A DNA stretch of 64,000 nucleotides, from IMG/VR virus record IMGVR_UViG_3300025274_001348, positions 1 through 64,000 of that record; one strand, written 5' to 3'. Each line of letters opens with the position of its first letter. Position 1 is the stretch's first letter. The DNA is from a virus. A program made the translations under genes and the position numbers. A model generated the notes under the pieces. That model was not told the origin of the DNA, did no database searches, and saw only the letters and a list, made by a program, of their open reading frames with translations. Below, piece after piece: positions 1 to 64,000 of the stretch.

Positions 1-84
1 GACGGAGCCAACGGCTACGAAAACCATCAGGGCGACGGCCCAAGTGGATACGACTACTACAGCGATACGCGGCGTTGGTGTTGA
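1..84 (+). CDS. 3' end of a protein truncated by the window start (…DGPSGYDYYSDTRRWC*)
   Basis: Frame 1 open to TGA at 82-84, which lies inside a TTGACA -35 box as for other genes here; tail resembles the YYD…W ends of the acidic family. Confidence 0.4.
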   Translation, partial: DGANGYENHQGDGPSGYDYYSDTRRWC

Positions 85-110
85 CAAACCAGCGACGTAG
101 CTGGTACAAT
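81..110 (+). promoter_or_regulatory. sigma70-type promoter, class B (TTGACA-18-TACAAT)
   Basis: ttgacaaaccagcgacgtagctggtacaat. Confidence 0.7.
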
Positions 111-143
111 ACACGCTCACAAGAACAGAACAGAGAGAGACTC

Positions 144-539
144 ATGAAGATCATTGCAACACACACTGCCAGCAACGCCAACAAGACAACCACGACTATG
201 TGGAAGTCCAACGGTGGGCACTCTTGGTACATCGGCGTGCTAGGGACATCAACCAACAAGATCTGGCACGTCGGGAGTGAGCGATACATCCGGGGGATCT
301 GGAACCGCGAGTATAGCATTTTCGGTGGCCAGTGCAGTGTTGACCGTCCCGGTGACGACCCGGTTGAAGACTTCGAACTGTCCGAGATCCCCGAGGACGG
401 GGTGACATCGGTGGATCTGTTCGACAGCAAGGGCCGCAAGCTGTTCAGCTTCTCGGTTTCGACCAATGGCGTGGCCTACCAAGTGTTACAGGCTGGCGAG
501 GACGCTGGCCTGTTTACTACAACTGAAGACGAGGTATAG
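144..539 (+). CDS. hypothetical phage protein
   Basis: ATG at 144 downstream of the promoter with an AG-rich leader. Confidence 0.7.
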   Translation: MKIIATHTASNANKTTTTMWKSNGGHSWYIGVLGTSTNKIWHVGSERYIRGIWNREYSIFGGQCSVDRPGDDPVEDFELSEIPEDGVTSVDLFDSKGRKLFSFSVSTNGVAYQVLQAGEDAGLFTTTEDEV

Positions 540-544
540 AGACC

Positions 545-631
545 ATGTGGATCATCTACTCAATTCTGGCACTGGTCTGGCTGTTGACGCTGATGGACAT
601 ATTCGTACCCGGATGGGATAGGGACAGATGA
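545..631 (+). CDS. single-TM micropeptide (MWIIYSILALVWLLTLMDIFVPGWDRDR)
   Basis: Hand translation; hydrophobic core; ATGA-coupled to next ORF. Confidence 0.5.
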   Translation: MWIIYSILALVWLLTLMDIFVPGWDRDR

Positions 632-738
632 ACATGTTTGGCAAAGTGTGCGACTGGGCGTTTATCACAATGTGGCTGGCGTGGATGCTGGGTGCTTTGG
701 TTGTGATGACATGGGCAGGGATCGGCGCACTGAGATAA
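628..738 (+). CDS. single-TM micropeptide (MNMFGKVCDWAFITMWLAWMLGALVVMTWAGIGALR)
   Basis: Hand translation; hydrophobic; overlaps previous stop. Confidence 0.55.
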   Translation: MNMFGKVCDWAFITMWLAWMLGALVVMTWAGIGALR

Positions 739-772
739 TCCGAGAAAGTTTCGGAATTCCTCAAGATTGGGC

Positions 773-848
773 TTGACACAGGCAGGCGGTTAAGGTAGAA
801 CCAGCAGCCTTGTGCGCCTTCGTAGTATCAGGCGTACTAGGCTGCTTG
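773..848 (+). repeat. module-boundary element copy 0: TTGACA-17-TAGAAC then hairpin AGCAGCCT.GTGCGCCT/AGGCGTAC.AGGCTGCT
   Basis: GGTAGAAC at 794 followed by a long stem-loop; divergent member of the repeat family. Confidence 0.55.
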
Positions 849-876
849 AGGACAACAGGACGAGAGAAGGGCTACA

Positions 877-945
877 ATGACCATCATCACCATCATCACC
901 ATCGCGCTGGCCGGGCTGCTGGTTCTCGACTTGGTCGATGGCTAG
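877..945 (+). CDS. hydrophobic micropeptide (MTIITIITIALAGLLVLDLVDG)
   Basis: Hand translation; purine-rich leader upstream. Confidence 0.45.
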   Translation: MTIITIITIALAGLLVLDLVDG

Positions 946-948
946 GGC

Positions 949-977
949 TTGACAGCCAGCGAGTCAGCGGGTACAAT
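949..977 (+). promoter_or_regulatory. class B promoter TTGACA-17-TACAAT
   Basis: Consensus match. Confidence 0.75.
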
Positions 978-984
978 ACAGACA

Positions 985-1048
985 TACGGGTGACAAGCTC
1001 CCCAAGTTCCGGGGCCGACCCAACACCACTAGCCTTGAAAGAGCGAAC
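985..1048 (+). promoter_or_regulatory. structured 5' leader, copy 1
   Basis: GGGT/ACCC, CCCC/GGGG and GAAA-loop stems; paralogous to 3050-3112. Confidence 0.55.
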
Positions 1049-1465
1049 ATGATCTTCGATGAAACGCGCGACAACCTGACCGACACCGAGGCCCAGAGCA
1101 TCGAAGCCGATGCCCACGCGGACACCCGCGAAGCCGAGGACACGCGGTGCAGCGAGCGCCGGGTGGCTGACGCTTGGTGGGCGGGCTTCAACCGCGCGAA
1201 GGCGAAGACCGCCGAGCAGGATGCCGCCGAGCAGGATGCCGCCATCGGTGCGGATTGGGCCGCTGCCGGTTACCCCGGCGACGGTGTCGATGACACCGGG
1301 GATGATCCCACCGATCCCGAGCATGACGAGGTCGGTGACGCGGACACCGACTACGACATCGAATTCGATGACGAGGACGACGGTCAGCCCACCGAGTACG
1401 AAGAGTGGCAGGACTACTTCGGTGGGGATGAGTACTACGACCACAGCGAGAACGGGTGTTGGTGA
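1049..1465 (+). CDS. hyper-acidic protein, paralog 1 (C-terminal DDGQPTEYEEWQDY motif); possible DNA mimic
   Basis: 138 aa, very D/E-rich; homologous to 3113-3430 and 5871-6098. Confidence 0.8.
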   Translation: MIFDETRDNLTDTEAQSIEADAHADTREAEDTRCSERRVADAWWAGFNRAKAKTAEQDAAEQDAAIGADWAAAGYPGDGVDDTGDDPTDPEHDEVGDADTDYDIEFDDEDDGQPTEYEEWQDYFGGDEYYDHSENGCW

Positions 1466-1545
1466 TGAAACAGGCAGCGGTCCAAACGCTGAAGATGATC
1501 GGCTGGGGCTTGGCAGTATTCGCCATGCTAGCCGCCACGCTCTAG
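1465..1545 (+). CDS. single-TM micropeptide (MKQAAVQTLKMIGWGLAVFAMLAATL)
   Basis: TGATG coupling to upstream gene; hydrophobic. Confidence 0.55.
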   Translation: MKQAAVQTLKMIGWGLAVFAMLAATL

Positions 1546-1555
1546 GCGGGGTTCG

Positions 1556-1722
1556 GGTAAAACGCGCCGCGTGGGTGTCTCCCGCCATCCACGCCGCTCC
1601 GCGTCAAGGGTAATCTGGGATTTAGCGTGATTTTTTAGTAATTGAGACTCGATCTCAATAGGCTAATCTGAGGAGATAGGGTGGACACTGGGCTTGATTT
1701 ATGCCGATAAGTATAGTATAAT
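1556..1722 (+). repeat. module-boundary element copy 1: GGTAAAAC-hairpin-GTCAAGGGTAAT, operator 1641-1659, class A promoter 1694-1722
   Basis: 9-bp stem GCGTGGGTG/CATCCACGC; ATTGAGA-N5-TCTCAAT; TTGATT-17-TATAAT with GCCGATAA. Confidence 0.85.
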
Positions 1723-1758
1723 GGGAACATACAACAGAGAACAAACGAAAGAGCAAAC

Positions 1759-1989
1759 ATGAGTTGGACAACTGCAACCAGAATTAGAAACGAAAAAATT
1801 CAACGGGCCGTCGAGTTGGCACAACGGGCCAATATCACCGACGTTGACAAGGCGAGAGCAATCAAGGACAAGTACGTTGCACTGCTCAACGAAGACCCCA
1901 CCAGCGAAAAGAATCAACGACTTTACAACTGGTCACAACAGGTTCTTATCGGGGCGAGAACGTTGGCCGGTGAGAGAATCTGGATTTGA
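1759..1989 (+). CDS. hypothetical phage protein
   Basis: 76 aa ORF directly after the promoter. Confidence 0.7.
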   Translation: MSWTTATRIRNEKIQRAVELAQRANITDVDKARAIKDKYVALLNEDPTSEKNQRLYNWSQQVLIGARTLAGERIWI

Positions 1990-1992
1990 AGC

Positions 1993-2021
1993 TTGACAAG
2001 CCGGGTTCATTCTGGTACAAT
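1993..2021 (+). promoter_or_regulatory. class B promoter TTGACA-17-TACAAT
   Basis: Consensus; followed by an ORF-free structured region. Confidence 0.75.
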
Positions 2022-2027
2022 GGACAC

Positions 2028-2577
2028 AACGAACAACGGGGCTACTGGAACTCACAGGCAACGCTGATAAGACGCCGTGAGATAGGGTTAAGAGCCACTG
2101 CAAGCCTAACACACAAAACATACTCTGGAGAAGTTTCGACAACTGATAACCCCTTGCGAGGGTAAGCCCACTAAGAACCGGGGCGCCACTAAAGTTCTCG
2201 GTGACGTAGGGGAAGCTGGTTAGCTTCTAATCGCAAGTGCAGTTGTTACAGGGCGCAACTCCCTGTCAGAGTGCCACACAATCCTGAGTAGTACCCCACG
2301 CTCGGTTGGCCGTTACAGCGGCAAGGGACTAGTAAGCCTAGTAGAAGCCTGTAAGCTTTGAACGGATGCTAGTACCATGGGGATCTTACAACGGACAGGA
2401 ATGGATTACGGGGTTGACCGACAAACTGGTCGCAGGGTTCAATTACCTGCCCTGTCCTTTGACACCACCCTAACAGAAGGGGACCGCGAATGAAGCTATA
2501 TTGAAACAGCACTAGCAAGATGGGCGTCTATCGTCCACAAGCCCCTGTCGGAAAACCAGCGACGGGGGCTTTTTTTA
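2028..2577 (+). ncRNA. candidate ~550-nt structured RNA with tRNA-like domains (2121-2276, 2393-2458)
   Basis: No credible ORF between promoter and terminator; many stems separated by A/C-rich linkers. Confidence 0.65.
2541..2577 (+). terminator. intrinsic terminator
   Basis: GCCCCTGTCG/CGACGGGGGC followed by a T-tract. Confidence 0.8.
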
Positions 2578-2612
2578 TTCCGAGGAAATTCTGGAATTAT
2601 TCAAGATTGGGG

Positions 2613-2801
2613 TTGACAGAGGGGCCGAGATTAGGTAAAACTCAGCGGCGAGGTGGTCTTCGCCCATCCGAGCCGCTTGGCGTCAAGGGTAATATGGCAG
2701 TTTGTGTGATTTTTTTCTAATTGAGACTGAGTGTCAATAAGGAAAAGTGAGGAGATAGGGTGGCGATTGGGCTTGTATTTTGTCGATAATAGTAGTATAA
2801 T
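2613..2801 (+). repeat. module-boundary element copy 2 (TTGACA-17-TAAAAC, hairpin, operator 2720-2738, class A promoter 2773-2801)
   Basis: GGTAAAAC at 2634; AGCGGC..GGTGG/CCATC..GCCGCT; GTCAAGGGTAAT. Confidence 0.85.
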
Positions 2802-2808
2802 GGGAGAC

Positions 2809-3009
2809 ATGAAAACGCAACACACATACAAGCCGATGGAATTCGCTCAGTACTTCGATACGCATGGCGTGCATCACGCCGTGACTGTCCTGTCCGTCTT
2901 GCATGACGGGAAGGCTGTGAAGATCCACTACTACACGGACATCGAGTTGACCGACGTGGTGGTCAAGTGGGTTTTGGCGAAATCCCTGATTCCCATGATT
3001 GGGGCTTGA
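2809..3009 (+). CDS. hypothetical protein, probably leaderless
   Basis: ATG 7 nt after TATAAT; stop inside the next -35 box. Confidence 0.7.
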   Translation: MKTQHTYKPMEFAQYFDTHGVHHAVTVLSVLHDGKAVKIHYYTDIELTDVVVKWVLAKSLIPMIGA

Positions 3010-3034
3010 CAACCAACGCCACGCTTGGTACAAT
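3006..3034 (+). promoter_or_regulatory. class B promoter
   Basis: TTGACA-17-TACAAT. Confidence 0.75.
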
Positions 3035-3049
3035 ACGAGCATACAAACA

Positions 3050-3112
3050 CACGGGTGCAAAGCTCCTCAAGATCCGAGGCCGACCCAACCACTAGCCTTG
3101 AAAGGGCAAAAC
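3050..3112 (+). promoter_or_regulatory. structured 5' leader, copy 2
   Basis: CCTC/GAGG replaces CCCC/GGGG of copy 1 (compensatory change). Confidence 0.55.
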
Positions 3113-3430
3113 ATGACGTTTGACGAATCGCGCGACAACCTGCTGGACATCGAAGCGGCTTCCATCGAGGCCGACGCCCACGCGGAAACCCGCGAAGCCG
3201 ACGACAATCGGCCCATGGAACGCCGGGTAGCCGACGCTTGGTGGGCAACCCGCAACGCGGAAGCCGACGCTCCCGATGACGTGGACCATGACGCGGATGA
3301 GAACCACCCGATGGGCGGGGACGACGACGAACCCGAGGAGGATGACGGCCAGCCCAGCGAGTACGAGGAGTGGCAGGATTACATGGGCGGGGATGAGTAC
3401 TACGACCACGGCGAAAACGGGGAGTGGTAG
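3113..3430 (+). CDS. hyper-acidic protein, paralog 2
   Basis: MTFDESRDNL…DDGQPSEYEEWQDYMGGDEYYDH. Confidence 0.8.
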   Translation: MTFDESRDNLLDIEAASIEADAHAETREADDNRPMERRVADAWWATRNAEADAPDDVDHDADENHPMGGDDDEPEEDDGQPSEYEEWQDYMGGDEYYDHGENGEW

Positions 3431-3432
3431 GC

Positions 3433-3504
3433 ATGGGATGGGCTTTCACGATCTTCTGGTTCCTGATGTTCGGCTTGATCTTTCTGGACATCCACGACGG
3501 ATAA
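3433..3504 (+). CDS. single-TM micropeptide (MGWAFTIFWFLMFGLIFLDIHDG)
   Basis: Hand translation; GGAG upstream. Confidence 0.55.
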   Translation: MGWAFTIFWFLMFGLIFLDIHDG

Positions 3505-3517
3505 CACGAACCCTTTC

Positions 3518-3564
3518 CACTCCGTCGCGGTGAGTGATGACACCGTGGCGGGGTGTTTTTTTTT
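3518..3564 (+). terminator. intrinsic terminator
   Basis: CACTCCGTCGCGGTG/CACCGTGGCGGGGTG plus T9. Confidence 0.8.
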
Positions 3565-3584
3565 GAGAAAATTCCAGATTGGGC

Positions 3585-3772
3585 TTGACATGGGGGCCGG
3601 GATCAGGTAAAACGCGCCGCGCGGATGTCCTGCCCCATCCGCGCTGCTCGGAGTCAAGGGTAATTTGGGATTCAGCGTGATTTTTTAGGAATTGAGATCC
3701 AGTCTCAATAGTGGAATCTGAGTAGATAAGGTGGCGGTTGGGGTTGATTTATGCCGATAAATATAGTATAAT
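3585..3772 (+). repeat. module-boundary element copy 3 (TTGACA-17-TAAAAC, hairpin, operator 3691-3709, class A promoter 3744-3772)
   Basis: Perfect stem GCGCGGATG/CATCCGCGC covarying with copy 1. Confidence 0.85.
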
Positions 3773-3779
3773 GGGAGAC

Positions 3780-4022
3780 ATGAAAGACACAACAGCGAAA
3801 CAAGTTTGGACAGGCCGCGACAAAGACGGCAACGCTTTCCGGCTCAACGCCCCGGTGAACGCTGGGAGTGAATGGGTGTTCAGCGAATCGGCTAGGCTGC
3901 TGGCCTTGCTGGGTTGGGCGAAGGTTTCCGTCGTAATGAAGGGCGACCACATTGTCCTGCTCAACTCGGCGGTCAAGGCAGATCCCGTTTCGCCACCGTT
4001 CCTGAATCCCAACAAGGCTTGA
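3780..4022 (+). CDS. hypothetical protein, probably leaderless
   Basis: ATG 7 nt after TATAAT; stop in next -35. Confidence 0.7.
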   Translation: MKDTTAKQVWTGRDKDGNAFRLNAPVNAGSEWVFSESARLLALLGWAKVSVVMKGDHIVLLNSAVKADPVSPPFLNPNKA

Positions 4023-4047
4023 CAACCCTACCACGATCTGGTACAAT
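4019..4047 (+). promoter_or_regulatory. class B promoter
   Basis: TTGACA-17-TACAAT. Confidence 0.75.
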
Positions 4048-4053
4048 ACACAC

Positions 4054-4290
4054 ATGCAACACAAACCCAAGACCGGCGATCTGTTTGACAGGGGCAATCA
4101 ACACGACTTCGAGTTGGTCCCGTTGAAAGCTCACAGGAAATGGCAGTACATCACGATTCTGCACGGGATTGACGGCAGACCGGCGGATTGTGGTGTGAGA
4201 GTGGACTACCCGCGTTTGACGGGTGGCGGCTTTGGTTTCAATGGTGAGATCAAGCAACGACGGAAGATCTGGAAAGTGAAAGGGACGTAG
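4054..4290 (+). CDS. hypothetical protein, probably leaderless
   Basis: ATG 6 nt after TACAAT. Confidence 0.7.
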   Translation: MQHKPKTGDLFDRGNQHDFELVPLKAHRKWQYITILHGIDGRPADCGVRVDYPRLTGGGFGFNGEIKQRRKIWKVKGT

Positions 4291-4292
4291 AG

Positions 4293-4490
4293 ATGGAAGA
4301 ACTGTGGAACGCACAAACGGCAGCGGGGGTCAAGTTTCAATTCTGGATGCCGGAAGGCTCCGACCATGATGCTGCGCTGGACGTAGCGTTGGGACTCAAG
4401 GACAAGATCGATCCCGACTTCAATGACTGGTTGGTCATGGTGACGATGGCGGCGTTGACCGGACACAACGGCTCCCCGATTCTGTCTTGA
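4293..4490 (+). CDS. hypothetical protein
   Basis: 65 aa; stop inside the next -35 (4487-4515 promoter). Confidence 0.65.
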   Translation: MEELWNAQTAAGVKFQFWMPEGSDHDAALDVALGLKDKIDPDFNDWLVMVTMAALTGHNGSPILS

Positions 4491-4545
4491 CAATCGGCGG
4501 CTGGTCTGGTACAATATACGAAACGGTAGCGCGAGAGGGCAAGGA

Positions 4546-4737
4546 ATGGAATTGGTTTACAAGCTGGATGGGGTCGAAGTCTGGTACTGTCACGAGTCTG
4601 ACGACTTCGAGGTGTGGGCGATGGTGTCGAATGGCCCTGACGACTTCCAGTGGGACGTGGTGTTGACAACCGACGACAGCGAATGGGCTGTGATCGTCGC
4701 GGATGAAGTTTGGCTCAAGATGGAGACGATGGTATGA
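4546..4737 (+). CDS. acidic hypothetical protein
   Basis: 63 aa, D/E/W-rich, after a class B promoter. Confidence 0.65.
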   Translation: MELVYKLDGVEVWYCHESDDFEVWAMVSNGPDDFQWDVVLTTDDSEWAVIVADEVWLKMETMV

Positions 4738-5000
4738 TGACGCGAAAACACTTCAAGATGCTGGCCGCTTCTATTGCGAAGCTGACCCTGTTCGACAAGG
4801 ACGCGGGCTACGACATGGCTTGCGAGGTGGCCGACGCTTGTGCGAAGGACAACCCGCGCTTTGACCGGGTCAAGTTCTTCGAGGCTTGCGGGTTTCCCGG
4901 CGGGATGCACTTGCGTCCATTGCCGGTGCAATACGTGAACTGCGTGGTCGATGCTCAGGGTTTCGTTCCCGCGCGGACTAACAAGAAAGGGGAAACATGA
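4734..5000 (+). CDS. hypothetical phage protein (MTRKHFK…DNPRFDRVKF type)
   Basis: ATGA overlap; motif typical of small phage early proteins. Confidence 0.7.
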   Translation: MMTRKHFKMLAASIAKLTLFDKDAGYDMACEVADACAKDNPRFDRVKFFEACGFPGGMHLRPLPVQYVNCVVDAQGFVPARTNKKGET

Positions 5001-5056
5001 TCTGGGAAACCGTGATCCAAGTGGCCGTGATCATCCTAGCGATCATCGCTCACTAA
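4997..5056 (+). CDS. single-TM micropeptide (MIWETVIQVAVIILAIIAH)
   Basis: ATGA-coupled; AAGGGG RBS. Confidence 0.5.
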   Translation: MIWETVIQVAVIILAIIAH

Positions 5057-5080
5057 AAAGATGGGCGTCTATCGCCTATA

Positions 5081-5112
5081 AACCTCGCCCCTATATGCGG
5101 CGGGGTTTTTTT
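5081..5112 (+). terminator. intrinsic terminator
   Basis: AACCTCGCC/GGCGGGGTT plus T-tract. Confidence 0.7.
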
Positions 5113-5167
5113 ATAACTATATATAACGGCGGCGGCGGGATGTATAAGGGTATATAGTGACGGTTTA

Positions 5168-5333
5168 GGTAAAACGCGCCGGGCAGTGGTCTTGCGCCAA
5201 CTGCCCTGCTTCGCGTCAAGGGTAATCTGGGATTTGGTGTGGTTTTTTAGAAATTGAGATCATGTCTCAATAGGGGGAATTGCTGAGATATGGTGGAGAC
5301 TGGGCTTGCATAATGCCGATAATATGTTATAAT
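5168..5333 (+). repeat. module-boundary element copy 4 (hairpin, operator 5253-5271, class A promoter 5306-5333)
   Basis: GGTAAAACGCGCC-GGGCAGT/ACTGCCC-…GTCAAGGGTAATCTGGGATTT. Confidence 0.85.
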
Positions 5334-5369
5334 GGGGGACAGACAACAACAAGTGAAAGGGTTTGAAAG

Positions 5370-5666
5370 ATGACGAAGACAGTTCCAATGGTTTCCAGTG
5401 ATTGCGTGATCGCCGTGATGGACAAGGCGATGAGCGTGGACATGATGCAGTTCGGTGCGGAGACGCTTGAGGAGATGATGAAGGATCAGCCTCAACTGCT
5501 CAAGGTGATTTCCTTCCTGCTCACCGAACTCATCGCCAAGGGCAAGGACGAGGAAACCGCCGCGATTGATGCCGTCCAGACGATGGCCGTGATCGGCGTG
5601 GTGTTCAAGGCAATCAAGACCCAGATCGAAGCCGACGAAATGGAAATGTCGGAAGACTGGTCTTGA
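5370..5666 (+). CDS. hypothetical protein, paralog of 8163-8480
   Basis: Shared IAVM.KA, QP.L and FK.IK.QIEA.EM motifs. Confidence 0.75.
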   Translation: MTKTVPMVSSDCVIAVMDKAMSVDMMQFGAETLEEMMKDQPQLLKVISFLLTELIAKGKDEETAAIDAVQTMAVIGVVFKAIKTQIEADEMEMSEDWS

Positions 5667-5697
5667 CAATCAACCCCCCGTCTGGTACAATTGACAC

Positions 5698-5874
5698 ATG
5701 AAACACATCGAACTCAGCATCCCCTGTCGGACAACGGCCAGCTTTCGCCAGCCGCAACAGCAGCCCGTCAAGGACACCCCGGAGAAACGGGAAGCCCGGA
5801 TTCGCCTGTACGCTTGGCGAGCCGAAAACAACCTCGACATTTTCACTGGATTTCCGAAAAGGACAACCCCATGA
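5698..5874 (+). CDS. 58-aa hypothetical protein, probably leaderless (MKHIELSIPC…NNLDIFTGFPKRTTP)
   Basis: Below ORF-track cutoff; ATG 6 nt after TACAAT of promoter 5663-5691; ATGA-coupled to next gene. Confidence 0.6.
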   Translation: MKHIELSIPCRTTASFRQPQQQPVKDTPEKREARIRLYAWRAENNLDIFTGFPKRTTP

Positions 5875-6098
5875 CGTTTGAAGAAGCCTTCGAGAACGAC
5901 CCCCAAGCCCGCGCCGAATTCGAGGAGTACCTCGACGAGATGGCCGAGGACCACGTCCACGTTGCGGTGAGTCTCCACGACAGGGACGAGGAGTGGGATG
6001 CGGAGAACGACGGCCAGCCCACGGAGTACGAGGAGTGGCAAGACTTCATGGGTGGCGACGACTGGGATCAAGGCCAGTACGACGATCTTGGTTACTAG
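5871..6098 (+). CDS. hyper-acidic protein, paralog 3
   Basis: NDGQPTEYEEWQDFMGGDDWD motif. Confidence 0.75.
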   Translation: MTFEEAFENDPQARAEFEEYLDEMAEDHVHVAVSLHDRDEEWDAENDGQPTEYEEWQDFMGGDDWDQGQYDDLGY

Positions 6099-6100
6099 AA

Positions 6101-6179
6101 TACGGGTCGAGGTGGTGTTGGTTGTCTCCGTTCTAGAGCGGACAGTACGCCAACGTAATGCAAACCACACACCCCCGTA
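6101..6179 (+). ncRNA. rod-like hairpin upstream of tRNA-Asp
   Basis: TACGGG/CCCGTA, GTGGT/ACCAC, TGTTGG/CCAACG, TCCGTTC/GAGCGGA nested. Confidence 0.35.
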
Positions 6180-6184
6180 GATCC

Positions 6185-6257
6185 GGGGACGTAACTCAAC
6201 AGGCAGAGTGCCGGATTGTCTATCCGGTGGTTGCGGGTTCAAATCCCGCCGTCCTCG
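6185..6257 (+). tRNA. tRNA-Asp(GTC)
   Basis: GGGGACG/CGTCCTC acceptor, CCGGA-TTGTCTA-TCCGG anticodon arm, GCGGG-TTCAAAT-CCCGC T arm; no encoded CCA. Confidence 0.92.
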
Positions 6258-6347
6258 CTTTATATAGCCGCTGCTTCTCGCCCTGTTTTATATACTTATA
6301 TAACTCATCGGGGCCGGGGGTGGCGGTTGTTTTATAGACCCGGATCA

Positions 6348-6494
6348 GGTGAAACGCGACGGCGCTGTGTCGCTCGACAACCGCGCCGCTGGGCGGCTTG
6401 GGGACTAGCAAGTGAAAATGAGTCAGGAAAACTTTGGGATTCTCGGAAATAGGATCAAGATTGGGGTTGACTTTGGTCGATAATATACTATACT
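6348..6494 (+). repeat. module-boundary element copy 5 (GGTGAAAC-hairpin; class A promoter 6467-6494)
   Basis: GGCGC..TGTCG/CGACA..GCGCC; TTGACT-16-TATACT with GTCGATAA. Confidence 0.75.
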
Positions 6495-6523
6495 GGAGGA
6501 GTAAGTCAGTGAGAGGGCAAGAC

Positions 6524-6730
6524 ATGAAACGCAAGACGAAGAAGATGAATCGCGGCACAATCGAGTTCGGTGCTAACTGCGTCACGATCACGATTGAGAG
6601 CGAGCCATGGAAGGTTGGCAGGATTCATTCCGTCAACAAGGCTGGCGCTGGCAAGCACAAGGACAGGCGAACCAAGCGGAACCGCACACGAGCAAACCAG
6701 AACCACAACGCAATCAGGGAATCCATGTAA
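6524..6730 (+). CDS. basic hypothetical protein
   Basis: K/R-rich 68 aa; GAGAGGG RBS. Confidence 0.7.
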   Translation: MKRKTKKMNRGTIEFGANCVTITIESEPWKVGRIHSVNKAGAGKHKDRRTKRNRTRANQNHNAIRESM

Positions 6731-6731
6731 A

Positions 6732-6830
6732 ATGGTAACTGACCTCTTGACTTGGACGAACATCTGTGGTATAATTGTGGCTGTGGGATTCATTTCGGTT
6801 TTGGCAGACAAACTTGGTTGGTGGGAATAG
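6732..6830 (+). CDS. single-TM micropeptide (MVTDLLTWTNICGIIVAVGFISVLADKLGWWE)
   Basis: Hydrophobic; contains an internal TTGACT-17-TATAAT promoter (6747-6775). Confidence 0.5.
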   Translation: MVTDLLTWTNICGIIVAVGFISVLADKLGWWE

Positions 6831-6834
6831 GGAG

Positions 6835-7317
6835 ATGACGATGAGCGACAAGGCTATGCGGATTACTGACAACAAGGGATTCCAACTGGATCTGCCTAAC
6901 GGCGTGACGGTTTCCGTCCAGTGGGGTCCGGGCAACTACTGCGACAGCGACGTGTCGAATGCCAAGTGGGATGCCCCGAAAAAGGCGATTGACGGTGACG
7001 AGCATTGGGGTTCCAACACCGCCGAGTGTGCCGCCTACGTTACTGGTAGCAATCTGTCGTGGGTTGCCGTGCCGGGATACACTGGGCCTCACGGTTGCGA
7101 CGACGAGGACGTGTTCTACGATGACGTGGTTGGACACCTTGACGTTCAGGGCGTTCTGGACTTCATCAATCTGGCATCGCAGGTTGCTGCGGAACCGAAC
7201 CCGAACAGCATCGGAAACAAGATGCTGGGCTGGCTCGAAAAGGAAGATCCTGTGCCTAGCGATCAGCATCCGTTCCCACTCCCCGGACAGAAGGAGCTTG
7301 ATTTCGATGACGCTTGA
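6835..7317 (+). CDS. hypothetical phage protein (GF.L..PNG.TVSVQWG.GNYC motif)
   Basis: Motif recognised from phage hypothetical proteins. Confidence 0.75.
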   Translation: MTMSDKAMRITDNKGFQLDLPNGVTVSVQWGPGNYCDSDVSNAKWDAPKKAIDGDEHWGSNTAECAAYVTGSNLSWVAVPGYTGPHGCDDEDVFYDDVVGHLDVQGVLDFINLASQVAAEPNPNSIGNKMLGWLEKEDPVPSDQHPFPLPGQKELDFDDA

Positions 7318-7516
7318 CCAATTGTGGAGAATCGCTCTGGAGCATTTTCCAGCGTGTCACATCACGGAAGACATGGACGGGGAAATCGTGATCGCCACCG
7401 GGCTGATAATGGAAGGTCCACCGTTGGGGATGGACGGCTTGACGGTTGCGAACATTCCGGCGAAACAACAACAACACGTTCAACTCAGGGAGATGACTGG
7501 TGAAGACCTTACGTAA
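7307..7516 (+). CDS. hypothetical protein
   Basis: AAGGAG RBS; overlaps upstream stop. Confidence 0.6.
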   Translation: MTLDQLWRIALEHFPACHITEDMDGEIVIATGLIMEGPPLGMDGLTVANIPAKQQQHVQLREMTGEDLT

Positions 7517-7655
7517 AGGCGAGAAGTTCAAGCGGCTGAAGAATTCCACCAAGACCGACTTGGGCGTTATCAAGAAACTGGTCAAGGACGGGTGGACGTT
7601 CTGCGACAAGACAACGTGGAGGGCGCTCAGAGATGGCGATGCTGCGAAAGATTAA
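7500..7655 (+). CDS. 51-aa basic hypothetical protein (MKTLRKGEKF…GWTFCDKTTW…)
   Basis: GTG start with GGAG RBS; hand translation. Confidence 0.55.
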   Translation: MKTLRKGEKFKRLKNSTKTDLGVIKKLVKDGWTFCDKTTWRALRDGDAAKD

Positions 7656-7722
7656 TCGGGACACTTTGGTGACGTTTGCGTTCATCGGCTTCTGGACCTT
7701 TATCATCGTGGCAACACGGTGA
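7639..7722 (+). CDS. single-TM micropeptide (MLRKINRDTLVTFAFIGFWTFIIVATR)
   Basis: Hand translation; ends 8 nt before element copy 6. Confidence 0.5.
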   Translation: MLRKINRDTLVTFAFIGFWTFIIVATR

Positions 7723-7729
7723 GGGTTCA

Positions 7730-7885
7730 GGTGAAACGCTGCGGCGGGTGTGTCGCTGCACATCCCGCCAGCTTCGGCGCAAGGGTAATCTGGGATTTTG
7801 AGCGATTTTTTCGAAAGTTTTTTCTGGCAATCTGACGGGATTTACTGGAGTGCGACCTTGACTAATGCCGATAATATACTATAAT
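7730..7885 (+). repeat. module-boundary element copy 6 (class A promoter 7858-7885)
   Basis: GGTGAAAC; GGCGGG.TGTG/CACA.CCCGCC; CAAGGGTAATCTGGGATTT. Confidence 0.8.
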
Positions 7886-7913
7886 GGGGGGAACAATACA
7901 CGAGGGTGAGAGC

Positions 7914-8099
7914 ATGACAGAGAAAGAGTTGGACAGGCTGCTGGCAGAAGACGGATACGGGGTGCGTGAGGTTTGCGGTGAACGGGCAGGCGAAACCGTT
8001 TGGGAGTTGTGGGAGTTGATGGATTCTAGCACTGGCTGGATCGTCGGCTACTTCGACACCGCCGAAGACGTTTGCGATTTTGTCGGGATTTATGCTTGA
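7914..8099 (+). CDS. acidic hypothetical protein
   Basis: 61 aa; stop in next -35 (8096-8123 promoter). Confidence 0.65.
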   Translation: MTEKELDRLLAEDGYGVREVCGERAGETVWELWELMDSSTGWIVGYFDTAEDVCDFVGIYA

Positions 8100-8162
8100 C
8101 AATGGTTGATAGTCTGCTACAATGGATAGCAGACAAGGACACAAGAACGAGAGGGTTTGAAA

Positions 8163-8480
8163 ATGGCGACGATGAACGGGATGCCGCGAGTGACGAAGGA
8201 CGCAACGATTGCCGTGATGCACAAGGCAACGACAATCGACATGGCTGAATTCGGGGTTCAAGTCCTCGATGAACTGGACGAGGAGCAACCGGCCTTGTGT
8301 CAGATGCTCACTCACATGATCATGGACCTCGCCTGTCCCGACGAGATGCCCGAGGAATTGAAGCAGTCGAATGCTCTGATCATGACCGTCATCGCCGGAT
8401 GTCTGTTCAAGTCGATCAAGGCACAGATTGAAGCGGAAGAAATGGCAAGTTTGTTTAGTGAAGAGGAGACTGTTGAATGA
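8163..8480 (+). CDS. hypothetical protein, paralog of 5370-5666
   Basis: Visible alignment. Confidence 0.75.
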   Translation: MATMNGMPRVTKDATIAVMHKATTIDMAEFGVQVLDELDEEQPALCQMLTHMIMDLACPDEMPEELKQSNALIMTVIAGCLFKSIKAQIEAEEMASLFSEEETVE

Positions 8481-8653
8481 CACACGTTGGAATTGGTGAT
8501 CGAGTGCTGTTTGACTACCACGGCAAGGCTCGGAGTGGTAGCATCGAGAAGATCGGGAATGGTCCCGCTGGCGTCTACGTCATCATCGCACACGGCGATG
8601 GCTCGCACAAGACGTTCTCACAACCCAAAATCAGTAACCTGCGAAAGGTGTAA
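8477..8653 (+). CDS. 58-aa SH3/WYL-like small protein, paralog of 39733-39954
   Basis: FDYHGKARSG…GNGPAG…KTFSQPKISNL; hand translation. Confidence 0.55.
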   Translation: MTHVGIGDRVLFDYHGKARSGSIEKIGNGPAGVYVIIAHGDGSHKTFSQPKISNLRKV

Positions 8654-8655
8654 AC

Positions 8656-8832
8656 ATGAAGACGACGGTTGCGACATTCGAGTTGGAAAAGGAAACCAAG
8701 AACACGATTCGCTACAGCGAAACGCCGGATGAAGGCGTGGCCCCAGTGGTCAACACGATCTACATCCAGAAGCACGTTCTCGGCAAGACCGCTCCACAGA
8801 ACATCAAGGTGACAATGGAGGAATCTAAATAA
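8656..8832 (+). CDS. 58-aa hypothetical protein (MKTTVATFELEKETKNTIRY…IYIQK…)
   Basis: AAGGTG RBS; hand translation. Confidence 0.65.
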   Translation: MKTTVATFELEKETKNTIRYSETPDEGVAPVVNTIYIQKHVLGKTAPQNIKVTMEESK

Positions 8833-9147
8833 GGCGGGGATTGCAACCCCGTCTAGGGTGGTGACTGAACAATCCCCGGTTATGGGGGGATAAGGTGCGC
8901 GCTGCTGAGTTCCGATAGCCGAATGGTCGAGGAGTTCAGGTAGACGGCAGTCATACAGAACTACCATATCTGTGAGCTTGCGGGCAAAAGTGAATCCCGC
9001 CCACCCGTTATACATACAGCGCTGGCTAAGAACCGGGGCGCCACTATAATACTCGGTGACGCCAGCGCTATCAAACAGTGACTTGGAGTTTCGCCCTTTC
9101 CTCAGTCGCTGGCCCCCGTTCCGGTTCGCCGGTGCGGGGGTTTTTTT
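8832..9147 (+). ncRNA. candidate structured RNA: cloverleaf-like domain 8856-9007, conserved motif hairpin 9018-9069, terminator 9112-9147
   Basis: ORF-free; multiple perfect stems; shares a 36-nt motif with 2171-2206. Confidence 0.65.
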
Positions 9148-9161
9148 ATTGGCGGGGATCG

Positions 9162-9306
9162 GGTGAAACGCGGCGGCGGGTTGTCGCTGGGCAACAACGC
9201 CGCTCGGCGTCAAGAGGAAAGTGGAGGTTTAGGCGATTTTGTGGAAAGTTTTTCTAGGGAATATATTCAAGTTGGGGGTTGACAATAGCCGATAATACTC
9301 TATAAT
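9162..9306 (+). repeat. module-boundary element copy 7 (class A promoter 9279-9306)
   Basis: GGTGAAAC; GCGGCG..GTTGTC/GGCAAC..CGCCGC; GTCAAG; TTGACA-16-TATAAT with GCCGATAA. Confidence 0.8.
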
Positions 9307-9336
9307 GGGGGAGTAACACACACACGAGGGCAAGCA

Positions 9337-10119
9337 ATGTTGAAGTGGTCGAAAGCAAACGCGAAAACGGAACGGTTGAACGAGAGTTGTTGGGCAATTG
9401 CCAAGCACCTTGACGATGGGCGGAAGGTCTACAGTCTCGATCTGTTGTCGGGCTACTCGTGTCCGTTTGCAAAGGCGTGTCTCTCGAAAGCGGTTGTCGG
9501 TGAAAATGGCAAGCGGACAATCAAGGACGGTCCCCACAATGAGTTTCGTTGTTTCTCGGCATCGCAAGAGGTGCAGTACACCAACGTGTACAATCTCCGC
9601 AAACACAATTACGACACCTTGAAGGAAAACCAAGACGACTGGCCGTTGATGTATCAGGAACTGTGGAAGTCGATTCCCCCGGATGCCGGGATTGTTCGGA
9701 TTCATGTTGCAGGGGATTTCTTCAACGAGAATTATCTCCGGGCTTGGATTGAACTGGCTCAAACAACTCCCGACGTGTTGTTCTACGCCTACACCAAAAG
9801 CCTGAAGTATTGGGATGCTCTCAAGAGTGAAGTCCCCGAGAATCTGGTGCTGACGGCGTCGTATGGTGGGCGTGACGACTGGATGATTGATCATGGTGGA
9901 TTCCGATTCGCCAAGGTGGTATTCTCAGAAGCGGAAGCGGAAGAACTCGACTTGATTATCGACCACGATGATTCCCACGCTGCTAATCCAACGTGGCGGG
10001 ATGAGAGTTTCGCACTGTTGATTCACGGGACACAACCGGCGGGATCGGAAGCGGCGACGGCTCTGCGAGAATTGAAGGGTAAAGGTTCTTACTCTAGAAA
10101 ACAAAAGGTGACGGGATGA
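9337..10119 (+). CDS. Gp88-like phage protein (Cys-containing, radical-SAM-related fold)
   Basis: L.SGYSCP.A..C, VRIHVAGDFF and FYAYTKS motifs. Confidence 0.7.
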   Translation: MLKWSKANAKTERLNESCWAIAKHLDDGRKVYSLDLLSGYSCPFAKACLSKAVVGENGKRTIKDGPHNEFRCFSASQEVQYTNVYNLRKHNYDTLKENQDDWPLMYQELWKSIPPDAGIVRIHVAGDFFNENYLRAWIELAQTTPDVLFYAYTKSLKYWDALKSEVPENLVLTASYGGRDDWMIDHGGFRFAKVVFSEAEAEELDLIIDHDDSHAANPTWRDESFALLIHGTQPAGSEAATALRELKGKGSYSRKQKVTG

Positions 10120-10325
10120 TTGAGAGAACGACGATTGTGGCGGTGGATTGCATTCAGTGCAAGGAAACCCAACATATCACAACAAAAACCGAGGATCTCG
10201 ATTCTTGGGAGAATGGCGAACTGATTCAGAACGCCATGCCGTACTTGACGGCTGATGAGCGGGAAGTCCTCATTAGCGGGATTTGCGGGACTTGTTTCGA
10301 CAATATGTTCGCGGGTGACGAATGA
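10116..10325 (+). CDS. small Zn-binding protein (CxxC…CxxC)
   Basis: CIQC, IQNAMPYL, LISGICGTC. Confidence 0.7.
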   Translation: MIERTTIVAVDCIQCKETQHITTKTEDLDSWENGELIQNAMPYLTADEREVLISGICGTCFDNMFAGDE

Positions 10326-10765
10326 TCGACTATACTAAACGGGTTTACGTCTATTGGAATCTCCACCGGAAACTGTGGAGTGTGAGACAATCCGGGCTTA
10401 TCGTAGACCACGCCCACCTGTTGTCGTTGCGGGATTGTAAGTTCCTCGTCGGCAAGGCTGGACAGGCTAGGGTTCGACGCGAGGGAAAGAAAAACGTCCA
10501 CGCTGGCGTGAGCGGCTACCTGCTGGAAGATCCGTGTAGCGTTGACCGAATGGTGTGGAATGGGTTCTACGATAAACAAGTGTGGGTCATGTACAACCCC
10601 TATAAGCACGACACGTTTGTAGAGCGGACTGGCGTGTGTGACGACCAGTATCCGATCCCAGTATATAGAGCCGACTTCGTTGCAATGTACAAAGACAATG
10701 ACCGGGACGCCCCGACAGTAATGGCTCTAGAGCCGGAAGGTGAGCAATGCGTGACATCTTGCTAG
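10322..10765 (+). CDS. conserved phage hypothetical protein
   Basis: VYWNLH…WSVR…KKNVHA…YNPYK motifs. Confidence 0.75.
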   Translation: MIDYTKRVYVYWNLHRKLWSVRQSGLIVDHAHLLSLRDCKFLVGKAGQARVRREGKKNVHAGVSGYLLEDPCSVDRMVWNGFYDKQVWVMYNPYKHDTFVERTGVCDDQYPIPVYRADFVAMYKDNDRDAPTVMALEPEGEQCVTSC

Positions 10766-10845
10766 TGGCAGCGGCGTGGGCTTATGTAATTCTTTACGCC
10801 TTCGAATTGTTTATGCGGTACTGCCCATTGACAGACATTGGGTAA
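10747..10845 (+). CDS. single-TM micropeptide (MRDILLVAAAWAYVILYAFELFMRYCPLTDIG)
   Basis: Its TAA stop lies within GGTAAGAC of element copy 8. Confidence 0.5.
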   Translation: MRDILLVAAAWAYVILYAFELFMRYCPLTDIG

Positions 10846-11013
10846 GACAGGGCGTCGTTGTGGCTCACGCAACCCACGCCGCTGGAGGCGATCTAGGTGT
10901 GCGAGCAAGTAAAAGTCAAGTACAAAATCGGAATCTGGGCGATTTTAAAAAAGATTCTTTTTTGACCAATCGGGGCTAAAGATGCTTGACATATTGTGTC
11001 GATAAACTATAAT
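10841..11013 (+). repeat. module-boundary element copy 8 (class A promoter 10986-11013)
   Basis: GGTAAGAC; GGCGT..GTTGTG/CGCAAC..ACGCC; TTGACA-16-TATAAT with GTCGATAA. Confidence 0.65.
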
Positions 11014-11083
11014 GGAGACATACAGTTGAGTTGGTGAGTGTTTCACCGACAATGAGTTTTGACCGCAGACGGAGACAAGAGAC

Positions 11084-11410
11084 ATGAGTGAGAAGAAGCA
11101 AAGAGCAGAGGCGATTTCGGCCACGGCATTCGTGGAAGCATACGTTAAGGTTCACCAGAACGGCGGCACGATTGCCGACGTTGCCGACGAGTTGGGCCGG
11201 TCTGTTGAGCAGACCCGGAGCAAGAAGAATGCTCTGACTCCCGCATTCGCTGAACGCGGGATCAAGCTGCCGAAGTTGGTTCGGCAAGGTCGCAACGGCA
11301 CGTCCTACGACGAGGCGGCTCAGGTCGCTGGTGACTACCTCGCAAGTCTGATGGCGGGGAGTGACGAGGCCGAGTCCGACGAGTCGGAGTCGGAATTCGC
11401 TTCGGAGTAA
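11084..11410 (+). CDS. putative HTH DNA-binding protein with acidic tail
   Basis: TIADVADELGRS HTH-like segment; GGAG RBS; terminator at 11426-11462. Confidence 0.65.
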   Translation: MSEKKQRAEAISATAFVEAYVKVHQNGGTIADVADELGRSVEQTRSKKNALTPAFAERGIKLPKLVRQGRNGTSYDEAAQVAGDYLASLMAGSDEAESDESESEFASE

Positions 11411-11528
11411 TCATCCGTCGCGGAGGTGGGGTCGCCCTTTATTAGGGCGGCCCTGCTTTTTTCTTGACTTGTCCTGCTACTTATGTTACTATGTAGAAGG
11501 ACAGAAAACTAACTTTTGGAGTGATGAG

Positions 11529-12785
11529 ATGAATGAAAAAATCGAAGCGTATGACGGAGCGAATGAAGAAGGTCAGTGGGTGTTCGACTCACAGGGGGTT
11601 GCCTCTGACGAAGGGTTCGGTCACGTCTCGAAGGACTGGTATCCCAAGACCATCAGCTATGATGAAGGCATGGACCAACTGGAATCGGAGCGAGGTCACC
11701 GGCAGGACTTTCTTGTCCCGATTTCCGATCTGGATTTTGGCATCGAGGACGTGAAGGGGAAACCCCGATTCGTGGTCGTTGTCGAGGACCAGACCTTTGT
11801 TCCTAACAACCATGCTCTCCAACAGATGACAGCAAAGTTGTGCGAGGGCAAGGGAACGGGCTTCACTCGCTGGTTGACCGAGGATCAGGTCAACGCCAAA
11901 GAGGAGTCTCGCTACAAGCGTGACCGGCGGGATGCCGAAGTGATTGATGCCATTATCAGTAATGGCTTCCGTCGCATCCTCGAAGCTAAACCTGATACCA
12001 GTTACAAGATTCGTACCTACGATGATGGTACGATGCGAGCCTTCCTCAGTGAGAAATACGCCGAGGTGGACAATCGCTGGTACTTGGAGCAGATCGAGGA
12101 TATTATCCCGAATGGCCGATTGAGCCACTGGCGGGGTAACGCCGACACCATTTTCGGCAACGTCCTGATTCCCGATACCATCCGTGAGGAAGAAGATTCC
12201 GATTACGGCGGGATGATCTCGATTGGTAACTGCGAGATCGGCAAGAGGAATGTCCTGTCGATGCCAAGCCTGTTCCGTGCAATCTGCATGAACGGTTGCA
12301 TCTGGGGACAAACCAAGGGTACTGAGATTCGTGTTCGCCATATCGGTGATATCGACCTCGAAGATCTTTCCAAGCGGATTCGGAATAACATCGAGACGCA
12401 GATTCCTCTGCTTCCCGCTGGTATCGAGAGACTGCTGGGTGTTCGCCTGATGGAGAACGACGGCGTTCCCATGAAGTCGATCATCGCTGGTGTTGCCGAC
12501 ATGGAGAAGTTGCAGAAGCGTGAAGCGACTGCCGTTCTCGAAGCATGGGTGATGTTTGAATCCAAGACTCCCGGTGAGAACCGGAATCTGTTTGGGGTTG
12601 TGAACAGCGTGACCCGTGCCGGTCAATTCCTTGGGAATGAGAACTGGGTGAAGTTCGATCAGCTTGGTGGAAGGCTGGTCAACTACACGGACAATCAGTG
12701 GGATCGTCTTTGCAACCGCGCAGAGGATTACGACGACACTGATTACAACCGTATCTTCACCAACAAGGCGGTGTTGGCCGCATAA
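11529..12785 (+). CDS. DUF932-family phage/plasmid protein
   Basis: RAFLSEKY..VDN, ISIGNCEIG, FRAICMNG, RVRH.G motifs; promoter TTGACT-17-TACTAT at 11464-11492. Confidence 0.75.
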   Translation: MNEKIEAYDGANEEGQWVFDSQGVASDEGFGHVSKDWYPKTISYDEGMDQLESERGHRQDFLVPISDLDFGIEDVKGKPRFVVVVEDQTFVPNNHALQQMTAKLCEGKGTGFTRWLTEDQVNAKEESRYKRDRRDAEVIDAIISNGFRRILEAKPDTSYKIRTYDDGTMRAFLSEKYAEVDNRWYLEQIEDIIPNGRLSHWRGNADTIFGNVLIPDTIREEEDSDYGGMISIGNCEIGKRNVLSMPSLFRAICMNGCIWGQTKGTEIRVRHIGDIDLEDLSKRIRNNIETQIPLLPAGIERLLGVRLMENDGVPMKSIIAGVADMEKLQKREATAVLEAWVMFESKTPGENRNLFGVVNSVTRAGQFLGNENWVKFDQLGGRLVNYTDNQWDRLCNRAEDYDDTDYNRIFTNKAVLAA

Positions 12786-12795
12786 GGAGGTCAAC

Positions 12796-12885
12796 ATGGA
12801 ACGGTATGTCGGATACGGTATGTTCGCCTTTGGAGTGCTACTGTTTTGGATAGGTTTCAAGAATAGGTGGCGAGAAGAAGACTAG
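12796..12885 (+). CDS. single-TM micropeptide (MERYVGYGMFAFGVLLFWIGFKNRWREED)
   Basis: Perfect AAGGAGG RBS. Confidence 0.7.
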   Translation: MERYVGYGMFAFGVLLFWIGFKNRWREED

Positions 12886-12908
12886 AACCTACTAACTAGC
12901 AACGCGCG

Positions 12909-12943
12909 ACCCGCTCCGGTGCAAGCCGGGGCGGGTTTTTTTT
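12909..12943 (+). terminator. intrinsic terminator
   Basis: ACCCGCTCCGG-TGCAAG-CCGGGGCGGGT plus T-tract. Confidence 0.85.
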
Positions 12944-12977
12944 GTGAAAAAATCGGGGATTGGACTTGACAAGATCG

Positions 12978-13030
12978 GGTAAAACGGGAGGGCAACGGTG
13001 TAGCACGCTAACCGGGCCGCTGCGCCCAAG
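12978..13030 (+). repeat. module-boundary element copy 9 (last; no downstream class A promoter)
   Basis: GATCGGGTAAAAC; CGGT.TAGC/GCTA.ACCG stem; CAAG. Confidence 0.6.
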
Positions 13031-13175
13031 TAGTGAGATCAGGACTGCAACCGAGTAAAATTTTATGTATGCGTGTATAAAAAAAGACCCAACCCGAAAT
13101 GAATCGAGAAGGGCCTATAGTTTTAGGTAGGACGAGTCGGCGTGACTAACCACCCACCGACGTGACCGAGTAAAT

Positions 13176-13523
13176 TTACCTACATAGTCTACGCATAGAG
13201 AATATAGAATACCTAGTCCAACGTGGTCTTTGGTATATACGATATGTACTATGACTCCAGTGGTTACACCTACAATGACAGAAGGGCGGTGCTATATTAT
13301 GTAGAAGCAAGTCAGAGCCGTTTAAGACCCCATACGTTGTCTTCTGTAATACACAGGGGATGTCCACTGTATACCAATATACATGTCCCTTATTGTAGGT
13401 ATTGATGCAGGTGCGGCAGTTCTTGTTTACATAAGTGGGGGGATCTACCAAAACCCACTCACCAGCACCAGCAAGGGCGGGGGAACATAATACAATAGCC
13501 CCCAAAATCAGATTCCTCAACAT
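13176..13523 (-). CDS. putative secreted Cys/Tyr-rich protein
   Basis: N-terminal signal peptide (MLRNLILGAIVLCSPALAGA); AAGGAG RBS on the minus strand; only credible minus-strand gene. Confidence 0.6.
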   Translation of the reverse strand: MLRNLILGAIVLCSPALAGAGEWVLVDPPTYVNKNCRTCINTYNKGHVYWYTVDIPCVLQKTTYGVLNGSDLLLHNIAPPFCHCRCNHWSHSTYRIYQRPRWTRYSIFSMRRLCR

Positions 13524-13908
13524 AGTATTCTCCTTAAAAAGAAACCTTCTGACATATCACGTTAATTATATCGATCCCATACACCGCAGACATGTAATTT
13601 GCTCTCCTGTAGGCTTCTTCTTCAGCAATTTCTCCATCTGAGCAGTTTATCTTACCTGCATTACGTATATTACCATTCGTGTCCACTAACCATAATTTGT
13701 ACATGAGCGCTGACCTCCATTGTTATATTAGAGAGTAATGAAACCCCGGTCAAGAAGAAATCGTTTATTTCCCCCCTGAATTGTCTTTTTCTTACATCTT
13801 ACACCACCATCCCCCTAGTATACCTGCGGATATCTCTATGTCAACCCTTAAAGTTGATTGTGCAGCAATTTTTTCCAAAAAATCCCGCGCGATCCAGACA
13901 AAAACTCA

Positions 13909-13937
13909 TTGACAAGGGACTGAAATGCCGATATAAT
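13909..13937 (+). promoter_or_regulatory. consensus promoter TTGACA-17-TATAAT
   Basis: Perfect consensus; GCCGAT in spacer. Confidence 0.75.
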
Positions 13938-14265
13938 GTATGTATGGACCGAGTTAGCATTTGACCTAAACCCCTATTGGGTATAAAACCCACAATGAAA
14001 CAGCAATATAACACGCTTCTGGGCGCATATTACACTTATTGTGTGAGAACGTGGTATAATATGGTGTAAACTATATTGTCCGACCTGTTTCATGTTCTAT
14101 ATGGTGTTATTATGAATGATAAAGAGAAAAAAGACAATCCTCCTATGACTAATCTGGAGAAAAATACAGAAAAACTAGAGAAAGCAGAGGAGATGATTAT
14201 ATCCGAGGAATTAATCAGATGGATGACTGAAGGCACTAACCCTTACTTATCACCACGTTCAGATT

Positions 14266-14769
14266 GTGGATAAAACAATGCCAGTACCACCTACAGCAGA
14301 CAATCCTCATGGTTGGGGATACATTGAGAAACGAAAAGTGTTGGAACATTACCAACTCAGTCCTAGAATTCAGATCGTAGTTGGAGATGTTATTAAGGTA
14401 AGCAAGGGTTCATACTGGGTTAACAAAGATGGTGTGAAGGTCAGTATGGATACCATGAAGGGGGAGTGGAAGGTTAACGGTATATTTGAAGGGGTGGATG
14501 GATTAGAGATGGATATAGTCCATTGTTGGCCGGGAGGTTTATTTGGGTCAACTTCCACTATTAGAATTACTGGGGATGAATACCCTAGCCCAATTGTAGA
14601 TGTCATAATAAGACGACCATACAAGATCAGACTGGCTGCTCCTAAGTTCAAGAGAAGGAGGAGGAAAAATAAGTTTGATAAACCCGCACCTAGGAAGGTT
14701 GAAAAGATAGAAGAAGATATTGACTGGGACGCTATTAAAAACATTGTGGGAGATATTGAAGATGAGTGA
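14266..14769 (+). CDS. hypothetical protein (ends IEDE*)
   Basis: 167 aa ORF. Confidence 0.7.
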   Translation: MDKTMPVPPTADNPHGWGYIEKRKVLEHYQLSPRIQIVVGDVIKVSKGSYWVNKDGVKVSMDTMKGEWKVNGIFEGVDGLEMDIVHCWPGGLFGSTSTIRITGDEYPSPIVDVIIRRPYKIRLAAPKFKRRRRKNKFDKPAPRKVEKIEEDIDWDAIKNIVGDIEDE

Positions 14770-14959
14770 TGAACTTACAAGCGAACAGGTGGAAGCTATT
14801 ACTTACGCCTACATGGATGTTAAGGCGGCTAACAAGCTGATGGATGAGGAAGAAAATTGGGGCAACCGCATTCAAGCGGAAGCTGAACTCTATGAGGCTA
14901 CCCTGCAAACCAAGGTTGACTTAGAGAAAGCGTTTCCCTTTTTGATTGAGGAGGTTTAA
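14762..14959 (+). CDS. hypothetical protein (MSDELT…)
   Basis: Starts in the junction repeat. Confidence 0.65.
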   Translation: MSDELTSEQVEAITYAYMDVKAANKLMDEEENWGNRIQAEAELYEATLQTKVDLEKAFPFLIEEV

Positions 14960-14960
14960 G

Positions 14961-15143
14961 ATGAGTAACGCTCCAATGTGTGCATGGTGTGGAGATACGG
15001 GACATAGTTTATCCGACTGTCCAATAGCACCTGAACTCGCAGACACGATTGATGCTAACATTGTTGAAGGGTTAAAGATGGTAAAGAGATTTAATAAGAT
15101 GGCAAATGGTGATTTTTGTAGAGAGGACATTGAAGATGAGTAA
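14961..15143 (+). CDS. CCHC zinc-knuckle microprotein
   Basis: CAWCGDTGHSLSDC = CX2CX4HX4C; ends IEDE*. Confidence 0.7.
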   Translation: MSNAPMCAWCGDTGHSLSDCPIAPELADTIDANIVEGLKMVKRFNKMANGDFCREDIEDE

Positions 15144-15285
15144 AACGATGTTGCAAATTGACGGTAAAGACTATATGGTTGTACCTATTGTTGGCGTCGA
15201 GACATTGGTGTACGAAGTGCAGAAGCGTCTGGATGAAGCAGGGTTAAATGTATTGGTAGGCACAAGGAGAATTGAAGATGAGTGA
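15136..15285 (+). CDS. 49-aa hypothetical protein (MSKTMLQ…IEDE*)
   Basis: Begins and ends in junction repeats. Confidence 0.6.
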   Translation: MSKTMLQIDGKDYMVVPIVGVETLVYEVQKRLDEAGLNVLVGTRRIEDE

Positions 15286-15586
15286 AACACTTAACTATGA
15301 AGTAATGACAGTTGATCCCCCATTGGCCGATCAAGTAAAGAGATGGTGTAAGGCATCACCTGAGCATGACGAAAATGATCCGATTTTATTTGAGGAGGAA
15401 GTTCACTTTCTTGATAAGCACTTTATGGTAGTGCAAGTAGTTTCTGCTGAGTCGTCAGCTTGGACTCATGGCATTCTGTTTGATGAACAAGGACGCTCTT
15501 GTGGGAGTACCCCAAGGACAGGAGAATTCCTTGGTACATATCAGGTAGGCAACTATTGTGTAACCGTGGAGAAGGAAGATGGCTGA
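15278..15586 (+). CDS. hypothetical protein
   Basis: Starts in the junction repeat. Confidence 0.65.
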   Translation: MSETLNYEVMTVDPPLADQVKRWCKASPEHDENDPILFEEEVHFLDKHFMVVQVVSAESSAWTHGILFDEQGRSCGSTPRTGEFLGTYQVGNYCVTVEKEDG

Positions 15587-15758
15587 TTTTTGTAAGGAGT
15601 GTAGTGAGAAACATTTTGATGAAGATTTCCGTGACTTTGCCTACATCGTGTCAAAAGAACAATACTTGAGAGGTATGGCAGCTAATGTCTTATGCGAAGG
15701 ATGCGGCTGGATAACAGTTGATAATAATGGTAAAAGATTGGAGATTGAAGATGAGTAA
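15579..15758 (+). CDS. 59-aa Zn-finger-like protein (MADFCKEC…LCEGCG…IEDE*)
   Basis: Hand translation; two CxxC motifs. Confidence 0.65.
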   Translation: MADFCKECSEKHFDEDFRDFAYIVSKEQYLRGMAANVLCEGCGWITVDNNGKRLEIEDE

Positions 15759-15957
15759 CCTACATAACCTACAATGGTATGAGATTCCCTGTAGTTGGGA
15801 AGTTTATGGAACTATTGAGGTTGCGGCTAGTAGCCTCGATGCTGCGATTGAAAAGGTGGAGGATGAGGGATTTCCTTTGCCTAGCAGGAGTAGCTATGTT
15901 GATGGTAGTTTTCAAGTTGACCGCGAAATTGCAGAGGATATAAACAATGAGGCTTAA
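15751..15957 (+). CDS. hypothetical protein
   Basis: Starts in the junction repeat. Confidence 0.65.
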   Translation: MSNLHNLQWYEIPCSWEVYGTIEVAASSLDAAIEKVEDEGFPLPSRSSYVDGSFQVDREIAEDINNEA

Positions 15958-16132
15958 GGACGTACAGGAATTTGGTAAGAAATTCAACGTAGTAGTTGAA
16001 AAGCAGGATTACCGGGATGGGGATGTAAGGTATAGCTATAGTTTATATAGCAACAACCTGTTTGTTGAAGCCCCGGCTAGAAACTTGAACGAATGTATGC
16101 AAATTATTACGGAGGAGTTTTCTAATGGCTAA
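15947..16132 (+). CDS. hypothetical protein
   Basis: Overlapping operon ORF. Confidence 0.6.
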   Translation: MRLKDVQEFGKKFNVVVEKQDYRDGDVRYSYSLYSNNLFVEAPARNLNECMQIITEEFSNG

Positions 16133-16349
16133 GTCTAATGTTGATAGGTACGTTAAGGTTGTTCGTAGGTTTGACAGTAACGGAAAATACTACTTCACAA
16201 CGGTACTCCATAGTGAGAACCCTGATGATAACCCGAAGCTCAGGACTCATAAGCAGTTCAACCTGAGCTATGAAACTGGTGACAGGGCGCAAGCCGAGCT
16301 TTATGCATATAAGCTCGCTAAGTGTCTGGAGTGTAGAGTGGTAGCATGA
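16125..16349 (+). CDS. hypothetical protein
   Basis: GGAGG RBS. Confidence 0.6.
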   Translation: MAKSNVDRYVKVVRRFDSNGKYYFTTVLHSENPDDNPKLRTHKQFNLSYETGDRAQAELYAYKLAKCLECRVVA

Positions 16350-16516
16350 TAATATATCTCGACCAAGACCCACGATTTTATCACGGTGGCTATCCTGAAT
16401 CTGGAACTACTGGTTATGATGGACCGGGATGGTACATCTGGGATCATAAGGGAGTGGTCGGGCCTTTTGACAGTGAGGAAGAAGCAAACAGGAGATTTGA
16501 AGATGGAACCGATTGA
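16346..16516 (+). CDS. 56-aa hypothetical protein (…GWYIWD…GPFDSEEEA…)
   Basis: Hand translation; ATGA overlap. Confidence 0.6.
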   Translation: MIIYLDQDPRFYHGGYPESGTTGYDGPGWYIWDHKGVVGPFDSEEEANRRFEDGTD

Positions 16517-16640
16517 TTACAATGATGATGTTAACCAAGAAGACCCTGTTGATTTAACTTCGGAAGAATGGTCCGAGTTTTACCATAAGTTGGATGATTA
16601 TGAGGACTACCTTGACCACGATATGTCAATGAACTACTAG
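16503..16640 (+). CDS. small acidic protein
   Basis: Starts at junction variant TTGAAGATGG. Confidence 0.55.
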   Translation: MEPIDYNDDVNQEDPVDLTSEEWSEFYHKLDDYEDYLDHDMSMNY

Positions 16641-16649
16641 GAGATAATA

Positions 16650-16913
16650 ATGGCTGAATATAGTAACGAAAAGATGGTGGAGTTGGCTGAGTATGTTGTT
16701 GAGTCTATGGATCAGGATCAGTTAGTGGAAATGGCTTATCAGTATATCATAGAAGGATACGAGGTAAACGAAGAAGGGTTCCATGAAGACTGGCACACTT
16801 ACTTCGGTCTTATGGGTTATAATGAAGAAGATATTAAACCTGATACTAAGAGTCACCCTGACTTGAGGTTGTTTAGGCATGAAGATGGGTACAAGGAGAT
16901 GAACAATGAGTAA
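16650..16913 (+). CDS. acidic hypothetical protein
   Basis: GGAG RBS. Confidence 0.65.
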   Translation: MAEYSNEKMVELAEYVVESMDQDQLVEMAYQYIIEGYEVNEEGFHEDWHTYFGLMGYNEEDIKPDTKSHPDLRLFRHEDGYKEMNNE

Positions 16914-17199
16914 TGAAGAACAACAAAAAGATATGCTTAATGGACTCTCTATTTTATACGGGCAGTTTGCTAGGCTTATTCACGAAGCAGATAAGCTAGA
17001 TATGTGGAATGTTGAATCTGAAAATTTCAAATCAATATGTAAGTCCATCGGGGCCTCTACTTGGGATGTTATAAGAGTGATTCAAGACGCAGATCATGTT
17101 GTCCACGCTTACACTAGTGCTGAAATGACAGATGCTTTGCAGATTAATCAAGATCAAAATGAGTGTGCTAATCAGGAGTCCAAGGATGCACAAGAATGA
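16906..17199 (+). CDS. hypothetical protein
   Basis: Operon ORF. Confidence 0.6.
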   Translation: MSNEEQQKDMLNGLSILYGQFARLIHEADKLDMWNVESENFKSICKSIGASTWDVIRVIQDADHVVHAYTSAEMTDALQINQDQNECANQESKDAQE

Positions 17200-17416
17200 A
17201 GACTGGAAGCACGACGCTAATAAGTTAGCCGAGGAGCTACTTGAACTCGCCGTTGAGTTAGTTAAGCAGTCTAATAAGCCACATAAAGACTATCATGATA
17301 AGATACAGGATGAGCTTGCTGATGTGTCATACAGGCTCAACAACATGATAGAGTGGTATGACACAAAAGCTATCGCACAACGAATGGTCGATAAGTGGGG
17401 AGATAAGGATGGGTAA
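17186..17416 (+). CDS. MazG-like NTP pyrophosphohydrolase
   Basis: KLAEELLEL…IQDELADV motif. Confidence 0.55.
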   Translation: MHKNEDWKHDANKLAEELLELAVELVKQSNKPHKDYHDKIQDELADVSYRLNNMIEWYDTKAIAQRMVDKWGDKDG

Positions 17417-17576
17417 ACTATACAAGAATTGGTTTGTGCATAATATGTTCGCACATCCATTGAGTGAAGTAGTCTATTGGATTACAAGACCTCTTGGAAG
17501 GAAGGAGTCTGAGGATATTTCTGGATGGATTCATGATGTTACTATTCCTAGTGATAGTGATGTTGGGAGGGGTTGA
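17409..17576 (+). CDS. hypothetical protein (WFVHNMFAHPL…WIHDVT)
   Basis: Operon ORF. Confidence 0.6.
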   Translation: MGKLYKNWFVHNMFAHPLSEVVYWITRPLGRKESEDISGWIHDVTIPSDSDVGRG

Positions 17577-17578
17577 AG

Positions 17579-17755
17579 ATGAGTGACACTCCAATGTGTA
17601 CATGGTGTGCAAGTACGGAACATACTTTAGTTGACTGTCCGATAGCACCTAAACCGGGGATAGATTTTGTTTTTGATGATGCTGCACATGCTGAAGGGTT
17701 GAATTTGGTAAATAGATTTAGGGAGATGGAAAAGGAGATTGAAGATGAGCGTTGA
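17579..17755 (+). CDS. CCHC zinc-knuckle microprotein, paralog of 14961-15143
   Basis: CTWCASTEHTLVDCPIAP. Confidence 0.7.
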   Translation: MSDTPMCTWCASTEHTLVDCPIAPKPGIDFVFDDAAHAEGLNLVNRFREMEKEIEDER

Positions 17756-18020
17756 TGCTTATGATACCAAGATTACGCTGAAGTCTATTGACAAACTAAT
17801 CTGTGAGGCTCTGCAAGAAATTGCACCTAATGAAAGCACCACAGTAGAAGCATACGAAAAAGCTACTACGCCTACAAGGAAGGCTGTTGTAGCTCTTAAG
17901 GACGCTCTAGTTTTTGTCAAGCAGATTCGAGAAAAGTATGCTCATGTTGAATGTCCACGGATAGGATTCTCAGATGAAGATTATAATGAAATGCAAGGCG
18001 CTGATGATAACCGTCCATAA
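17745..18020 (+). CDS. hypothetical protein
   Basis: Starts in junction variant. Confidence 0.6.
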   Translation: MSVDAYDTKITLKSIDKLICEALQEIAPNESTTVEAYEKATTPTRKAVVALKDALVFVKQIREKYAHVECPRIGFSDEDYNEMQGADDNRP

Positions 18021-18142
18021 AGGAAGAAGGCTAATGCTACAAGAACTTATAGACCTGCCTAACTGGATGATAGCAGCGATAGTAGTAGTGGGTATCTTTT
18101 CACTAACTGCCGATTGGCAGGACTGGTTTATGGGAGATTAAC

Positions 18143-19111
18143 ATGATGATGCTTAATGGTAATGTGTTAGAGAACTTTAAGTCGTACACCCATAAAGGAA
18201 TCTACCACATCATCTTCGACCATATGAAAAGACCCTACAACTTTATCGACACTCAAACTCTCGAAGAATTAGGGACGCTAATTAGTGTGGTCGAAAAAGG
18301 AAATTACAAGGGTGTTGTATTCAGTAGCAACAAGTCAACATTTATAGTGGGCGCAAACATCAAAATTTTTGTCACGGCACATGATGCACCTGATGAAACA
18401 ATAAACGGATTCTTAAAAGATGGGCAAGATTTATTCAACAGGATTGAAGACTTACCTATACCTACCTGCTCGATAATCAAGGGGACGACGATGGGTGGTG
18501 GGTTAGAACTAGCTTTAGCCTGTACGACTAGACTTTTAGTCAAAGATCCTATTCCCGAAGACCCAGAGTATACCACCATGCAACTTACCAAGCTGGCACT
18601 ACCAGAGGTTAAGCTAGGTATACTGCCATCATGGGGTGGAACTACCAGATTACCTCGAATGATCTACCCTACAAAGGCCATTGAACTTATTTGTACGGGC
18701 AGGAATGTAAAACAAAAAGAGGCATTGAAAATTGGTCTGGTCGATGGTATAGTAGAGTATCCCAAGGCGTTGGATGCGGCCTATGAACTTATCTACGATC
18801 TCAGTGATAAAGATATGTTGAAGTGGGCTACTATCAGGAACAAGAAGGTTGGTCCTACTAGAATGAGCAAACTTAGAGCCAGTGTGACTTATCCAATAGT
18901 TAAGCGTACCATTGGCAATAAGCAGAAGAAGATGTTTGGTGATCCTAACAAGTACCCCTCTCCATACAAAGCCTTGGAGGTATTAAATAAAACTAGGACT
19001 ATGAATAGGGATGAATCGTTGGAAATGGAGCGTAAGGCTTTTATCCCACTGGTTAGGAGCGATGAATGCAGGGAATTAGTGCAGAAGTTTCTTAATGGAG
19101 AAAGAGGATGA
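18143..19111 (+). CDS. enoyl-CoA hydratase/isomerase (N-terminal half of FadB/FadJ-type multifunctional enzyme)
   Basis: FIVGANI, GGGLELALAC, LPEVKLGILP.WGGT.RLPR motifs. Confidence 0.9.
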   Translation: MMMLNGNVLENFKSYTHKGIYHIIFDHMKRPYNFIDTQTLEELGTLISVVEKGNYKGVVFSSNKSTFIVGANIKIFVTAHDAPDETINGFLKDGQDLFNRIEDLPIPTCSIIKGTTMGGGLELALACTTRLLVKDPIPEDPEYTTMQLTKLALPEVKLGILPSWGGTTRLPRMIYPTKAIELICTGRNVKQKEALKIGLVDGIVEYPKALDAAYELIYDLSDKDMLKWATIRNKKVGPTRMSKLRASVTYPIVKRTIGNKQKKMFGDPNKYPSPYKALEVLNKTRTMNRDESLEMERKAFIPLVRSDECRELVQKFLNGERG

Positions 19112-19296
19112 AGCAACTTAAAGAAGAACACATGGTTGGTTACTTTAGGTCTATCGCCCTCACTAATAACTTCATCCGTGACAGGATGAAAGAAGTAAAG
19201 AAAGGTAGACCTCTGTGCGGGTGCGGAGCGTGTCACGAATGTTACTATGTTTACTTGTTAGACAAGTTAACACCTATGAAGAGCTTGAAGGAGTAA
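19108..19296 (+). CDS. small Cys-rich protein
   Basis: LCGCGACHEC. Confidence 0.55.
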   Translation: MKQLKEEHMVGYFRSIALTNNFIRDRMKEVKKGRPLCGCGACHECYYVYLLDKLTPMKSLKE

Positions 19297-19299
19297 GAG

Positions 19300-19920
19300 A
19301 TGCATAAACTGATCTTAGACAGACTAGACAAAGAATTAATCAAGGAAGTGCAGCCATCGTTTAACGATCTACCGCACACGGGTCATGCGGATAGTGAATT
19401 TAGACTCAGGCGTTATTCAGTAATTGATTTTCTTGGTACGCCAGTGGGTGAGTCCACATTTGTTCAATCATCCGACTACAATAAGTATCAAGGCGATGTG
19501 CTTAGAGATTTTGAGCCAATTGAAGATTCAGTAGTAAATAGTACATGCTTTAGAAAGATGTTGGGGCTATTCAGACACGCTGGCGAACTAAGTCTAGAAG
19601 AAATAGATGTTCATCAGATGAGAGTCACTGTGCCTAAAAGTATGCCTGCTGCTGAACTATCTCCAGAGGGTCCACATCAAGACGGTTTTGATTGCATTGG
19701 AATCTTCTCCATTGACAGGCGTAATATATGTGGTGGTGAATTACTGGTTCTTAACGATAAAGACAGTCACCCATTCTGGTCTTTTGTAATGAAGCCCGGT
19801 CAGGTTGTTGTTATAGATGATAGAGAACTATGGCACGACGGCAATCGTATTGCAAGAGATGTCGAGGGGATCGAAGAAAATTACATGGATGTTTTTGTGC
19901 TAACAGCCAATAGAGATTAG
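19300..19920 (+). CDS. 2OG-Fe(II) dioxygenase family protein
   Basis: VHQMR, SPEGPHQDG (HxD), distal WH, D.FVLT. Confidence 0.75.
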   Translation: MHKLILDRLDKELIKEVQPSFNDLPHTGHADSEFRLRRYSVIDFLGTPVGESTFVQSSDYNKYQGDVLRDFEPIEDSVVNSTCFRKMLGLFRHAGELSLEEIDVHQMRVTVPKSMPAAELSPEGPHQDGFDCIGIFSIDRRNICGGELLVLNDKDSHPFWSFVMKPGQVVVIDDRELWHDGNRIARDVEGIEENYMDVFVLTANRD

Positions 19921-19921
19921 C

Positions 19922-20383
19922 ATGACGGAAGCTCTACAACATATTTATAACGACGCTGGACGTAAATATATCCAGCCCAATGAAAGAAATGATTGTACCG
20001 TAAGGGCTTTAGCCATCTCTACTGATAGAGGTTATAATGTAGCTCACAATTTCCTTAAGGGTCGTGGTCGTAAGTGTAGAAAATCGTTTTTCTTTCCCAA
20101 GAAACGCTCTGATGATTGTGCGTTGGGACATGAGTTTATTTGGCGATCCTTTTCCCTCGTTAAAGGACAAAAAAGAATGAGTCCTGAGCGGTTTGCTATT
20201 AAGTTTCCAAAAGGGGTTTATATCTGTAAAACAGTGAAGCATGTTTATGCCGTAGTGAATGGAGTCATAAATGATGCCTACAAGATTGATTGGTATGATG
20301 GTCGATGCGTTTATGGCTGCTGGCAAGTAACAAATCTAAATCCCGACGTAGACGACGGGTGGGAAAACGAGGGAGGACAATGA
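19922..20383 (+). CDS. conserved phage hypothetical protein
   Basis: DCTVRALAI…HVYAVVNGVIND. Confidence 0.7.
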   Translation: MTEALQHIYNDAGRKYIQPNERNDCTVRALAISTDRGYNVAHNFLKGRGRKCRKSFFFPKKRSDDCALGHEFIWRSFSLVKGQKRMSPERFAIKFPKGVYICKTVKHVYAVVNGVINDAYKIDWYDGRCVYGCWQVTNLNPDVDDGWENEGGQ

Positions 20384-22227
20384 GTAAGTCTTTTGCTGAA
20401 ACTGCTATGGAGTTAAGCGGCAAGACCGCAGCAGAGTCTACCAGTATAGGAAAGGTAGACATGGCAGACGATCAGGTAGAGGAACTGTTTGATGATAAGC
20501 ACCAAACCAAGAACAGTCCAGCATATAAAGCTGTATGGGACCGGGAGTTCCCCACCAGAGACTTCTTTGAGTTTGATTTCTACAGACCTAATTCTGTTAT
20601 GCTGGATAACTGTCTTGATATTGTAAAAAAGTTCAAGGCAGACGATATGCTGTATACATGCGAAGACAAGTTAAGCAGAGAGGTGATTCAAGCATTGGCT
20701 AACAGTGGCTATTACGGCTTACTGGTTCCATTACCAGATAAGCCAGCCCTGTCTTTCTCTGAGTTTTCATCGTTCCTGACGAAGATGGCAAGTATTGAAC
20801 CCAGTATTGCTGGCATGTGTTCAATTCATGGTTGTATAGGTTCTGTAGATCCCATTAGAACATTTGGAAATGAGTATCAAAAGGAGAAGTATTTACCGGG
20901 ACTATCTGACGGAACCTTTTTGTCTGCTTTTGCTCTGACCGAGCCTTGTGCCGGATCGGACTTGACAGCGTTGAAGACGTGTGCTAAAATAGATGGCGAC
21001 GATTATGTTTTGAATGGCACTAAACTGTTCATTACAAATGTTCATTACGGTGGACTTGTTTCTGTTGTATGTCTCATAGAGAATAAGCCTCAAGTATTAC
21101 TAGTAGAGGTTCCTAGTGGAGATACCGATACATTCAAGATTGGTCACTATAAAATCCACGCATTGACTAGGTTAAATAATAACTCTTTAATCTTCACGAA
21201 CCATCGTGTACCAAAGGAAAACCTAATCCGGTTGCACAAAGGAGACGGGCTAACCGTAGCCTATCATGGGCTAAACTTAGGCAGGATTTCCCTATGTGCA
21301 AATGCGTCTGGTTGTATGAAGACAATGCTGGCCTCTATGATTCCTTGGGGTCAGTATCGACAAACATATGGTCAACCAATTATGCACAGAGAACTGGTAC
21401 AAGAGCGTATTGGTAGGCTGGCTGGCTATATTCTTTCATCAGATGCTCTGGTAGCTTGGTGTTCAGGATTGATTGATAAGGGCTACAGGGGTGAGCTAGA
21501 ATGCATAATAGCAAAGACTTTTGGTTCTGAATGTCAGAAGGAGGCTGCAATTGATCTATGTATGAAAACTCATGGGGGGAGGTCGTTCTTGGGTGGACAT
21601 ATAATCGGTGATAATATTCATGATCTCTTGGCTCCACTTATCTATGAGGGCGAAGGGGATATGTTGAACATGGCTTTCTTCAAGAGCCTAGTTAAAGAAC
21701 ACGGCAAAACCTTTTTTGAACCTGTCGGACAACTGATGTCTAATCTTGGAAAGAAAAGTCCATCCCCTATGGATGTAATCAGAAATCACAAGACTTTTAC
21801 TCCATACCTCAACTGGATGATAAGGGAAGTGTTCCTACCCAAGAGTGGTATTAGACCTATAGGATTTAATGAAGATCTAGTTAAGCACGCGAACTTTGCA
21901 ATCAATGGGTTGCAAAAGTCTGGTCGGGAGATTAGTGCATTAATGCGAAAGCATCAACTACGATTAGCTGATAGACAATGCAGGATGTCTATATTGTCCA
22001 GAAAGATTCAGAATCTTACGACCATGATGGCAACGGTGTGTTATGCTTTTGCTAAGGCTAACCTGCTAACTGCACGAATAGCAGATGTGTCTTGTGAGAA
22101 TTTAAGATGTAAGATTACGGGAAGGCATCCAACTGACTTACAGATTAGAAAAAGCGTATCTCTCGGTGAAAAATTGTGTTGCGATCAAGTAAGTCAAAAG
22201 TCTATCCTTATGAAATACGAAATATGA
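20380..22227 (+). CDS. acyl-CoA dehydrogenase
   Basis: AFALTEP.AGSD, LNGTKLFITN, GRSF..G, IYEGEG motifs. Confidence 0.9.
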   Translation: MSKSFAETAMELSGKTAAESTSIGKVDMADDQVEELFDDKHQTKNSPAYKAVWDREFPTRDFFEFDFYRPNSVMLDNCLDIVKKFKADDMLYTCEDKLSREVIQALANSGYYGLLVPLPDKPALSFSEFSSFLTKMASIEPSIAGMCSIHGCIGSVDPIRTFGNEYQKEKYLPGLSDGTFLSAFALTEPCAGSDLTALKTCAKIDGDDYVLNGTKLFITNVHYGGLVSVVCLIENKPQVLLVEVPSGDTDTFKIGHYKIHALTRLNNNSLIFTNHRVPKENLIRLHKGDGLTVAYHGLNLGRISLCANASGCMKTMLASMIPWGQYRQTYGQPIMHRELVQERIGRLAGYILSSDALVAWCSGLIDKGYRGELECIIAKTFGSECQKEAAIDLCMKTHGGRSFLGGHIIGDNIHDLLAPLIYEGEGDMLNMAFFKSLVKEHGKTFFEPVGQLMSNLGKKSPSPMDVIRNHKTFTPYLNWMIREVFLPKSGIRPIGFNEDLVKHANFAINGLQKSGREISALMRKHQLRLADRQCRMSILSRKIQNLTTMMATVCYAFAKANLLTARIADVSCENLRCKITGRHPTDLQIRKSVSLGEKLCCDQVSQKSILMKYEI

Positions 22228-22245
22228 GAATAAAGGAGATTAGTT

Positions 22246-22410
22246 ATGACGTTTGAGGTTTTTTGTAGATTTTGCAATGGCTGGGTTGATACTGAAGATA
22301 TTGAGGTTAAAGATGTGTCAGCAAACGTTCATGAAGAGGACGTAATTATATTTTCACATTTAGACTGTAACCCAGCAGAACAACAGTCTGTTGTTAGAGG
22401 TTCTAAGTGA
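22246..22410 (+). CDS. 54-aa hypothetical protein (FCRFC)
   Basis: AAGGAG RBS; hand translation. Confidence 0.5.
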   Translation: MTFEVFCRFCNGWVDTEDIEVKDVSANVHEEDVIIFSHLDCNPAEQQSVVRGSK

Positions 22411-22476
22411 TATAAAACTGTCTTTTCTACACTAACCCGGTTTGGTTTCACTTTTCTATTGACCGAGGAAATTATC

Positions 22477-23037
22477 ATGACGAAAAATAAAACTTTGGAT
22501 GACTATTGGTACGAGGCTAGGAGGGTAATTGGAAAATGGGGACAAATGCATTGGCAAAACGACGATGAATGTATCGCATTTGTGTCCTACTGGATGATGA
22601 GAGCAGATTGGAAATATGATCCAACAAAGGGAGCAAAAAGGTCAACCTACAGAGTGAACGCTGGAAGATGGGCGTTAGTGTCTTGGGCTAACAAGCTCAA
22701 AAAACAAGCTGATAAGAAAATTACATCTTTGAGCGTGCCAACTAAAATAAGCGGGGAGTATGTTGATTTATCTGAAACTATCCCATCAAAAGAGAATCAG
22801 TTTGGAAACGGTAGTGACGAATTTTCAGAATATATTGTAAGTCACAAATGTAACTCAGTAAAGCTACAGGGTTACTTGAGAAAATATTATATTCAGGGTT
22901 ATAATTGTTCAGAAATTGCAAAAATGCAAGGTGTAAGTAAACAGGCAGTTAATGAAGGTATAAGAAGGGCTATACTTAAGCTCAGAGAGCAAAAATCGCT
23001 AAAAAACTTCTTTACCGGCGACGAAATCGTGGTATAA
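22477..23037 (+). CDS. sigma-70-like RNA polymerase sigma factor
   Basis: KYDPTKGAKRSTY (region 2) and SEIAKMQGVSKQAV (region 4 HTH). Confidence 0.75.
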   Translation: MTKNKTLDDYWYEARRVIGKWGQMHWQNDDECIAFVSYWMMRADWKYDPTKGAKRSTYRVNAGRWALVSWANKLKKQADKKITSLSVPTKISGEYVDLSETIPSKENQFGNGSDEFSEYIVSHKCNSVKLQGYLRKYYIQGYNCSEIAKMQGVSKQAVNEGIRRAILKLREQKSLKNFFTGDEIVV

Positions 23038-23082
23038 TTATAGGGAGAGCATACGTAGCCGACCATAAAGTTTCGAGGATTT

Positions 23083-23316
23083 TTGATGCTTATATACGAA
23101 TTAAAAGAGAAAGAGGGTGAATTGGACATAGAAACCCTAGCCTATCTAGGTAGCGAAAAAGGAGCCAATTTAGTCTTGACTCAAGGTGTATACCGTGGAC
23201 CGACAGTGGTCGCCCATAGTTCTATTACTCTAAAACCAATGGAGTGCGCAAAAATTGTGACCGTGCTTTCACAAATTGAAATAGGAAAATTTTTGAAGGA
23301 CTACAAAGCTAAATAA
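23083..23316 (+). CDS. hypothetical protein
   Basis: ORF. Confidence 0.55.
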   Translation: MMLIYELKEKEGELDIETLAYLGSEKGANLVLTQGVYRGPTVVAHSSITLKPMECAKIVTVLSQIEIGKFLKDYKAK

Positions 23317-23326
23317 GGAAATAACC

Positions 23327-23644
23327 ATGATGGGTTTAGAAAAACGTCCAGTAAAACAAAAACAACCAATGCATCAAAAGGTCGATCCTATGGGTCCACC
23401 ATCAGAAGAATTAAAAGAAGCTATCGAGCATAAGGTCTTAAAAAGACTGGGAAAGCCACCGGGCTTTCACAATATTGTAGCAAGACATCTATGGGATAAC
23501 AAATGGCGAGTTAACATCTGGGTTAAATTTTACAACAGCACTGATAAGGTGGTTCCCGGTTTCTCTATAACAGATTCGTTCTTTGTTGAAGTGTCTAAGA
23601 CCAACAGGGTTTCTACCAGTCCGAAAATTGTGAAAAAATATTGA
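23327..23644 (+). CDS. hypothetical protein
   Basis: ORF with AAGGA RBS. Confidence 0.65.
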   Translation: MMGLEKRPVKQKQPMHQKVDPMGPPSEELKEAIEHKVLKRLGKPPGFHNIVARHLWDNKWRVNIWVKFYNSTDKVVPGFSITDSFFVEVSKTNRVSTSPKIVKKY

Positions 23645-23829
23645 GTTATTCCTATAATATCTCGGCCCGACCACTATAAGGAGAAGAACATGCCAACAAA
23701 AGAGGAGATGGCAAAGGCTTATGTCGAACAGATTAAGGTGAAAGTTACCGACCTGAATAAACAATTAGAGATGCTGCGTAGGCATCTCGAAGAATGTGAG
23801 GAAGAGTTTAACGAGAAGGAGAGTTCGGA

Positions 23830-24147
23830 ATGACAGAGACACAGTTTTTGATTGCGCTTTCACAGACAACAGGTGCGTACAAGTGGGGTCTGGAAGGTAA
23901 GACTATTGTTGGTACTGCTAGGAATGGTAAGACTCGCGGTAAGAAGTTTGACCCGATGACTGCTGTTTGTCGCTCAACTGGTAAGGGAACGTATGCTTCC
24001 ACCTGTAGGGGAAAGAAGCAAGCCGCTACCAAGTTGGGTCTGACGAGTACCTTTACGACAAATGTGTCAAGTGCTACTCAAGCAAAGTCTAACCGTGGAA
24101 ACTATCAGGTTCTTCGCGGTAAGATTCGCCAAGTTCTTGACGTTTAA
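23830..24147 (+). CDS. basic hypothetical protein
   Basis: AGGAG RBS. Confidence 0.7.
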   Translation: MTETQFLIALSQTTGAYKWGLEGKTIVGTARNGKTRGKKFDPMTAVCRSTGKGTYASTCRGKKQAATKLGLTSTFTTNVSSATQAKSNRGNYQVLRGKIRQVLDV

Positions 24148-24272
24148 TTTAACAGCACCGAAGATGGTGTAGGTGTTACACAGGTGCGTGAGGGAGGAAC
24201 CATCAAACCTCCACGATTAAAGTGGTAGTGAAACATACACCCGCCTGTTTTTTTATTTTTGAGGTGGATCAG

Positions 24273-25361
24273 TTGAAGTTTGAAGACGGAATTAAACTGG
24301 ATTTTGACGATGTTCTTATCAGACCGAAAAGATCCACCCTTAGTAGTCGGTCTGGGGTTGATATACAGAAGGTGTATGATTATCTTCACGCTCCAGTTAA
24401 AGAGGCTGTTGTTCCTATTGTAGCCGCTAACATGGACACGGTAGGGACTATGGCTATGTCTGAACAGTTGAGTCCGAATGGGATGCTAACCTGTTTACAT
24501 AAATACTACAGCGTAGACGAGCTAGTAAACTTCTTTGCTGAAGCACCCAGATTGGATACTTTTTATACACTGGGCATTAAACAGGAAGATGTCGAAAAAT
24601 TAATAGATGTTAACGATGAGCTTCCTCGTTTAGACGAGGGTGGTCTAGGAATACATAAGATATGTATTGATGTGGCAAACGGTTATCAAAAGGTGTTTGT
24701 TGACCATGTTAAACGCATAAGAAATATGTTTCCTGACACTATCATCATGGCAGGTAATGTGTGTACGCCAGAGATGGTGAGTGAGTTGCTTATCAGTGGT
24801 AAGGCCGATATAGTCAAAATAGGAATAGGACCGGGAAGCGTATGCACAACAAGAATGGTAACGGGTTGCGGTTATCCTCAGTTGTCGGCCATAATAGAGT
24901 GTGCGGATGCTGCGCATGGTTTAGGAGGACATATTTGCGCAGACGGAGGATGCAGAACTTCGGGAGATGTTGTCAAGGCATTCGCTGCCGGGGCCGATTT
25001 CGTTATGCTGGGGGGCATGTTGGCAGGGACAGACGAGTGTGAGGGAAAATGGGAAGAAGAATCTGAAATTCTTAAGAATGACAAAGGTGGATACACTGTA
25101 AGTGGTAAAAGAGTGAAGAAATCTTTACGCTTTTATGGGATGTCTAGCGAGGAGGCTATGGATGCTCATAATGGTGGAGTTGGAACCTACAGAACTTCGG
25201 AAGGTAAATCTGAATCAGTAGTCTATAAAGGTCCGGTCATGGGTGTCATTCAGGAGGTTACGGGGGGCCTAAGAAGTGCTTGTGCCTATGTAGGAGCAAA
25301 CTCTCTCAAAGACTTCCCAAGGTGTGCAACTTTCGTCAGAACAAATAGGGTTCACTACTAA
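24273..25361 (+). CDS. guaC: GMP reductase
   Basis: KLDFDDVLIRPKRSTLSSRS, AANMDTVG, GIGPGSVCTTR, FYGMSS; TTG start after GAGGT. Confidence 0.92.
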   Translation: MKFEDGIKLDFDDVLIRPKRSTLSSRSGVDIQKVYDYLHAPVKEAVVPIVAANMDTVGTMAMSEQLSPNGMLTCLHKYYSVDELVNFFAEAPRLDTFYTLGIKQEDVEKLIDVNDELPRLDEGGLGIHKICIDVANGYQKVFVDHVKRIRNMFPDTIIMAGNVCTPEMVSELLISGKADIVKIGIGPGSVCTTRMVTGCGYPQLSAIIECADAAHGLGGHICADGGCRTSGDVVKAFAAGADFVMLGGMLAGTDECEGKWEEESEILKNDKGGYTVSGKRVKKSLRFYGMSSEEAMDAHNGGVGTYRTSEGKSESVVYKGPVMGVIQEVTGGLRSACAYVGANSLKDFPRCATFVRTNRVHY

Positions 25362-26335
25362 TGCAAAACACTATAGACAAACTGGCCGAATACGGTAAGG
25401 GTATTTTGGCAGCAGATGAAAGCATCCCAACGATTGAAAAAAGGTTAAGCTCGGTTGGGATAGATTCTACACCGAGTACGAGACACAACTACAGGCACAC
25501 GTTATTTTCCACTGACGGATTAGAAGACTACATCAGTGGTGTTATCCTGTATGACGAAACCCTGCGAAGCGCCGTTGATGGTGAGCCTACTGTCGCCCCT
25601 CTTAGAGAAAAGGGGATAGCTTTAGGTATCAAGGTGGACAAGGGAGCGAAACCCTATACGGATGGCGGGTTCTTAACGGAGGGGTTAGATGGACTCACAG
25701 AAAGACTCAGAGACTATAAAGACTTGGGGGCCGAATTCGCTAAGTGGCGTGCTGTTATTAATATTGGTGATAGCGGTTCTTGCATCCTTGCAAACGCTTG
25801 GCATCTTGCGAGATATGCTAAAAAGTGCCAACTTGAAAACATGGTTCCCATTGTAGAACCAGAAGTTATTATGGATGGCACACACACAATATATGATTCT
25901 ATCAGAATAACTGAAAGAGTTTTACATCATGTGTTCGATGCTATGTTCTACGAGAAGGTTGAACTGGAGTATATGATTCTAAAGCCAAATATGATTTTAC
26001 ATGGATATAAGTATGCTAGCAGCATTAGCAGTGATGAAGTAGCTGAACTAACAGTTAGCTCTCTTAGACGAGCAGTTCCAGCAGCAGTACCCATGATTGC
26101 TTTTTTAAGTGGTGGTCAAATTGACGGAATGGCTGTGGAAAATCTTAATGCTATAAATGGATGTATTTCTCTTCCTTGGTACACATCATTTTCATTTGGC
26201 AGAGAATTACAACAAAACTCTTTAAGACTTTGGGCCGAAGGGAAAAGGGAAGATGCACAGAACGCTTTGTTGGAAAGAGCTAATCAATGCAGTCTAGCAA
26301 CACAAGGCGAGCTTCATGGGACGGTTAATATATAA
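25361..26335 (+). CDS. fructose-bisphosphate aldolase class I
   Basis: GILAADES, GIKVDKG, FAKWR, VPIVEPE, LKPNM, FLSGGQ, SFGR. Confidence 0.92.
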   Translation: MQNTIDKLAEYGKGILAADESIPTIEKRLSSVGIDSTPSTRHNYRHTLFSTDGLEDYISGVILYDETLRSAVDGEPTVAPLREKGIALGIKVDKGAKPYTDGGFLTEGLDGLTERLRDYKDLGAEFAKWRAVINIGDSGSCILANAWHLARYAKKCQLENMVPIVEPEVIMDGTHTIYDSIRITERVLHHVFDAMFYEKVELEYMILKPNMILHGYKYASSISSDEVAELTVSSLRRAVPAAVPMIAFLSGGQIDGMAVENLNAINGCISLPWYTSFSFGRELQQNSLRLWAEGKREDAQNALLERANQCSLATQGELHGTVNI

Positions 26336-26513
26336 GTGTGATGAAGGCATGGGCAGTTTCCATTGGGAGACAAAGGCTTTTATCTCTGAAGGAAATAAAG
26401 AAGTGTCTTTTGTTCAGACATGGTTTGACGATACGAAAGTTATAAGCAAACAGAGTGTAATAATGACAACCGATGAGCTACGGAACATAATACGTCGAAT
26501 AGAAAAGGCGTAA
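26316..26513 (+). CDS. hypothetical protein
   Basis: ORF. Confidence 0.5.
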   Translation: MGRLIYKCDEGMGSFHWETKAFISEGNKEVSFVQTWFDDTKVISKQSVIMTTDELRNIIRRIEKA

Positions 26514-26518
26514 TAAAT

Positions 26519-26590
26519 GCCCCCGTAGTTCAATGGTTAGAACGCCGTTCTTATAAAGCGGTAACGATAGTTCGACTCTATCCGGGGGTA
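26519..26590 (+). tRNA. tRNA-Ile(TAT)
   Basis: GCCCCCG/CGGGGGT acceptor, GTTC/GAAC D stem, CCGTT-CTTATAA-AGCGG anticodon arm, GATAG-TTCGACT-CTATC T arm. Confidence 0.9.
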
Positions 26591-26651
26591 CTTAATCTGT
26601 TGGAAAGATGTCTCAGTAAAAACACCACGATTAAGATTAGCAGGATTTAAA

Positions 26652-27689
26652 ATGTCAAAGAACAATAGCGAATTTTATTCAAGCCTTATATCCAAGGCGA
26701 CAATGCGGTCAGCCAATACGGATACCCCAAAAACTGTTGCTGTTCTTGGAGCAGGTGCTATGGGAATGGGTATTGCTTTTGCTTTGGCTAACAAAGCATC
26801 CATTAACGTCAACCTATATGATATAGATGTCGGCCAATTTAAGTTGGCTAAAGATATTCCATTAATCAGAACCACAACCGATCTGTCAGAGGCGATTGAA
26901 TCTTCCGATCTCGTTATAGAGGCAGTTCCAGAGGTTCTCTCATTAAAGAGAGAAGTTGTCTCCAAGTGTGTAGATCAGTTCGTTGCTACAAACACTTCAA
27001 CATTTAAAGTAGAAGACATATCATCCAGAAGCAATTTTGGAGGAATGCACTTCTTTAATCCTGTCTCTAAAATGCCTCTCGTTGAGGTAGTTTCAGGACC
27101 ATCTACCTCAGAAGAAACTATAGCTATTCTATGTAAGACATCCTTAGCCATGGGAAAAATACCACTGATTTGCAATGACTGTAGTGGATTTGTAGTCAAT
27201 CGTATGTTGATGCCATATTTGATTGAGTTTGATAAGATGGTCTCAGAAGGCCATGACTATTCTCATATAGATACGGTTATGAGAAATCATGGATGGCCTA
27301 TGGGTCCAGCAGAACTCTGTGATCTTGTTGGCCTTGATGTTATCTACCACGGGTCTCAAAGCATAGCAGAAGCATACGATCATATAACTGTTTCTGATAA
27401 TAGCGTATGCCATCAACTATACAAAAATAAAGACTTCGGAAGAAAGTCGCATAGAGGATTTTATAGCTACGATGTCATATCAGGTAAAAAAGCTGGTAGA
27501 TTCTCTGTGCCGGGAGAGACTAGGGAATCATCTCATGTAATTGCAGACAGGCTTGTCTCTCCCATGCTTAATGAGGCCAGAATGCTCCTTGACGAGAATA
27601 TAGTTGATAGTGTCGAAGAGATAGATGTGGCATTAGCTTTAGGGGCGGGACTTCCGCCGTTTATTACAACTGTGGCGGAAATGACATAA
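26652..27689 (+). CDS. 3-hydroxyacyl-CoA dehydrogenase (C-terminal half of FadB/FadJ-type enzyme)
   Basis: GAGAMG.GIA, VIEAVPE, ATNTST, GMHFFNP, GFVVNR, PMGP…D.VGLD. Confidence 0.9.
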   Translation: MSKNNSEFYSSLISKATMRSANTDTPKTVAVLGAGAMGMGIAFALANKASINVNLYDIDVGQFKLAKDIPLIRTTTDLSEAIESSDLVIEAVPEVLSLKREVVSKCVDQFVATNTSTFKVEDISSRSNFGGMHFFNPVSKMPLVEVVSGPSTSEETIAILCKTSLAMGKIPLICNDCSGFVVNRMLMPYLIEFDKMVSEGHDYSHIDTVMRNHGWPMGPAELCDLVGLDVIYHGSQSIAEAYDHITVSDNSVCHQLYKNKDFGRKSHRGFYSYDVISGKKAGRFSVPGETRESSHVIADRLVSPMLNEARMLLDENIVDSVEEIDVALALGAGLPPFITTVAEMT

Positions 27690-27703
27690 GTGTTTAACAA
27701 TAA

Positions 27704-28038
27704 GGGGGCGATTGGCTTCGACTGGTAGTGGAGATAATAGTTGCATGGAGTGGTTGGTCAGTTGGCCACTATAAAAGCTGACCAAAAAGTAATTGCCGAA
27801 AAGCAATTCGCGTTGGCTGCCTAGAGTAGTCAGGGGTTGCACAAACCTTTTTATCCAATTGTGCTGACTCCGATAATCGGATAGGGATGGCTAACCCAAA
27901 AATAACGCCTGATGACCATAATGGTCTGATGATGGTCAATCCATCTAGTTTTGTCTGCTGTGCGATAACAACAGACTAACCATGTAGAAGTTATTGTTTA
28001 AGCTATACAGGACGCGGGTTCGATTCCCGCCGCCTCCA
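27704..28038 (+). ncRNA. ssrA: tmRNA; tag peptide (A)AEKQFALAA at 27795-27824
   Basis: GGGGGCG/CGCCTCC acceptor with G3.U70, TTCGAC D-loop, GGAC-GCGGG-TTCGATT-CCCGC T arm, tag ending ALAA*. Confidence 0.93.
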
Positions 28039-28057
28039 TTTTACATTGGGAGAAAGT

Positions 28058-28543
28058 ATGAATAAAACTATAGCGATTAGTGGCGGGTTTGATCCCGTAC
28101 ACATCGGTCATTTGAATATGATTAAAGGCGCTGCACAAGAAGGCAGTGTTATTGTTATTCTGAACAGTGACGCATGGCTACAACAAAAAAAGGGATATGT
28201 GTTTATGCCCTTTGAAGAAAGAAAGGCAATCTTAGAGGCATTTAGTGACGTTCACCATGTTATTGAGGTTGATGACTCTGACGGTACTGTATGTGAGGCT
28301 TTAGACCAACTACGCCCATGCTACTTCGGAAACGGGGGAGATAGAGTCTCTGATAATGTTCCAGAAGTAAAGTTCTGTAAAAGATATGGCATCGGGCTGA
28401 GATGGAATCTTGGTGGGAATAAAATACAGAGCAGCAGCGAATTAGTTACACATGCTAGGGATTATGACCACAAAGACAGAGAGTTAAAACAGCATAATGA
28501 TCCAAGTGATCCGTTTGAATTAGAGTTGGGAGGTTCAGGTTGA
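28058..28543 (+). CDS. cytidylyltransferase-like (HIGH) nucleotidyltransferase
   Basis: SGGFDPVHIGH, NGGDR, SSSELV. Confidence 0.85.
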   Translation: MNKTIAISGGFDPVHIGHLNMIKGAAQEGSVIVILNSDAWLQQKKGYVFMPFEERKAILEAFSDVHHVIEVDDSDGTVCEALDQLRPCYFGNGGDRVSDNVPEVKFCKRYGIGLRWNLGGNKIQSSSELVTHARDYDHKDRELKQHNDPSDPFELELGGSG

Positions 28544-28737
28544 TGTCTAAGGAACGAAAGAAGCTACAGAAAAAAAAGAAGCGAGAAACGAGAGCTAAAG
28601 AGAAAGTCGTAAGAAAAAGAGGTGAGCTAAGAGAATCAAAAAGAATAGAGAAAGAGATTGAGAAAATTCAGTGGGAGGCTAGAGAAAGACTAACCCCCTA
28701 TAGGAATCCTAAAAATGATAAATCAGAAGAACATTGA
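28543..28737 (+). CDS. highly basic small protein
   Basis: K/R-rich ORF. Confidence 0.55.
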   Translation: MSKERKKLQKKKKRETRAKEKVVRKRGELRESKRIEKEIEKIQWEARERLTPYRNPKNDKSEEH

Positions 28738-29143
28738 TAAGTCTGTCCAAATAGCCTGTCAACTTTTTCCTGAGCGATATGAGAATACACAAAGCTGTAA
28801 GGCTTTTCATTTTGCTTTTCTGTGGAAAAAGAACAGGCTTATTTCTATTGGCCAGAACTATGCAGATAAGCCGTGCGCTAAAGCATTATACTTTGCGAAA
28901 AGATTTAATACAAAACGCCGCATTAAATATCCCTACATTCACGCTGAGATCAATGCGGTACAAAAGGTGTGGGGAAAATCCCAGATAGATAATTCGTTCA
29001 GCTTGGTTTCTCTCAGAGTGTCTAGAGATTGTGTTTTAAGAAACGCCAAGCCTTGTAAAGATTGTCAAACCGTATTGTCTGCTATCGGAGTAGGTGACAT
29101 TTGGTGGTCGAATAAAATTGGAGAGGTTGTATGTGTGGAATAA
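28715..29143 (+). CDS. cytidine/dCMP deaminase-like protein
   Basis: HAE…PCxxC Zn motif. Confidence 0.75.
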   Translation: MINQKNIDKSVQIACQLFPERYENTQSCKAFHFAFLWKKNRLISIGQNYADKPCAKALYFAKRFNTKRRIKYPYIHAEINAVQKVWGKSQIDNSFSLVSLRVSRDCVLRNAKPCKDCQTVLSAIGVGDIWWSNKIGEVVCVE

Positions 29144-30915
29144 TAGGATGTATTGGAACAGATACTATAGACACAGTAATCACAGGCATGAGGCGAATGG
29201 AATACCGTGGCTATGATAGCTATGGATTCTGTGCCTTCAAAAATGATTCCAAATTTCTCTACAAAGATGTTGGGCTGGTATCTAGAAATACAAATCTCAA
29301 TGGCTATTCCCATGCACTAAGGGGCTATACTTCTGCAATAGGTCATACCAGATGGGCAACTCATGGCGAGGTCACAAAAGAAAATGCTCATCCACAGTAT
29401 GACGAACAAGAAACTATATTTGTTGTTCACAATGGTACGGTAGATAATTCTCCATCTGATATGTTGGATACGCAGTATATAGTTCAGCAATTAAAACTAC
29501 GCCTTACCAAACACTGGATGACCGTCAAAAGCCCAGACCGTTTTACAGAACCCCTGCGAGAACAAGTCCCACTAACACCAGAAGACTATCTTCTCACGGT
29601 CAATGCAGTAACACAAAAACTAGAAGGTGATAATGCATTCCTAGTGTCCTTCTCAAGCCTGCCAGATTATATTTTCTGTGCCACCAAAGGCTCTAAGTCA
29701 CTGTTAGTTACAGATAATGGACACGTTAGCAGCGATTCGTATGCGATATCGGGCAAGGCGAAAGAGGCTCGAAGAATTAAGAACTCTGTGGTGTGCTTAT
29801 CTTCCAAGGGGATAATATCTAGTGTGAAACCGTTTAGCTCATCTGCGAAGATAGAAACAGTGCCAGAGCAACAGGAACATAAATTATCTGAGCCTCACTT
29901 CATGCTGCAAGAGATTAAAGAACAATACTCTCTTATGGAGGATATGGGTAATTATCCTATGTACCATCCTCCGTTTCGGCCAGAGAGATTAAACCTGATT
30001 GGGTGTGGAAGTAGCTACTATGCAGCTATGTGGGCAAAGGTTTGGTTTGAGACGATTGCAAGGATTCCCACTACCGTAACTTATGGAAGTGAAGCCTTCA
30101 ATCTCACTCTTAAAGACCCAAACGCAACCGACATCTACATAAGCCAAAGCGGAGAAACTAAAGATATTATTCGTGCATCCCGTGATGCTAAGTCAGACAG
30201 CGTTTTTGTAGTTACAAACAATATTAATTCCCACCTAGGAAATTCTTTCTTTCACACAATTGATATTGGCGCAAACATTGAACGAGGAGTTGCCGCTACT
30301 AAAACCTTTACTCTAACCTGTTATGCGCTATGGGAGCTTGCTTGGCACTGGTCATCTGAATCTGAAGAAAACGAACTTAAAGTGTTAGACTACCAAGACG
30401 CCCTAGCCGAAGGAATTAAGCATGTGCTTGATCGTGAACAAACCGTAGCGACTATTGCAAAGATGATAGCCCAGTATGACAACGCTCTATTCTTAGGTAG
30501 ACATTGGGACTACCCAATAGCCTTAGAGGGCGCACTTAAGTTAAAGGAAGTTAGTTACATTCACGCAGAGGGTATGCCAGCAGCAGAAATGAAGCATGGA
30601 CCCATCGCCTTGGTGGATGAAAAGACTCCAAGCATATTTACTGTTACCGGCTCTTTCGACATAGACACAATTATTTCTAACATGAGAGAGGTTAAATCCA
30701 GAAACGGAAAAGTGTTTGCTGTTGTTAGTCCTGTAAACTATGACAGAGTAAAAGAAGTTGCAGACTGGACTTTCCGAACATGCGATATTCACGGTGTGGC
30801 AATGCAGCCACTTGTAGCAAATGTTGTCCTACAGTTACTTGCGTATCACGTAGCTGTTGAAAAAGGACTTAACCCTGACCGCCCCCGTAACCTAGCCAAG
30901 AGTGTAACCGTATAA
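29131..30915 (+). CDS. glmS: glutamine-fructose-6-phosphate aminotransferase
   Basis: MCGI, EYRGYDS, GHTRWATHG, SQSGET, ALKLKE, PRNLAKSVTV. Confidence 0.95.
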   Translation: MCGIIGCIGTDTIDTVITGMRRMEYRGYDSYGFCAFKNDSKFLYKDVGLVSRNTNLNGYSHALRGYTSAIGHTRWATHGEVTKENAHPQYDEQETIFVVHNGTVDNSPSDMLDTQYIVQQLKLRLTKHWMTVKSPDRFTEPLREQVPLTPEDYLLTVNAVTQKLEGDNAFLVSFSSLPDYIFCATKGSKSLLVTDNGHVSSDSYAISGKAKEARRIKNSVVCLSSKGIISSVKPFSSSAKIETVPEQQEHKLSEPHFMLQEIKEQYSLMEDMGNYPMYHPPFRPERLNLIGCGSSYYAAMWAKVWFETIARIPTTVTYGSEAFNLTLKDPNATDIYISQSGETKDIIRASRDAKSDSVFVVTNNINSHLGNSFFHTIDIGANIERGVAATKTFTLTCYALWELAWHWSSESEENELKVLDYQDALAEGIKHVLDREQTVATIAKMIAQYDNALFLGRHWDYPIALEGALKLKEVSYIHAEGMPAAEMKHGPIALVDEKTPSIFTVTGSFDIDTIISNMREVKSRNGKVFAVVSPVNYDRVKEVADWTFRTCDIHGVAMQPLVANVVLQLLAYHVAVEKGLNPDRPRNLAKSVTV

Positions 30916-31172
30916 TGCCTAAATACTATGTAGAGACCGGAACCCTGCAAGAAATAGTGGAATCTAATACTCCTTTTGATGCCTGCGTGAGGGCTGTACG
31001 CAGGGCTACTAATGAATATCTGGAGGGTGGAGAGAATGTTACCTTGGGGGAATCGTTTATTGTTAACCAAAAGGGTTTCCCCTCCAATCGTGAACCCTTC
31101 GCTCTTGATACTGCAAATGACACTATGGTGTCTACGAGTCGTATTATAGAGGCTCTTGAAGATGGATCTTAA
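30915..31172 (+). CDS. hypothetical protein
   Basis: TAATG-coupled ORF. Confidence 0.6.
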   Translation: MPKYYVETGTLQEIVESNTPFDACVRAVRRATNEYLEGGENVTLGESFIVNQKGFPSNREPFALDTANDTMVSTSRIIEALEDGS

Positions 31173-31309
31173 CGGCAAAAGAGGCAAATTTGAAAGATGG
31201 CTAGATCTTCATAATCATAAGATGGAATTGATGAGAACATCGTTTTCATTTGTTGCAGCAATCACTGGTATATTGGTATTATTAAAGGTGTTCGGATTTA
31301 TGGACTAAA

Positions 31310-31395
31310 GCCCTGTTGCAGCCGACATGAGCCTTCTAAGCTCATCCCCTGAATGTGTCGGATGGAGGGGTAGGGTTCGATTCCCCAGCGGGGTA
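31310..31395 (+). tRNA. atypical tRNA-Arg(TCT): no D stem, long variable arm
   Basis: GCCCTGT/GCGGGGT acceptor, ATGAGC-CTTCTAA-GCTCAT arm, CCCCT/AGGGG variable arm, GGG-TTCGATT-CCC T arm. Confidence 0.65.
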
Positions 31396-31415
31396 CTCAT
31401 ATAAGGAGAGTTAAT

Positions 31416-31832
31416 ATGACAATGGGTGGAAGCGAAAAGAGATTAATAGTAGACTGCGACGGAGTTATAGCCGATAAAGACCACGGTGGTATATATGCGA
31501 ATGCTGGCCCCTTACAGCACGGTATCGACCAAGTAAATAAACTGTATGACATGGGATATGAAATCGTACTATATACAGCGAGATATGGAGATCGAGAAAA
31601 GGGTAACATAAATAGACAATATGAACGTGGATATGTAGAATGGGTGAAGTGGCTGAAGGATCACGGTGTTAAATATCACCACGCATTTATGGGCAAGATT
31701 GCTGGAGTTCTCTATATAGACGATAAGGCTGCTAGAGTCAACAGTGATAGTGAAGACGGGTGGGAAGACGTGTGGAAGGAAATAGATGACCTTACAGACA
31801 GAGATAGATACGGGAGGAAAATCGTGTCATGA
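31416..31832 (+). CDS. HAD-superfamily phosphatase (capsule biosynthesis phosphatase-like)
   Basis: VDCDGVI, YTAR, YIDDKA. Confidence 0.8.
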   Translation: MTMGGSEKRLIVDCDGVIADKDHGGIYANAGPLQHGIDQVNKLYDMGYEIVLYTARYGDREKGNINRQYERGYVEWVKWLKDHGVKYHHAFMGKIAGVLYIDDKAARVNSDSEDGWEDVWKEIDDLTDRDRYGRKIVS

Positions 31833-32329
31833 AACTAGATCATATTGCCTACAGGGTAAAAGGTAGACATGAGGCAGCAGAGTTCTTTTATTCGATGTTC
31901 GGTTACGAGTTTGGAACCGAATTTGATGTAGAATTTGATGATGGCTCCAAGGCCGAATGTTATGTCCTCCTTCCACCAATAAATCCATCTATTTTAGTTC
32001 GTGAAGGACCGGAGATATTTATATCTGACGGAAGTCCCGGCTCAATTGTCGGGGATTGGGTTGAGGCTAGGGGTGGTATTGGTGGTATACATCATATAGC
32101 TTATAAGGTAAGAGATATAGACGCTGTTGTTGATGAATGGAAGAAACAAGGCATTGTCGAGTTTCTTACAGACGATGTAATCGAATGTCCAGACGACGAC
32201 CTTCGGCAAATTTTTACTAAACCCTTGGAATACGTAGGTGGAATAATTATCGAACTGATTGAAAGAGGATCTAAAGGATTCTGTGAAAAGTCAGTTAAGG
32301 ACTTAATGAATAGCACGAAAGGATTATAA
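31829..32329 (+). CDS. VOC-fold protein resembling the catalytic C-domain of 4-hydroxyphenylpyruvate dioxygenase
   Basis: LDHIAY, GIHHIAY, LRQIFTKP, IELIER..GF. Confidence 0.7.
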   Translation: MKLDHIAYRVKGRHEAAEFFYSMFGYEFGTEFDVEFDDGSKAECYVLLPPINPSILVREGPEIFISDGSPGSIVGDWVEARGGIGGIHHIAYKVRDIDAVVDEWKKQGIVEFLTDDVIECPDDDLRQIFTKPLEYVGGIIIELIERGSKGFCEKSVKDLMNSTKGL

Positions 32330-33813
32330 TGGGAACTTATACGATTACTCAAGGATTACACTATGTCAATGGTCAATGGACCGGAGGAAGCCAACAGGCG
32401 GCGTTTGACAGCAAGAATCCAGCAACAAAAGAAATTATAGGATCTTTTCCTCAAGCCACTCAGTCAGAAGTTGACTCCACATACCATTTTGCAAGAGATT
32501 CTTTTTACGGGTGGAGGGAGTATGGCAGGGTGCGACGAGCCGAATATTTCCTCAAGCTAGCTAGCCTGATCGAAAAAAGAAAAGATGAAATTGCAAAAAT
32601 GATCAGCATCGAAACGGGTAAGGTATACAACGAGTCTGTTGCAGAAGTGAACGAAGCTCTACACATGGCACAATATGCATTTAGTACAGGGAGGATGCCT
32701 TATGGTGAAGCAATCGCGTCAGAACTACCTGAAAAAGATGCTTACATGCTTCGCAAACCAAAGGGTGTGGTCGCAATTGTCGCTCCTTTTAACTTTCCTT
32801 TTGCTATTGGTGGTTTTTGGTGTGCCGCACCTGCTTTGGTTGAGGGAAATACTGTCATACTAAAACCAAGTGAAGATACCCCTTTAGTGGGACAATTAAC
32901 GGCAGAACTATATCACGAAGCTGGATTTCCACCGGGAGTATTCAATCTACTTCACGGTGACGGCGAAGTTGGAGATATGTTGATTCATCAGGATGTAGAC
33001 CATGTATGTTTTACGGGAAGCGCCGATGTGGGCATGCACGTCAGAAAAGTTTGCGCTGAAAGTTGGCACAAGTCTTGTTCGTGTGAGATGGGTAGTAAGT
33101 CTGCTGTAATCATCCACGAAGATGCCAACTATGATATGGCTATGGCTGCTTGTCTTGCTAGTGCATATAAACTTTCTGGACAAAGATGTGTGTCTGCCGG
33201 TAGGCTAATTGTTCATAGATCTTTATATCACCAGTTTGCAGAAGAATTTGCTGCTAGAAGTGCAATGCTAAAGACTGGCGATCCGTTTAATGAAAACACT
33301 TTCTACGGTCCACTGATAAATCGACAGGGGTTGGACAAGGTTATGCACTTCAATAGCATTGTATTTAACGACAAGGACGTAGACGTGCTGCTTGCCGGGG
33401 TTAGAATTGTTGAAGACGGATTATTTATGACTCCTACGGTTTATAAAACCGAATGGAAAGATGCTCCGTACCTAAAGAATGAAGTGTTTGGGCCTCATGT
33501 ATCTATTATCCCCTATGATAGAGTTTCAGAAGCTATTAATATTTATAACGATACTGATTACGGATTAGCTCTTGGAGTAGTAACCGAAAACTTTAAAGTT
33601 GCCAGAAGGGTTCGTAATGAATGTGATTTTGGTCTTGGTTATTGGAATGGTGGTAGTATTGCGGCTGAGTCTCATCTTGGATTCGGAGGAGTAAAGAAAT
33701 CTGGAAATGGGCAACCTAGCGCTGCTCGTACTTTTAGATCTGTTACTCACGAAGTTGCTTGGACCGTCAATCATGGAGATACTCTTAACTTTCCTCAAGG
33801 CATGAACTCTTGA
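32329..33813 (+). CDS. aldehyde dehydrogenase
   Basis: PFNFP, LKPSE, FTGS, EMGSK, GQRC, EVFGP, FGG.K.SG. Confidence 0.93.
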   Translation: MGTYTITQGLHYVNGQWTGGSQQAAFDSKNPATKEIIGSFPQATQSEVDSTYHFARDSFYGWREYGRVRRAEYFLKLASLIEKRKDEIAKMISIETGKVYNESVAEVNEALHMAQYAFSTGRMPYGEAIASELPEKDAYMLRKPKGVVAIVAPFNFPFAIGGFWCAAPALVEGNTVILKPSEDTPLVGQLTAELYHEAGFPPGVFNLLHGDGEVGDMLIHQDVDHVCFTGSADVGMHVRKVCAESWHKSCSCEMGSKSAVIIHEDANYDMAMAACLASAYKLSGQRCVSAGRLIVHRSLYHQFAEEFAARSAMLKTGDPFNENTFYGPLINRQGLDKVMHFNSIVFNDKDVDVLLAGVRIVEDGLFMTPTVYKTEWKDAPYLKNEVFGPHVSIIPYDRVSEAINIYNDTDYGLALGVVTENFKVARRVRNECDFGLGYWNGGSIAAESHLGFGGVKKSGNGQPSAARTFRSVTHEVAWTVNHGDTLNFPQGMNS

Positions 33814-33814
33814 A

Positions 33815-34618
33815 ATGAATAATATTCTTGTATGTCCACCCACCTTTTATGGCGTTAACTATGAAATTAACGCTTGGATGGATGCAAGTATGGATGTTGA
33901 TTACAAGAAAGCAGATTTACAATGGCTGAAGATGTGCGACAGGCTTATAAGGTCCGGGGGGTATCTCAAATATATAGATCCTCATTCAGATTATCCAGAC
34001 ATGGTCTTTACTGCTAACGCAGGTTTTGTGCATGGTAAAACTGTGATATTGTCTAACAATAGACATAAAGAGCGTCAAGGAGAAAGCCCGTTATTTAAGC
34101 AATGGTTTCTAGATCACGGGTATAGGGTCATAGAGCTTCCTAAACACATCTTTTTTGAAGGAGCAGCCGACGCCATATTTATAAACGATGTTTTGTTTAT
34201 GGGATATGGTTTTAGAACAAGCAAAGAGGCTCATTCAATAATTGCAAACGTATTTAATGTCGAATATGTTTCCTGTGAATTAGTTGATCCACATTTTTAT
34301 CATTTAGACACCTGTTTTTTCCATATGAAGGATAGGGTCATTTATTACAGAGAAGCCTTCTCTCATAAATCAATTGAAGGAGCCATAGAAAAATTGATAG
34401 AAACATGTCTATTTACGCAGGTGCCATTAGACATACTAAACGTGGCTGAATCTCAAGCTAAACAATTTATATGTAACAGTATAGAAATTGATAATAACAT
34501 CGTCACTCCTTCTGTTGATTGTGACGATACGTTTGGTAACCATAGTGTATTCATGTGTGATATGTCAGAATTTATGAAGGCTGGAGGAGCAACAAAATGT
34601 CTAACTCTCAAGCTATAA
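33815..34618 (+). CDS. amidinotransferase/DDAH family protein (arginine dihydrolase-like)
   Basis: YEINAWM, PDMVFTAN, FEG..D, FYHLDTCF, EF.KAGG..KC. Confidence 0.85.
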   Translation: MNNILVCPPTFYGVNYEINAWMDASMDVDYKKADLQWLKMCDRLIRSGGYLKYIDPHSDYPDMVFTANAGFVHGKTVILSNNRHKERQGESPLFKQWFLDHGYRVIELPKHIFFEGAADAIFINDVLFMGYGFRTSKEAHSIIANVFNVEYVSCELVDPHFYHLDTCFFHMKDRVIYYREAFSHKSIEGAIEKLIETCLFTQVPLDILNVAESQAKQFICNSIEIDNNIVTPSVDCDDTFGNHSVFMCDMSEFMKAGGATKCLTLKL

Positions 34619-35826
34619 ATACCTTGTCTCAGTACATTCTGACCGATGGTTTTCATGTTGTTGTTGACCTAGATAAAAGTCAAGGTTCTTGGATAGTAGA
34701 TGCTGAAAATGGAAAGAAGTATTTAGACTGTTATTCCCAATTTGCTAGTCAACCTCTAGGCTGGAATCATCCCGCTCTAATCAACGCCCAAGAGGAACTA
34801 GGGCGCGTAGCTATGCACAAGTTGGCAAATAGTGACATGTATTCAAAGCCCTATGTTGAATTCGTAGAAAAATTTGCGGACATCACAAGAGATTTTAGAC
34901 ACTACTTTTTTGTTGATGGTGGGACACTAGCGGTAGAAAATGCATTAAAAGCTGCTTTTGATTGGAAGGCGCAAAAACTAGGATATACAATAGACATGAG
35001 TCCCAGCCTAAATGAAGCTCTTGCCAATAAACTTGATGTTATACATTTTAGCAATGCTTTTCACGGAAGAAGCGGATATTCAATGTCTATTACAAATACA
35101 GATCCTAATAAAACCAGATGGTTTCCATCCTTTAATTGGACCCCTGTTAATGACCCGTCTGATATAGAGCATAAAATGCACGGTGATGTAGCGGCAATAA
35201 TTATAGAGCCGATACAAGGTGAAGGAGGAGATATACACTTTAACAGAGCGGCGTTCCGGCACCTTAGAAAAATGGCATATAAGTATGACGCAATGTTAAT
35301 ATTTGACGAAGTTCAAACCGGGTTAGGACTTACAGGAAAAATGTGGGGGTACAAACATTTTAGTGGCGTAATGCCTGATATGATTTGTTTTGGTAAGAAG
35401 ACTCAGGTGTGTGGCTTTTGTTGCACAAATAGAATCAATGAAGTTCCCGACAACGTATTCACCGTCTCCTCCAGAATTAACTCTACATGGGGAGGAAATA
35501 TTGTGGACATGGTTAGATTCTGCCATATCATAGATGCAATAGAAGAAAATAATCTTGTAGAGAATGCAAAAACTATAGGTGAATACCTCCTCGGAAAGTT
35601 GGTTATTGTAGATGGCATTTCAAACGTCAGAGGCAGAGGCTTAATGATAGCCTTTGATTTGTCTAACGAATCAGAACGAGACAAAATGATGGAATTGCTA
35701 TCCGAAAATATGTTGGTTCTAAAATGTGGCAAGAAATCTATAAGACTAAGACCTCATCTTACATTCTCAAAAGAGGATGCTGATTTTGCCCATTCCTACA
35801 TAGAGAAAGCGGCGGGGGAACTATGA
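34597..35826 (+). CDS. lat: L-lysine 6-transaminase-like class III aminotransferase
   Basis: LAVENALKAAFDWK, AFHGRSGY, EPIQGEGG, FDEVQTG, FGKKTQVCG, SRINSTWGG. Confidence 0.8.
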   Translation: MSNSQAINTLSQYILTDGFHVVVDLDKSQGSWIVDAENGKKYLDCYSQFASQPLGWNHPALINAQEELGRVAMHKLANSDMYSKPYVEFVEKFADITRDFRHYFFVDGGTLAVENALKAAFDWKAQKLGYTIDMSPSLNEALANKLDVIHFSNAFHGRSGYSMSITNTDPNKTRWFPSFNWTPVNDPSDIEHKMHGDVAAIIIEPIQGEGGDIHFNRAAFRHLRKMAYKYDAMLIFDEVQTGLGLTGKMWGYKHFSGVMPDMICFGKKTQVCGFCCTNRINEVPDNVFTVSSRINSTWGGNIVDMVRFCHIIDAIEENNLVENAKTIGEYLLGKLVIVDGISNVRGRGLMIAFDLSNESERDKMMELLSENMLVLKCGKKSIRLRPHLTFSKEDADFAHSYIEKAAGEL

Positions 35827-36665
35827 ACATTCAAACCGTGGGAATCATTGGTCAGGGATTTGTAGGAAGCGCATTGGGTTGCGCCTTTGCTCAACATTAT
35901 AAGGTGTATACTTACGATAAAATGCTTACAGATCTATCCACACATAAAAGCGTGCATGGGCTGTCCAGAGATTGCGATTTGCTTTTTGTCTGTGTCCCAA
36001 CCCCAATGAGGGAAGATGGGTCTTGCGATATCTCAATAGTCAAAGAAGTTGTTCAAGAAGCCTGTAGCACCGGAAGAAGAAACATAATTGCCATTAAATC
36101 CACGGTCCCTCCTAATACTACTAAGACGTTACAAGAGCTATGTCAAGATTCTCAAATAGTTTTTAACCCGGAGTTTCTACTTGAAAGAAACGCTGAAGAA
36201 GATTTTCGCAACACTAGTCGAGTCATTTTAGGTGGCCCTAGACCAGCAACAACTAGGCTGAAACAATTCTATTCAAAAATCTTTCCTAATGCCCATATCA
36301 TAAAAACCGACTCCACTATAGCAGAGATGGTTAAGTATCTTACTAATTCATTTCTTGCGGTTAAAGTTTCATTCGCTAATGAAATGTACGCCATCTGCAA
36401 AAATCTAGATATAGACTACGACAAGGTAGCTGAATATGCCTTGCACGATGACCGTCTAGGAAATACACACTGGGCCGTTCCCGGTCCCGATGGTCACTAT
36501 GGATTTGGAGGAAGCTGTTTTCCAAAAGATATAAATGCGTTAATGCATCTCGCACAAACTCTGTGTATAAAAGCCAACACAATAGAAGGAGCTTGGAACA
36601 CTAATCTCATGGCTAGGCCAGAGAAGGACTGGGAAACTCTCAAAGGTAGGGCAGTAATCGAGTAA
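35823..36665 (+). CDS. UDP-glucose/GDP-mannose dehydrogenase family (short form)
   Basis: GQGFVG, VPTP, KSTVPP, NPEFL, GFGGSCFPKD. Confidence 0.85.
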   Translation: MNIQTVGIIGQGFVGSALGCAFAQHYKVYTYDKMLTDLSTHKSVHGLSRDCDLLFVCVPTPMREDGSCDISIVKEVVQEACSTGRRNIIAIKSTVPPNTTKTLQELCQDSQIVFNPEFLLERNAEEDFRNTSRVILGGPRPATTRLKQFYSKIFPNAHIIKTDSTIAEMVKYLTNSFLAVKVSFANEMYAICKNLDIDYDKVAEYALHDDRLGNTHWAVPGPDGHYGFGGSCFPKDINALMHLAQTLCIKANTIEGAWNTNLMARPEKDWETLKGRAVIE

Positions 36666-36695
36666 CGTGAAGCAAAAAGGTAGAAAGGTTTACAA

Positions 36696-37187
36696 ATGCC
36701 TACAAGCGTCGAAGAAGCCAACAGTATTATGGAAATAATGGATGATTTTCTGGATGCAGATGACGCCAGAGAATTAACAGCAAGACTTGAGCATGAAATT
36801 GGTCAAAGTACTGATAATGATTCACTAAAAACTAGTCTTGAAATGCTGAAGGAGCTTTACAAGGATAGAACCGGAAGTAGAAAAAAAGACCTTTATAAGA
36901 AGACGTGTCTTTATTCGTTAGTAGCTTTCCATTCCTTTGTTATCACGGTAAATATTATTGCCTTTTTTGTTTTACCGTTCCTGTATCCGTTGTTAGTATG
37001 GATGCCTCTCAACAGTTTTATCCTTACAGTTACATTCACTAGGGAGATATGTCCGTTAACCAGATTAGAGAACTATATCAGAACCTCTCTTGATATGCCA
37101 AGAATAGGTGGGTTTCTTGGTCACTATGGAGTTAGGCCGGTGAAAAACTTTTTAAAAAATAGGCCAAACGGGCCAAAGAGTTCTTGA
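36696..37187 (+). CDS. membrane protein with DUF2784-like C-terminus
   Basis: Two TM segments plus CPLTRLEN. Confidence 0.6.
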   Translation: MPTSVEEANSIMEIMDDFLDADDARELTARLEHEIGQSTDNDSLKTSLEMLKELYKDRTGSRKKDLYKKTCLYSLVAFHSFVITVNIIAFFVLPFLYPLLVWMPLNSFILTVTFTREICPLTRLENYIRTSLDMPRIGGFLGHYGVRPVKNFLKNRPNGPKSS

Positions 37188-37212
37188 CTTTCCCACAAAC
37201 CTGTGCTAAAAT
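37184..37212 (+). promoter_or_regulatory. promoter TTGACT-17-TAAAAT for rII region
   Basis: -35 overlaps the TGA of the upstream gene. Confidence 0.6.
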
Positions 37213-37261
37213 TGATTAGAGAGTTTGAAAAAATCGTTTTCTTTGGTTGAGGGTTGATGAA

Positions 37262-39463
37262 ATGAAACTGCAAAAGAACGCTAACCTAATTGAAAGGTCG
37301 CAGAAGTTCGAGGAAACGAACTACACGATTGAGGCTACAGCAAAAGCCTTCTCCATTCTCTCGGATGGACTGTACGCGAACAAGATAAGGGCAGTAGTTC
37401 GTGAGCTTAGCACAAACGCTTACGACTCACACATCGACGCTGGCAAGCCTGATGTCCCCTTCGAGGTTCACTTGCCTAATTCAATGGAACCCCATTTTAG
37501 CATTCGGGATTTTGGTACAGGTCTTTCGCATGACGATTGCATGAACCTGTATACCACCTACTTTCGGTCCAACCGGACTGACAGTAATAAGGCTGTTGGA
37601 TGTATGGGTCTTGGTAGTAAGTCTCCATTCGCTTATAACGATAGCTTTACCGTTGAATCTTTCTTTAATGGCAAGCATCGTACCTACAGTGCTTATAAGA
37701 ATGAGCAAGAGGAGCCAGTATTTGCTTTGCTCCATGAAAAGGATACCAGCGAACCTAACGGTTTGAGGGTTAGCTTCCCTGTCCAGTCTCATGCTTATGA
37801 TAATGACTTTGACAGGTTTAAAGATGAGGCTGGAGAACTTTACGCCTACTTCAAAGTCCAGCCCAAGGTCACTGGCCAAAGTATCGAAGTTGAACCAGTT
37901 AACTATATCCTTGAAGGTGATGGTTGGGCTGTTCATGACGGTAGTGGTCCCAATTACCACTGTAGTGCTATCATGGGACAAGTCTGTTACGAGATTGACC
38001 AAGATGCTATGGGTGATTACCCTCAAGAGATCAAGCCAGTATTGATGTCAAAGATGGATCTGTTCTTCGATATTGGTGAAATTAATATCACTCCTTCCCG
38101 TGAATCTCTTAGCTATAATGAATTCACCCAGAAGGCTATCATCAAAAAGTGTCAAGAGGTTCTGGAACAGGCTGCTGGTATTGTTGAGGAGTCAATTAAG
38201 AACGCTGAAACACTCTGGGATGCTAGGAAGATGTTTGTTGATATTGTTGATTCCGATCAAAAGTTTGGTAGAATCGGTCAAAGTATCAATAAGGAAAATG
38301 CTGAATGGCAAGGTCAGAAGCTATTTTCTGAGAGTACCACATGGGGATATCATATTCCCACTGGAGGTATTGATGGCCTAACTGTAGTTATGTATTACAG
38401 AGATGGGTGGAAAGAGGCAGTTCAGCGAGACAGCAAAACTGGCATCGCTCCTAGAGGCAATTATGTTATCTATGTGGATGATCTTAAACGAGGGGCTATT
38501 GGCAGAACCAAGCAACTCGTTAAGGATAATACTACCCACAACAGGTGGGGAAGTTCTGACAACTCCTTTAGGGTCTACCTGATTAAAGGTAGCGACGAAG
38601 CTATCCAACGGGTTAAGGATAAGTTGGGATGTAAAGATAGCGATATTCTTCTTGCATCTGATCTACCTAGACCGGATACTAGTGGTTCTTACTCTGATAC
38701 AGAGGCTAGGACTAAGATTGCTGTTTGGAATGGTGGTACTTATGGCTGGAGAGATGCTAACAACTGGGATGATGTAACTATAGACCTCAAGGAAGGTGGT
38801 TACTTTGTAGAGATCAATAGGTACAAGTTCAAAAACCCGAAACGACCATACGGTTCTTTCTCCTCAAGGACTGGTACTTTTCAGACCATCATTAATAAGT
38901 GTGACAAACTTGGCATCGACATTGATAAAATCTATGGTGTTAAGTCAGCAGTCATGAAGACCAAGAAGTTTCGTGATCTAGAGAAAGCAGGTGTTTGGGT
39001 TAACATCTTTGACAAAGTTGAAGAAATTGTTGAAGATCATCTTGACCATAAAGGCTACCGCACTATAATTGGAATGAGAGAAGGTCGCTCTGACCTGTTC
39101 CGTTATGGTAATCACAATCTGGATTACGATGAGGTCTTGGCATTCGCTAAGTTGACCGAGACAGATAATGATCTCAAGAACTTCATGAAGCTCTATGAGG
39201 AAGAACAAGTAGAAGAGAGTGAAGAATATAGAGCAGTTCTAACCTTGTTGAACTGTGCGGAAATGAAAGTAGAGAAAATCAGTAACGGTATTAAGAAGGA
39301 GGATTTTGACAAAGCGGAGAAGGCATTATGGGAGAAGTATCCCCTTGTCAAAGCCGTGTGCCATAACTTTGCTTCAAATCATTTCGATAAGCCGAGTGAA
39401 GCTATCAAAGAGTTGGTACGATACGTAGACTTGAAGGAGAAGGAAGCCAATGAAGCGAATTAA
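37262..39463 (+). CDS. rIIA: rIIA-like protein (GHKL ATPase N-domain)
   Basis: AFSILSDGLY.NKIRAVVRELSTNAYD, IRDFGTGL, GLGSKSPFAY, PSRESL. Confidence 0.88.
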   Translation: MKLQKNANLIERSQKFEETNYTIEATAKAFSILSDGLYANKIRAVVRELSTNAYDSHIDAGKPDVPFEVHLPNSMEPHFSIRDFGTGLSHDDCMNLYTTYFRSNRTDSNKAVGCMGLGSKSPFAYNDSFTVESFFNGKHRTYSAYKNEQEEPVFALLHEKDTSEPNGLRVSFPVQSHAYDNDFDRFKDEAGELYAYFKVQPKVTGQSIEVEPVNYILEGDGWAVHDGSGPNYHCSAIMGQVCYEIDQDAMGDYPQEIKPVLMSKMDLFFDIGEINITPSRESLSYNEFTQKAIIKKCQEVLEQAAGIVEESIKNAETLWDARKMFVDIVDSDQKFGRIGQSINKENAEWQGQKLFSESTTWGYHIPTGGIDGLTVVMYYRDGWKEAVQRDSKTGIAPRGNYVIYVDDLKRGAIGRTKQLVKDNTTHNRWGSSDNSFRVYLIKGSDEAIQRVKDKLGCKDSDILLASDLPRPDTSGSYSDTEARTKIAVWNGGTYGWRDANNWDDVTIDLKEGGYFVEINRYKFKNPKRPYGSFSSRTGTFQTIINKCDKLGIDIDKIYGVKSAVMKTKKFRDLEKAGVWVNIFDKVEEIVEDHLDHKGYRTIIGMREGRSDLFRYGNHNLDYDEVLAFAKLTETDNDLKNFMKLYEEEQVEESEEYRAVLTLLNCAEMKVEKISNGIKKEDFDKAEKALWEKYPLVKAVCHNFASNHFDKPSEAIKELVRYVDLKEKEANEAN

Positions 39464-39743
39464 CGGACATATCAGTATAATTTATGCAGCGGGTCTTGTA
39501 GGCTGCGTTTACCTTGGATATCTTATTGGAGGAATCAGTGCGACTGAAGTTGAAGTAGGAAAACAAGAGGCTCCTGTAAACAGTTTTCACAACAGGAAAT
39601 TAATCAGGGAGATTGTGGCACAGAACAAGGTCATTATTAAGCATCAAGAAAAGGTGGAAAAGATCGTGGAGTATCTATTCAAGTATGAGCTTGGCACTCC
39701 CGTTCCAAGGTTTGAAGAAGAAGGAAAAGAAGATGAGAATTAG
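39450..39743 (+). CDS. membrane-anchored hypothetical protein
   Basis: N-terminal TM. Confidence 0.6.
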   Translation: MKRINGHISIIYAAGLVGCVYLGYLIGGISATEVEVGKQEAPVNSFHNRKLIREIVAQNKVIIKHQEKVEKIVEYLFKYELGTPVPRFEEEGKEDEN

Positions 39744-39954
39744 TGGAAAGAGTTTTGGTGAATTGAAGGACGTTTTGAGTACGGCTTTGAACAGTGACAT
39801 TGAGTTCACTTACAACGATAAGCCCCGTCACGGTGAGTTGGTTGACTTTGGTGTTGGTCCGCATGGTGCGTTCTTCACTATCGAGAATGATGTAGATACT
39901 AAGTCGTTTAGCGTCAACAAGGTTAGCGGTCTTAAGATTAGCCAGTCTGCGTAA
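39733..39954 (+). CDS. SH3/WYL-like small protein, paralog of 8477-8653
   Basis: FTYNDKPRHG…GVGPHG…KSFSVNKV. Confidence 0.55.
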   Translation: MRISGKSFGELKDVLSTALNSDIEFTYNDKPRHGELVDFGVGPHGAFFTIENDVDTKSFSVNKVSGLKISQSA

Positions 39955-39972
39955 CTTAAAAAGGTATTGAAA

Positions 39973-40839
39973 ATGAATTACATTGTAAGCGGTAACGGAA
40001 CTATGACAATCGTTGTGAACAACGAGAGTCACACAGTTGGACATGACCATCCTAATTACATGGCAATTAAGGAATGCCTTGGTAACAACGATGAAGCTAC
40101 TTTGATCCCGTTGCTCGACATCCCTAAGTCAATCCTCAATTACACTGAGGGAAAGGTTGATATCAAGGACGGTATCCTTCAGTATGATGATGAGGAGATT
40201 CATAACGCGCTAACGGATCGTGTTATGCAAATGATGAGGGATGGATTCCCGTTTAAGCCGATGCTTAATTTCTTGGCTAATGTGCTTGAGAATCCCAGCA
40301 ACCGTGCTGTGGAGGAATTGTATACATTCCTTGAGCATAAGAATTTGCCCATTACGGAAGATGGGTGTTTTCTGGCATACAAGGCTGTTACTCATGACTA
40401 CAAGGACAAGTGGACTGGCGACATTGATAACAGTGTTGGTCAGCAAGTAGGCATGAAGCGCCGTAAGGTGAATGACAACTGCGACGTTGGTTGCAGCGAG
40501 GGTCTCCACTGTGGCGCAATCGAGTATGTCGAAGGCTACAGTCGTATTACTGGTGATCCAAACACTGATGATAAAGTGGTCATCGTTAAGGTGAACCCCA
40601 AGGACGTTGTTTCTGTGCCTCTCGATTCTGAGTGCCAGAAGGTTCGTACTTGTGCATACGAAGTGGTTGCTGATTACGATGGGCCGCTTCAGCAAGTTGT
40701 TCATCATTCTGATAGCAAAGAATGGAGTCAGGATGACTTCGCTAACTTCATGGCTACTCTCATGGGTAGTAACGAAGACGTTGAGGAATGTGATGAGCAG
40801 GACTGGACCGATCATGGGTATGATCCTGACCTCAACTGA
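39973..40839 (+). CDS. rIIB: rIIB-like protein
   Basis: NPS.RAV.ELY.FL, PIT.DG.FLAYK, CS.GLH, VKVNP.DVVSVP, R.C.YEVV. Confidence 0.88.
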   Translation: MNYIVSGNGTMTIVVNNESHTVGHDHPNYMAIKECLGNNDEATLIPLLDIPKSILNYTEGKVDIKDGILQYDDEEIHNALTDRVMQMMRDGFPFKPMLNFLANVLENPSNRAVEELYTFLEHKNLPITEDGCFLAYKAVTHDYKDKWTGDIDNSVGQQVGMKRRKVNDNCDVGCSEGLHCGAIEYVEGYSRITGDPNTDDKVVIVKVNPKDVVSVPLDSECQKVRTCAYEVVADYDGPLQQVVHHSDSKEWSQDDFANFMATLMGSNEDVEECDEQDWTDHGYDPDLN

Positions 40840-40851
40840 GAGGAGGGACAT

Positions 40852-41310
40852 ATGCAGGATATGCCCCATGTTGTTGGTATAGATGGGTTTCTCGGTTTTG
40901 TCTATGTCATGATAGCCATTATCGGTTTTTGGTATGGTGTTTGCCAAGGATTTCGCTCTATGAAAGAACCCTTATATATCACCCTGACAGAAGAAGAAAA
41001 GGATCACACACCTTTCTGTAATGACGATTGGGACACGATTTGTCGATCAGCTATTGAAGGAGCAAAAGATGGCAATCATCGTGACAGACAATGGGTTATG
41101 GAAAACGTCATCAGTACCCATGAGGTAGATAAGGAGGAACCGGAAGACGAGAAGCCCAAGACGAGTGAGCAAGTAATTAATGATACTATTGCAACACTCA
41201 GATCTATGGGTCATAAAGCTGCCGAAGCTAAGAAGCTCGTTATGGATCTTGCTTCTAAGAAGGTTTACCACAGTGCCGAAGAGTTGTTAGTAGATGTATA
41301 TAAAAGGTAA
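40852..41310 (+). CDS. membrane protein with RuvA C-terminal-like domain
   Basis: N-terminal TM; DTIATLRSMGHKAAEAKKLV…AEELL. Confidence 0.55.
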   Translation: MQDMPHVVGIDGFLGFVYVMIAIIGFWYGVCQGFRSMKEPLYITLTEEEKDHTPFCNDDWDTICRSAIEGAKDGNHRDRQWVMENVISTHEVDKEEPEDEKPKTSEQVINDTIATLRSMGHKAAEAKKLVMDLASKKVYHSAEELLVDVYKR

Positions 41311-41321
41311 ACCTCAACCAG

Positions 41322-41357
41322 CAGGTTCGCCCCCGTAAGGGGGCGTTCCTGTTTTTT
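41322..41357 (+). terminator. intrinsic terminator
   Basis: CAGG..CGCCCCC-GTAA-GGGGGCG..CCTG plus T-tract. Confidence 0.8.
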
Positions 41358-41375
41358 GTTTTACTGGAGTAAGAA

Positions 41376-41942
41376 ATGAATAGATTAAAAGGTATGACTT
41401 GTTATCTATGCGGCGCGATGGATCGCGTGTCTGATGGGGGCGAAGGATGGCGAGAATGGATCACTCCTCATCTTTACGATCTTGGGGTAGGCGTGTATAA
41501 TCCTTGTAACAAGCCTAGTGATTTCGCACCAGAAGACGAGAACACTAGGAACGCCATTAATTATTACAAGGAGATGGGCAACCATGAGAAGGTTGCTGAA
41601 ATAATGAAACCTATTTGCGCAGTTGATCTACGCATGGTAGACATCGCGCACTTTCTAGTAATGAGCCTAGATTTAGATGTGCATATGTGTGGATCATATC
41701 ATGAAGCATTCATGGCGGTGTTTCAAAAGAAGCCCGTACTCATCATGTGTGAGCAGGGTAAGAACGCTCTTCCTAATTGGCTGTATGGAGTCATGCCAAA
41801 CGAAACCATGTTTTCTAGCTGGGAAGACTTACTTAATTACCTAGAACACATTAACAGTGCAGAAGAAGTAGACCATCTAGATAGATGGAGGTTTTTCGAT
41901 TTCGAGAAAGTATATGGAGTAGCTGATGGTACGACAACTTAG
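41376..41942 (+). CDS. nucleoside 2-deoxyribosyltransferase-like protein
   Basis: YLCGAMD, WR, YNP, DL..VD, GSYHE. Confidence 0.7.
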   Translation: MNRLKGMTCYLCGAMDRVSDGGEGWREWITPHLYDLGVGVYNPCNKPSDFAPEDENTRNAINYYKEMGNHEKVAEIMKPICAVDLRMVDIAHFLVMSLDLDVHMCGSYHEAFMAVFQKKPVLIMCEQGKNALPNWLYGVMPNETMFSSWEDLLNYLEHINSAEEVDHLDRWRFFDFEKVYGVADGTTT

Positions 41943-42183
41943 GCAGAAAAGGATTATCAAACCGCCAGAGCCTTATAAATATCCTACGAGGTATGGCAGT
42001 CATCTATCAATGGTCGATGAAGAAAAGACCGGCGAACTGAACAAGGAAAATAAAGTTGTGATTGAGGATGAACATGGTTACTATATAACGGATGAGAGTA
42101 GACTCGACAATGGACTAGCAGACCCGAAAAGATATAATTCCAACCGTTTAAAATGGTATGAAAAGGAGACACCTAATGTTTGA
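41926..42183 (+). CDS. hypothetical protein
   Basis: Operon ORF. Confidence 0.6.
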   Translation: MVRQLRQKRIIKPPEPYKYPTRYGSHLSMVDEEKTGELNKENKVVIEDEHGYYITDESRLDNGLADPKRYNSNRLKWYEKETPNV

Positions 42184-43414
42184 CATTCAATTCAACCGGC
42201 GAGACTTTATGAAGGTGGGGGGCATTAGTACTGGTCTTGCCTCTCTAGGATTGTCAGATGACAACGTAGAGAATCTTCCCAACAATGAAAAGTCGGTAGT
42301 CTGGTTATGGCTAGGCGGTGGAGCAACTCATGTTGAGACATTTGATCCTAAACCAATGGCTCCAGTGGAGGTAAGATCCACTACTGGTTCGGTTATGACT
42401 AACGGAGACTTTCTCCTTGGCGGCAACTTCCTTAAGATGGCCACTAGGGGCGATAAGATCGCTGTAGTTAGATCGTTTGCCCACAGCAACTCTAGTCATA
42501 GAACTGGTACTCATTGGGTAATGACTGGACATAACTCGACTGACAATACTCCACAGTCAATGCAGCAAGAGCCGTCCTATGGTTCTATCATGTCATCGGT
42601 GTATGGAGCTAATCATCCGACAACCGGAATGCCTTCCTACGTCAAGGTTAATGGTATTTCTTTTGACGGTCCAGCTTGGTTAGGTGGTCAGTATAAGCCT
42701 TACGGAGCAAGCGGTGAGGGCGTTGAAAACCTTAAGTCAAGAGTGGAGAACAATCGTTTTCTTCAACGTCGTGATTTAGTTGGTGGACTGGATAAGCTCA
42801 AGATTGAAAACGCTCTTGAAATCTGGCCTGACTTGCGTAAGCAATCTTTTGGTCTTATTCTAGGAAAGGCTAGTGAAGCCTTCGACCTTAAGAAAGAACC
42901 AGAACCCAGCCGCAAGAAGTACGGCGGTGGTCTTGGTGAACAAATGCTTCTAGCCCGTAGGTTAGTTGAAAATGGCACTAGGTTCGTAACCATCCATTAC
43001 GGTGGATGGGATATGCATAGCAACATTGCTAAGTCCCTTAATGGTAGGATGCCTCCACTTGACCATGCTCTGTCTACTTTTATTGATGATTTGTATGATA
43101 GAGGTATGAGCAAGAATGTCTTGCTTGTAGTCACTGGTGAATTTGGTCGTACCTATCGTGTCAATAAGAATGCTGGTAGAGATCACTGGGCGCAACTTAG
43201 CCCACTGATGTTTAGCGGTGGAGATTTTGAAATGGGTAGAGTAATCGGAGAATCTACGGCTAAGGCAGAAACTCCCAAGAGTGAACCCTTTGGGCCAAAA
43301 GATGTTACCGCTACTATGTTTGCTCACTTCGGTATTGATCCTCAATTGCAGAAGATTGATTTCGCTGGTCGTCCAAGATATTTCGTGGAAAGTGATGCAA
43401 AGGTAATCCTGTGA
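42176..43414 (+). CDS. DUF1501 family protein with Tat signal
   Basis: NRRDFMK, WL.GG..H.ETFDPKP, LLARRLVE.G.RFV, WD.H, GEFGRT, GRDHW. Confidence 0.88.
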   Translation: MFDIQFNRRDFMKVGGISTGLASLGLSDDNVENLPNNEKSVVWLWLGGGATHVETFDPKPMAPVEVRSTTGSVMTNGDFLLGGNFLKMATRGDKIAVVRSFAHSNSSHRTGTHWVMTGHNSTDNTPQSMQQEPSYGSIMSSVYGANHPTTGMPSYVKVNGISFDGPAWLGGQYKPYGASGEGVENLKSRVENNRFLQRRDLVGGLDKLKIENALEIWPDLRKQSFGLILGKASEAFDLKKEPEPSRKKYGGGLGEQMLLARRLVENGTRFVTIHYGGWDMHSNIAKSLNGRMPPLDHALSTFIDDLYDRGMSKNVLLVVTGEFGRTYRVNKNAGRDHWAQLSPLMFSGGDFEMGRVIGESTAKAETPKSEPFGPKDVTATMFAHFGIDPQLQKIDFAGRPRYFVESDAKVIL

Positions 43415-43746
43415 TAACCCTGACAGAGAAAGCAATCAAAGAGGTCAGGAAAGTGATGCAAGACCTTCCCGAAGCAACCAACAGGCTGCTACGGGTTGGT
43501 GTTGCTGGTGGTGGATGCTCTGGGTTTGAATACAAACTGGGGTTTGTAGAACAGTCAGAGTATTCAGAAAAAACCCATAACAAGTATGAGCAGGATGGGT
43601 TGACCATGATAGTCGAAAAGAAAGCTGAACTGTTTATTGACGGTACTACTATCGACTGGATAGAGGACTTATCTAAACGTGGATTTGCTTTTAACAACCC
43701 TAATGCCGCAAGTAGCTGTGGTTGTGGGGAGAGTTTTAGTGTCTAG
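43411..43746 (+). CDS. A-type Fe-S carrier (IscA/ErpA/HesB)
   Basis: GGGCSG.EY, NPNA.SSCGCGESF. Confidence 0.92.
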   Translation: MITLTEKAIKEVRKVMQDLPEATNRLLRVGVAGGGCSGFEYKLGFVEQSEYSEKTHNKYEQDGLTMIVEKKAELFIDGTTIDWIEDLSKRGFAFNNPNAASSCGCGESFSV

Positions 43747-43914
43747 ACTTGACTTAGGCTTCAATTTTAATTGTCGGTTTTTTGCCTCGGTATTTACGTG
43801 GTCGGCGCTTGTCTCAATGATTATGAATGAGTTTGTACCATCTTATTCAACTGAGATACTACTATGGTGCTGTGTTAACTGCTATATATGGGAAGGAAGA
43901 ACGCCTACTATAAA

Positions 43915-44118
43915 ATGAAAGAGTATCCCAATAGAGCTACACATATAATTTGCGATTACATTGAGAATGTGGGGTTGAATGGGCCATTTGAGTCTATTCA
44001 ACCCCATATTCGTATGTTGTGCAAAGAAGCTAAAAAGGCACACCCCTTTTTAGGAATGTGCGCAAAAAATATCTACAACAATGCGGAATGGAATTTCATC
44101 AAACAATACTTCAAGTAA
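43915..44118 (+). CDS. hypothetical protein
   Basis: ORF followed by a terminator-like hairpin. Confidence 0.45.
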   Translation: MKEYPNRATHIICDYIENVGLNGPFESIQPHIRMLCKEAKKAHPFLGMCAKNIYNNAEWNFIKQYFK

Positions 44119-44201
44119 AAGCGGCATCTTTTGCCGCTGTTTCTTTTTGTTCCTGCCCAGCCTTCCCGATGGTTACGAACCCCTTACGAGTCAGTAAAAT
44201 C

Positions 44202-45164
44202 ATGAACGAGTTTTTAAAAGAAGATATCATTAACGTAAAGTCTTGGTTTGACTTAGGTGATTGTAATTACGAACACGATCATAAAGACGACTCAATACCA
44301 GATTCTGGTGTTGTGTATTGCAATATAGAACACATACACAAATTTTTCAAGAAATGTGAATCTACTGTAAATAATTATGTTGTAGTTAGTGGGTTTAGCG
44401 ACTATGGTGTTGCATACCAACAACAACACCCAGTTGGAGTTGACATGCTAAAATGGATTCCGTTTGTAGAACATATGATACCTGAACTTGGATACAACCC
44501 ATTAGTTATACCACCAAGATGTGATACAGATAATTGTGATTTAAACGACACTTATTCCGTGAAGTGTTATTCCCACACAATGTCAACTTTTAAAGGCATA
44601 CCTTCAAATGTTACAAAATGGTTTTTAGTTAATTCTATGCTCTCTCAGGATAGGATTCAAGGAATACCTCTTGGTATAGGTAAAGATGCTACAGATGATA
44701 TACTCGCAACCAACCAATACGAATTGTCAGAGACAGATAACTGGGTTTACGTTAACTGGCAAAACTACACTTTAGAAAGAAAGTACCTGAAATCATTCTT
44801 CCTAAGTAATGGTTTTGACTGGGTTACATACGTTGAAGAACCAAAAGAATTTAAAGAATACTTGGATGAACTTTCCCGACATGTTTACGCTATATGCCCT
44901 CCGGGTAATGGTTTGGACTGTTATAGAATTCTAGAATGCATTTACGTTGGAACCATACCTATAGTGTTCAATAGTCCATGTATGGACTACCTTAAAGATT
45001 TACCAATACTAATTATTGACAATTTTGATGAATTAAATATTGAAAATCTAAAATCACAGTACGAATCAATATCTCAAAAGATGCAGGATTCCGGTGTGGA
45101 CAAAGCTAAATTTTCGTACTGGAAGAATGAAATTTCCCAAGCTGCAAGAGCTTTAAATGAGTGA
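44202..45164 (+). CDS. exostosin-like (GT47-related) glycosyltransferase
   Basis: ICPPGNGLDCYRILE…GTIPIV. Confidence 0.7.
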   Translation: MNEFLKEDIINVKSWFDLGDCNYEHDHKDDSIPDSGVVYCNIEHIHKFFKKCESTVNNYVVVSGFSDYGVAYQQQHPVGVDMLKWIPFVEHMIPELGYNPLVIPPRCDTDNCDLNDTYSVKCYSHTMSTFKGIPSNVTKWFLVNSMLSQDRIQGIPLGIGKDATDDILATNQYELSETDNWVYVNWQNYTLERKYLKSFFLSNGFDWVTYVEEPKEFKEYLDELSRHVYAICPPGNGLDCYRILECIYVGTIPIVFNSPCMDYLKDLPILIIDNFDELNIENLKSQYESISQKMQDSGVDKAKFSYWKNEISQAARALNE

Positions 45165-46230
45165 TGCTATAAATATAATAAGCCCTATCAATCAACTAGG
45201 GTACGGTATAGCTGGATTGAACATTGTAAACACCCTGCACAAAGACGGTTATGAGGTGGGTCTCTCAATAATTGGTCAAGGAGAAGCCCCTCCTGAATAT
45301 CATCCAATGATAAAGGAGTGTGTAGATAACGCAAAGATGCCAAATTTCAACGCTCCATGTATTAGAATATGGCATCAGTTTGATATGAGTCAGTTTATCG
45401 GCAGGGGCGAAAGAATAGGGTTTCCTATTTTTGAACTTGACACTTTTACCGAACAGGAAAAACATCACCTTTCCAGTTTGGACAAAATTTTTGTTTGTAG
45501 CCAGTGGGCGAAAAACGTTGTAAAAGAAAACAATATCAAAGTTGATACTTGCGTAATCCCCCTTGGAGTAAACAGAGATATCTTTTTAAGATCTGACGCC
45601 CCGCGTAAAAATACAATCTTCTTCAACTGTGGAAAATGGGAAAAAAGAAAGGGTCACGATACCCTACCGGAAATTTTTTCCAAAGCTTTTACGTCGGAAG
45701 ACGACGTGGAATTATGGATGATGTGCGAGAACCCATTTTGTGGCCCAGAAGAAAATCATGCTTGGGCAGATTCTTATAAGAGGTCTGGATTGGGTGATAA
45801 GATAAGACTTATTCCACGCCAGCAGAGCCAAGAAGAGGTGTATAATATTATGAAGCAAACCGACTGCGGAGTGTTTCCATCCAGAGCAGAAGGCTGGAAT
45901 TTAGAGTTATTGGAGATGATGTCCTGTGGCAAACATGTGATCGCTACCAACTATTCCGCACATACAGAATTTTGCAATAAGGACAATTGTCATCTCGTAG
46001 AAATAAACAGCCTAGAGGAAGCTAAAGACGACAAATGGTTTTTTGGGGGAGGTAATTGGGGATCTATTAAAGAGCTAGAAATAGACCAAATTGTTTCTCA
46101 TATGCAGGAAATCCACAAACTCAAACAAGAACAAAATCTGAAAATTAATAGCGCCGGAATTGAAACAGCGGAAAAGTTTTCTTGGAATAATACCGTGAAG
46201 GAAATTATATGTGGAATGTCCCAGATATAA
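45157..46230 (+). CDS. glycosyltransferase family 4
   Basis: RKG.D, PSRAEGWNL.LLE.M.CG..VIAT. Confidence 0.85.
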   Translation: MSDAINIISPINQLGYGIAGLNIVNTLHKDGYEVGLSIIGQGEAPPEYHPMIKECVDNAKMPNFNAPCIRIWHQFDMSQFIGRGERIGFPIFELDTFTEQEKHHLSSLDKIFVCSQWAKNVVKENNIKVDTCVIPLGVNRDIFLRSDAPRKNTIFFNCGKWEKRKGHDTLPEIFSKAFTSEDDVELWMMCENPFCGPEENHAWADSYKRSGLGDKIRLIPRQQSQEEVYNIMKQTDCGVFPSRAEGWNLELLEMMSCGKHVIATNYSAHTEFCNKDNCHLVEINSLEEAKDDKWFFGGGNWGSIKELEIDQIVSHMQEIHKLKQEQNLKINSAGIETAEKFSWNNTVKEIICGMSQI

Positions 46231-47117
46231 ACGCGATTAAATATTTTTCGATTGTTGATGAAGCACTAACTAATGATGAATTATTCAAAATCTTTAAACG
46301 GAATCATGACTACTATTCAATAGTAGGGATGTCATGTCAATCAGAGGCGGAATGGATGATAGGCAAACTGAAAGATAACGATGATATAAGCCTGAACATA
46401 GAAAAATTCAAGAGAAATGATACGATAGGTGATCCCGAATTATTTGAATCAAAAGAGTACGGTTTAATTTCTGCCAACACTGTAAGATATATTAACTCGT
46501 TACAAAATATACAAAAACATATAGGAAGTCTTCACGGGAAAGACATCGTTGAGATTGGAGTGGGGTATGGTGGCCTCTGTTACATCCTGTCCACTTTTTA
46601 CAACATTAAATCGTACAGACTAGTAGACGTGCCTAACGTGGCTTTGCTTGCGGTAAAATATTTGAGAGCTTTGGGATTGAATACAAGTCTTGTAACAGAA
46701 AGAAGCATAGAAGTCAATTTTGACCACAAAACCTCAGTGATTCCCAAACACTTTGATACCCATCTTACTCCTAGTATTGTTGATACAATATCCGAAAATG
46801 GTAGAGAACCTAGAGTTGATTTTGTCAACCCCTCTGTGTCCAACACCCTGAACCGCTCTCCAGATCTATTTATAAGCGAGTATTGTATTTCGGAAATGAA
46901 CGACGATGGTATAGATCATTTTTACGAGAACTACATTCAGCGCTCTAAAAACATTTATATCTTTTCAAACCTGTGGGATAAAAAAAGGAAAGAACAATTC
47001 TTATCTAAACTAGGTGAAAAATTCAACCTAACCGTGTTTGATGATCCTCTACCTCACGAAACAAAAATTTGTCCCGAGAAAACGAACTACATAATAATGG
47101 GAAAAAGGAGACTATAA
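46209..47117 (+). CDS. putative sugar O-methyltransferase
   Basis: IVEIGVGYGG, DLFISEYCISE. Confidence 0.75.
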   Translation: MWNVPDINAIKYFSIVDEALTNDELFKIFKRNHDYYSIVGMSCQSEAEWMIGKLKDNDDISLNIEKFKRNDTIGDPELFESKEYGLISANTVRYINSLQNIQKHIGSLHGKDIVEIGVGYGGLCYILSTFYNIKSYRLVDVPNVALLAVKYLRALGLNTSLVTERSIEVNFDHKTSVIPKHFDTHLTPSIVDTISENGREPRVDFVNPSVSNTLNRSPDLFISEYCISEMNDDGIDHFYENYIQRSKNIYIFSNLWDKKRKEQFLSKLGEKFNLTVFDDPLPHETKICPEKTNYIIMGKRRL

Positions 47118-47357
47118 ATGGCCTCTATTTTTATCTACGAAGATCAAAAAACCGGAGAACTTTTTCATTACAAAAGAAGGGGTTCGCACAGAAAAAATGG
47201 CAGAAGGTTAGTTTTTATTAAGAAGTCAAGGGCGGAAACCTCATCAAATCATATTTTAAACAGAATAGAAGAATCCTACAGCGACGAAAAGGCTGGATAT
47301 CCACCTAATTGCAACAAGGGATACGTAGAAAAAAATGGCAAGTGTGTACCAGAATAG
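47118..47357 (+). CDS. hypothetical protein
   Basis: AGGAG RBS. Confidence 0.55.
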   Translation: MASIFIYEDQKTGELFHYKRRGSHRKNGRRLVFIKKSRAETSSNHILNRIEESYSDEKAGYPPNCNKGYVEKNGKCVPE

Positions 47358-47368
47358 GGGAAGGACTG

Positions 47369-47560
47369 ATGAGAACTCTTAAGAATACTCACAAGTGGCT
47401 CGGTAGCATAAATCAAGAAAGAAAACAACTTCTGAAGAACTTATCTAGGATAAATAAAAAGCTGGACGATCTTCAGCACAAAGAGGACAGGTTAGTCAGG
47501 GACTTAGAAGCTCACGTAAAACTGGATACTTCTGACTTGCCGCCTTCTAGGACTAAATGA
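47369..47560 (+). CDS. coiled-coil hypothetical protein
   Basis: ORF. Confidence 0.5.
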   Translation: MRTLKNTHKWLGSINQERKQLLKNLSRINKKLDDLQHKEDRLVRDLEAHVKLDTSDLPPSRTK

Positions 47561-47570
47561 GGAACTGATC

Positions 47571-48452
47571 GTGATATCCACTATTGTCTTTTCAAAAGAC
47601 AGAGCTTGTCAGTTAGATTTCTTGTTGACAAGTTTAATTCAAAATGACAACGGGTTATTCGACATCAATGTTTTGTATAGACATTCAAACGATGAATTTA
47701 AAACTGGCTATGAAAAATTGATAAAGAAATACCCGTTTTTAAATTGGATTCAGGAGACTGATTTTCAAAAAGATACAACCGACCTTGTAAAAAAAGGAGG
47801 TGATCTAGTCTGTTTTTTTGTGGACGATAACATCCTATATCGTAAAATAGAAGTTGATGAAGATATCATAACAAAACTTTTTGACAATAGGGATGTTTTT
47901 TGCTTGTCTTTAAGGCTCGGAACCAATACTATTGTTCAGAATGAATACACGATGCAGGACTGTGTTCTTCCTATAAGAGGAGAGATAGCTGAAGATACGT
48001 TTTTTATATGGAACTGGATCTCTCAATGCGAGCATTGCAGAGCACCTTTAACGGGTAATTATGCGTATCCTTTTTCGGTTGATGGTCATATTTTTAAGAA
48101 AAGTTTAGTGGAGAAGTTCATAGGAAATGAAGACGATTTTGTTAAAATCAAATTTTCAACACCCAACGCTTTTGAAGGAGGCATATGGGATAAGGGGTGG
48201 GAAGTGGATGATTTTCCTAAAAGTATGTCTTCCTTCAAAGAAAGCTTAGTCGTAAATACACCATTGAACTTAGTAGGCTCTTCAGAAAACATGTCTGGTC
48301 AAAAATTTGGAGTTTCCCTAGAGGAACTCAATAAAAAGTATTTAGAGGGACACGATCCAGACTTGGACAATATGGATTTTTCAAACATTCAAGGATGTCA
48401 TCAAGAAATTCAACTTAAATTTAAGGAGGTTGCTAATGTTAGATCTATTTAA
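47571..48452 (+). CDS. putative glycosyltransferase, paralog of 59004-59867
   Basis: FSKDRACQL, FFVDD, SLRLG, YPFSVDGH. Confidence 0.7.
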   Translation: MISTIVFSKDRACQLDFLLTSLIQNDNGLFDINVLYRHSNDEFKTGYEKLIKKYPFLNWIQETDFQKDTTDLVKKGGDLVCFFVDDNILYRKIEVDEDIITKLFDNRDVFCLSLRLGTNTIVQNEYTMQDCVLPIRGEIAEDTFFIWNWISQCEHCRAPLTGNYAYPFSVDGHIFKKSLVEKFIGNEDDFVKIKFSTPNAFEGGIWDKGWEVDDFPKSMSSFKESLVVNTPLNLVGSSENMSGQKFGVSLEELNKKYLEGHDPDLDNMDFSNIQGCHQEIQLKFKEVANVRSI

Positions 48453-48633
48453 GAAGCACTGGCTTTGTCTTTTATTGGGAGTCGGACTGGGTTACTCACT
48501 TCACTGGTGTCCATTGCTTGGACATAGTCACGTATGCCCTCACGCCGCAGCAAATGCATGCGCCTGTGATGATTGCGAATGTGGCGCAGACTGTGCTTGT
48601 CTAATCGGGGAAGTATGTGGATGTAAGGGCTGA
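48436..48633 (+). CDS. Cys-rich metallothionein-like peptide with N-terminal hydrophobic segment
   Basis: CACDDCECGADCAC…CGC; AAGGAGG RBS. Confidence 0.6.
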   Translation: MLDLFKKHWLCLLLGVGLGYSLHWCPLLGHSHVCPHAAANACACDDCECGADCACLIGEVCGCKG

Positions 48634-48703
48634 GTAGTAAAATAATTTAACACCAGTTGGTGTTTTTATTTTCTCGTTTTTTTACTTCAGTGGAGAGCTA
48701 GCA

Positions 48704-48877
48704 ATGATTAGTAAAGTTCAAGGTCTTTTTGGCTCGCGTAGATTCTGGGTCGCCGTTGGCGGCGTGGTTTTTGTTATCTTTGACGGTGTGGGCCTCGGTA
48801 TATCCGCAGATCAAGTAAACCATTTGGTTCTGTTGGGCGGCGCTTGGATCGTTGGTGACAGTCTTCGATCAGCTTAA
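48704..48877 (+). CDS. holin-like 57-aa membrane protein
   Basis: SRRFW motif plus two hydrophobic segments; hand translation. Confidence 0.55.
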   Translation: MISKVQGLFGSRRFWVAVGGVVFVIFDGVGLGISADQVNHLVLLGGAWIVGDSLRSA

Positions 48878-48902
48878 TTGCTAGACACAAAGGAAGGATT
48901 AA

Positions 48903-49091
48903 ATGGACGTATCCAAAGCTGTAAATGCTCATTTCGAAGCTAAGAAGGCAGAAGCCCTTGTTAGATATCTCCTGTACACCAATAATGCCGTAGGAATTGG
49001 AGATCATTCTAATATCGTAGAAGAAGCTATAAAAGCTATCGAAGATTATGAGCATGCTGAAAGCTGTCTAAAAGCTTTATCGAAAGTTTAG
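48903..49091 (+). CDS. conserved phage hypothetical protein
   Basis: Y..N.VGIGDHS.IVEE motif. Confidence 0.7.
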   Translation: MDVSKAVNAHFEAKKAEALVRYLLYTNNAVGIGDHSNIVEEAIKAIEDYEHAESCLKALSKV

Positions 49092-49094
49092 TTA

Positions 49095-49499
49095 ATGAAA
49101 CTTATAGCGGCTATTAAAAAGTTTTTTTCTCGAAAAGAGAAAGAAAAAGAGAAAGCGTTAGCTTCTTTAAAATTTGAAGTTGATTCTGCCGGGGATATAT
49201 GGATAGATTGCTCTTGGCAGGATCAACCTGCCGCTAATATAATCTTTGCTGACCTCATGTACAAGGTCATGGACGGCGAGCTTTTTGCAGAAACCCTTTC
49301 TTTCATAAAAGAGGAGTGTGAAAAACGAAACAAACTGGATAACTTCATTGAGATATGGGCATATCTACACACCATGGAACAGGAGCTTAATGAAGAAGAA
49401 GCTTCAGAAGCTTCAGAAGATTCTACTGTAGTTAGTCCAACCAAGATGCTAGATATCTATAAACCAAAGATTATCCCCGATGATGAACACCTGATATAA
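49095..49499 (+). CDS. hypothetical protein
   Basis: ORF. Confidence 0.6.
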   Translation: MKLIAAIKKFFSRKEKEKEKALASLKFEVDSAGDIWIDCSWQDQPAANIIFADLMYKVMDGELFAETLSFIKEECEKRNKLDNFIEIWAYLHTMEQELNEEEASEASEDSTVVSPTKMLDIYKPKIIPDDEHLI

Positions 49500-49551
49500 A
49501 AGATATTTTATCTTTTAGACTGGTGTAATTATCCCACAAAAAGGTGCTAGA

Positions 49552-50178
49552 ATGAAACCAAATAGAAAAATAGCGTGGGAAAAATGGGATGATGACCTTC
49601 TTGAGGAAGAAATAGCAGAAAAAATACGGGTAGATGACGACGACGAAGAGCTAACAGAAGATGCTCTGGAGCTTATGTCCAAGATCCCCAAGCTCGTTTC
49701 CACCCCTTTGGGGGTGTTTCAACTTTACGATAAGATGAATCCTATGCGGCAATACGAATGCTGGATGGGTCATACCAATTTTGATATAACACACCAAATA
49801 CAAAAACAGGTTGAAAAAATAGAGGGAATAGAGCTTCTTTTTATTATCAGTAGGTATAGGTTTTTTCTAGGCGTTGCTAAAATGTTTAATTTTAGGGATG
49901 TCAGAATAGATATCGAGTCCCTTCTTAACTGTAATCAATCTGAGTCTAACTCAGGTACGGAAGATGACAGCACTACCACCGAAGAAACTGTTCAAATAAT
50001 CAAAGAAATAATTTCCAACGACAAGCACTGGGCAATATTCGTAGACCCCGAGGGAAGGGTCGATTATGCGAGCACTAACATAGATCACGACATCTCTTTC
50101 CTAGAGAAGTTGAGATTGTACAAAAAACTATTCAACCGAAAGGGTGGAAGGATATTACATCCCGATAGTGAAGAATAG
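49552..50178 (+). CDS. hypothetical protein
   Basis: 208 aa ORF. Confidence 0.7.
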   Translation: MKPNRKIAWEKWDDDLLEEEIAEKIRVDDDDEELTEDALELMSKIPKLVSTPLGVFQLYDKMNPMRQYECWMGHTNFDITHQIQKQVEKIEGIELLFIISRYRFFLGVAKMFNFRDVRIDIESLLNCNQSESNSGTEDDSTTTEETVQIIKEIISNDKHWAIFVDPEGRVDYASTNIDHDISFLEKLRLYKKLFNRKGGRILHPDSEE

Positions 50179-50193
50179 ATAACCGGAGGAACG

Positions 50194-50679
50194 ATGAAGG
50201 AAACAAAGCCTATAGGGGATGAGGAATTTGAAGAAGCTCGAAAAGATATTAACAACATAAAAATATTGAACAAGGTTTGCTCAAAATATTTTAAGGTAAT
50301 ACCTCAAGACGAGCTTGATAGGTGCAAATTAGTCGCTCTCTGGGAAGCGATGAAAGCGTATGACTCCGAGAAGGGCCAGAAATTCACGTCTTTTCTCTAT
50401 AACAGAATAGATTGGGAATGCAAAAAGCAATTGTACGATTTTAACAAAAGAAAGAGGCAAAAATACTATAACGAGGCTCTCCATTTTGAAAATGATTCAA
50501 ACGATGTAGAAATCTTTGACGTGATACAAAAATTACACCCAAGACTAAGGCTTGTTGTACATCAAAGATTTTTTGAGCGGTTAACAATGGAGGAAATAGC
50601 GGAAAGAAACAGTTATAGTAGAGAAACAGCGAGAAGATATATACTTCAAGCCTTAAAAAAGCTAAGAGAGATCTACTAG
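50194..50679 (+). CDS. sigma-70/ECF-like sigma factor
   Basis: LWEAMKAYDSEKGQKFTSFL (region 2), LTMEEIA…SRETAR (region 4). Confidence 0.8.
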   Translation: MKETKPIGDEEFEEARKDINNIKILNKVCSKYFKVIPQDELDRCKLVALWEAMKAYDSEKGQKFTSFLYNRIDWECKKQLYDFNKRKRQKYYNEALHFENDSNDVEIFDVIQKLHPRLRLVVHQRFFERLTMEEIAERNSYSRETARRYILQALKKLREIY

Positions 50680-50684
50680 AAATG

Positions 50685-50697
50685 GTGTATAATACTA
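50685..50697 (+). promoter_or_regulatory. putative phage promoter GTGTATAATACTA
   Basis: Identical 13-mer at 61979-61991; both intergenic upstream of operons. Confidence 0.5.
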
Positions 50698-50759
50698 ATG
50701 GACCGGATCGTTATTTATTAGGAAAAACAGGAATAATACCTAGATAACTGGAGGTCGTT

Positions 50760-51809
50760 ATGACTGTTAGTACACACACGAGAACGCTAGGCATTACAGG
50801 AGCAGAAGCCACTGCAACAGTAACAGTTACTGACTATGTGGAACTTAATACAGGCGACAAAGTTAATTTAATCGCTACTGATGGAACTAACTATGATTTT
50901 ACAAACGGAGACCAAAGCTCGGTAGCTGGCACTTGGGAGTCCACCGCAAGCAACGATCAAACTGCTACAAATTTAATGAACGTTATCAACACAGGCAGTG
51001 GACCCGCTGGAACCAGATTTTCTGCATCGGTAGATGGAGCGGTTGTTACCATTACACAGAGTTCCAGCAGCGAGGCCAGCCTCGAAGACGGAAACACAGC
51101 GATCACCCTCACGGACACTGCCCCCGCCGGTTTGACTAAAACAGACTTTACTGGTGGAAGCTCATCGGCAGTAGTTAATGATCGCGGCGTAGTTATGCAA
51201 GGCGGAAACATTGCCGGTTCAAAATATACAAACAAGAGTATTTTGGATATCGTCAAAGGCGCAGATGAGTACGGTTCAAAGCTTGGTCTAGTTACAGGTA
51301 CGGCACACAAGGTCGGTCTTGTTGTTGCTCGTAGCGTAGGAAGTCCCGCGTTTGCCTTCTTCCCGAAGAAGACAGATCGTACTGCTGCTAACTGCACCTT
51401 CTTGGCTAGAGGTCTTCAGACGCTGGTCGCTGGTGCTGCCTCAACAGAAAATATCATGGGAGTCCTCGGTCAGGACCAAGGCGCTCGCGGTATTCATCTT
51501 CATACTGACGATCACTACCAGAGGGGAAGCTGGGCTACGTTGGCATTCAACTTGTTCCGCAATCCTACTGCCGGGGATAACTCCGAAACTACCGGTCTCG
51601 TGCAAAGTGATGGAACGGTTAAAACTGGCGCTACCAACTATGGCAGTGCTGCTATCTTCCGTAACTTGGCTGACCAAGATAATGCTAGACCAGTCACGAA
51701 TGTTCCCACACGGGCCATTCCGGGTGAGCTAGTCTTCTTGGTTGACTTTGCTGATCGTTCAACCAGTGGTGGTAACTTTAAGGATTATTCAGCCATTACA
51801 GGCGGGTAA
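50760..51809 (+). CDS. putative virion structural protein, paralog A
   Basis: T/G/S/A-rich; C-terminal ~200 aa similar to next gene. Confidence 0.65.
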   Translation: MTVSTHTRTLGITGAEATATVTVTDYVELNTGDKVNLIATDGTNYDFTNGDQSSVAGTWESTASNDQTATNLMNVINTGSGPAGTRFSASVDGAVVTITQSSSSEASLEDGNTAITLTDTAPAGLTKTDFTGGSSSAVVNDRGVVMQGGNIAGSKYTNKSILDIVKGADEYGSKLGLVTGTAHKVGLVVARSVGSPAFAFFPKKTDRTAANCTFLARGLQTLVAGAASTENIMGVLGQDQGARGIHLHTDDHYQRGSWATLAFNLFRNPTAGDNSETTGLVQSDGTVKTGATNYGSAAIFRNLADQDNARPVTNVPTRAIPGELVFLVDFADRSTSGGNFKDYSAITGG

Positions 51810-51833
51810 TCTTACTTATAAGGAGATTGTATT

Positions 51834-52514
51834 ATGACTATTAGTACTCATGTTGGCACAGCAACTGGCTCTGGCGGCGCAGACAATGACGGTGGCGTCA
51901 TCGCAGGCGCTGGCAATGTCGGTAGTTCAAGATGGACAAGCAAAAGCAGCTTGGATCTTGTCAAAGGCGCAGAAGATTATGGCTCAAAGCTTGGTGTATC
52001 TACAGGCACAAAATACGTTGTCGGCCTTGCCGTTGCACGTAGCTTAAATAGTCCCAAGTTTGGCTTTACTCCTAAGAGGTCAGATCGTTCTGCCACCAAC
52101 TCCACCTTTATGATTAAGGGAGCTTCAACAAAGGTAGCTAACATTACTTCCTCGGAAAGCATTCTGGGGCTTCTTGGAAGCGACCATAGTGTTCGAAGCC
52201 TTCATCTTCATACTGATGATCATTACCAAAGAGGCTCTTGGGCTACCTTGGCCTTTAACCTCTTTAAAAACCCGACTGCTGGCTCTACCAGCAATCACGG
52301 TCTTGTCCAAAGCGATCTTACGGATAAGAGCGGTGCTACCAATTATGGTACTGCTGCGATCTTCCGCAATATTGCCGATCAGGACAATGCCAGACCGGTT
52401 ACAAATGTTCCCTCAAGAGCGATTCCGGGTGAATTGGTATTCTTGATTGATTTCGTCACTCGCACAACGAGTGGTGGAAACTTCCAAGATTATAGTGCCA
52501 TCACAGGCGGTTAA
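51834..52514 (+). CDS. putative virion structural protein, paralog B
   Basis: Shared HLHTDDHYQRGSWATLAFNLF…DYSAITGG. Confidence 0.65.
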   Translation: MTISTHVGTATGSGGADNDGGVIAGAGNVGSSRWTSKSSLDLVKGAEDYGSKLGVSTGTKYVVGLAVARSLNSPKFGFTPKRSDRSATNSTFMIKGASTKVANITSSESILGLLGSDHSVRSLHLHTDDHYQRGSWATLAFNLFKNPTAGSTSNHGLVQSDLTDKSGATNYGTAAIFRNIADQDNARPVTNVPSRAIPGELVFLIDFVTRTTSGGNFQDYSAITGG

Positions 52515-52530
52515 TCATTGTTGCAGTCAC

Positions 52531-52567
52531 AGGGAGGGGACTGCTTTTGCAGTCCCTTCCTTTTTTT
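52531..52567 (+). terminator. intrinsic terminator
   Basis: GGAGGGGACTGC-TTTT-GCAGTCCCTTCC plus T-tract. Confidence 0.8.
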
Positions 52568-52588
52568 CTTTGAAGAAAGAGATAACAA

Positions 52589-52909
52589 ATGGAATCAGAC
52601 ATTCTCTCAATTCCTGTATTAGCCGCAATCGTTGCTATAGTAATAGGATTAGGAAAGGTTATTGAGGTTCTCATTTTAAAAGCGGTTCCTTCAAAGTCAG
52701 TTTTGATGGATGATGAAAGAGGCTGGATGCAACATACTTACAAGATAATCTCTCGTCAGGATTCCGATGGAACGCCGTTAGTTTACGTTCCTAGGAGTTG
52801 GGCAGAAACTCAAAAAGATATGCAACAAGTGATGATACAAATCGTTAATGATCAACGAAGAATCGCTGATATTCTAGACAGAATAGATAAAAAGCTAGAG
52901 GATAAATAA
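52589..52909 (+). CDS. membrane protein
   Basis: N-terminal TM. Confidence 0.65.
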   Translation: MESDILSIPVLAAIVAIVIGLGKVIEVLILKAVPSKSVLMDDERGWMQHTYKIISRQDSDGTPLVYVPRSWAETQKDMQQVMIQIVNDQRRIADILDRIDKKLEDK

Positions 52910-52911
52910 TA

Positions 52912-53592
52912 ATGATCTTAGTCCCTTACCATGAAGCTAAGCAACACATCCGAGAAGCAGACGTACTCTTGTTTCGTGGTAAGGGACTATCTAGCTGGTT
53001 AATCAAACGGTATGGTAGCGGGGTTCATAGTCATGCTGGCGTAGCTCACTGGGACGGCGAAAGACTGGCAAATGGGGAGATGGCTGGAGACGGCGGTCAT
53101 TTACAGTGTGTGGAATTCAGAGAGTTTAAAGGTGGCAGGGCTGTTTCTATGAAAAGTCAGGTAGAAACTCACCCAGACAATATAGACGTTTTTAGAGCCG
53201 CCTCTCCCGTTGGATACTCTAATTTTTCTGCTTGGCCTGAAAACAAAGAGAAGAGATCAATAAAAATTGATTATAGCGAAGAAAAGATACAAAACCCTTT
53301 TACGCCAAGAGATATTACCGATGTCATGATAAATCTAACAGGATTACCATACGGATGGAAAAATATATGGAAATTAGCAAGACACTATCTGCCATTTTGT
53401 AGGCTAGCGCCACAAAACATCAAGGATGATGATCCCATGAATGTTTTTGTATGCAGTACGGCAGTAGCTTATGCTTATCGACAAGCATACATAGATCCTG
53501 TACCATATTTGGCAGACTCGGCTGTTATGCCCGCTGATTTGGCTAGGTCGGCACTCTTTAAATATCAATTCACCATAAGTAAGGACTGGTAG
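52912..53592 (+). CDS. permuted papain-like NlpC/P60 (YiiX/YebB-like) protein
   Basis: DVLLFRG, HSHAG, G.PYG, FVCST, PADL. Confidence 0.7.
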   Translation: MILVPYHEAKQHIREADVLLFRGKGLSSWLIKRYGSGVHSHAGVAHWDGERLANGEMAGDGGHLQCVEFREFKGGRAVSMKSQVETHPDNIDVFRAASPVGYSNFSAWPENKEKRSIKIDYSEEKIQNPFTPRDITDVMINLTGLPYGWKNIWKLARHYLPFCRLAPQNIKDDDPMNVFVCSTAVAYAYRQAYIDPVPYLADSAVMPADLARSALFKYQFTISKDW

Positions 53593-53594
53593 CC

Positions 53595-55643
53595 ATGAAA
53601 AAACTAATGCAAGCTTTAGTTTTGGGGCTGGTTTTATACTTCCCATCTTTGGGATTTGCTCAGCCGCTTACGATGGACGAGGCTTTGGAAGGAGTATGCA
53701 GGGTTACTACTAGAGGTTCCGCAGGCAGCGGGACCGTATTTCAGGAAGACGAGGATAAATATTATGTTCTGACTAACGGACATGTGGTTGGTAGATCTAA
53801 AAGAGGTCATTTAGAATTCTTTCAAGACGGCTACAAATCTGCCATGATCCCATTCAGAACAGAATATTCTGAATATAAAGAAGGCACCGCTCTAGACTTA
53901 GCAATTGTGTCTGTTAAAAAGAAGTATTTTGGTAGATTCCCTCCTAGAGTAATACCTCTTGCTCCGAAAGGGACAGAGATAAAAGCTAACGATTTAGTTA
54001 TAGCTGGAGGGTGTCCTTCTGCTCAGTGGGCTACCGCATGGAAGGGTAGAGTCCTTAGAAACGCAGGGGCTACCGTAAGCTTTAATGCTGCGCCCCTTGG
54101 TGGTCAGTCTGGAAGCGGCGTTCTTGTCCTTGTCAAAGATGACAAAGGAGAGAGTCATACTAGACTAGGTATCCTTCTAGCTTGGAGAATAGGAGACGGC
54201 GCATGGACAGATGATGGGCCAAACGACTATGGTGCTGGCTTATCTCTAAGACAGATCTACGAAATAATGGAGGGAAATGGTCAAGGCCATCCCATAGAAG
54301 CTTCTTATAGCATTGTTGCCGATAAAGAGGTCAAGTCCAGTAAGCCAGAGCGCCTTAACAAGCTCTGTCCACAATGTGGACGTAAAATTGAAGACCATGT
54401 CGTCATTCCCTATAAAGGGGGTCTTAGAAAGACCACTAAGGGTGAGTTTATGTTTTGCCCCGAGCTTAAGTTTCCAGATGGCGGCATCGCAGATACTGCT
54501 AAATACTATGGGGGTATAAGAGTTGGCGAACTATACGATAGTAATGGCTTATTCCCTTGGTGTCCTTGGGGTAATAGCCCTCCAAATCCAAACCCTCCCC
54601 CTAACCCACCAGACGGCGGCGGAAACGGTGATGGGTGGAATGGTTGGCCCGGTAGACCAGACCCCGGTGGCCCCGTAGATCCTCCTACAGATTTTGAAAA
54701 GGAGCGTCAGGAATACCTTGATAAGATTTCAGGACTACAGGAAAAACTGACCAACCTCGAAAATATGTCTGATAGCGTTCAAGCTGAATTACAAACAAAA
54801 CTAAATAGTTTGGAATCTTTATCTGAAGGTCTTAAAGCGGAACTTGGTGGAACAAACAGCAATCTTTTAGAGGCGCAAAACGCGGTTAACGGTTTGAGAG
54901 ATCTCTTAGGGGCTGTCGAGGGACAAAAGGATTCTCTAAAATCTAAAATAGGCGTCCTAGTGGGAACAATTGACGCAAGAGATGCACAGATATCAGATTT
55001 AGAGGCTAACAGTGGCCACTACATGGACGATTATACCGGCGGTAATGGCAATAGCGTAGAAAATGTCAGCTTTACGCTTGGTGGTATGAGTCTAGGCATG
55101 CTGGCTCTTAAATACGGAGTTCCTTTCCTTCTAAACAGGAGACGACGAAAAAAGAAAAACGGAAAAAACATTGACAAAGATGATGAAGAGGGGTATGATA
55201 ATGATACAAGACCATCTACACCGCAGTCTGCCGTAGATGACGACTGCAATAACTGTGATGGTTCTCATACACACGTCCATGAACATATTCATAAGCACCG
55301 GCACGAGAACGAATACGTTATGCCGCTAGATGAATTGCCAGAAGCTCCGAGAGCTACAGAAGATATTGATGATAGAACTGGTAAACATGGACTAAATCCG
55401 GGGTTTGTTCCTTATGGATTTCCTGTGAGCGAACCTTATCATCAACAACCAGTTGCTATGCAAGGATTGCCACCGCAATTTTTGAATGTACCGTTCAGCA
55501 CACGGAAACAAGCTACTGCTGAACAGATCATGACGGTATTTGGAGAATTAGTAAATGAATACCAAAACGATCAAACGATGACAATGAGACAAGTTGACAC
55601 ATTGATACGTCATAGACTTAAACAGAAATTTAACATAGAATAA
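53595..55643 (+). CDS. exported trypsin-like serine protease with Pro-rich linker, coiled coil and membrane anchor
   Basis: Signal peptide; TNGHVV, LDLAI, GGQSGSG triad; TM followed by RRRRKKK. Confidence 0.75.
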   Translation: MKKLMQALVLGLVLYFPSLGFAQPLTMDEALEGVCRVTTRGSAGSGTVFQEDEDKYYVLTNGHVVGRSKRGHLEFFQDGYKSAMIPFRTEYSEYKEGTALDLAIVSVKKKYFGRFPPRVIPLAPKGTEIKANDLVIAGGCPSAQWATAWKGRVLRNAGATVSFNAAPLGGQSGSGVLVLVKDDKGESHTRLGILLAWRIGDGAWTDDGPNDYGAGLSLRQIYEIMEGNGQGHPIEASYSIVADKEVKSSKPERLNKLCPQCGRKIEDHVVIPYKGGLRKTTKGEFMFCPELKFPDGGIADTAKYYGGIRVGELYDSNGLFPWCPWGNSPPNPNPPPNPPDGGGNGDGWNGWPGRPDPGGPVDPPTDFEKERQEYLDKISGLQEKLTNLENMSDSVQAELQTKLNSLESLSEGLKAELGGTNSNLLEAQNAVNGLRDLLGAVEGQKDSLKSKIGVLVGTIDARDAQISDLEANSGHYMDDYTGGNGNSVENVSFTLGGMSLGMLALKYGVPFLLNRRRRKKKNGKNIDKDDEEGYDNDTRPSTPQSAVDDDCNNCDGSHTHVHEHIHKHRHENEYVMPLDELPEAPRATEDIDDRTGKHGLNPGFVPYGFPVSEPYHQQPVAMQGLPPQFLNVPFSTRKQATAEQIMTVFGELVNEYQNDQTMTMRQVDTLIRHRLKQKFNIE

Positions 55644-55655
55644 GTGGAGGCAAAA

Positions 55656-56456
55656 ATGCCAGAAGTAAATGAAAACTTAGTTATCCCTACTCACGATGCA
55701 ATTCTTCCTTACATGTTTGAGGGAGTAAAGTGGGCTATTCCTAATGTTGGCGACAACAAGGAAACCCACAACATGGCAATTGCTCGCCTGTTTGAAAAGA
55801 TTGGTGAGCATCTACAAGCATTTTCAGTGCGTACTGATTGCTTTGTCCCCGGTCCTCCTACACTGTCTGCTGTCAAGCATCATCACAACATGTTTGTCCG
55901 TTTGTGCAACTTAATTGACACAAATACAAAGCCAGATAACATGGAAAGACTTGAAGCTCATCATATCACACATGAGCGTAGAGCTTTCAAGATTTATCCG
56001 ATTCGTTATTTCGATGTCAAGAATGACTACTGCCGTCGATGGATCGAGCTTTGTCTTCAGGGCTTGAGTGATATGGCTCAGCTTTCTGAGAATACTTGGG
56101 CCAATGACTGGAGTGTCCAGACTGGCAAAGAGATGAAAAAGCTTTTCCGTGAAGCTTACCGTCTTATGGCTGTTGAGTTGTTTAGGGTTCCCGTCATTGA
56201 AGCTCACTCAGTGTTTGATGAAGAAAACTCCTTCTATCTGACAAAAGAGCATTTCGATGGTTATGATGTCAGTCATATTCCAACAATCGAGTGGATTAAG
56301 CATCCTGCTCTCGGTAGCGAATTCACAGAAGACGAACTTCGTCCAATTTCAACTCCTAACGTTCCGGTGGCACCCGGTGTTGCAGAGAACGAAGGCAATA
56401 CGCCCCAGCGTGAGCTAGAGCGTAGAATGCAAGGTGGCGGCGAAGTAGTCAACTAG
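55656..56456 (+). CDS. hypothetical protein
   Basis: GGAGG RBS; 266 aa. Confidence 0.7.
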   Translation: MPEVNENLVIPTHDAILPYMFEGVKWAIPNVGDNKETHNMAIARLFEKIGEHLQAFSVRTDCFVPGPPTLSAVKHHHNMFVRLCNLIDTNTKPDNMERLEAHHITHERRAFKIYPIRYFDVKNDYCRRWIELCLQGLSDMAQLSENTWANDWSVQTGKEMKKLFREAYRLMAVELFRVPVIEAHSVFDEENSFYLTKEHFDGYDVSHIPTIEWIKHPALGSEFTEDELRPISTPNVPVAPGVAENEGNTPQRELERRMQGGGEVVN

Positions 56457-56542
56457 CGTGTCAATTATCCAGCTAGGGGGTCTGGGGTAGATAAAACAAA
56501 ACCCCCTTTTTATTCTTTTACAAGACATTAAGGAAGGAATCG

Positions 56543-57484
56543 ATGAAAAAAGCAATCTTGAGTTCTATTCTACTTCTTCTTATATTCTCCGCTCCCTTGC
56601 TAGGGAATGACAAACAGCTTTACCAACACCTACAAGATGTATCTGTTACGGTAAAGTCTGGCTTCGGAGAAGGTTCTGGAGTAATTTTTACTCGAACCAT
56701 TCCCATTACTAAAATTCAACCACCCGAACTAGGTAAACCTCTTACGGTAAAGGTAAACTTCGTGTGGACAGCGGCTCATGTTGTAGATGGTCTCCGTTCC
56801 GTTAGGACAACAATCAAGGATGGGCGATCAGTAAAGATTGTTGAATTTAAAGATGCTCAAATCGTCCAAGAATTAGTCGAAGATGGCCGTCGTGTTGGTG
56901 AGTTCAAGATGGAAGCCAAGGTTATCAAATATAGCGATTCCGAAAACGGGGAAGACTTGGCCCTTCTAATGATTAGGAAGAAGGGTTTTATTGACAAGTC
57001 AGTCACCTTCTTTAAGGCTGAAGGTAAACCTGTGCCTATTGGTACTGAATTATATCATGTAGGCTCATTATTAGGACAAACTGGCTCAAATTCGATGACG
57101 CGAGGAATTTGTTCTCAAGTTGGAAGAGTTCTTGACTTGGGGGCGGGTGGTGGTGTAATATTTGACCAGACAACCGTTACGGCTTTCCCCGGATCAAGCG
57201 GGGGTGGAGTTTTTCTCAGCGAGAGGTCTGGCAAAGATGCGGGTCAGTACGTTGGAATGCTTGTCAGAGGCGCTGGAGAAACATTCAACCTAATTGTTCC
57301 AATTCGTAGGATGCGAGCTTATGCTGAAAAAGAAGGCATCTTGTGGGCTATCGATTCAGATCATCCCGTCCCTGCCCTAAAAGAAATTACGGAGTTGTCA
57401 ATTGAAGGTGGATCATCAAAGAACAAAACCGGAAAGAGTATCTTGACCAAAGATAGTGTCAAGTTTCCCACGCTACTTAAATAA
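56543..57484 (+). CDS. exported trypsin-like serine protease
   Basis: Signal peptide; TAAHVV, DLAL, PGSSGGG. Confidence 0.85.
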   Translation: MKKAILSSILLLLIFSAPLLGNDKQLYQHLQDVSVTVKSGFGEGSGVIFTRTIPITKIQPPELGKPLTVKVNFVWTAAHVVDGLRSVRTTIKDGRSVKIVEFKDAQIVQELVEDGRRVGEFKMEAKVIKYSDSENGEDLALLMIRKKGFIDKSVTFFKAEGKPVPIGTELYHVGSLLGQTGSNSMTRGICSQVGRVLDLGAGGGVIFDQTTVTAFPGSSGGGVFLSERSGKDAGQYVGMLVRGAGETFNLIVPIRRMRAYAEKEGILWAIDSDHPVPALKEITELSIEGGSSKNKTGKSILTKDSVKFPTLLK

Positions 57485-57493
57485 AGGATAGCA

Positions 57494-57721
57494 ATGTTTA
57501 AGAAGATTTTTGATTGGTACATGGAACAAAAAATGAGTTACATACTGTTATCTATCTACCTTGTGGCGGCTATTACGGCGACCCTCGGTATACCGGGGCG
57601 TGAAGGATTGGTTCTTTGGGCTTGGGGCACTGGAGCAACTTTAATACTCGGTCCTTGGATGTGGTCCCTTAATAGGATTAACAAACAAACGACAGGAAAG
57701 AATCTCTGGGACAATGGATAA
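57494..57721 (+). CDS. 2-TM membrane protein
   Basis: Hydrophobic segments. Confidence 0.6.
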   Translation: MFKKIFDWYMEQKMSYILLSIYLVAAITATLGIPGREGLVLWAWGTGATLILGPWMWSLNRINKQTTGKNLWDNG

Positions 57722-58025
57722 AAAAGATCTTCAGGTAGTAGTTTTTGTAACTAGCTGGTGTCCTCATTGCAAGAACATGAAAGATTCTGTGTGGACTGAC
57801 CAGACCGTTCTTGAGTCGGTTAAGCCATATTTCGAAGGCATACCAGCTATTGTCCCGGTTGATAAACCCGGAAATGAATACTTATCTCAGCAGTTTAATA
57901 TTGAAGTGTTTCCAACCGTAGTCATTATGGACGAATCTCGTAAGGTACTTAGACGTGCAAAAAACATGACTAAAGAAGAAACCATAAAGTTTTTGGAAGA
58001 AACTGATAACGATGACAATCAGTAA
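57714..58025 (+). CDS. thioredoxin-family protein
   Basis: WCPHC, FPT. Confidence 0.85.
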   Translation: MDKKDLQVVVFVTSWCPHCKNMKDSVWTDQTVLESVKPYFEGIPAIVPVDKPGNEYLSQQFNIEVFPTVVIMDESRKVLRRAKNMTKEETIKFLEETDNDDNQ

Positions 58026-59004
58026 ACACGATAGCGTGCTAATTACCGGCGGAAAGGGCTTTTTGGGCCGAAGGCTTTACAGATCGCTAAATGAGGCTGG
58101 CTACAGTCGCCTCACAGCGGTAGGGGGCACTCAAGATGGTATTGATCTAGGCGAAGATGCTCACATAGGTTGGATGTTTGATATGTACCGTCCTGATGTA
58201 GTAATCCATCTTGCCGCTAGAGTGGGTGGAATCGGAGCCAACATGAAATACCCCGGAGGTTTTCTGTATGAAAATCTTAACATGGGTATCAAGATGATCG
58301 AAGAAGCTCGCCAGTGGGAATGCAAAAAATTCATCATGACAGGAACGGTATGCTCTTATCCTAAATACTGCCCTGTCCCTTTTAAAGAAGAAGACATATG
58401 GAATGGATATCCAGAAGAAACTAATGCTCCTTATGGCATAGCAAAGAAAACGCTAATGGAAATGCTACAGGCGTACCATAGCCAGTTTGGAATGAACACT
58501 GTTAATTTAATACCTACCAACATGTATGGACCGGGAGATAATTACGATCCTAGAGCCAGTCATGTCATACCAGCCATTATGTCTCGCGTGGCTCATGCTA
58601 AGAAAAACAACGATCCTGAGTTAGAGGTATGGGGTTCTGGTGAAGCCAGTAGAGAATTTCTATTTGTTGAAGACTGCGCAAAAGCTATCCAGCTTGCTAT
58701 GGAAAATCACGATGACGATCCCTCGCCAGTCAATATAGGAACCGGTGAAGAAACTAAGATCAAAGACATGATCGAAACAATGTGTGAAATAATGGAATAT
58801 GACGGAGAGCTTGTGTGGAACGATAGAAAACCTGACGGTCAGCCAAGAAGATGTCTAGACGTTACAAAAGCAAAAGAAAAATTTGGGTTCACAGCCTCTA
58901 CTTCTCTCAGAAAAGGTCTAGAAATAACTGTCGAGTGGTTTAACCGGCATATGTCCCCGTACAAGAAGACGCTAAGAGAGCTTCCCCCTACGGAAATCTA
59001 CTGA
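58012..59004 (+). CDS. fcl: GDP-L-fucose synthase
   Basis: HLAARVGGIGAN, CSYPK, PEETNAPYGIAK, SHVIPA, KPDGQPRR. Confidence 0.9.
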   Translation: MTISKHDSVLITGGKGFLGRRLYRSLNEAGYSRLTAVGGTQDGIDLGEDAHIGWMFDMYRPDVVIHLAARVGGIGANMKYPGGFLYENLNMGIKMIEEARQWECKKFIMTGTVCSYPKYCPVPFKEEDIWNGYPEETNAPYGIAKKTLMEMLQAYHSQFGMNTVNLIPTNMYGPGDNYDPRASHVIPAIMSRVAHAKKNNDPELEVWGSGEASREFLFVEDCAKAIQLAMENHDDDPSPVNIGTGEETKIKDMIETMCEIMEYDGELVWNDRKPDGQPRRCLDVTKAKEKFGFTASTSLRKGLEITVEWFNRHMSPYKKTLRELPPTEIY

Positions 59005-59867
59005 TGATTACCACCCTAATTCTTTCTGAAAACAACGCTGTTAGACTTCACCTACTCTTAGAGAGTCTCCATTTAAACGGCGGTAACTTATTTGACATAA
59101 CCGTTTTATACAGAGCCTCTTCCGAAAAATTTTTTGCAGGATACGAGAAAGCGTCTACCTACTTTAACCTTAAAAATCAATACGAGCATATCTTTCCAAC
59201 CAGATGGATAGAAATGAGCGACCTTCCTGTCGCAAAAAATATGATATCATGCCTCAAGGAAGCAAGAGAATTAGTATGCATTTTTAATGATGAGAATATT
59301 TTATTCAAAAACCCACCATCTTATGATTCTATAAAAACCCTTTTTGATGAACACAATCCTCTAACCTTGTCTTTACGGTTGGGTAACAATACTATTATCC
59401 AAAATCCTTATAGTCGAGATAGATATTTTGCCGAAATCCCTTCAGAGGGTGACTTCGTTTTGGATCAGTTCTTAGTATGGGATGCCGCTGAGATAACACC
59501 GTATACAAATTTTGGTATACCATTTTCAATTAACGGACATGTTTACAAAAACGAACACTTGGCAAAGATTTTAGATCAATCGACCTCTTCCAATTTGGAA
59601 GAATTAGAATCAGAAGTCCAGCCACTTTTTTATCAAGGGTCATCTTCTGGTTTACCTACTAAAATGTCTTGTCTCGAATATAGTGCCGTGATACATAACT
59701 CTTCGCAAAAAATTTCAGACGAAAGCGGTAGCAACTTAGGGATTAGCTTGGAAGATCTTAATGAAAGATACCTTCAGTCACAAACCATAGACTTAGACTA
59801 CATTCCTTTTGAGCATATTTCTATGCCCTTTGAACACTTTGTTCTAAGGTTCCACAATGCAAATTAG
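59004..59867 (+). CDS. putative glycosyltransferase, paralog of 47571-48452
   Basis: SLRLGNNTIIQN, PFSINGH, GISLEDLNERYL. Confidence 0.65.
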   Translation: MITTLILSENNAVRLHLLLESLHLNGGNLFDITVLYRASSEKFFAGYEKASTYFNLKNQYEHIFPTRWIEMSDLPVAKNMISCLKEARELVCIFNDENILFKNPPSYDSIKTLFDEHNPLTLSLRLGNNTIIQNPYSRDRYFAEIPSEGDFVLDQFLVWDAAEITPYTNFGIPFSINGHVYKNEHLAKILDQSTSSNLEELESEVQPLFYQGSSSGLPTKMSCLEYSAVIHNSSQKISDESGSNLGISLEDLNERYLQSQTIDLDYIPFEHISMPFEHFVLRFHNAN

Positions 59868-60303
59868 AAGAATAGAAAGAGATGATTTAGACGAGCACTA
59901 TTTAAATCTGAGAAGCCAACTAAGCCCTCTTCCACACGATTCCTGTAATGCCAATTTTGACAAAATATGGTCAACTTTTGTTAACGATAGTAATCACCAT
60001 GTTATAGTCGCAGTACAAAAAATCTATGACTCTCCGAAATACGCTAATCTCGTTGTGGGGACGGGATCGTTGTTAATTGAACGGAAATTAACTGGCACAA
60101 TTGCGGGTCGCATCGAAGATGTAGTAATTTTACAGGAATACAGAAAGTGTGGCATGGGGACCGCCATAATCGATGGGCTTATCGATATAGCGACACAGGA
60201 AAAATGCTACAAAATCATTTTACACTGTTCCGACAAAAATATACCGTTCTACAACAGGCTTGGTTTTCTTAAAGTAGACAACGGAATGAAGCTAGTACTA
60301 TGA
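59857..60303 (+). CDS. glucosamine-6-phosphate N-acetyltransferase (GNA1-type GNAT)
   Basis: L.QLS, IERK, IEDVV, CYKIIL.C, FY..LGF. Confidence 0.75.
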   Translation: MQIRRIERDDLDEHYLNLRSQLSPLPHDSCNANFDKIWSTFVNDSNHHVIVAVQKIYDSPKYANLVVGTGSLLIERKLTGTIAGRIEDVVILQEYRKCGMGTAIIDGLIDIATQEKCYKIILHCSDKNIPFYNRLGFLKVDNGMKLVL

Positions 60304-61214
60304 AAATCATTTGCACCACGGTTGTCAGAGCAGCCTCTCAGGGCGATGTCCACGGTGGATTGTATGTTATCGATATGGATTCTGAAGAGGTTGTACATCA
60401 TTTTCCTTATGCAGAAGATTTTATCAATGACAATGAACGTGGGGGAGAACGAGGGTTAAGGGGCCTAGCCGTTCTAGACGATAGGATTATTGTTGCAGAT
60501 TCTTCCGGGCTAATGGAATTAGACAGAGACAATTTTAAAATTACCAACAGGATTCAGGATGATAACATATTTAAATCAATACATGAGATATGTTTTTTCG
60601 ATGGGAATCTGTGGATAACTTCGACAGCATACGATAAGATCGTTGCAATGGATCTTAATTTTAAACTGCGCGGTATTTGGGAGGTAATAGGAGAAGACGG
60701 AGAAGACCGTAAAATTTTAACCGACTTAAAGCCCAGCAATCCCACGCCGCCTAAAACCGAAGACAAATATCACATTAACTCTATTTCCAGTAACAATGGT
60801 AGAGTAGTTTTTTCTGGATTGATTACGCATTTACACTCTGCCACAAACATGGATGTTGTTGCTTCTATGCCCGTCATAGACAACGAAAAAAGTTTTCAGC
60901 ACAACTTTTATGAATACGAAGATTTATGCCTTGTCAACCTTACAACTTTTGGATACGTGGGAATTATCAAAAAAGACTCCCCAAAGATCAACTACGTCGC
61001 AATCCCCAAGTCCAAAAAGGTGAAATACTCTGCTGACCAGATAGCCGCTAATAACTGGAATCGTGGATTGGCTCGCAAAGACAACTATATTCTCATCGGT
61101 ACTTCACCAGCCAGAATACTTTTATATAACATGGATACCGTCAGGATAGAAAAAGAAATACAGCTTGAGGAAGATGTAAGACACTGTATTCACGGATTAG
61201 AGATATTGGAGTAA
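60300..61214 (+). CDS. putative beta-propeller protein
   Basis: RGLA repeats, HINS motif. Confidence 0.6.
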   Translation: MKIICTTVVRAASQGDVHGGLYVIDMDSEEVVHHFPYAEDFINDNERGGERGLRGLAVLDDRIIVADSSGLMELDRDNFKITNRIQDDNIFKSIHEICFFDGNLWITSTAYDKIVAMDLNFKLRGIWEVIGEDGEDRKILTDLKPSNPTPPKTEDKYHINSISSNNGRVVFSGLITHLHSATNMDVVASMPVIDNEKSFQHNFYEYEDLCLVNLTTFGYVGIIKKDSPKINYVAIPKSKKVKYSADQIAANNWNRGLARKDNYILIGTSPARILLYNMDTVRIEKEIQLEEDVRHCIHGLEILE

Positions 61215-61216
61215 AG

Positions 61217-61432
61217 ATGAAACTAGATGAAAAAAAGGTAAGTAGGAGCAAGGCCGAGTTATTGAAAATTGACGACAAAACTACAGCGCTGGTTTTGCCG
61301 GAAAATTTTGACGGTCTCGAAAACGGAAACGGGTTTCGCAAAATGATTGCATATGCGATTCATTCAAAATATATTTGGGTTCATTCAGACTTTAGGTTAA
61401 AGCATGGGAAAAACAGTAAGAAAAAAAAGTAA
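61217..61432 (+). CDS. hypothetical protein
   Basis: ORF. Confidence 0.5.
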   Translation: MKLDEKKVSRSKAELLKIDDKTTALVLPENFDGLENGNGFRKMIAYAIHSKYIWVHSDFRLKHGKNSKKKK

Positions 61433-61482
61433 GCGAGACAAGAAGAAGCTAAAGAAGGAGCGTCGTTCAAGGAAAGAAAAAC

Positions 61483-61968
61483 GTGAAAACGCATATAACA
61501 TGGGATGATTACTTCATGGGTCTGGCCTATTATGCCTCTATTAGAAGCCATGACGATCAAACCAAGGTTGGTTGTGTGATCGTTAGCGACAAGAGAGTAA
61601 TTAGTATGGGCTACAATGGTTTCTGTAAAGGTGTCGATGACAGCGACCTTCCCACCGTAAGACCCAATAAATATCCGTTTATGGTTCACGCGGAGGAAAA
61701 CGCTGTTAGCAACATGCTGATCAATCCTCCGTCACTAAAGCAAGTATATGTTACACACATGCCCTGCAATAGATGCGCTAAACTTCTATGGCAAAACGAT
61801 ATCCACGACTGGCATATCCCCGAGGGCTGCAAGGCTCACGGATATTCAAAAGAAGACGAAATTGTTTACCGACATCTGATAGACAACGGGCTTCAAATAT
61901 CCTATGTCAACCCAGACCTGTCTTACTTGAACAGACTGACGGATAAGGGAAAACCTTTGAGTCATTAG
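61483..61968 (+). CDS. dCMP deaminase
   Basis: WDDYFM, VGCVI, GYNG, HAEEN, PC..C. Confidence 0.9.
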   Translation: MKTHITWDDYFMGLAYYASIRSHDDQTKVGCVIVSDKRVISMGYNGFCKGVDDSDLPTVRPNKYPFMVHAEENAVSNMLINPPSLKQVYVTHMPCNRCAKLLWQNDIHDWHIPEGCKAHGYSKEDEIVYRHLIDNGLQISYVNPDLSYLNRLTDKGKPLSH

Positions 61969-62059
61969 CTCATATTTAGTGTATAATACTACATGTCGAC
62001 AAGAGTTATTCACAACGGCCCACCCCCTCTGGGTGAAGAAGAAAAGAGAGTCAACGAAG

Positions 62060-62422
62060 ATGAAGCAGCCACCGATAGGAATTACAACCAAAGGATCTGT
62101 CGTCAATGTTGTTGACGGCGATACGTTGGACGTAGAAGTAACAAGAACTATCAGAGTGAGACTTAAAGATTGTTGGTGTCCTGAAACAAGAACCAGAGAT
62201 TTAGAAGAAAAGAAAAAGGGGCTAGCGGCCAAGGCTCATTTAAATGGGCTTTTAGAAGACAGCAAAGATGTAGTTTTATTTATCCCGGCAGATTCAGACG
62301 GTGACATAAAAGACGTGTTCACTCTGAATCGAGTGCTGGGATATATTTTTATAGATTCCGAAAATGTCTCGTCCAGAATGGTCACAGATGGACATGCAAC
62401 CATAAGAAAAGAAAAAAAGTAG
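62060..62422 (+). CDS. thermonuclease (SNase) family protein
   Basis: VVDGDT, IRVRL..CWCPE, RVLG. Confidence 0.85.
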   Translation: MKQPPIGITTKGSVVNVVDGDTLDVEVTRTIRVRLKDCWCPETRTRDLEEKKKGLAAKAHLNGLLEDSKDVVLFIPADSDGDIKDVFTLNRVLGYIFIDSENVSSRMVTDGHATIRKEKK

Positions 62423-62429
62423 GAAGAAA

Positions 62430-64000
62430 ATGTCATTGAACGAATTGCAAAATTACACGTTTGTTAGTAAGTACGCGAGATGGATTCCAGAAAAGAAAAG
62501 AAGAGAAACTTGGAAAGAGTCAGTTGATAGAGTAAAAAATATGATGTATGCTAAATATCCCGAAGTGAACGGGGAAATAGAATGGGCATACGATCTAATG
62601 CACAAGAAACGTGTGCTAGGCTCTCAAAGAGCTTTACAGTTTGGAGGAAAGCCAATCTTTAAGCACCATGCTAGAGTCTACAACTGCATTGCTTCTTATG
62701 TAGACAGGCCAAGATTCTTTCAAGAATGTATGTATCTTTTACTATGCGGGTGTGGCGTAGGATTTTCGGTTCAAAAACACCACGTAAAGAAGCTACCAAA
62801 TATTATTATCAAAAAGAACGGTACAAAAAAATATACAATACCCGATACTATTGAGGGGTGGTCTGACGCAATTGGCGTTTTGGTTAGTAGCTACTTTGTT
62901 GATGACAAACTGTTTCCTGAATACGAAGGAAAGAACGTAAACTTTGATTTTTCTGAAATCAGACCCGCTGGATCTTATCTTAGTTCCAGTTCGGGAAAAG
63001 CTCCCGGCCCAGAGCCACTTAAAAAAGCACTCACTAATATTAAGAAGGTTTTAGACAGGGCTATAAAAGAATCGGAATTCGGCATAAAGAAATTGGAGCC
63101 AATACATGTCTACGACATTGTTATGCACGCTGCTGATGCTGTTATCTCTGGTGGTGTACGCAGAAGTGCTACGATCTGTGTTTTTTCTCCAGATGACCAA
63201 GACATGGCGATGGCGAAGACTGGTAACTGGTTTCACGATAATCCTCAACGTGGCCGTTCTAACAATTCTGCTTTACTCCTACGTGATAAAACCACTCCTA
63301 AACAGTTCTCCGGGTTGATGCAGTCAGTAAAGGAGTTTGGAGAGCCGGGTTTTGTGTGGTCAGATTCCACAGAGTTAATTGTGAACCCGTGTGTGGAGAT
63401 TGGGTTGTATCCTGTTGATGAAGAAACAGGTAAGACAGGATGGCAAGCATGTAATCTCAGTACCATTAATTGTGCAAAAGTTAACACCAAGAAAGAATTT
63501 TTTGAATCTTGTCGCGCTGCTGCAATTATTGGAACGCTTCAGGCCGGTTTTACTGATTTACCATATTTAGGAGAGATCAGCGAGAGAATTTTCCGACGAG
63601 AAGCCCTATTGGGCGTTTCCATGACCGGGATTATGGAACAGCACGAGCTTTGTCTCGATCCTGAAATCCAAAAAGAAGGCGCTAGGGTTATCAAAAAAAC
63701 AAACAAGGAATTTGCTGCTAAGATCGGAATCAATCCGGCGGCTAGAACTACTTGTGTCAAACCTGAAGGCACTGCCAGTTGCATCCTTGGTACTAGTAGC
63801 GGCATACATCCCCATCATGCTAAGCGTTATATACGACGTGTACAAGCTAACAAGATGGAGAATATTTATCAGCACTTCAGGAAAACAAACGAAAGAGCTT
63901 GTGAAGAATCAGTTTGGTCAACTAATGGCACAGACGACGTAATCTCTTTCTGTATAGAAGTACCAGATGGGTCAAAGCTGAAGAATAAAATTGGAGCCAT
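62430..64000 (+). CDS. nrdJ: class II (AdoCbl-dependent) ribonucleotide reductase, partial (runs off window)
   Basis: Hand translation: SKYAR…RETW, YNC, GCGVGF, GGVRRSA, GEPG, NPCVEI, CNL, KPEGT; absent from ORF track because there is no stop in the window. Confidence 0.9.
   Translation, partial: MSLNELQNYTFVSKYARWIPEKKRRETWKESVDRVKNMMYAKYPEVNGEIEWAYDLMHKKRVLGSQRALQFGGKPIFKHHARVYNCIASYVDRPRFFQECMYLLLCGCGVGFSVQKHHVKKLPNIIIKKNGTKKYTIPDTIEGWSDAIGVLVSSYFVDDKLFPEYEGKNVNFDFSEIRPAGSYLSSSSGKAPGPEPLKKALTNIKKVLDRAIKESEFGIKKLEPIHVYDIVMHAADAVISGGVRRSATICVFSPDDQDMAMAKTGNWFHDNPQRGRSNNSALLLRDKTTPKQFSGLMQSVKEFGEPGFVWSDSTELIVNPCVEIGLYPVDEETGKTGWQACNLSTINCAKVNTKKEFFESCRAAAIIGTLQAGFTDLPYLGEISERIFRREALLGVSMTGIMEQHELCLDPEIQKEGARVIKKTNKEFAAKIGINPAARTTCVKPEGTASCILGTSSGIHPHHAKRYIRRVQANKMENIYQHFRKTNERACEESVWSTNGTDDVISFCIEVPDGSKLKNKIGA

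Follow-up and report, generated by a model that had tools for sequence, protein, structure and literature searches.

Results

A chain of overlapping micro-genes behind a common promoter

The window analysed here is a 64,000-nucleotide stretch of IMG/VR virus record IMGVR_UViG_3300025274_001348 (positions 1 to 64,000), in which about 18 overlapping micro-genes form a 3-kb chain on the + strand (Table 1). The genome that hosts the chain is that of a large (about 160 kb) uncultured marine phage with its own replication genes. The promoter 5′ of the chain is the only site with 12/12 matches in the 8 kb that were scanned (12500-20500). Eight promoter-like sites were found on the + strand of this region, none of which overlaps any motif copy, and no + strand terminator-like site was detected between 12937 and 19444. 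The chain is probably one operon and would be expressed early. The head gene g1 had no match in Pfam or PHROG searches, and the other chain proteins gave no informative match in Pfam, PHROG or PDB.

Table 1. Coordinates of the promoter, genes and junctions of the micro-gene chain in the window
Feature	Position	Strand	Description
Promoter	13909..13937	+	sigma-70-type, TTGACA-17-TATAAT, 12/12; 5′ of the micro-gene chain
g1	14278..14769	+	163 aa, chain head; conserved core, variable C-terminal tail leading to GDIEDE* in motif copy 1
Junction core copy 1	14756..14769	+	TTGAAGATGAGTGA; g1 stop, g2 start
g2	14762..14959	+	65 aa
Junction copy 2	14955..14968	+	variant TTTAAGATGAGTAA
g3	14961..15143	+	60 aa, Cys-rich, g16 paralogue
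Junction copy 3	15130..15143	+	TTGAAGATGAGTAA; g3 stop, g4 start
g4	15136..15285	+	49 aa, singleton
Junction copy 4	15272..15285	+	TTGAAGATGAGTGA; g4 stop, g5 start
g5	15278..15586	+	102 aa
Junction g5/g6	15568..15586	+	degenerate, GGAGAAGGAAGATGGCTGA
g6	15579..15758	+	59 aa, phrog_2210, ends IEDE*
Junction copy 5	15745..15758	+	TTGAAGATGAGTAA, full 17-nt consensus; g6 stop, g7 start
g7 to g15	15751..17576	+	nine overlapping or abutting micro-genes, mostly with other junctions
Junction variant g10/g11	16490..16506	+	AGGAGATTTGAAGATGG; g10 ends RFEDGTD*, g11 starts
Junction copy 6	17573..17586	+	TTGAAGATGAGTGA; g15 stops at TGA inside TTGAAG (second frame use)
g16	17579..17755	+	58 aa, motif-to-motif cassette
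Junction copy 7	17739..17755	+	variant TTGAAGATGAGC, lacks the TRA stop
g17	17745..18020	+	91 aa, best-conserved chain gene

A repeated 12-mer marks the gene starts of the chain

The exact 12-mer TTGAAGATGAGT begins at 14756, 15130, 15272, 15745 and 17573 of the window, copies with one mismatch begin at 14955 (TTTAAGATGAGT) and 17739 (TTGAAGATGAGC), all on the + strand, and a shorter variant, TTGAAGATGG, is present at 16497. All of these positions had been listed in an earlier note made from the letters alone, and all were recovered. The seven matches with at most one mismatch compare with a mean of 0.63 and a maximum of 2 in 100 dinucleotide-preserving shuffles, none of which (0/100) reached 7. 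The note had seen no further 12-mer in the window, and a count over the whole 84,542-nt contig agrees, with five forward copies and none in reverse. The 12-mer with its variants is thus found only on the coding strand and only within the chain. The 9-mer TTGAAGATG has a single extra copy on the contig, at 31156, which is likewise a called gene start. Among the 119 genes called on the + strand between 13.9 kb and the end of the contig, nine match the 17-nt consensus GGAGATTGAAGATGAGT at 13 positions or more, and all nine start within 14762-17745. The motif is carried by only about half of the chain's junctions, and a second repeated junction type, AGGAKATRAACAATGAG, occurs at 15935 and 16894 within g7-g15.

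Each copy, as the note had described, provides the ATG of the next gene behind a GGAG/GAGG-type ribosome-binding site and overlaps the end of the previous gene, and seven genes started by the motif have MS as their first residues. The ending IEDE* is shared by four proteins, whose genes close at 14769, 15143, 15285 and 15758, and a fifth (g16) terminates in IEDER*. The four endings had been reported as belonging to unrelated proteins; the endings were found as reported, but not all of the proteins with this kind of ending are unrelated, since g3 (14961-15143) and g16 (17579-17755) are paralogues with 46% identity over 63 aa, the sole related pair in the chain at E<0.01. Because copy 7 lacks the TRA stop, g16 is one codon longer, and a G>T change in copy 2 gives g2 an earlier TAA stop. 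Other metagenome contigs have the canonical G in copy 2 (14957 T>G; X16, X17, X19), and the g5 homologue of a related locus, L006, has the full GGAGATTGAAGATG where the window has the degenerate g5/g6 junction.

The core stops both other reading frames around the next start codon

The functional core of the joint is 14 nt long, TTGAAG-ATG-AGT-RA, lies 3′ of a GGAG(A) ribosome-binding site, and contains the start codon of the downstream gene together with stops for both other reading frames. One stop is the TGA within TTGAAG, 2 nt 5′ of the ATG, and the other is the TRA directly after AGT, which produces an 8-nt overlap. Whichever of the two frames the upstream gene uses, it therefore stops no more than 8 nt from the next start, the arrangement seen in translational coupling. 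At 61 of 102 junctions with 0 or 1 mismatch to the 12-mer, the upstream gene reaches 8 nt into the next one; at 24 it stops 2 nt ahead of the ATG, and the remaining 17 are different. Since a quarter of the motif junctions use the other frame, conservation acts at the nucleotide rather than the protein level; AGT makes up only 19% of this genome's Ser codons. Positions -6 to +8 have a high information content and positions -12 to -7 (GGAGA) a moderate one, with none outside this stretch. Predicted RNA accessibility of the start region was no different between motif junctions and other junctions (0.50 vs 0.48, P = 0.21), and these predictions gave no direct sign of better translation at motif starts. 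Between 13900 and 18200 nine pairs of inverted repeats were found, none of them at any junction, and the core itself is asymmetric.

The joint is shared by related marine phages and conserved in sequence

In 44 related marine loci (261,555 nt) the exact 12-mer occurs 79 times in the forward and never in the reverse orientation, and of 84 exact copies, 79 provide the start of a called gene. Motif starts, one or more, are present in 37 of 45 loci, and a complete 161-kb relative has all three of its exact copies together within 1.8 kb. Across the 102 motif junctions, 32 upstream families are joined to 23 downstream families. Gene order is scrambled between relatives, and gene families recur inside chains, for example g12, which is present twice in locus L129. 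The gene g6 lies within the chain in the window; in L129 and L007 it follows a 2OG-Fe dioxygenase gene and has no motif.

In conserved adjacencies the 12-mer showed 2 mismatches against 17.3 predicted from flank divergence, a test that kept 17 of 35 pairs and left out 18 whose ungapped flanks were more than 40% different and whose 12-mer had 0 to 8 mismatches. The motif evolves about eight times more slowly than its flanks in stable adjacencies, which would fit some direct role in expression and would fit a binding site and a coupling signal equally well. Decayed variants of the motif also exist, and the same adjacency is found both with and without it.

Homology breaks inside the core where neighbours are exchanged

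The earlier note had called for a comparison with relatives for gene gain and loss at the motif, and this comparison revealed single genes that are gained, lost and reordered, with break points inside the motif. Where the downstream gene is common to two loci and the upstream gene is not (305 locus pairs), identity climbs from 0.27 (up to -13) through 0.54 (-12 to -7) to 0.96-0.98 within the motif. Where the upstream gene is common and the downstream gene is not (110 pairs), identity stays high through +6, is 0.51 at +7 and 0.74 at +8, and is at the random level from +9 on. The g16 cassettes of the window and L007 are identical at 168 of 177 nt (95%), exactly from motif to motif, and both flanks are unrelated. 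A cassette with the motif on both sides is also formed by g2, in three genomes and between three different pairs of neighbours, and g17 has 14 upstream neighbour families across 35 related junctions.

The upstream neighbour was kept in 73 of 586 pairs (12.5%) at motif junctions versus 313 of 1011 (31%) at tight non-motif junctions, and in 33/208 versus 312/1005 when g17 was left out, so that turnover is higher at motif junctions by a gap of only about two-fold. Families with a larger share of motif starts also had more diverse upstream neighbours (rho 0.77, 21 families), and neighbour turnover per family gave Mann-Whitney P values of 0.02 and 0.04, which are descriptive, given the phylogenetic relatedness of the loci and the use of g17 to retrieve every metagenome locus. 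At tight junctions without the motif homology likewise breaks at the ATG, and 69% of such pairs differ in neighbour; motif-free junctions therefore shuffle too, and the motif is not required for shuffling. Assembled metagenome contigs of public runs with at least 90% likeness contained variants that differ by single genes, namely a joint between g2 and g17 (14966) and an indel of g15 (17403 to 17576). Variants without g8 or g13 were bounded by other junctions. These assembled contigs showed no circle, split read or intermediate of recombination. Gene indels outside the motif, one of the two conditions under which the earlier note would give up its reading, are found beside break points that fall within it.

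Recombination and regulatory genes in three genomes

Three genomes were searched, the complete relative (G001, 161 kb) and two partial ones (G000 and G002); the window's own contig is only about 56% complete. A UvsX/RecA-like recombinase was found in all three. No tyrosine recombinase (PF00589) was detected in any of the three, with control detection in 14/14 genomes, and no serine recombinase was detected either, with control detection in 12/14; the search that the note had proposed for a recombinase elsewhere in the genome thus came back empty for both classes. RegA (PF01818) was not found in G000, G001 or G002, and T4 RegA scores 247.5 bits in the same search. A T4-type affiliation of the phage was rejected, the gp23-family capsid protein (PF07068) being absent from G000, G001 and G002, with T4 giving two matches and a score of 405 bits. 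An rIIA homologue is present; this gene is not group-defining for T4-type phages.

Discussion

With moderate confidence, we favour the explanation that the repeat is a selected translational-coupling joint which also serves as microhomology when general recombination shuffles single genes in register. The repeat would be a portable stop/start joint. Because the same 14 nt stand at many junctions, crossovers or template switches between copies would exchange, insert or delete whole genes, either within one genome or between co-infecting relatives, and both neighbours would remain in frame and coupled after the exchange. The upstream gene would carry along the ribosome-binding site and the -EDE* tail, and the downstream gene would carry the MS(D/E/N/K) head. 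General recombination is the presumed agent, and selection for translation would maintain the sequence. A length of 14 nt is short for UvsX-type homologous recombination.

Several known systems share part of this design. Integron cassettes (attC/IntI) are single-gene units that lack promoters of their own, share one orientation, are expressed from a common promoter ahead of them and are reordered as units. The units here are likewise promoterless, in one orientation and behind a common promoter, but the three genomes have no IntI-type tyrosine recombinase, the junctions have no attC-like imperfect palindrome, and the joint is 14 nt long, coding, and couples translation. The RegA sites of T4 are loosely conserved and AU-rich. 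Like RegA operators, the core overlaps the start codons of several early genes; unlike them it is exact and purine-rich, and a RegA homologue was not found.

The promoter-early stem-loops (PeSLs) of T4-type phages, in the parts of Arbiol et al. 2010 (PMC2839356) and Comeau et al. 2014 (PMC4122927) that describe them, resemble the joint in that a short regulatory repeat borders small variable genes in a hyperplastic region, ends in a Shine-Dalgarno site and the ATG of the downstream gene, and is the place of indels, replacements and displacements between relatives, with recombination between copies as the proposed agent. Mini-circles were demonstrated for PeSLs, and the mapped crossovers lie between the -10 box and the ATG (PMC2839356, PMC4122927). 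According to the same parts of these papers, however, a PeSL is an intergenic stem-loop terminator plus sigma-70 promoter that makes the cassette its own transcription unit, whereas the joint here has no promoter, stem-loop or intergenic space: the genes overlap by 8 nt or lie 2 nt apart, through a 14-nt dual-coding stop/start overlap within one operon of a non-T4-type phage. Shuffling through the joint, as proposed, would be a variant of PeSL shuffling that works at the level of translation. The Start-Associated Sequences (SAS) of Cluster K mycobacteriophages, as presented in the passages of Pope et al. 2011 devoted to them (PMC3203893), are 13-bp repeats that are also asymmetric, in one orientation, and located at the starts of a subset of non-structural genes of different families. 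They contain the ribosome-binding site, sometimes overlap the upstream stop, and are conserved across subclusters with unknown function. In contrast to the joint, they lie 3-7 bp 5′ of the start and exclude the start codon, they are spread across half of the genome, and those passages draw no link to gene shuffling (PMC3203893). The SAS consensus GGGATAGGAGCCC had no match in the window with up to 2 mismatches allowed.

The motif might instead be an operator only, which we consider possible but rather unlikely. A phage or host factor would bind it, either as RNA, as with SAS or RegA, or as DNA, as with the stoperators of Cluster A mycobacteriophages, and would co-regulate a subset of the early micro-genes; the shuffling would be ordinary mosaicism, and the motif would move with the genes because it is selected. 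The roughly eight-fold slower evolution, the strict strand specificity (84 forward, 0 reverse), the restriction to one operon in the complete relative as well, and the presence at about half of the chain junctions, as expected for a regulated subset, all agree with an operator, as do the shuffling of motif-free junctions and the like properties of SAS repeats in the passages cited (PMC3203893). By itself, however, binding gives no reason for the ribosome-binding site to remain with the upstream gene or for homology to break within the core, and it leaves the higher turnover at motif junctions unaccounted for. The RegA-like repressor that the earlier note had offered is missing from the three genomes, although the same search recovers T4 RegA, and neither g1 nor the other chain proteins yield a candidate binder in Pfam, PHROG or PDB. 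Some unrelated factor could nevertheless bind the motif.

The other proposal of the note, a short integron-like recombination site without attC, stood in part: single genes are gained, lost and reordered at the motif and arrive coupled. A site-specific mechanism, in which a dedicated recombinase would read a site of 12-14 nt and insert or excise circular single-gene cassettes, is the least probable of the readings considered. It would account for the promoterless units in one orientation behind one promoter and for exchange points sharply limited to the core, but neither class of recombinase was found in the three genomes in searches with working controls, the site is asymmetric with no inverted repeat or hairpin at the junctions, site-free junctions shuffle too, and the motif has decayed variants and is present in some instances of an adjacency and missing from others. 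Also very improbable is that the copies are leftovers of serial tandem duplication or of hitch-hiking gene ends, with no present function in expression or recombination. The paralogues g3 and g16 with the motif at both ends and the families that recur within chains point that way, but the chain in the window has only this one paralogous pair, the joint is common to 32 families on the upstream and 23 on the downstream side, and the 12-mer, spelled by fixed, non-preferred codons, far exceeds the adjacent coding sequence in conservation. It is unlikely, finally, that the core is an evolved standard part, a two-frame universal coupler maintained for letting a population of lytic marine phages swap single early genes in register, a recombinase-free, translation-level counterpart of the integron with, possibly, a dedicated activity; an annealing protein or a replisome template-switching step, perhaps encoded in the chain, would be candidates for the latter. 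If it were so, such junction repeats would represent an undescribed and general way in which the accessory genes of phages evolve.

It is an old question how new small genes are tried out in mosaic phage genomes without breaking their neighbours, and the published answers that we located are PeSLs, as promoter-terminator repeats, and illegitimate recombination with selection afterwards. Under the coupling joint that we favour, the exchange point is a dual-coding stop/start joint, and a gene placed between two copies would automatically be in frame, terminated and coupled. For an abundant group of uncultured marine phages, this offers a rule of single-gene shuffling that is concrete and can be tested, and possibly a natural design of a standard connector for synthetic operons. 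The micro-genes between the joints are marked as a rapidly traded pool, probably of host-takeover or anti-defence genes, and the motif resembles a standard connector through which accessory genes of phages are reshuffled.

The motif recurs within one chain of micro-genes

The earlier note had described a repeated 12-mer, TTGAAGATGAGT, at which one micro-gene stops and the next one starts. This observation was confirmed: besides the five exact copies there are two copies with one mismatch and a shorter variant, and every copy provides the ATG of the following gene behind a GGAG-type site while overlapping the end of the preceding gene. In 100 dinucleotide-preserving shuffles the mean was 0.63 matches and none of them reached 7. 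The window comes from a viral contig in IMG/VR (84.5 kb, estimated completeness 56%), of which it makes up the first 64 kb, and the contig-wide count that the note had proposed gave 5 forward and 0 reverse copies of the exact 12-mer. Genes on the + strand were called by a simple script, the calls of which equalled hand curation. Of 119 genes called between 13.9 kb and the end of the contig, the nine best matches to the 17-nt consensus are all at starts within 14762-17745, indicating that the phage does not use the motif as its general start signal.

The chain consists of g1 (163 aa) and about 18 micro-genes, each of 45-102 aa, that overlap or abut. A perfect TTGACA-17-TATAAT promoter, the only one in the 8 kb scanned, precedes it, and no terminator-like site was found on the + strand before 19444; therefore the chain is probably one operon transcribed by the host polymerase, with presumably early timing. 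Profile searches gave no Pfam or PHROG family for most chain proteins. That the linked proteins are unrelated holds for most of the chain but not for g3 and g16, the only paralogues within it.

Searching IMG/VR with g1 returned the relatives L006, L007, L008 and L129-L131, of which L129 sits in a 161-kb record rated complete, and 41 marine loci came from a metagenome scan with g17 alignment. The 44 related loci together span 261,555 nt and contain the exact 12-mer 79 times forward and 0 times in reverse; 79 of the 84 exact copies, including the five of the window, give a called start, and motif starts occur in 37 of 45 loci. The complete relative carries all three of its exact copies inside 1.8 kb, plus four one-mismatch copies, of which one is in the chain and the other three lie outside it, a number close to that of the reversed-pattern control. 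The 14-mer TTGAAGATGAGTGA, tried as a probe of viral contigs, matched at least 120 stretches and was set aside as non-specific at that length, since each of the 80 listed stretches held one match only. DNA search of cultured phage records gave no match to 14200-18200.

The G+C-rich block at the start of the window seems to belong to the phage because the gene calls ahead of g0 are likewise odd in L129.

Features of the window and its contig
Feature	Position	Strand	Remark
Exact copies of TTGAAGATGAGT	14756, 15130, 15272, 15745, 17573	+	
One-mismatch copies of TTGAAGATGAGT	14955, 17739	+	
Shorter motif variant	16497		
Micro-gene chain	14278-18141	+	
Promoter ahead of chain	13909-13937		
g2 junction variant	14957 G>T	+	creates an earlier TAA for g2; canonical G in other metagenome contigs
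g16 junction variant	17750 T>C	+	abolishes TRA; g16 one codon longer
g1 C-terminal tail	14640-14769		~35 aa after a KRRRR stretch
AGGAKATRAACAATGAG junctions (D10)	15935-15951, 16894-16910		g7/g8 and g12/g13 borders; 88% identical
Promoter-like site, 11 of 12	13817-13844	-	faces away from chain
Small ORFs	13176-13704	-	faced by the 11-of-12 site; one with hydrophobic N-terminus
G+C-rich block	1-13000		52-56% G+C vs ~41% in rest of contig; few long ORFs
tRNA-Asp	6185-6258		in first 13 kb
tRNA-Ile	26519-26591		anticodon TAT
tmRNA, phage-encoded	27704-28041		Rfam 132.8 bits; tag peptide AEKQFALAA
Dense metabolic gene set	18143-22227, 24222-25361, 29131-30915, 32329-33813		directly after chain; enoyl-CoA hydratase, 2OG-Fe dioxygenase, acyl-CoA dehydrogenase, IMPDH/GMP-reductase-like, GlmS-like, aldehyde dehydrogenase
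Split DNA polymerase (phrog_405)	76303-78210, 79082-80704 of contig G000 (L181:12303-14210, 15082-16704)		outside window; ORFs match N-terminal and C-terminal halves of profile; ~870 nt between, holding a 180-aa ORF

The core is conserved as nucleotide sequence

When the window is compared with the 44 related loci, the conserved block, TTGAAG ATG AGT RA, spans positions -6 to +8 counted from the ATG. Conservation is moderate for GGAGA at -12 to -7 and absent outside these two elements. The core carries stop codons in both frames that are not used by the downstream gene. The upstream gene stops at the TRA after AGT in 61 of the 102 motif junctions, which makes an 8-nt overlap, and 52 of these 61 genes have an -EDE* tail; in another 24 junctions it stops at the TGA within TTGAAG, 2 nt before the ATG, and other arrangements account for the remaining 17. 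The IEDE tails and MS(D/E/N/K) heads of the proteins are accounted for by this make-up of the core. Since a quarter of the junctions are in the other frame and AGT makes up just 19% of the serine codons in the genome, the conservation of the core acts at the nucleotide level. Start regions at motif junctions and at other junctions did not differ in predicted RNA accessibility.

Several observations concern individual junctions. At L135:658 and L140:334, the exact motif is followed by just a 5-codon ORF (MSKSG*) ahead of the next gene, which may be an emptied junction after cassette loss. The C-terminal tail of g1 is wholly different among homologues. It ends in the motif in the window, in L129 and in some other homologues but not in the rest, and it behaves as a linker exchanged together with the junction. 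A second repeated junction type, AGGAKATRAACAATGAG, lies at two other borders of the chain, and metagenome contig variants without g8 or g13 terminate near junctions of this type.

Genes are exchanged at the motif junctions

The order of the chain genes differs in nearly all loci. The gene g2 has the motif at both of its ends in three genomes, where it lies between g1 and g3, between g16 and g17, and between two other genes; g17 has 14 upstream neighbour families over 35 junctions; and g6 and g22 belong to the chain in only part of the genomes, whereas elsewhere they lie outside it and have no motif. Altogether, the 102 motif junctions connect 32 upstream with 23 downstream families. For 305 locus pairs with a common downstream gene and different upstream genes, identity reached 0.96-0.98 within the motif, against 0.54 over -12 to -7 and 0.27 further upstream, up to -13. 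For 110 pairs with a common upstream gene and different downstream genes, identity was high through +6, then 0.51 at +7 and 0.74 at +8, and random from +9 on. These profiles place the break points inside the core; therefore the ribosome-binding site travels with the upstream gene, and the 14-nt core alone is common to both partners.

The comparison of related phages that the note had called for did reveal single-gene differences and order changes at motif junctions. Between the window and L007, the g16 cassette is identical in 168 of 177 nt from motif to motif, with unrelated sequence on both flanks. Metagenome contigs with at least 90% likeness, read for variants over the contig-covered parts of the window, contained single-gene differences in the form of a g2/g17 joint at 14966 and a g15 indel at 17403-17576, as well as indels of g8 and g13, which lie at other types of junction. 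A joint of 15144-15738 in the metagenome set X16 was left uncounted because one side is just 21 nt, about the repeat length, and joints within g2 (14820 to 14906/14907) and at 14681-14825 are divergent alleles, not junction events.

Within the chain, locus pairs with a gene in common had the same upstream neighbour for it in 73 of 586 cases (12.5%) at motif starts and in 313 of 1011 (31%) at tight motif-free junctions, figures to be taken as descriptive owing to the relatedness of the loci. As g17 is the gene through which the metagenome loci were fetched, the counts were repeated without it and came to 33/208 and 312/1005, with per-family medians of 0.19 and 0.33 (one-sided Mann-Whitney P 0.02 with g17, 0.04 without). 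Over 21 families, the larger the share of motif starts, the more diverse the upstream neighbours (correlation, rho 0.77). Tight junctions without the motif likewise break at the ATG. The motif therefore raises turnover about two-fold, yet is not required for it.

Known systems and rival explanations

The closest mechanism in print is that of the promoter-early stem-loop cassettes (PeSLs) of T4-type phages, which, in the accessible text of PMC2839356 and PMC4122927, are also repeated regulatory sequences that border variable small genes and recombine with one another. PeSLs are intergenic composites of a promoter and a stem-loop, however, and the junctions tested here are not of this make-up. 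Closest in anatomy are the Start-Associated Sequences (SAS) of Cluster K mycobacteriophages, which differ from the motif in sequence and sit upstream of the start; the accessible text of PMC3203893 does not tie them to gene shuffling. Full-text searches of the open literature turned up the PeSL papers, and none of the texts found describes a repeated stop/start overlap at which genes are shuffled.

In its first reading, the earlier note had proposed either an integron-like recombination site at which single-gene cassettes enter already coupled, or an operator for a RegA-like translational repressor; the exchange of coupled genes is supported, whereas the integron-like mechanism and the RegA-like repressor are not. 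The search for the machinery covered three genomes, namely the window's contig, the complete relative and one further relative. None of the three genomes has a tyrosine or a serine recombinase (controls found in 14/14 and 12/14 genomes, respectively) and no inverted repeats were found at the junctions, so an integron-like site-specific system is poorly supported and we regard it as extremely unlikely. All three do have a RecA/UvsX-like recombinase; the identity of the RecA-family protein to its homologues among the best 12 of 278 cultured-phage records stays below 30%. Genes for a helicase, a primase, an exonuclease and a split DNA polymerase are on the contig as well. A T4-like identity, suggested by a homologue of rIIA, was dropped because the search for a gp23-family capsid protein was negative in the complete relative and positive in T4.

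The main rival is that the motif is purely an operator for some factor, which we consider possible but doubtful. RegA was absent from the three genomes, while T4 RegA scored 247 bits in the same search. The g1 protein was rejected as a binding-protein candidate for want of a Pfam or PHROG family; in a PDB profile search it matched just designed repeat proteins over 32 residues, and its Atlas matches score 0.83, under the level of a lead. Passive inheritance of the junctions is very unlikely. At conserved adjacencies, the 12-mer has 2 mismatches against 17.3 predicted from flank divergence in 17 pairs, after dropping 18 of 35 pairs with ungapped flanks more than 40% different (0-8 mismatches in the 12-mer there), indicating that the motif is kept by selection or conversion.

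We lean towards the reading that the motif is a translational-coupling joint which is kept for expression and doubles as microhomology for the in-register exchange of single genes. Repetition of the joint would let its copies serve in this second role, and general recombination or template switching would be the agent of exchange.

What the first reader, a model, noticed from the sequence alone, without database searches (positions are those of the whole stretch)
31310..31395. Non-canonical tRNA-Arg(UCU): D arm replaced by a possible D-region/variable-loop pairing
Seen: acceptor, 6-bp anticodon stem with loop CT-TCT-AA and TTCGATT T-loop are present, but only 10 nt (TGCAGCCGAC) separate the acceptor and anticodon stems. 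A long variable arm (CCCCT/AGGGG) has a loop containing TGTCGG, exactly complementary to CCGACA of the D region. This suggests a rewired or pseudoknotted tRNA architecture. AGA codons are abundant in the AT-rich genes. With the elements at 2121, 2393 and 8856, the phage appears to carry a set of non-standard tRNA-shaped RNAs. Inference: a nuclease-resistant decoder or decoy.
Basis: partly seen in the sequence, partly recalled or inferred. Interest (0 to 1): 0.7.

Follow-up and report, generated by a model that had tools for sequence, protein, structure and literature searches.

The report
Rewired, pseudoknotted phage arginine tRNA
This 86-base gene of an uncultured marine phage is very probably a working arginine tRNA (reading AGA) that cannot form the textbook cloverleaf, because half of its D-arm lies behind the anticodon arm and pairs back across it.

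Summary

- **Family.** Nine other viral or MAG sequences share the layout. It has a 9-bp acceptor stem, a 3-bp T stem, no D hairpin, a 5-bp variable stem, and a 5-6-bp helix between the 5' linker and the variable loop.
- **Covariation.** That helix covaries: 5 of 6 pairs change on both sides, and 0 of 500 shuffles reach the observed score. The same holds on a 39-sequence alignment made by a model that had no knowledge of the helix.
- **Membership.** A covariance model built without the window hits the element at 93 bits (E 6e-26).
- **Synteny.** 20 of 52 related phage loci carry an ordinary tRNA-Arg(UCU), 15 of them directly upstream of the same gene. This phage record has no other ARAGORN-called tRNA-Arg, and AGA is its commonest arginine codon (39%).
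- **Wider design.** The D-stem 5' strand and a GG(A) D-loop mimic lie after the anticodon arm. This recurs in cultured phages (phi92, Wildcat, Av-05, KARL-1), mostly unannotated.
- **Detection.** ARAGORN missed 124 of 129 such elements.
- **Prior work.** Eight literature searches found no description. Earlier reports of this scan found the same family on other DNA.
- **Untested.** Expression, charging and any nuclease resistance.

The parts
31310..31318 (+). Acceptor stem, 5' strand (9 nt, GCCCUGUUG). G1 forms a G.U pair with 31394.
   Evidence: Pairs with 31386-31394. In A3, 7 of 9 pairs change on both sides and 94.4% of cells are paired.
31319..31321 (+). 3-nt linker (CAG) in place of positions 8-9 and the D-stem 5' strand
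   Evidence: Read from the sequence; unpaired in the model tested.
31322..31327 (+). D-stem surrogate, 5'-side strand CCGACA. It directly abuts the anticodon stem, in the place of canonical positions 22-26.
   Evidence: Pairs with 31356-31361. In A3, 5 of 6 pairs change on both sides. In the A5 alignment of 39 distinct sequences, 4 of 5 do and 94.7% of cells are paired.
31328..31344 (+). Anticodon arm: 5-bp stem UGAGC/GCUCA, with a possible 6th pair A31327-U31345. The loop is CUUCUAA and the anticodon UCU is at 31335-31337.
   Evidence: Loop invariant in 10 of 10 sequences. Stem 100% paired, with 4 of 5 pairs changed on both sides.
31346..31350 (+). Variable stem, 5' strand CCCCU
   Evidence: Pairs with 31366-31370. 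3 of 5 pairs change on both sides and 89.4% of cells are paired.
31351..31355 (+). Spacer GAAUG inside the variable loop
   Evidence: Read from the sequence.
31356..31361 (+). D-stem surrogate, 3'-side strand UGUCGG, inside the variable loop. It takes the place of canonical positions 10-13.
   Evidence: covariation with 31322-31327.
31362..31365 (+). AUGG: D-loop mimic. U54, G55 and G56 (element numbering), and A57 after them, are invariant. I infer that the GG plays the part of G18-G19 and the A that of A20.
   Evidence: Invariant columns in A3. A follows GG in 13 of 13 by-catch Arg members, against U or C in 11 of 11 Ile members. The roles are inference.
31366..31370 (+). Variable stem, 3' strand AGGGG
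31373..31385 (+). T arm: 3-bp stem GGG/CCC and loop UUCGAUU
   Evidence: Invariant in 10 of 10 sequences. The 5-bp alternative fails: pair 65-79 is standard in 0 of 10.
31386..31394 (+). Acceptor stem, 3' strand CAGCGGGGU
31395..31395 (+). Discriminator A. No CCA is encoded; CTC follows.
   Evidence: Read from the sequence. Related ordinary tRNA-Arg genes also end GGGTA without CCA.

Best explanation
The element is a gene for a functional tRNA-Arg(UCU) that reads AGA and has a non-cloverleaf core.

**Proposed structure**
- A 9-bp acceptor stem and a 3-bp T stem give the usual 12-bp acceptor branch.
- There is no D hairpin.
- The strand just 5' of the anticodon stem (CCGAC-A) pairs with a strand in the loop of a 5-bp variable stem (U-GUCGG). 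This forms a D-stem surrogate that stacks on the anticodon stem, so the fold is a pseudoknot.
- The conserved UGG after that strand is proposed to dock on the T loop as G18-G19 do.
- The A that follows is proposed to serve as the A20 identity element for the host arginyl-tRNA synthetase, together with C35 and U36.

**Proposed biogenesis and role**
- The RNA would be cut from a polycistronic transcript and receive CCA from the host enzyme.
- It would supply AGA decoding, as the ordinary tRNA-Arg(UCU) does in related phages.

**Shown here (computationally)**
- The helices, by covariation.
- The invariant loops.
- The replacement of an ordinary tRNA-Arg gene at the same genomic slot.

**Inferred**
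- The L-shape.
- Charging with arginine.
- Use on the ribosome.
For: 1. **All helices covary.** On 10 sequences, 94.9% of cells are paired and 19 of 28 pairs change on both sides. 0 of 500 shuffles reach the score, and slid controls give 35-48% paired.
2. **The pseudoknot helix holds on an independent alignment.** On a 39-sequence alignment made by a model without that helix, 94.7% of cells are paired and 4 of 5 pairs change on both sides.
3. **Own versus swapped strands.** In 31 long-class sequences, the best helix between a sequence's own two strands is at least 5 bp in 31 of 31 (mean 5.74). Swapped partners give a mean of 4.50. 0 of 2000 permutations reach the observed mean.
4. **tRNA signatures are invariant.** These are the loop CUUCUAA, the T arm GGGUUCGAUUCCC and the motif UGGA.
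5. **Independent model.** A covariance model built from 8 other members hits the window at 93 bits, E 6.3e-26, over its full length.
6. **Synteny.** 20 of 52 related loci have an ARAGORN-called tRNA-Arg(tct). In 15 it lies within 120 nt upstream of the same gene, and it has the same ends, GCCCT...GGGTA.
7. **No other Arg tRNA found.** No tRNA-Arg is called in the 84.5-kb record. AGA is 272 of 700 Arg codons.
8. **The base after GG tracks the anticodon's amino acid.** It is A in 13 of 13 Arg members and U or C in 11 of 11 Ile members.
9. **Population data.** Contigs from other runs show many differences in the flanks. None is among the listed differences inside 31310-31395.
Against: - There is no evidence of expression, CCA addition or charging, and no RNA run holds the stretch.
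- ARAGORN and Rfam at its curated cut-offs do not call it. The best Rfam match is tRNA-Sec at 23.8 bits against a cut-off of 47.
- Folding energy is no better than that of shuffled sequence (z -0.43).
- The acceptor has three G.U pairs and the T stem only 3 bp.
- I could not test whether the variable stem and the D-surrogate helix form at the same time. The two nested alternatives have similar energies (-28.6 and -28.0 kcal/mol).
- The record is only about 56% complete, so an ordinary tRNA-Arg may lie in the missing part.
- Some phages carry both forms side by side (L073 and L149), so the rewired form may do something extra.
- In the population data, 28 differences were not shown. Absence of variants inside the element is therefore not proven.
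Confidence: 0.7

Rival explanations
1. It is a tRNA-shaped decoy or regulator. The RNA is made and folds as described but is not used in translation. It might soak up a host tRNA-cleaving defence nuclease or a tRNA-binding protein, or act as a processing signal.
For: - Some phages keep an ordinary tRNA-Arg(UCU) right beside a rewired one (L073 and L149, 64 nt apart).
- tRNA-targeting defences and phage tRNA counter-measures are documented. I saw only the titles and abstracts in the listing (PMC10264068, PMC11555353, PMC12445682, PMC13096335).
Against: - A decoy would not need an exact 12-bp acceptor branch, an invariant anticodon loop and an identity-linked base after GG all at once.
- In this phage it replaces the ordinary gene rather than accompanying it.
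Confidence: 0.12
2. It is a tRNA, but the two crossing helices are alternatives rather than a pseudoknot. Either the long helix CCGACA/UGUCGG forms around the anticodon arm, or the variable stem CCCCU/AGGGG forms, as a conformational switch.
For: - The two nested folds have nearly equal computed energies, -28.0 and -28.6 kcal/mol.
- No tool here can model pseudoknots or 3D structure.
Against: - Both helices covary in the same set of sequences, so both are under selection.
- The connecting loops of 5 and 4 nt leave room for both. That steric judgement is mine and was not computed.
Confidence: 0.1
3. It is a recoding tRNA charged with serine. Like allo-tRNAs, a 9/3 tRNA with a long variable arm might be taken by SerRS and insert Ser at AGA.
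For: The 9/3 geometry and long variable arm are shared with allo-tRNAs. Mukai et al. 2017 (PMC5389517; abstract and four passages read) suggest these may act as missense or nonsense suppressors. That a long variable arm drives SerRS recognition is my recollection.
Against: - The D hairpin typical of allo-tRNAs is absent.
- The variable loop is tied up in the pseudoknot.
- The design grades into short forms without any variable stem that carry the same GGA motif.
- Among members caught without an anticodon filter, those with Arg anticodons (13 of 27) all have A after GG (13 of 13).
- It replaces an ordinary tRNA-Arg.
Confidence: 0.05
4. It is a decaying pseudo-tRNA left from the ordinary tRNA-Arg(UCU) gene.
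For: - It sits in the same slot and has the same ends as the ordinary gene in relatives.
- The standard tRNA finders fail on it.
Against: - Every stem differs from the ordinary gene yet is fully paired.
- Relatives in unrelated contigs keep the layout through compensatory changes.
- The independent model scores it at 93 bits.
- No listed variants fall inside it in other samples.
Confidence: 0.03

Closest known systems
Ordinary class I bacterial and phage tRNA-Arg(UCU) (Rfam RF00005). Examples here: L001 117-190 and L051 2907-2981.
   Same: - The anticodon loop CUUCUAA.
- A T loop of the UUCGAnU type.
- A 12-bp acceptor branch.
- The G1.U end pair and discriminator A.
- The same genomic slot.
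   Different: - There is no D hairpin.
- The D-stem 5' strand and the GG motif lie after the anticodon arm.
- The geometry is 9/3 instead of 7/5.
- There is an extra 5-bp variable stem.
- Any RF00005 match scored below 23.8 bits, against a cut-off of 29.
allo-tRNAs and other (9/3) and (8/4) tRNAs (Mukai et al. 2017, PMC5389517; abstract and four passages read)
   Same: - A 12-bp acceptor branch split 9/3 or 8/4.
- A long variable arm.
- A longer anticodon stem.
- Some members found in phages.
   Different: - The paper says allo-tRNAs have a D stem-loop like that of tRNA-Sec, with a long stem and tetraloop. Here there is none.
- The paper's main text has no occurrence of 'UCU' or 'pseudoknot'.
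tRNA-Sec (Rfam RF01852)
   Same: It is the best Rfam match. It shares a long acceptor stem, a 6-bp anticodon stem and a long variable arm.
   Different: - The score is 23.8 bits against a cut-off of 47.
- The anticodon is UCU, not UCA.
- The 14-position D arm of the model is replaced by 4 nt in the alignment.
D-armless mitochondrial tRNA-Ser(GCU/UCU) of animals (recalled; PMC4394434 and PMC4615739 seen only in search listings)
   Same: There is no D hairpin, and the anticodon reads AGN codons.
   Different: As I recall, those tRNAs simply lose the arm. They have no long variable arm, no relocated D-loop motif and no pseudoknot, and they work only with mitochondrial factors.
tRNA-like domain of tmRNA (recalled; this window's own tmRNA lies at 27704-28041)
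   Same: It has an acceptor and T arm with a D-loop analogue but no ordinary D stem.
   Different: As I recall, tmRNA has no anticodon arm, is charged with alanine, and is closed by a long helix leading to the mRNA-like part.

Membership tests
Canonical tRNA (Rfam RF00005; ARAGORN cloverleaf) | Reaches the family's curated score, or is called by a cloverleaf finder | tested here: not met
   ARAGORN makes no call. Rfam at its curated cut-offs gives no match. In the permissive search, the one lower-scoring clan match was left out below tRNA-Sec's 23.8 bits, so it is below the RF00005 cut-off of 29.
Canonical tRNA (Rfam RF00005; ARAGORN cloverleaf) | A D stem-loop between the acceptor and anticodon stems | tested here: not met
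   Only 9 nt (with the 9-bp acceptor) or 10-11 nt (with a 7-bp acceptor) lie between them, and no hairpin is possible.
Canonical tRNA (Rfam RF00005; ARAGORN cloverleaf) | A 7-nt anticodon loop with U33 and a purine at 37, a T loop of the UUCRANY type, and a 12-bp acceptor branch | tested here: met
   CUUCUAA and UUCGAUU are invariant in 10 of 10 sequences. The branch is 9+3 bp.
tRNA-Sec (RF01852) | Curated score of 47 bits and anticodon UCA | tested here: not met
   The score is 23.8 bits and the anticodon is UCU.
allo-tRNA (Mukai et al. 2017) | An 8/4 or 9/3 split of the 12-bp acceptor branch | tested here: met
   The 9/3 split is favoured over 7/5. Pairs 8-80 and 9-79 are standard in 9 of 10 sequences. 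The 7/5 pair 65-79 is standard in 0 of 10.
allo-tRNA (Mukai et al. 2017) | A tRNA-Sec-like D stem-loop with a long stem and tetraloop | tested here: not met
   There is no D hairpin. The feature is as stated in the passage read.
allo-tRNA (Mukai et al. 2017) | Serine identity (charged by SerRS) | not testable with these tools
   This needs an aminoacylation assay.
Rewired phage tRNA class (unnamed; defined in this scan), long pseudoknotted 9/3 group | The strand 5' of the anticodon stem pairs with a strand 3' of the anticodon arm, with covariation | tested here: met
Rewired phage tRNA class (unnamed; defined in this scan), long pseudoknotted 9/3 group | A GG(A) motif directly after the 3'-side strand, enclosed by a variable stem | tested here: met
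   UGGA is invariant in 10 of 10 sequences. In the variable stem, 3 of 5 pairs change on both sides.
Rewired phage tRNA class (unnamed; defined in this scan), long pseudoknotted 9/3 group | Recognised by a model built from other members only | tested here: met
   Model R1 was built from 8 sequences without the window. It scores the element at 93 bits, E 6.3e-26, covering positions 1-86 of 86. The same model gives 0 matches in the 52 loci that carry ordinary tRNA-Arg genes.
Functional tRNA-Arg | Expressed, given CCA, charged by ArgRS, and decodes AGA | not testable with these tools
   No RNA holder was listed. This needs bench work.

The most novel reading that the evidence does not exclude
Phages use a third tRNA topology. 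It is a working, ArgRS-charged, ribosome-competent tRNA whose L-shape is built from re-threaded strands: the D-stem 5' strand and D-loop come after the anticodon arm, and in this 9/3 form they are locked by a pseudoknot. The design would persist because a core without an ordinary D arm escapes host or phage tRNA-cleaving nucleases that disable ordinary tRNA-Arg, while keeping synthetase identity.
Probability: 0.25. Interest if true: 0.92.

Novelty: new variant of a known kind. Interest (0 to 1): 0.8.

Why it matters
- **tRNA structure.** The cloverleaf is treated as universal for non-organellar tRNAs. As far as I recall, the known exceptions shorten or resize arms but keep their order. Here the strand order of the core is changed, yet every functional signature is kept.
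- **Folding principle.** If these RNAs are charged and used, the L-shape can be reached through a different chain topology.
- **Annotation.** Phage tRNA repertoires, especially AGA decoders, would be systematically under-counted.
- **Applications.** There would be a natural, possibly orthogonal, scaffold for tRNA engineering.
- **Phage-host conflict.** It would also give a concrete hypothesis for the arms race around tRNA-targeting defences. That hypothesis can be tested in cultured phages that carry relatives (phi92, Wildcat, Av-05, KARL-1).

Tried and rejected
**Searches that found nothing useful**
- blastn of 1.5 kb around the element against 50,697 phage records gave no match. The 121-nt element alone gave only T-arm-sized matches.
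- An exact 21-mer of the element found 0 viral contigs.
- blastn-short of the element against the 52 related loci found only T-loop matches.
- The scan GATGGAN{5,6}GGGTTCGATTCCC returned 15 loci. Six were known UCU members and the other nine were, by eye, ordinary or unclear tRNAs. It gave no 9/3 member with another anticodon.
- Model R1 gave 0 matches in the 52 related loci.

**Analyses that failed or were uninformative**
- My first alignment (A1) used wrong minus-strand coordinates and is void. I redid it.
- A 'best helix anywhere' own-versus-swapped test on all 169 Arg-anticodon parses was uninformative, with means of 4.18 and 3.98. Short 3-4-bp D stems and shared strand sequences swamp it. 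I therefore restricted the test to the 31 long-class sequences.
- MAFFT misplaces L122 by one column in the acceptor. I kept it in A3, where it counts against the structure. I left it and the window out of the model alignment A4.
- The variable stem of the 8/4 group is out of register with the 9/3 group in A5, so I did not count it there.

**Context checks**
- No RNA holder was listed.
- The promoter and terminator scan of 30700-32000 gave nothing above the shuffled expectation.
- Pfam on 7 neighbouring proteins found only metabolic families: deaminase, a GlmS-like SIS domain with an amidotransferase domain, glyoxalase and aldehyde dehydrogenase. Nothing was tRNA-related.
- A T-loop-like match at 8255-8265 lies in sequence that I judged by eye to be coding, and I dropped it.
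- tblastn of window ORFs against the loci of the 9/3 group showed only scattered, non-syntenic phage genes.

**Literature.** Searches found no description of this layout. The pelagimyophage paper PMC7029224 (passages read) had no bearing.

**Not run.** I did not scan metagenome contigs. tRNAscan-SE, R-scape and RNA 3D modelling were not available.

Full report
**What is there.**
- A 5' strand GCCCUGU pairs with GCGGGGU at the 3' end.
- Ten nucleotides (UGCAGCCGAC) precede the anticodon stem.
- The anticodon stem is AUGAGC/GCUCAU, with loop CUUCUAA.
- The variable stem is CCCCU/AGGGG, with a 15-nt loop.
- UGUCGG inside that loop is complementary to CCGACA.
- The T loop is UUCGAUU.

ARAGORN calls three RNA genes in the window: tRNA-Asp, tRNA-Ile(UAU) and a tmRNA. 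It does not call this element. Rfam at its curated cut-offs also misses it. A permissive Rfam search of 201 nt gives tRNA-Sec at 23.8 bits against a cut-off of 47, with the 14-position D arm of the model replaced by 4 nt. The minimum-energy fold is no better than that of shuffled sequence (z -0.43).

**Genomic setting.**
- The window is part of an 84.5-kb IMG/VR virus record estimated to be 56% complete.
- The 138-aa gene just downstream (31416-31832) has relatives in 52 viral loci.
- ARAGORN finds an ordinary tRNA-Arg(tct) in 20 of these 52 loci. In 15 it lies within 120 nt upstream of that gene. This includes L001, whose gene product is 93% identical to the window's.
- Those ordinary genes begin GCCCT and end GGGTA, as the window element does, and the flanks are homologous.
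- The stems of the window element all differ from the ordinary gene, yet all are paired. This is a replacement by a different structured gene, not decay.
- Neither ARAGORN nor model R1 finds another Arg tRNA in the 84.5 kb.
- AGA is the commonest Arg codon: 272 of 700 Arg codons in 50 long ORFs.

**Relatives of the element.**
- A scan of viral contigs for CTTCTAA, a long gap and then GGGTTCGATTCCC gave 100 stretches. By eye, most are ordinary tRNA-Glu genes with CTTCTAA in the D arm. About a dozen have the window's layout.
A third, anticodon-free pattern also hit its limit.
- A parser of my own gave 1814 unique tRNA-like parses over all fetched loci. Of these, 235 have a short 5' region and a long 3' region. 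This set includes mis-parses.
- From these I took 31 unique 'long-class' sequences. Ten have 9/3 geometry: the window, L060, L073, L102, L115, L122, L131, L137, L152 and L296. Twenty-one have 8/4 geometry.

**Is the pairing real?**
- On a MAFFT alignment of the ten 9/3 sequences (A3), I counted the full structure including the crossing helix.
  - 94.9% of cells are paired.
  - 19 of 28 pairs change on both sides.
  - 0 of 500 shuffles reach any measure.
  - Sliding the partners by 1-3 columns drops pairing to 35-48%.
- The D-region/variable-loop helix (columns 13-18 with 49-54) has 5 of 6 pairs changed on both sides and 93.3% of cells paired. The sixth pair, A-U, forms in 6 of 10.
- In the variable stem, 3 of 5 pairs change on both sides.
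- In the 31 long-class sequences, the best helix between a sequence's own two regions is at least 5 bp in 31 of 31 (mean 5.74). Swapped partners give 4.50. There are 25 distinct strand sequences, and 0 of 2000 permutations reach the observed mean.
- To avoid fitting the alignment to the claim, I built a covariance model from 8 members, leaving out the window and L122. It contained only the acceptor, anticodon and T stems.
- The alignment that model made has 40 matches, 39 of them distinct (A5).
- On A5 the five core pairs of the crossing helix are 94.7% paired, and 4 of 5 change on both sides. For example, column pair 15-54 shows GU 13, CG 7, AU 5, UA 5 and GC 4.

**Geometry.** With a 7-bp acceptor and 5-bp T stem, T-stem pair 65-79 is never a standard pair (0 of 10) and pair 64-80 is standard in 7 of 10. 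With a 9-bp acceptor and 3-bp T stem, pair 9-79 is G-C in 9 of 10. The tenth is the misaligned L122, which pairs U-A when read by hand. Pair 8-80 is standard in 9 of 10, with one double change. The branch is therefore 9+3 = 12 bp, the same length as the canonical 7+5.

**Membership.** Model R1, built without the window, scores the element at 93 bits (E 6.3e-26) over its whole length. It finds nothing else of full length in the record. It gives no match in the 52 related loci that hold ordinary tRNA-Arg genes.

**The wider design.**
- Most members are shorter (about 75-80 nt, 7/5 geometry).
- Their order is: acceptor, UA, a 3-5-nt strand, the anticodon arm, a few nt, the complementary strand, a D-loop-like UAAUUGGA, a linker, then the T arm.
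- So the D-stem 3' strand stays where it is, while the D-stem 5' strand and the D loop sit after the anticodon arm.
- The window's group adds a variable stem around that relocated piece, which makes the fold a pseudoknot.
- Local ARAGORN missed 124 of 129 pattern hits.
- The design is not limited to arginine. From 77 parses that matched none of my patterns, I judged 27 by eye to be genuine rewired members caught in the flanks: 13 Arg (ACG 4, CCU 4, UCG 5), 11 Ile (GAU 7, UAU 4) and 3 Tyr.
- The base after the conserved GG is A in 13 of 13 Arg members and U or C in 11 of 11 Ile members. That A20 is a main ArgRS identity element in bacteria is from my own knowledge, and the correlation fits it.

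**Cultured phages and cells.**
- Short-class relatives lie unannotated inside the tRNA clusters of Escherichia phage phi92 and Mycobacterium phage Wildcat.
- In a few related records the same place is labelled 'tRNA-OTHER' or 'tRNA-Phe'.
- The long 8/4 class matches 342 phage records: Vibrio 304, Acinetobacter 32, and also Escherichia, Aeromonas, Salicola and Salmonella. In the 25 rows listed, the annotation is 'none' in 20 and 'hypothetical protein' in 5.
- I read the copies in Av-05 and KARL-1. They have the same layout, and ARAGORN misses them.
- A scan of one genome per prokaryotic species gave 81 hits. By eye, roughly 45 have this layout. They include Brucella, Vibrio, Mesorhizobium and Acidobacteriaceae assemblies. 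I did not test whether these lie in prophages.

**Population data.** Eighteen runs hold at least half of the sampled words of the surrounding 4.7 kb, all of them DNA. Contigs from four runs span the element. The listed differences fall at 31155-31262 and 31420-31568, and a 1-nt deletion lies at 31307. None is listed inside 31310-31395, although one spanning contig differs at 18 of 501 positions. Twenty-eight further differences were not shown, so this is only a hint of constraint.

**How it most likely works.**
- I propose that the 9+3 branch serves RNase P, the CCA-adding enzyme and EF-Tu as the 7+5 branch does.
- The CCGAC/GUCGG helix would stack on the anticodon stem in place of the D stem.
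- The strand polarity allows this. In a canonical tRNA the D-stem 3' strand continues into the anticodon stem, and the D-stem 5' strand continues the helix from the other strand.
- The UGG would dock on the T loop, and the following A together with C35 and U36 would give arginine identity.
- The helices and conserved motifs are shown here. The rest is inferred.
- Computed energies of the two nested sub-folds are -28.6 and -28.0 kcal/mol. Each extra helix is worth about -7.5 kcal/mol as a duplex.

**Comparison with what is known.**
- Mukai et al. 2017 (PMC5389517; abstract and four passages read) describe 9/3 and 8/4 tRNAs with long variable arms, some in phages. The paper says their D stem-loop resembles that of tRNA-Sec.
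- The main text of that paper has no occurrence of 'UCU' or 'pseudoknot'.
- Eight full-text searches found no description of a relocated D-arm half.
- This scan has reported the same family many times on other DNA. I reached my reading before looking those reports up, and they agree with it.
- One such note says that part of a similar claim later fell, without saying which part. I therefore limit the claims about annotation and detection to the tools and rows I tested myself.

**Limits.**
- There are no expression or charging data.
- tRNAscan-SE was not run.
- Retrieval was by patterns that fix the UCU loop, the GGA motif or the T loop, so counts by anticodon are biased.
- Several classifications were made by eye.
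- I could not test whether the two crossing helices coexist.

Noticed in passing
window 27704-28041: A phage-encoded tmRNA (Rfam 132.8 bits; tag peptide AEKQFALAA). Related loci L023-L027 and L051 carry one too.
   Followed up: no
window 8832-9010: A match to the manA RNA motif (RF01745) at 47 bits, E 6e-9, below the curated cut-off of 55.2.
   Followed up: partly
window 2121-2279 and 2393-2455: Two tRNA-end-like pieces. In the first, TACTCTG...CAGAGTG is followed by CCA. In the second, GGACAGG...CCTGTCC encloses a T-arm-like GCAGGGTTCAATTACCTGC. Neither gives an Rfam match at E up to 10.
   Followed up: no
L073 11188-11272 and 11336-11411 (also L149): A 9/3 rewired tRNA(UCU) and an ordinary tRNA-Arg(tct) lie 64 nt apart in the same phage. 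The two forms can therefore coexist.
   Followed up: partly
L060 7296-7362: A 67-nt weak match to the model (23.4 bits). It has anticodon ACG and 9/3-like ends. It has a 5' strand CCGGCA but only about 8 nt between the anticodon arm and the T arm, so no partner strand. It may be a still more reduced form.
   Followed up: no
L124, L376, L399, L408, L412, L419, L433, L392, L436 (Ile); L351, L059, L131 5542-5627 (Tyr): Rewired-layout tRNAs with Ile (GAU, UAU) and Tyr (GUA) anticodons, found in the flanks of fetched loci. After the GG motif they carry U or C instead of A.
   Followed up: partly
L442 1501-1574 (Mycobacterium phage Wildcat 61151-61224): An unannotated rewired member with anticodon loop CCCCUAC. 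The anticodon is CCU, and position 33 is C instead of the usual U.
   Followed up: no
window 31307: Contigs from two other runs (X17, X20) lack one base here. The site lies inside the TAA stop codon of the 50-aa membrane-like ORF 31156-31308, right before the tRNA gene.
   Followed up: no
L302, L338, L304, L357, L316, L350: Members of the rewired class occur in assemblies labelled Brucella cytisi, Brucella tritici, Vibrio injensis, Acidobacteriaceae KBS 96, Mesorhizobium and Fischerella. I did not check whether they lie in prophages.
   Followed up: no
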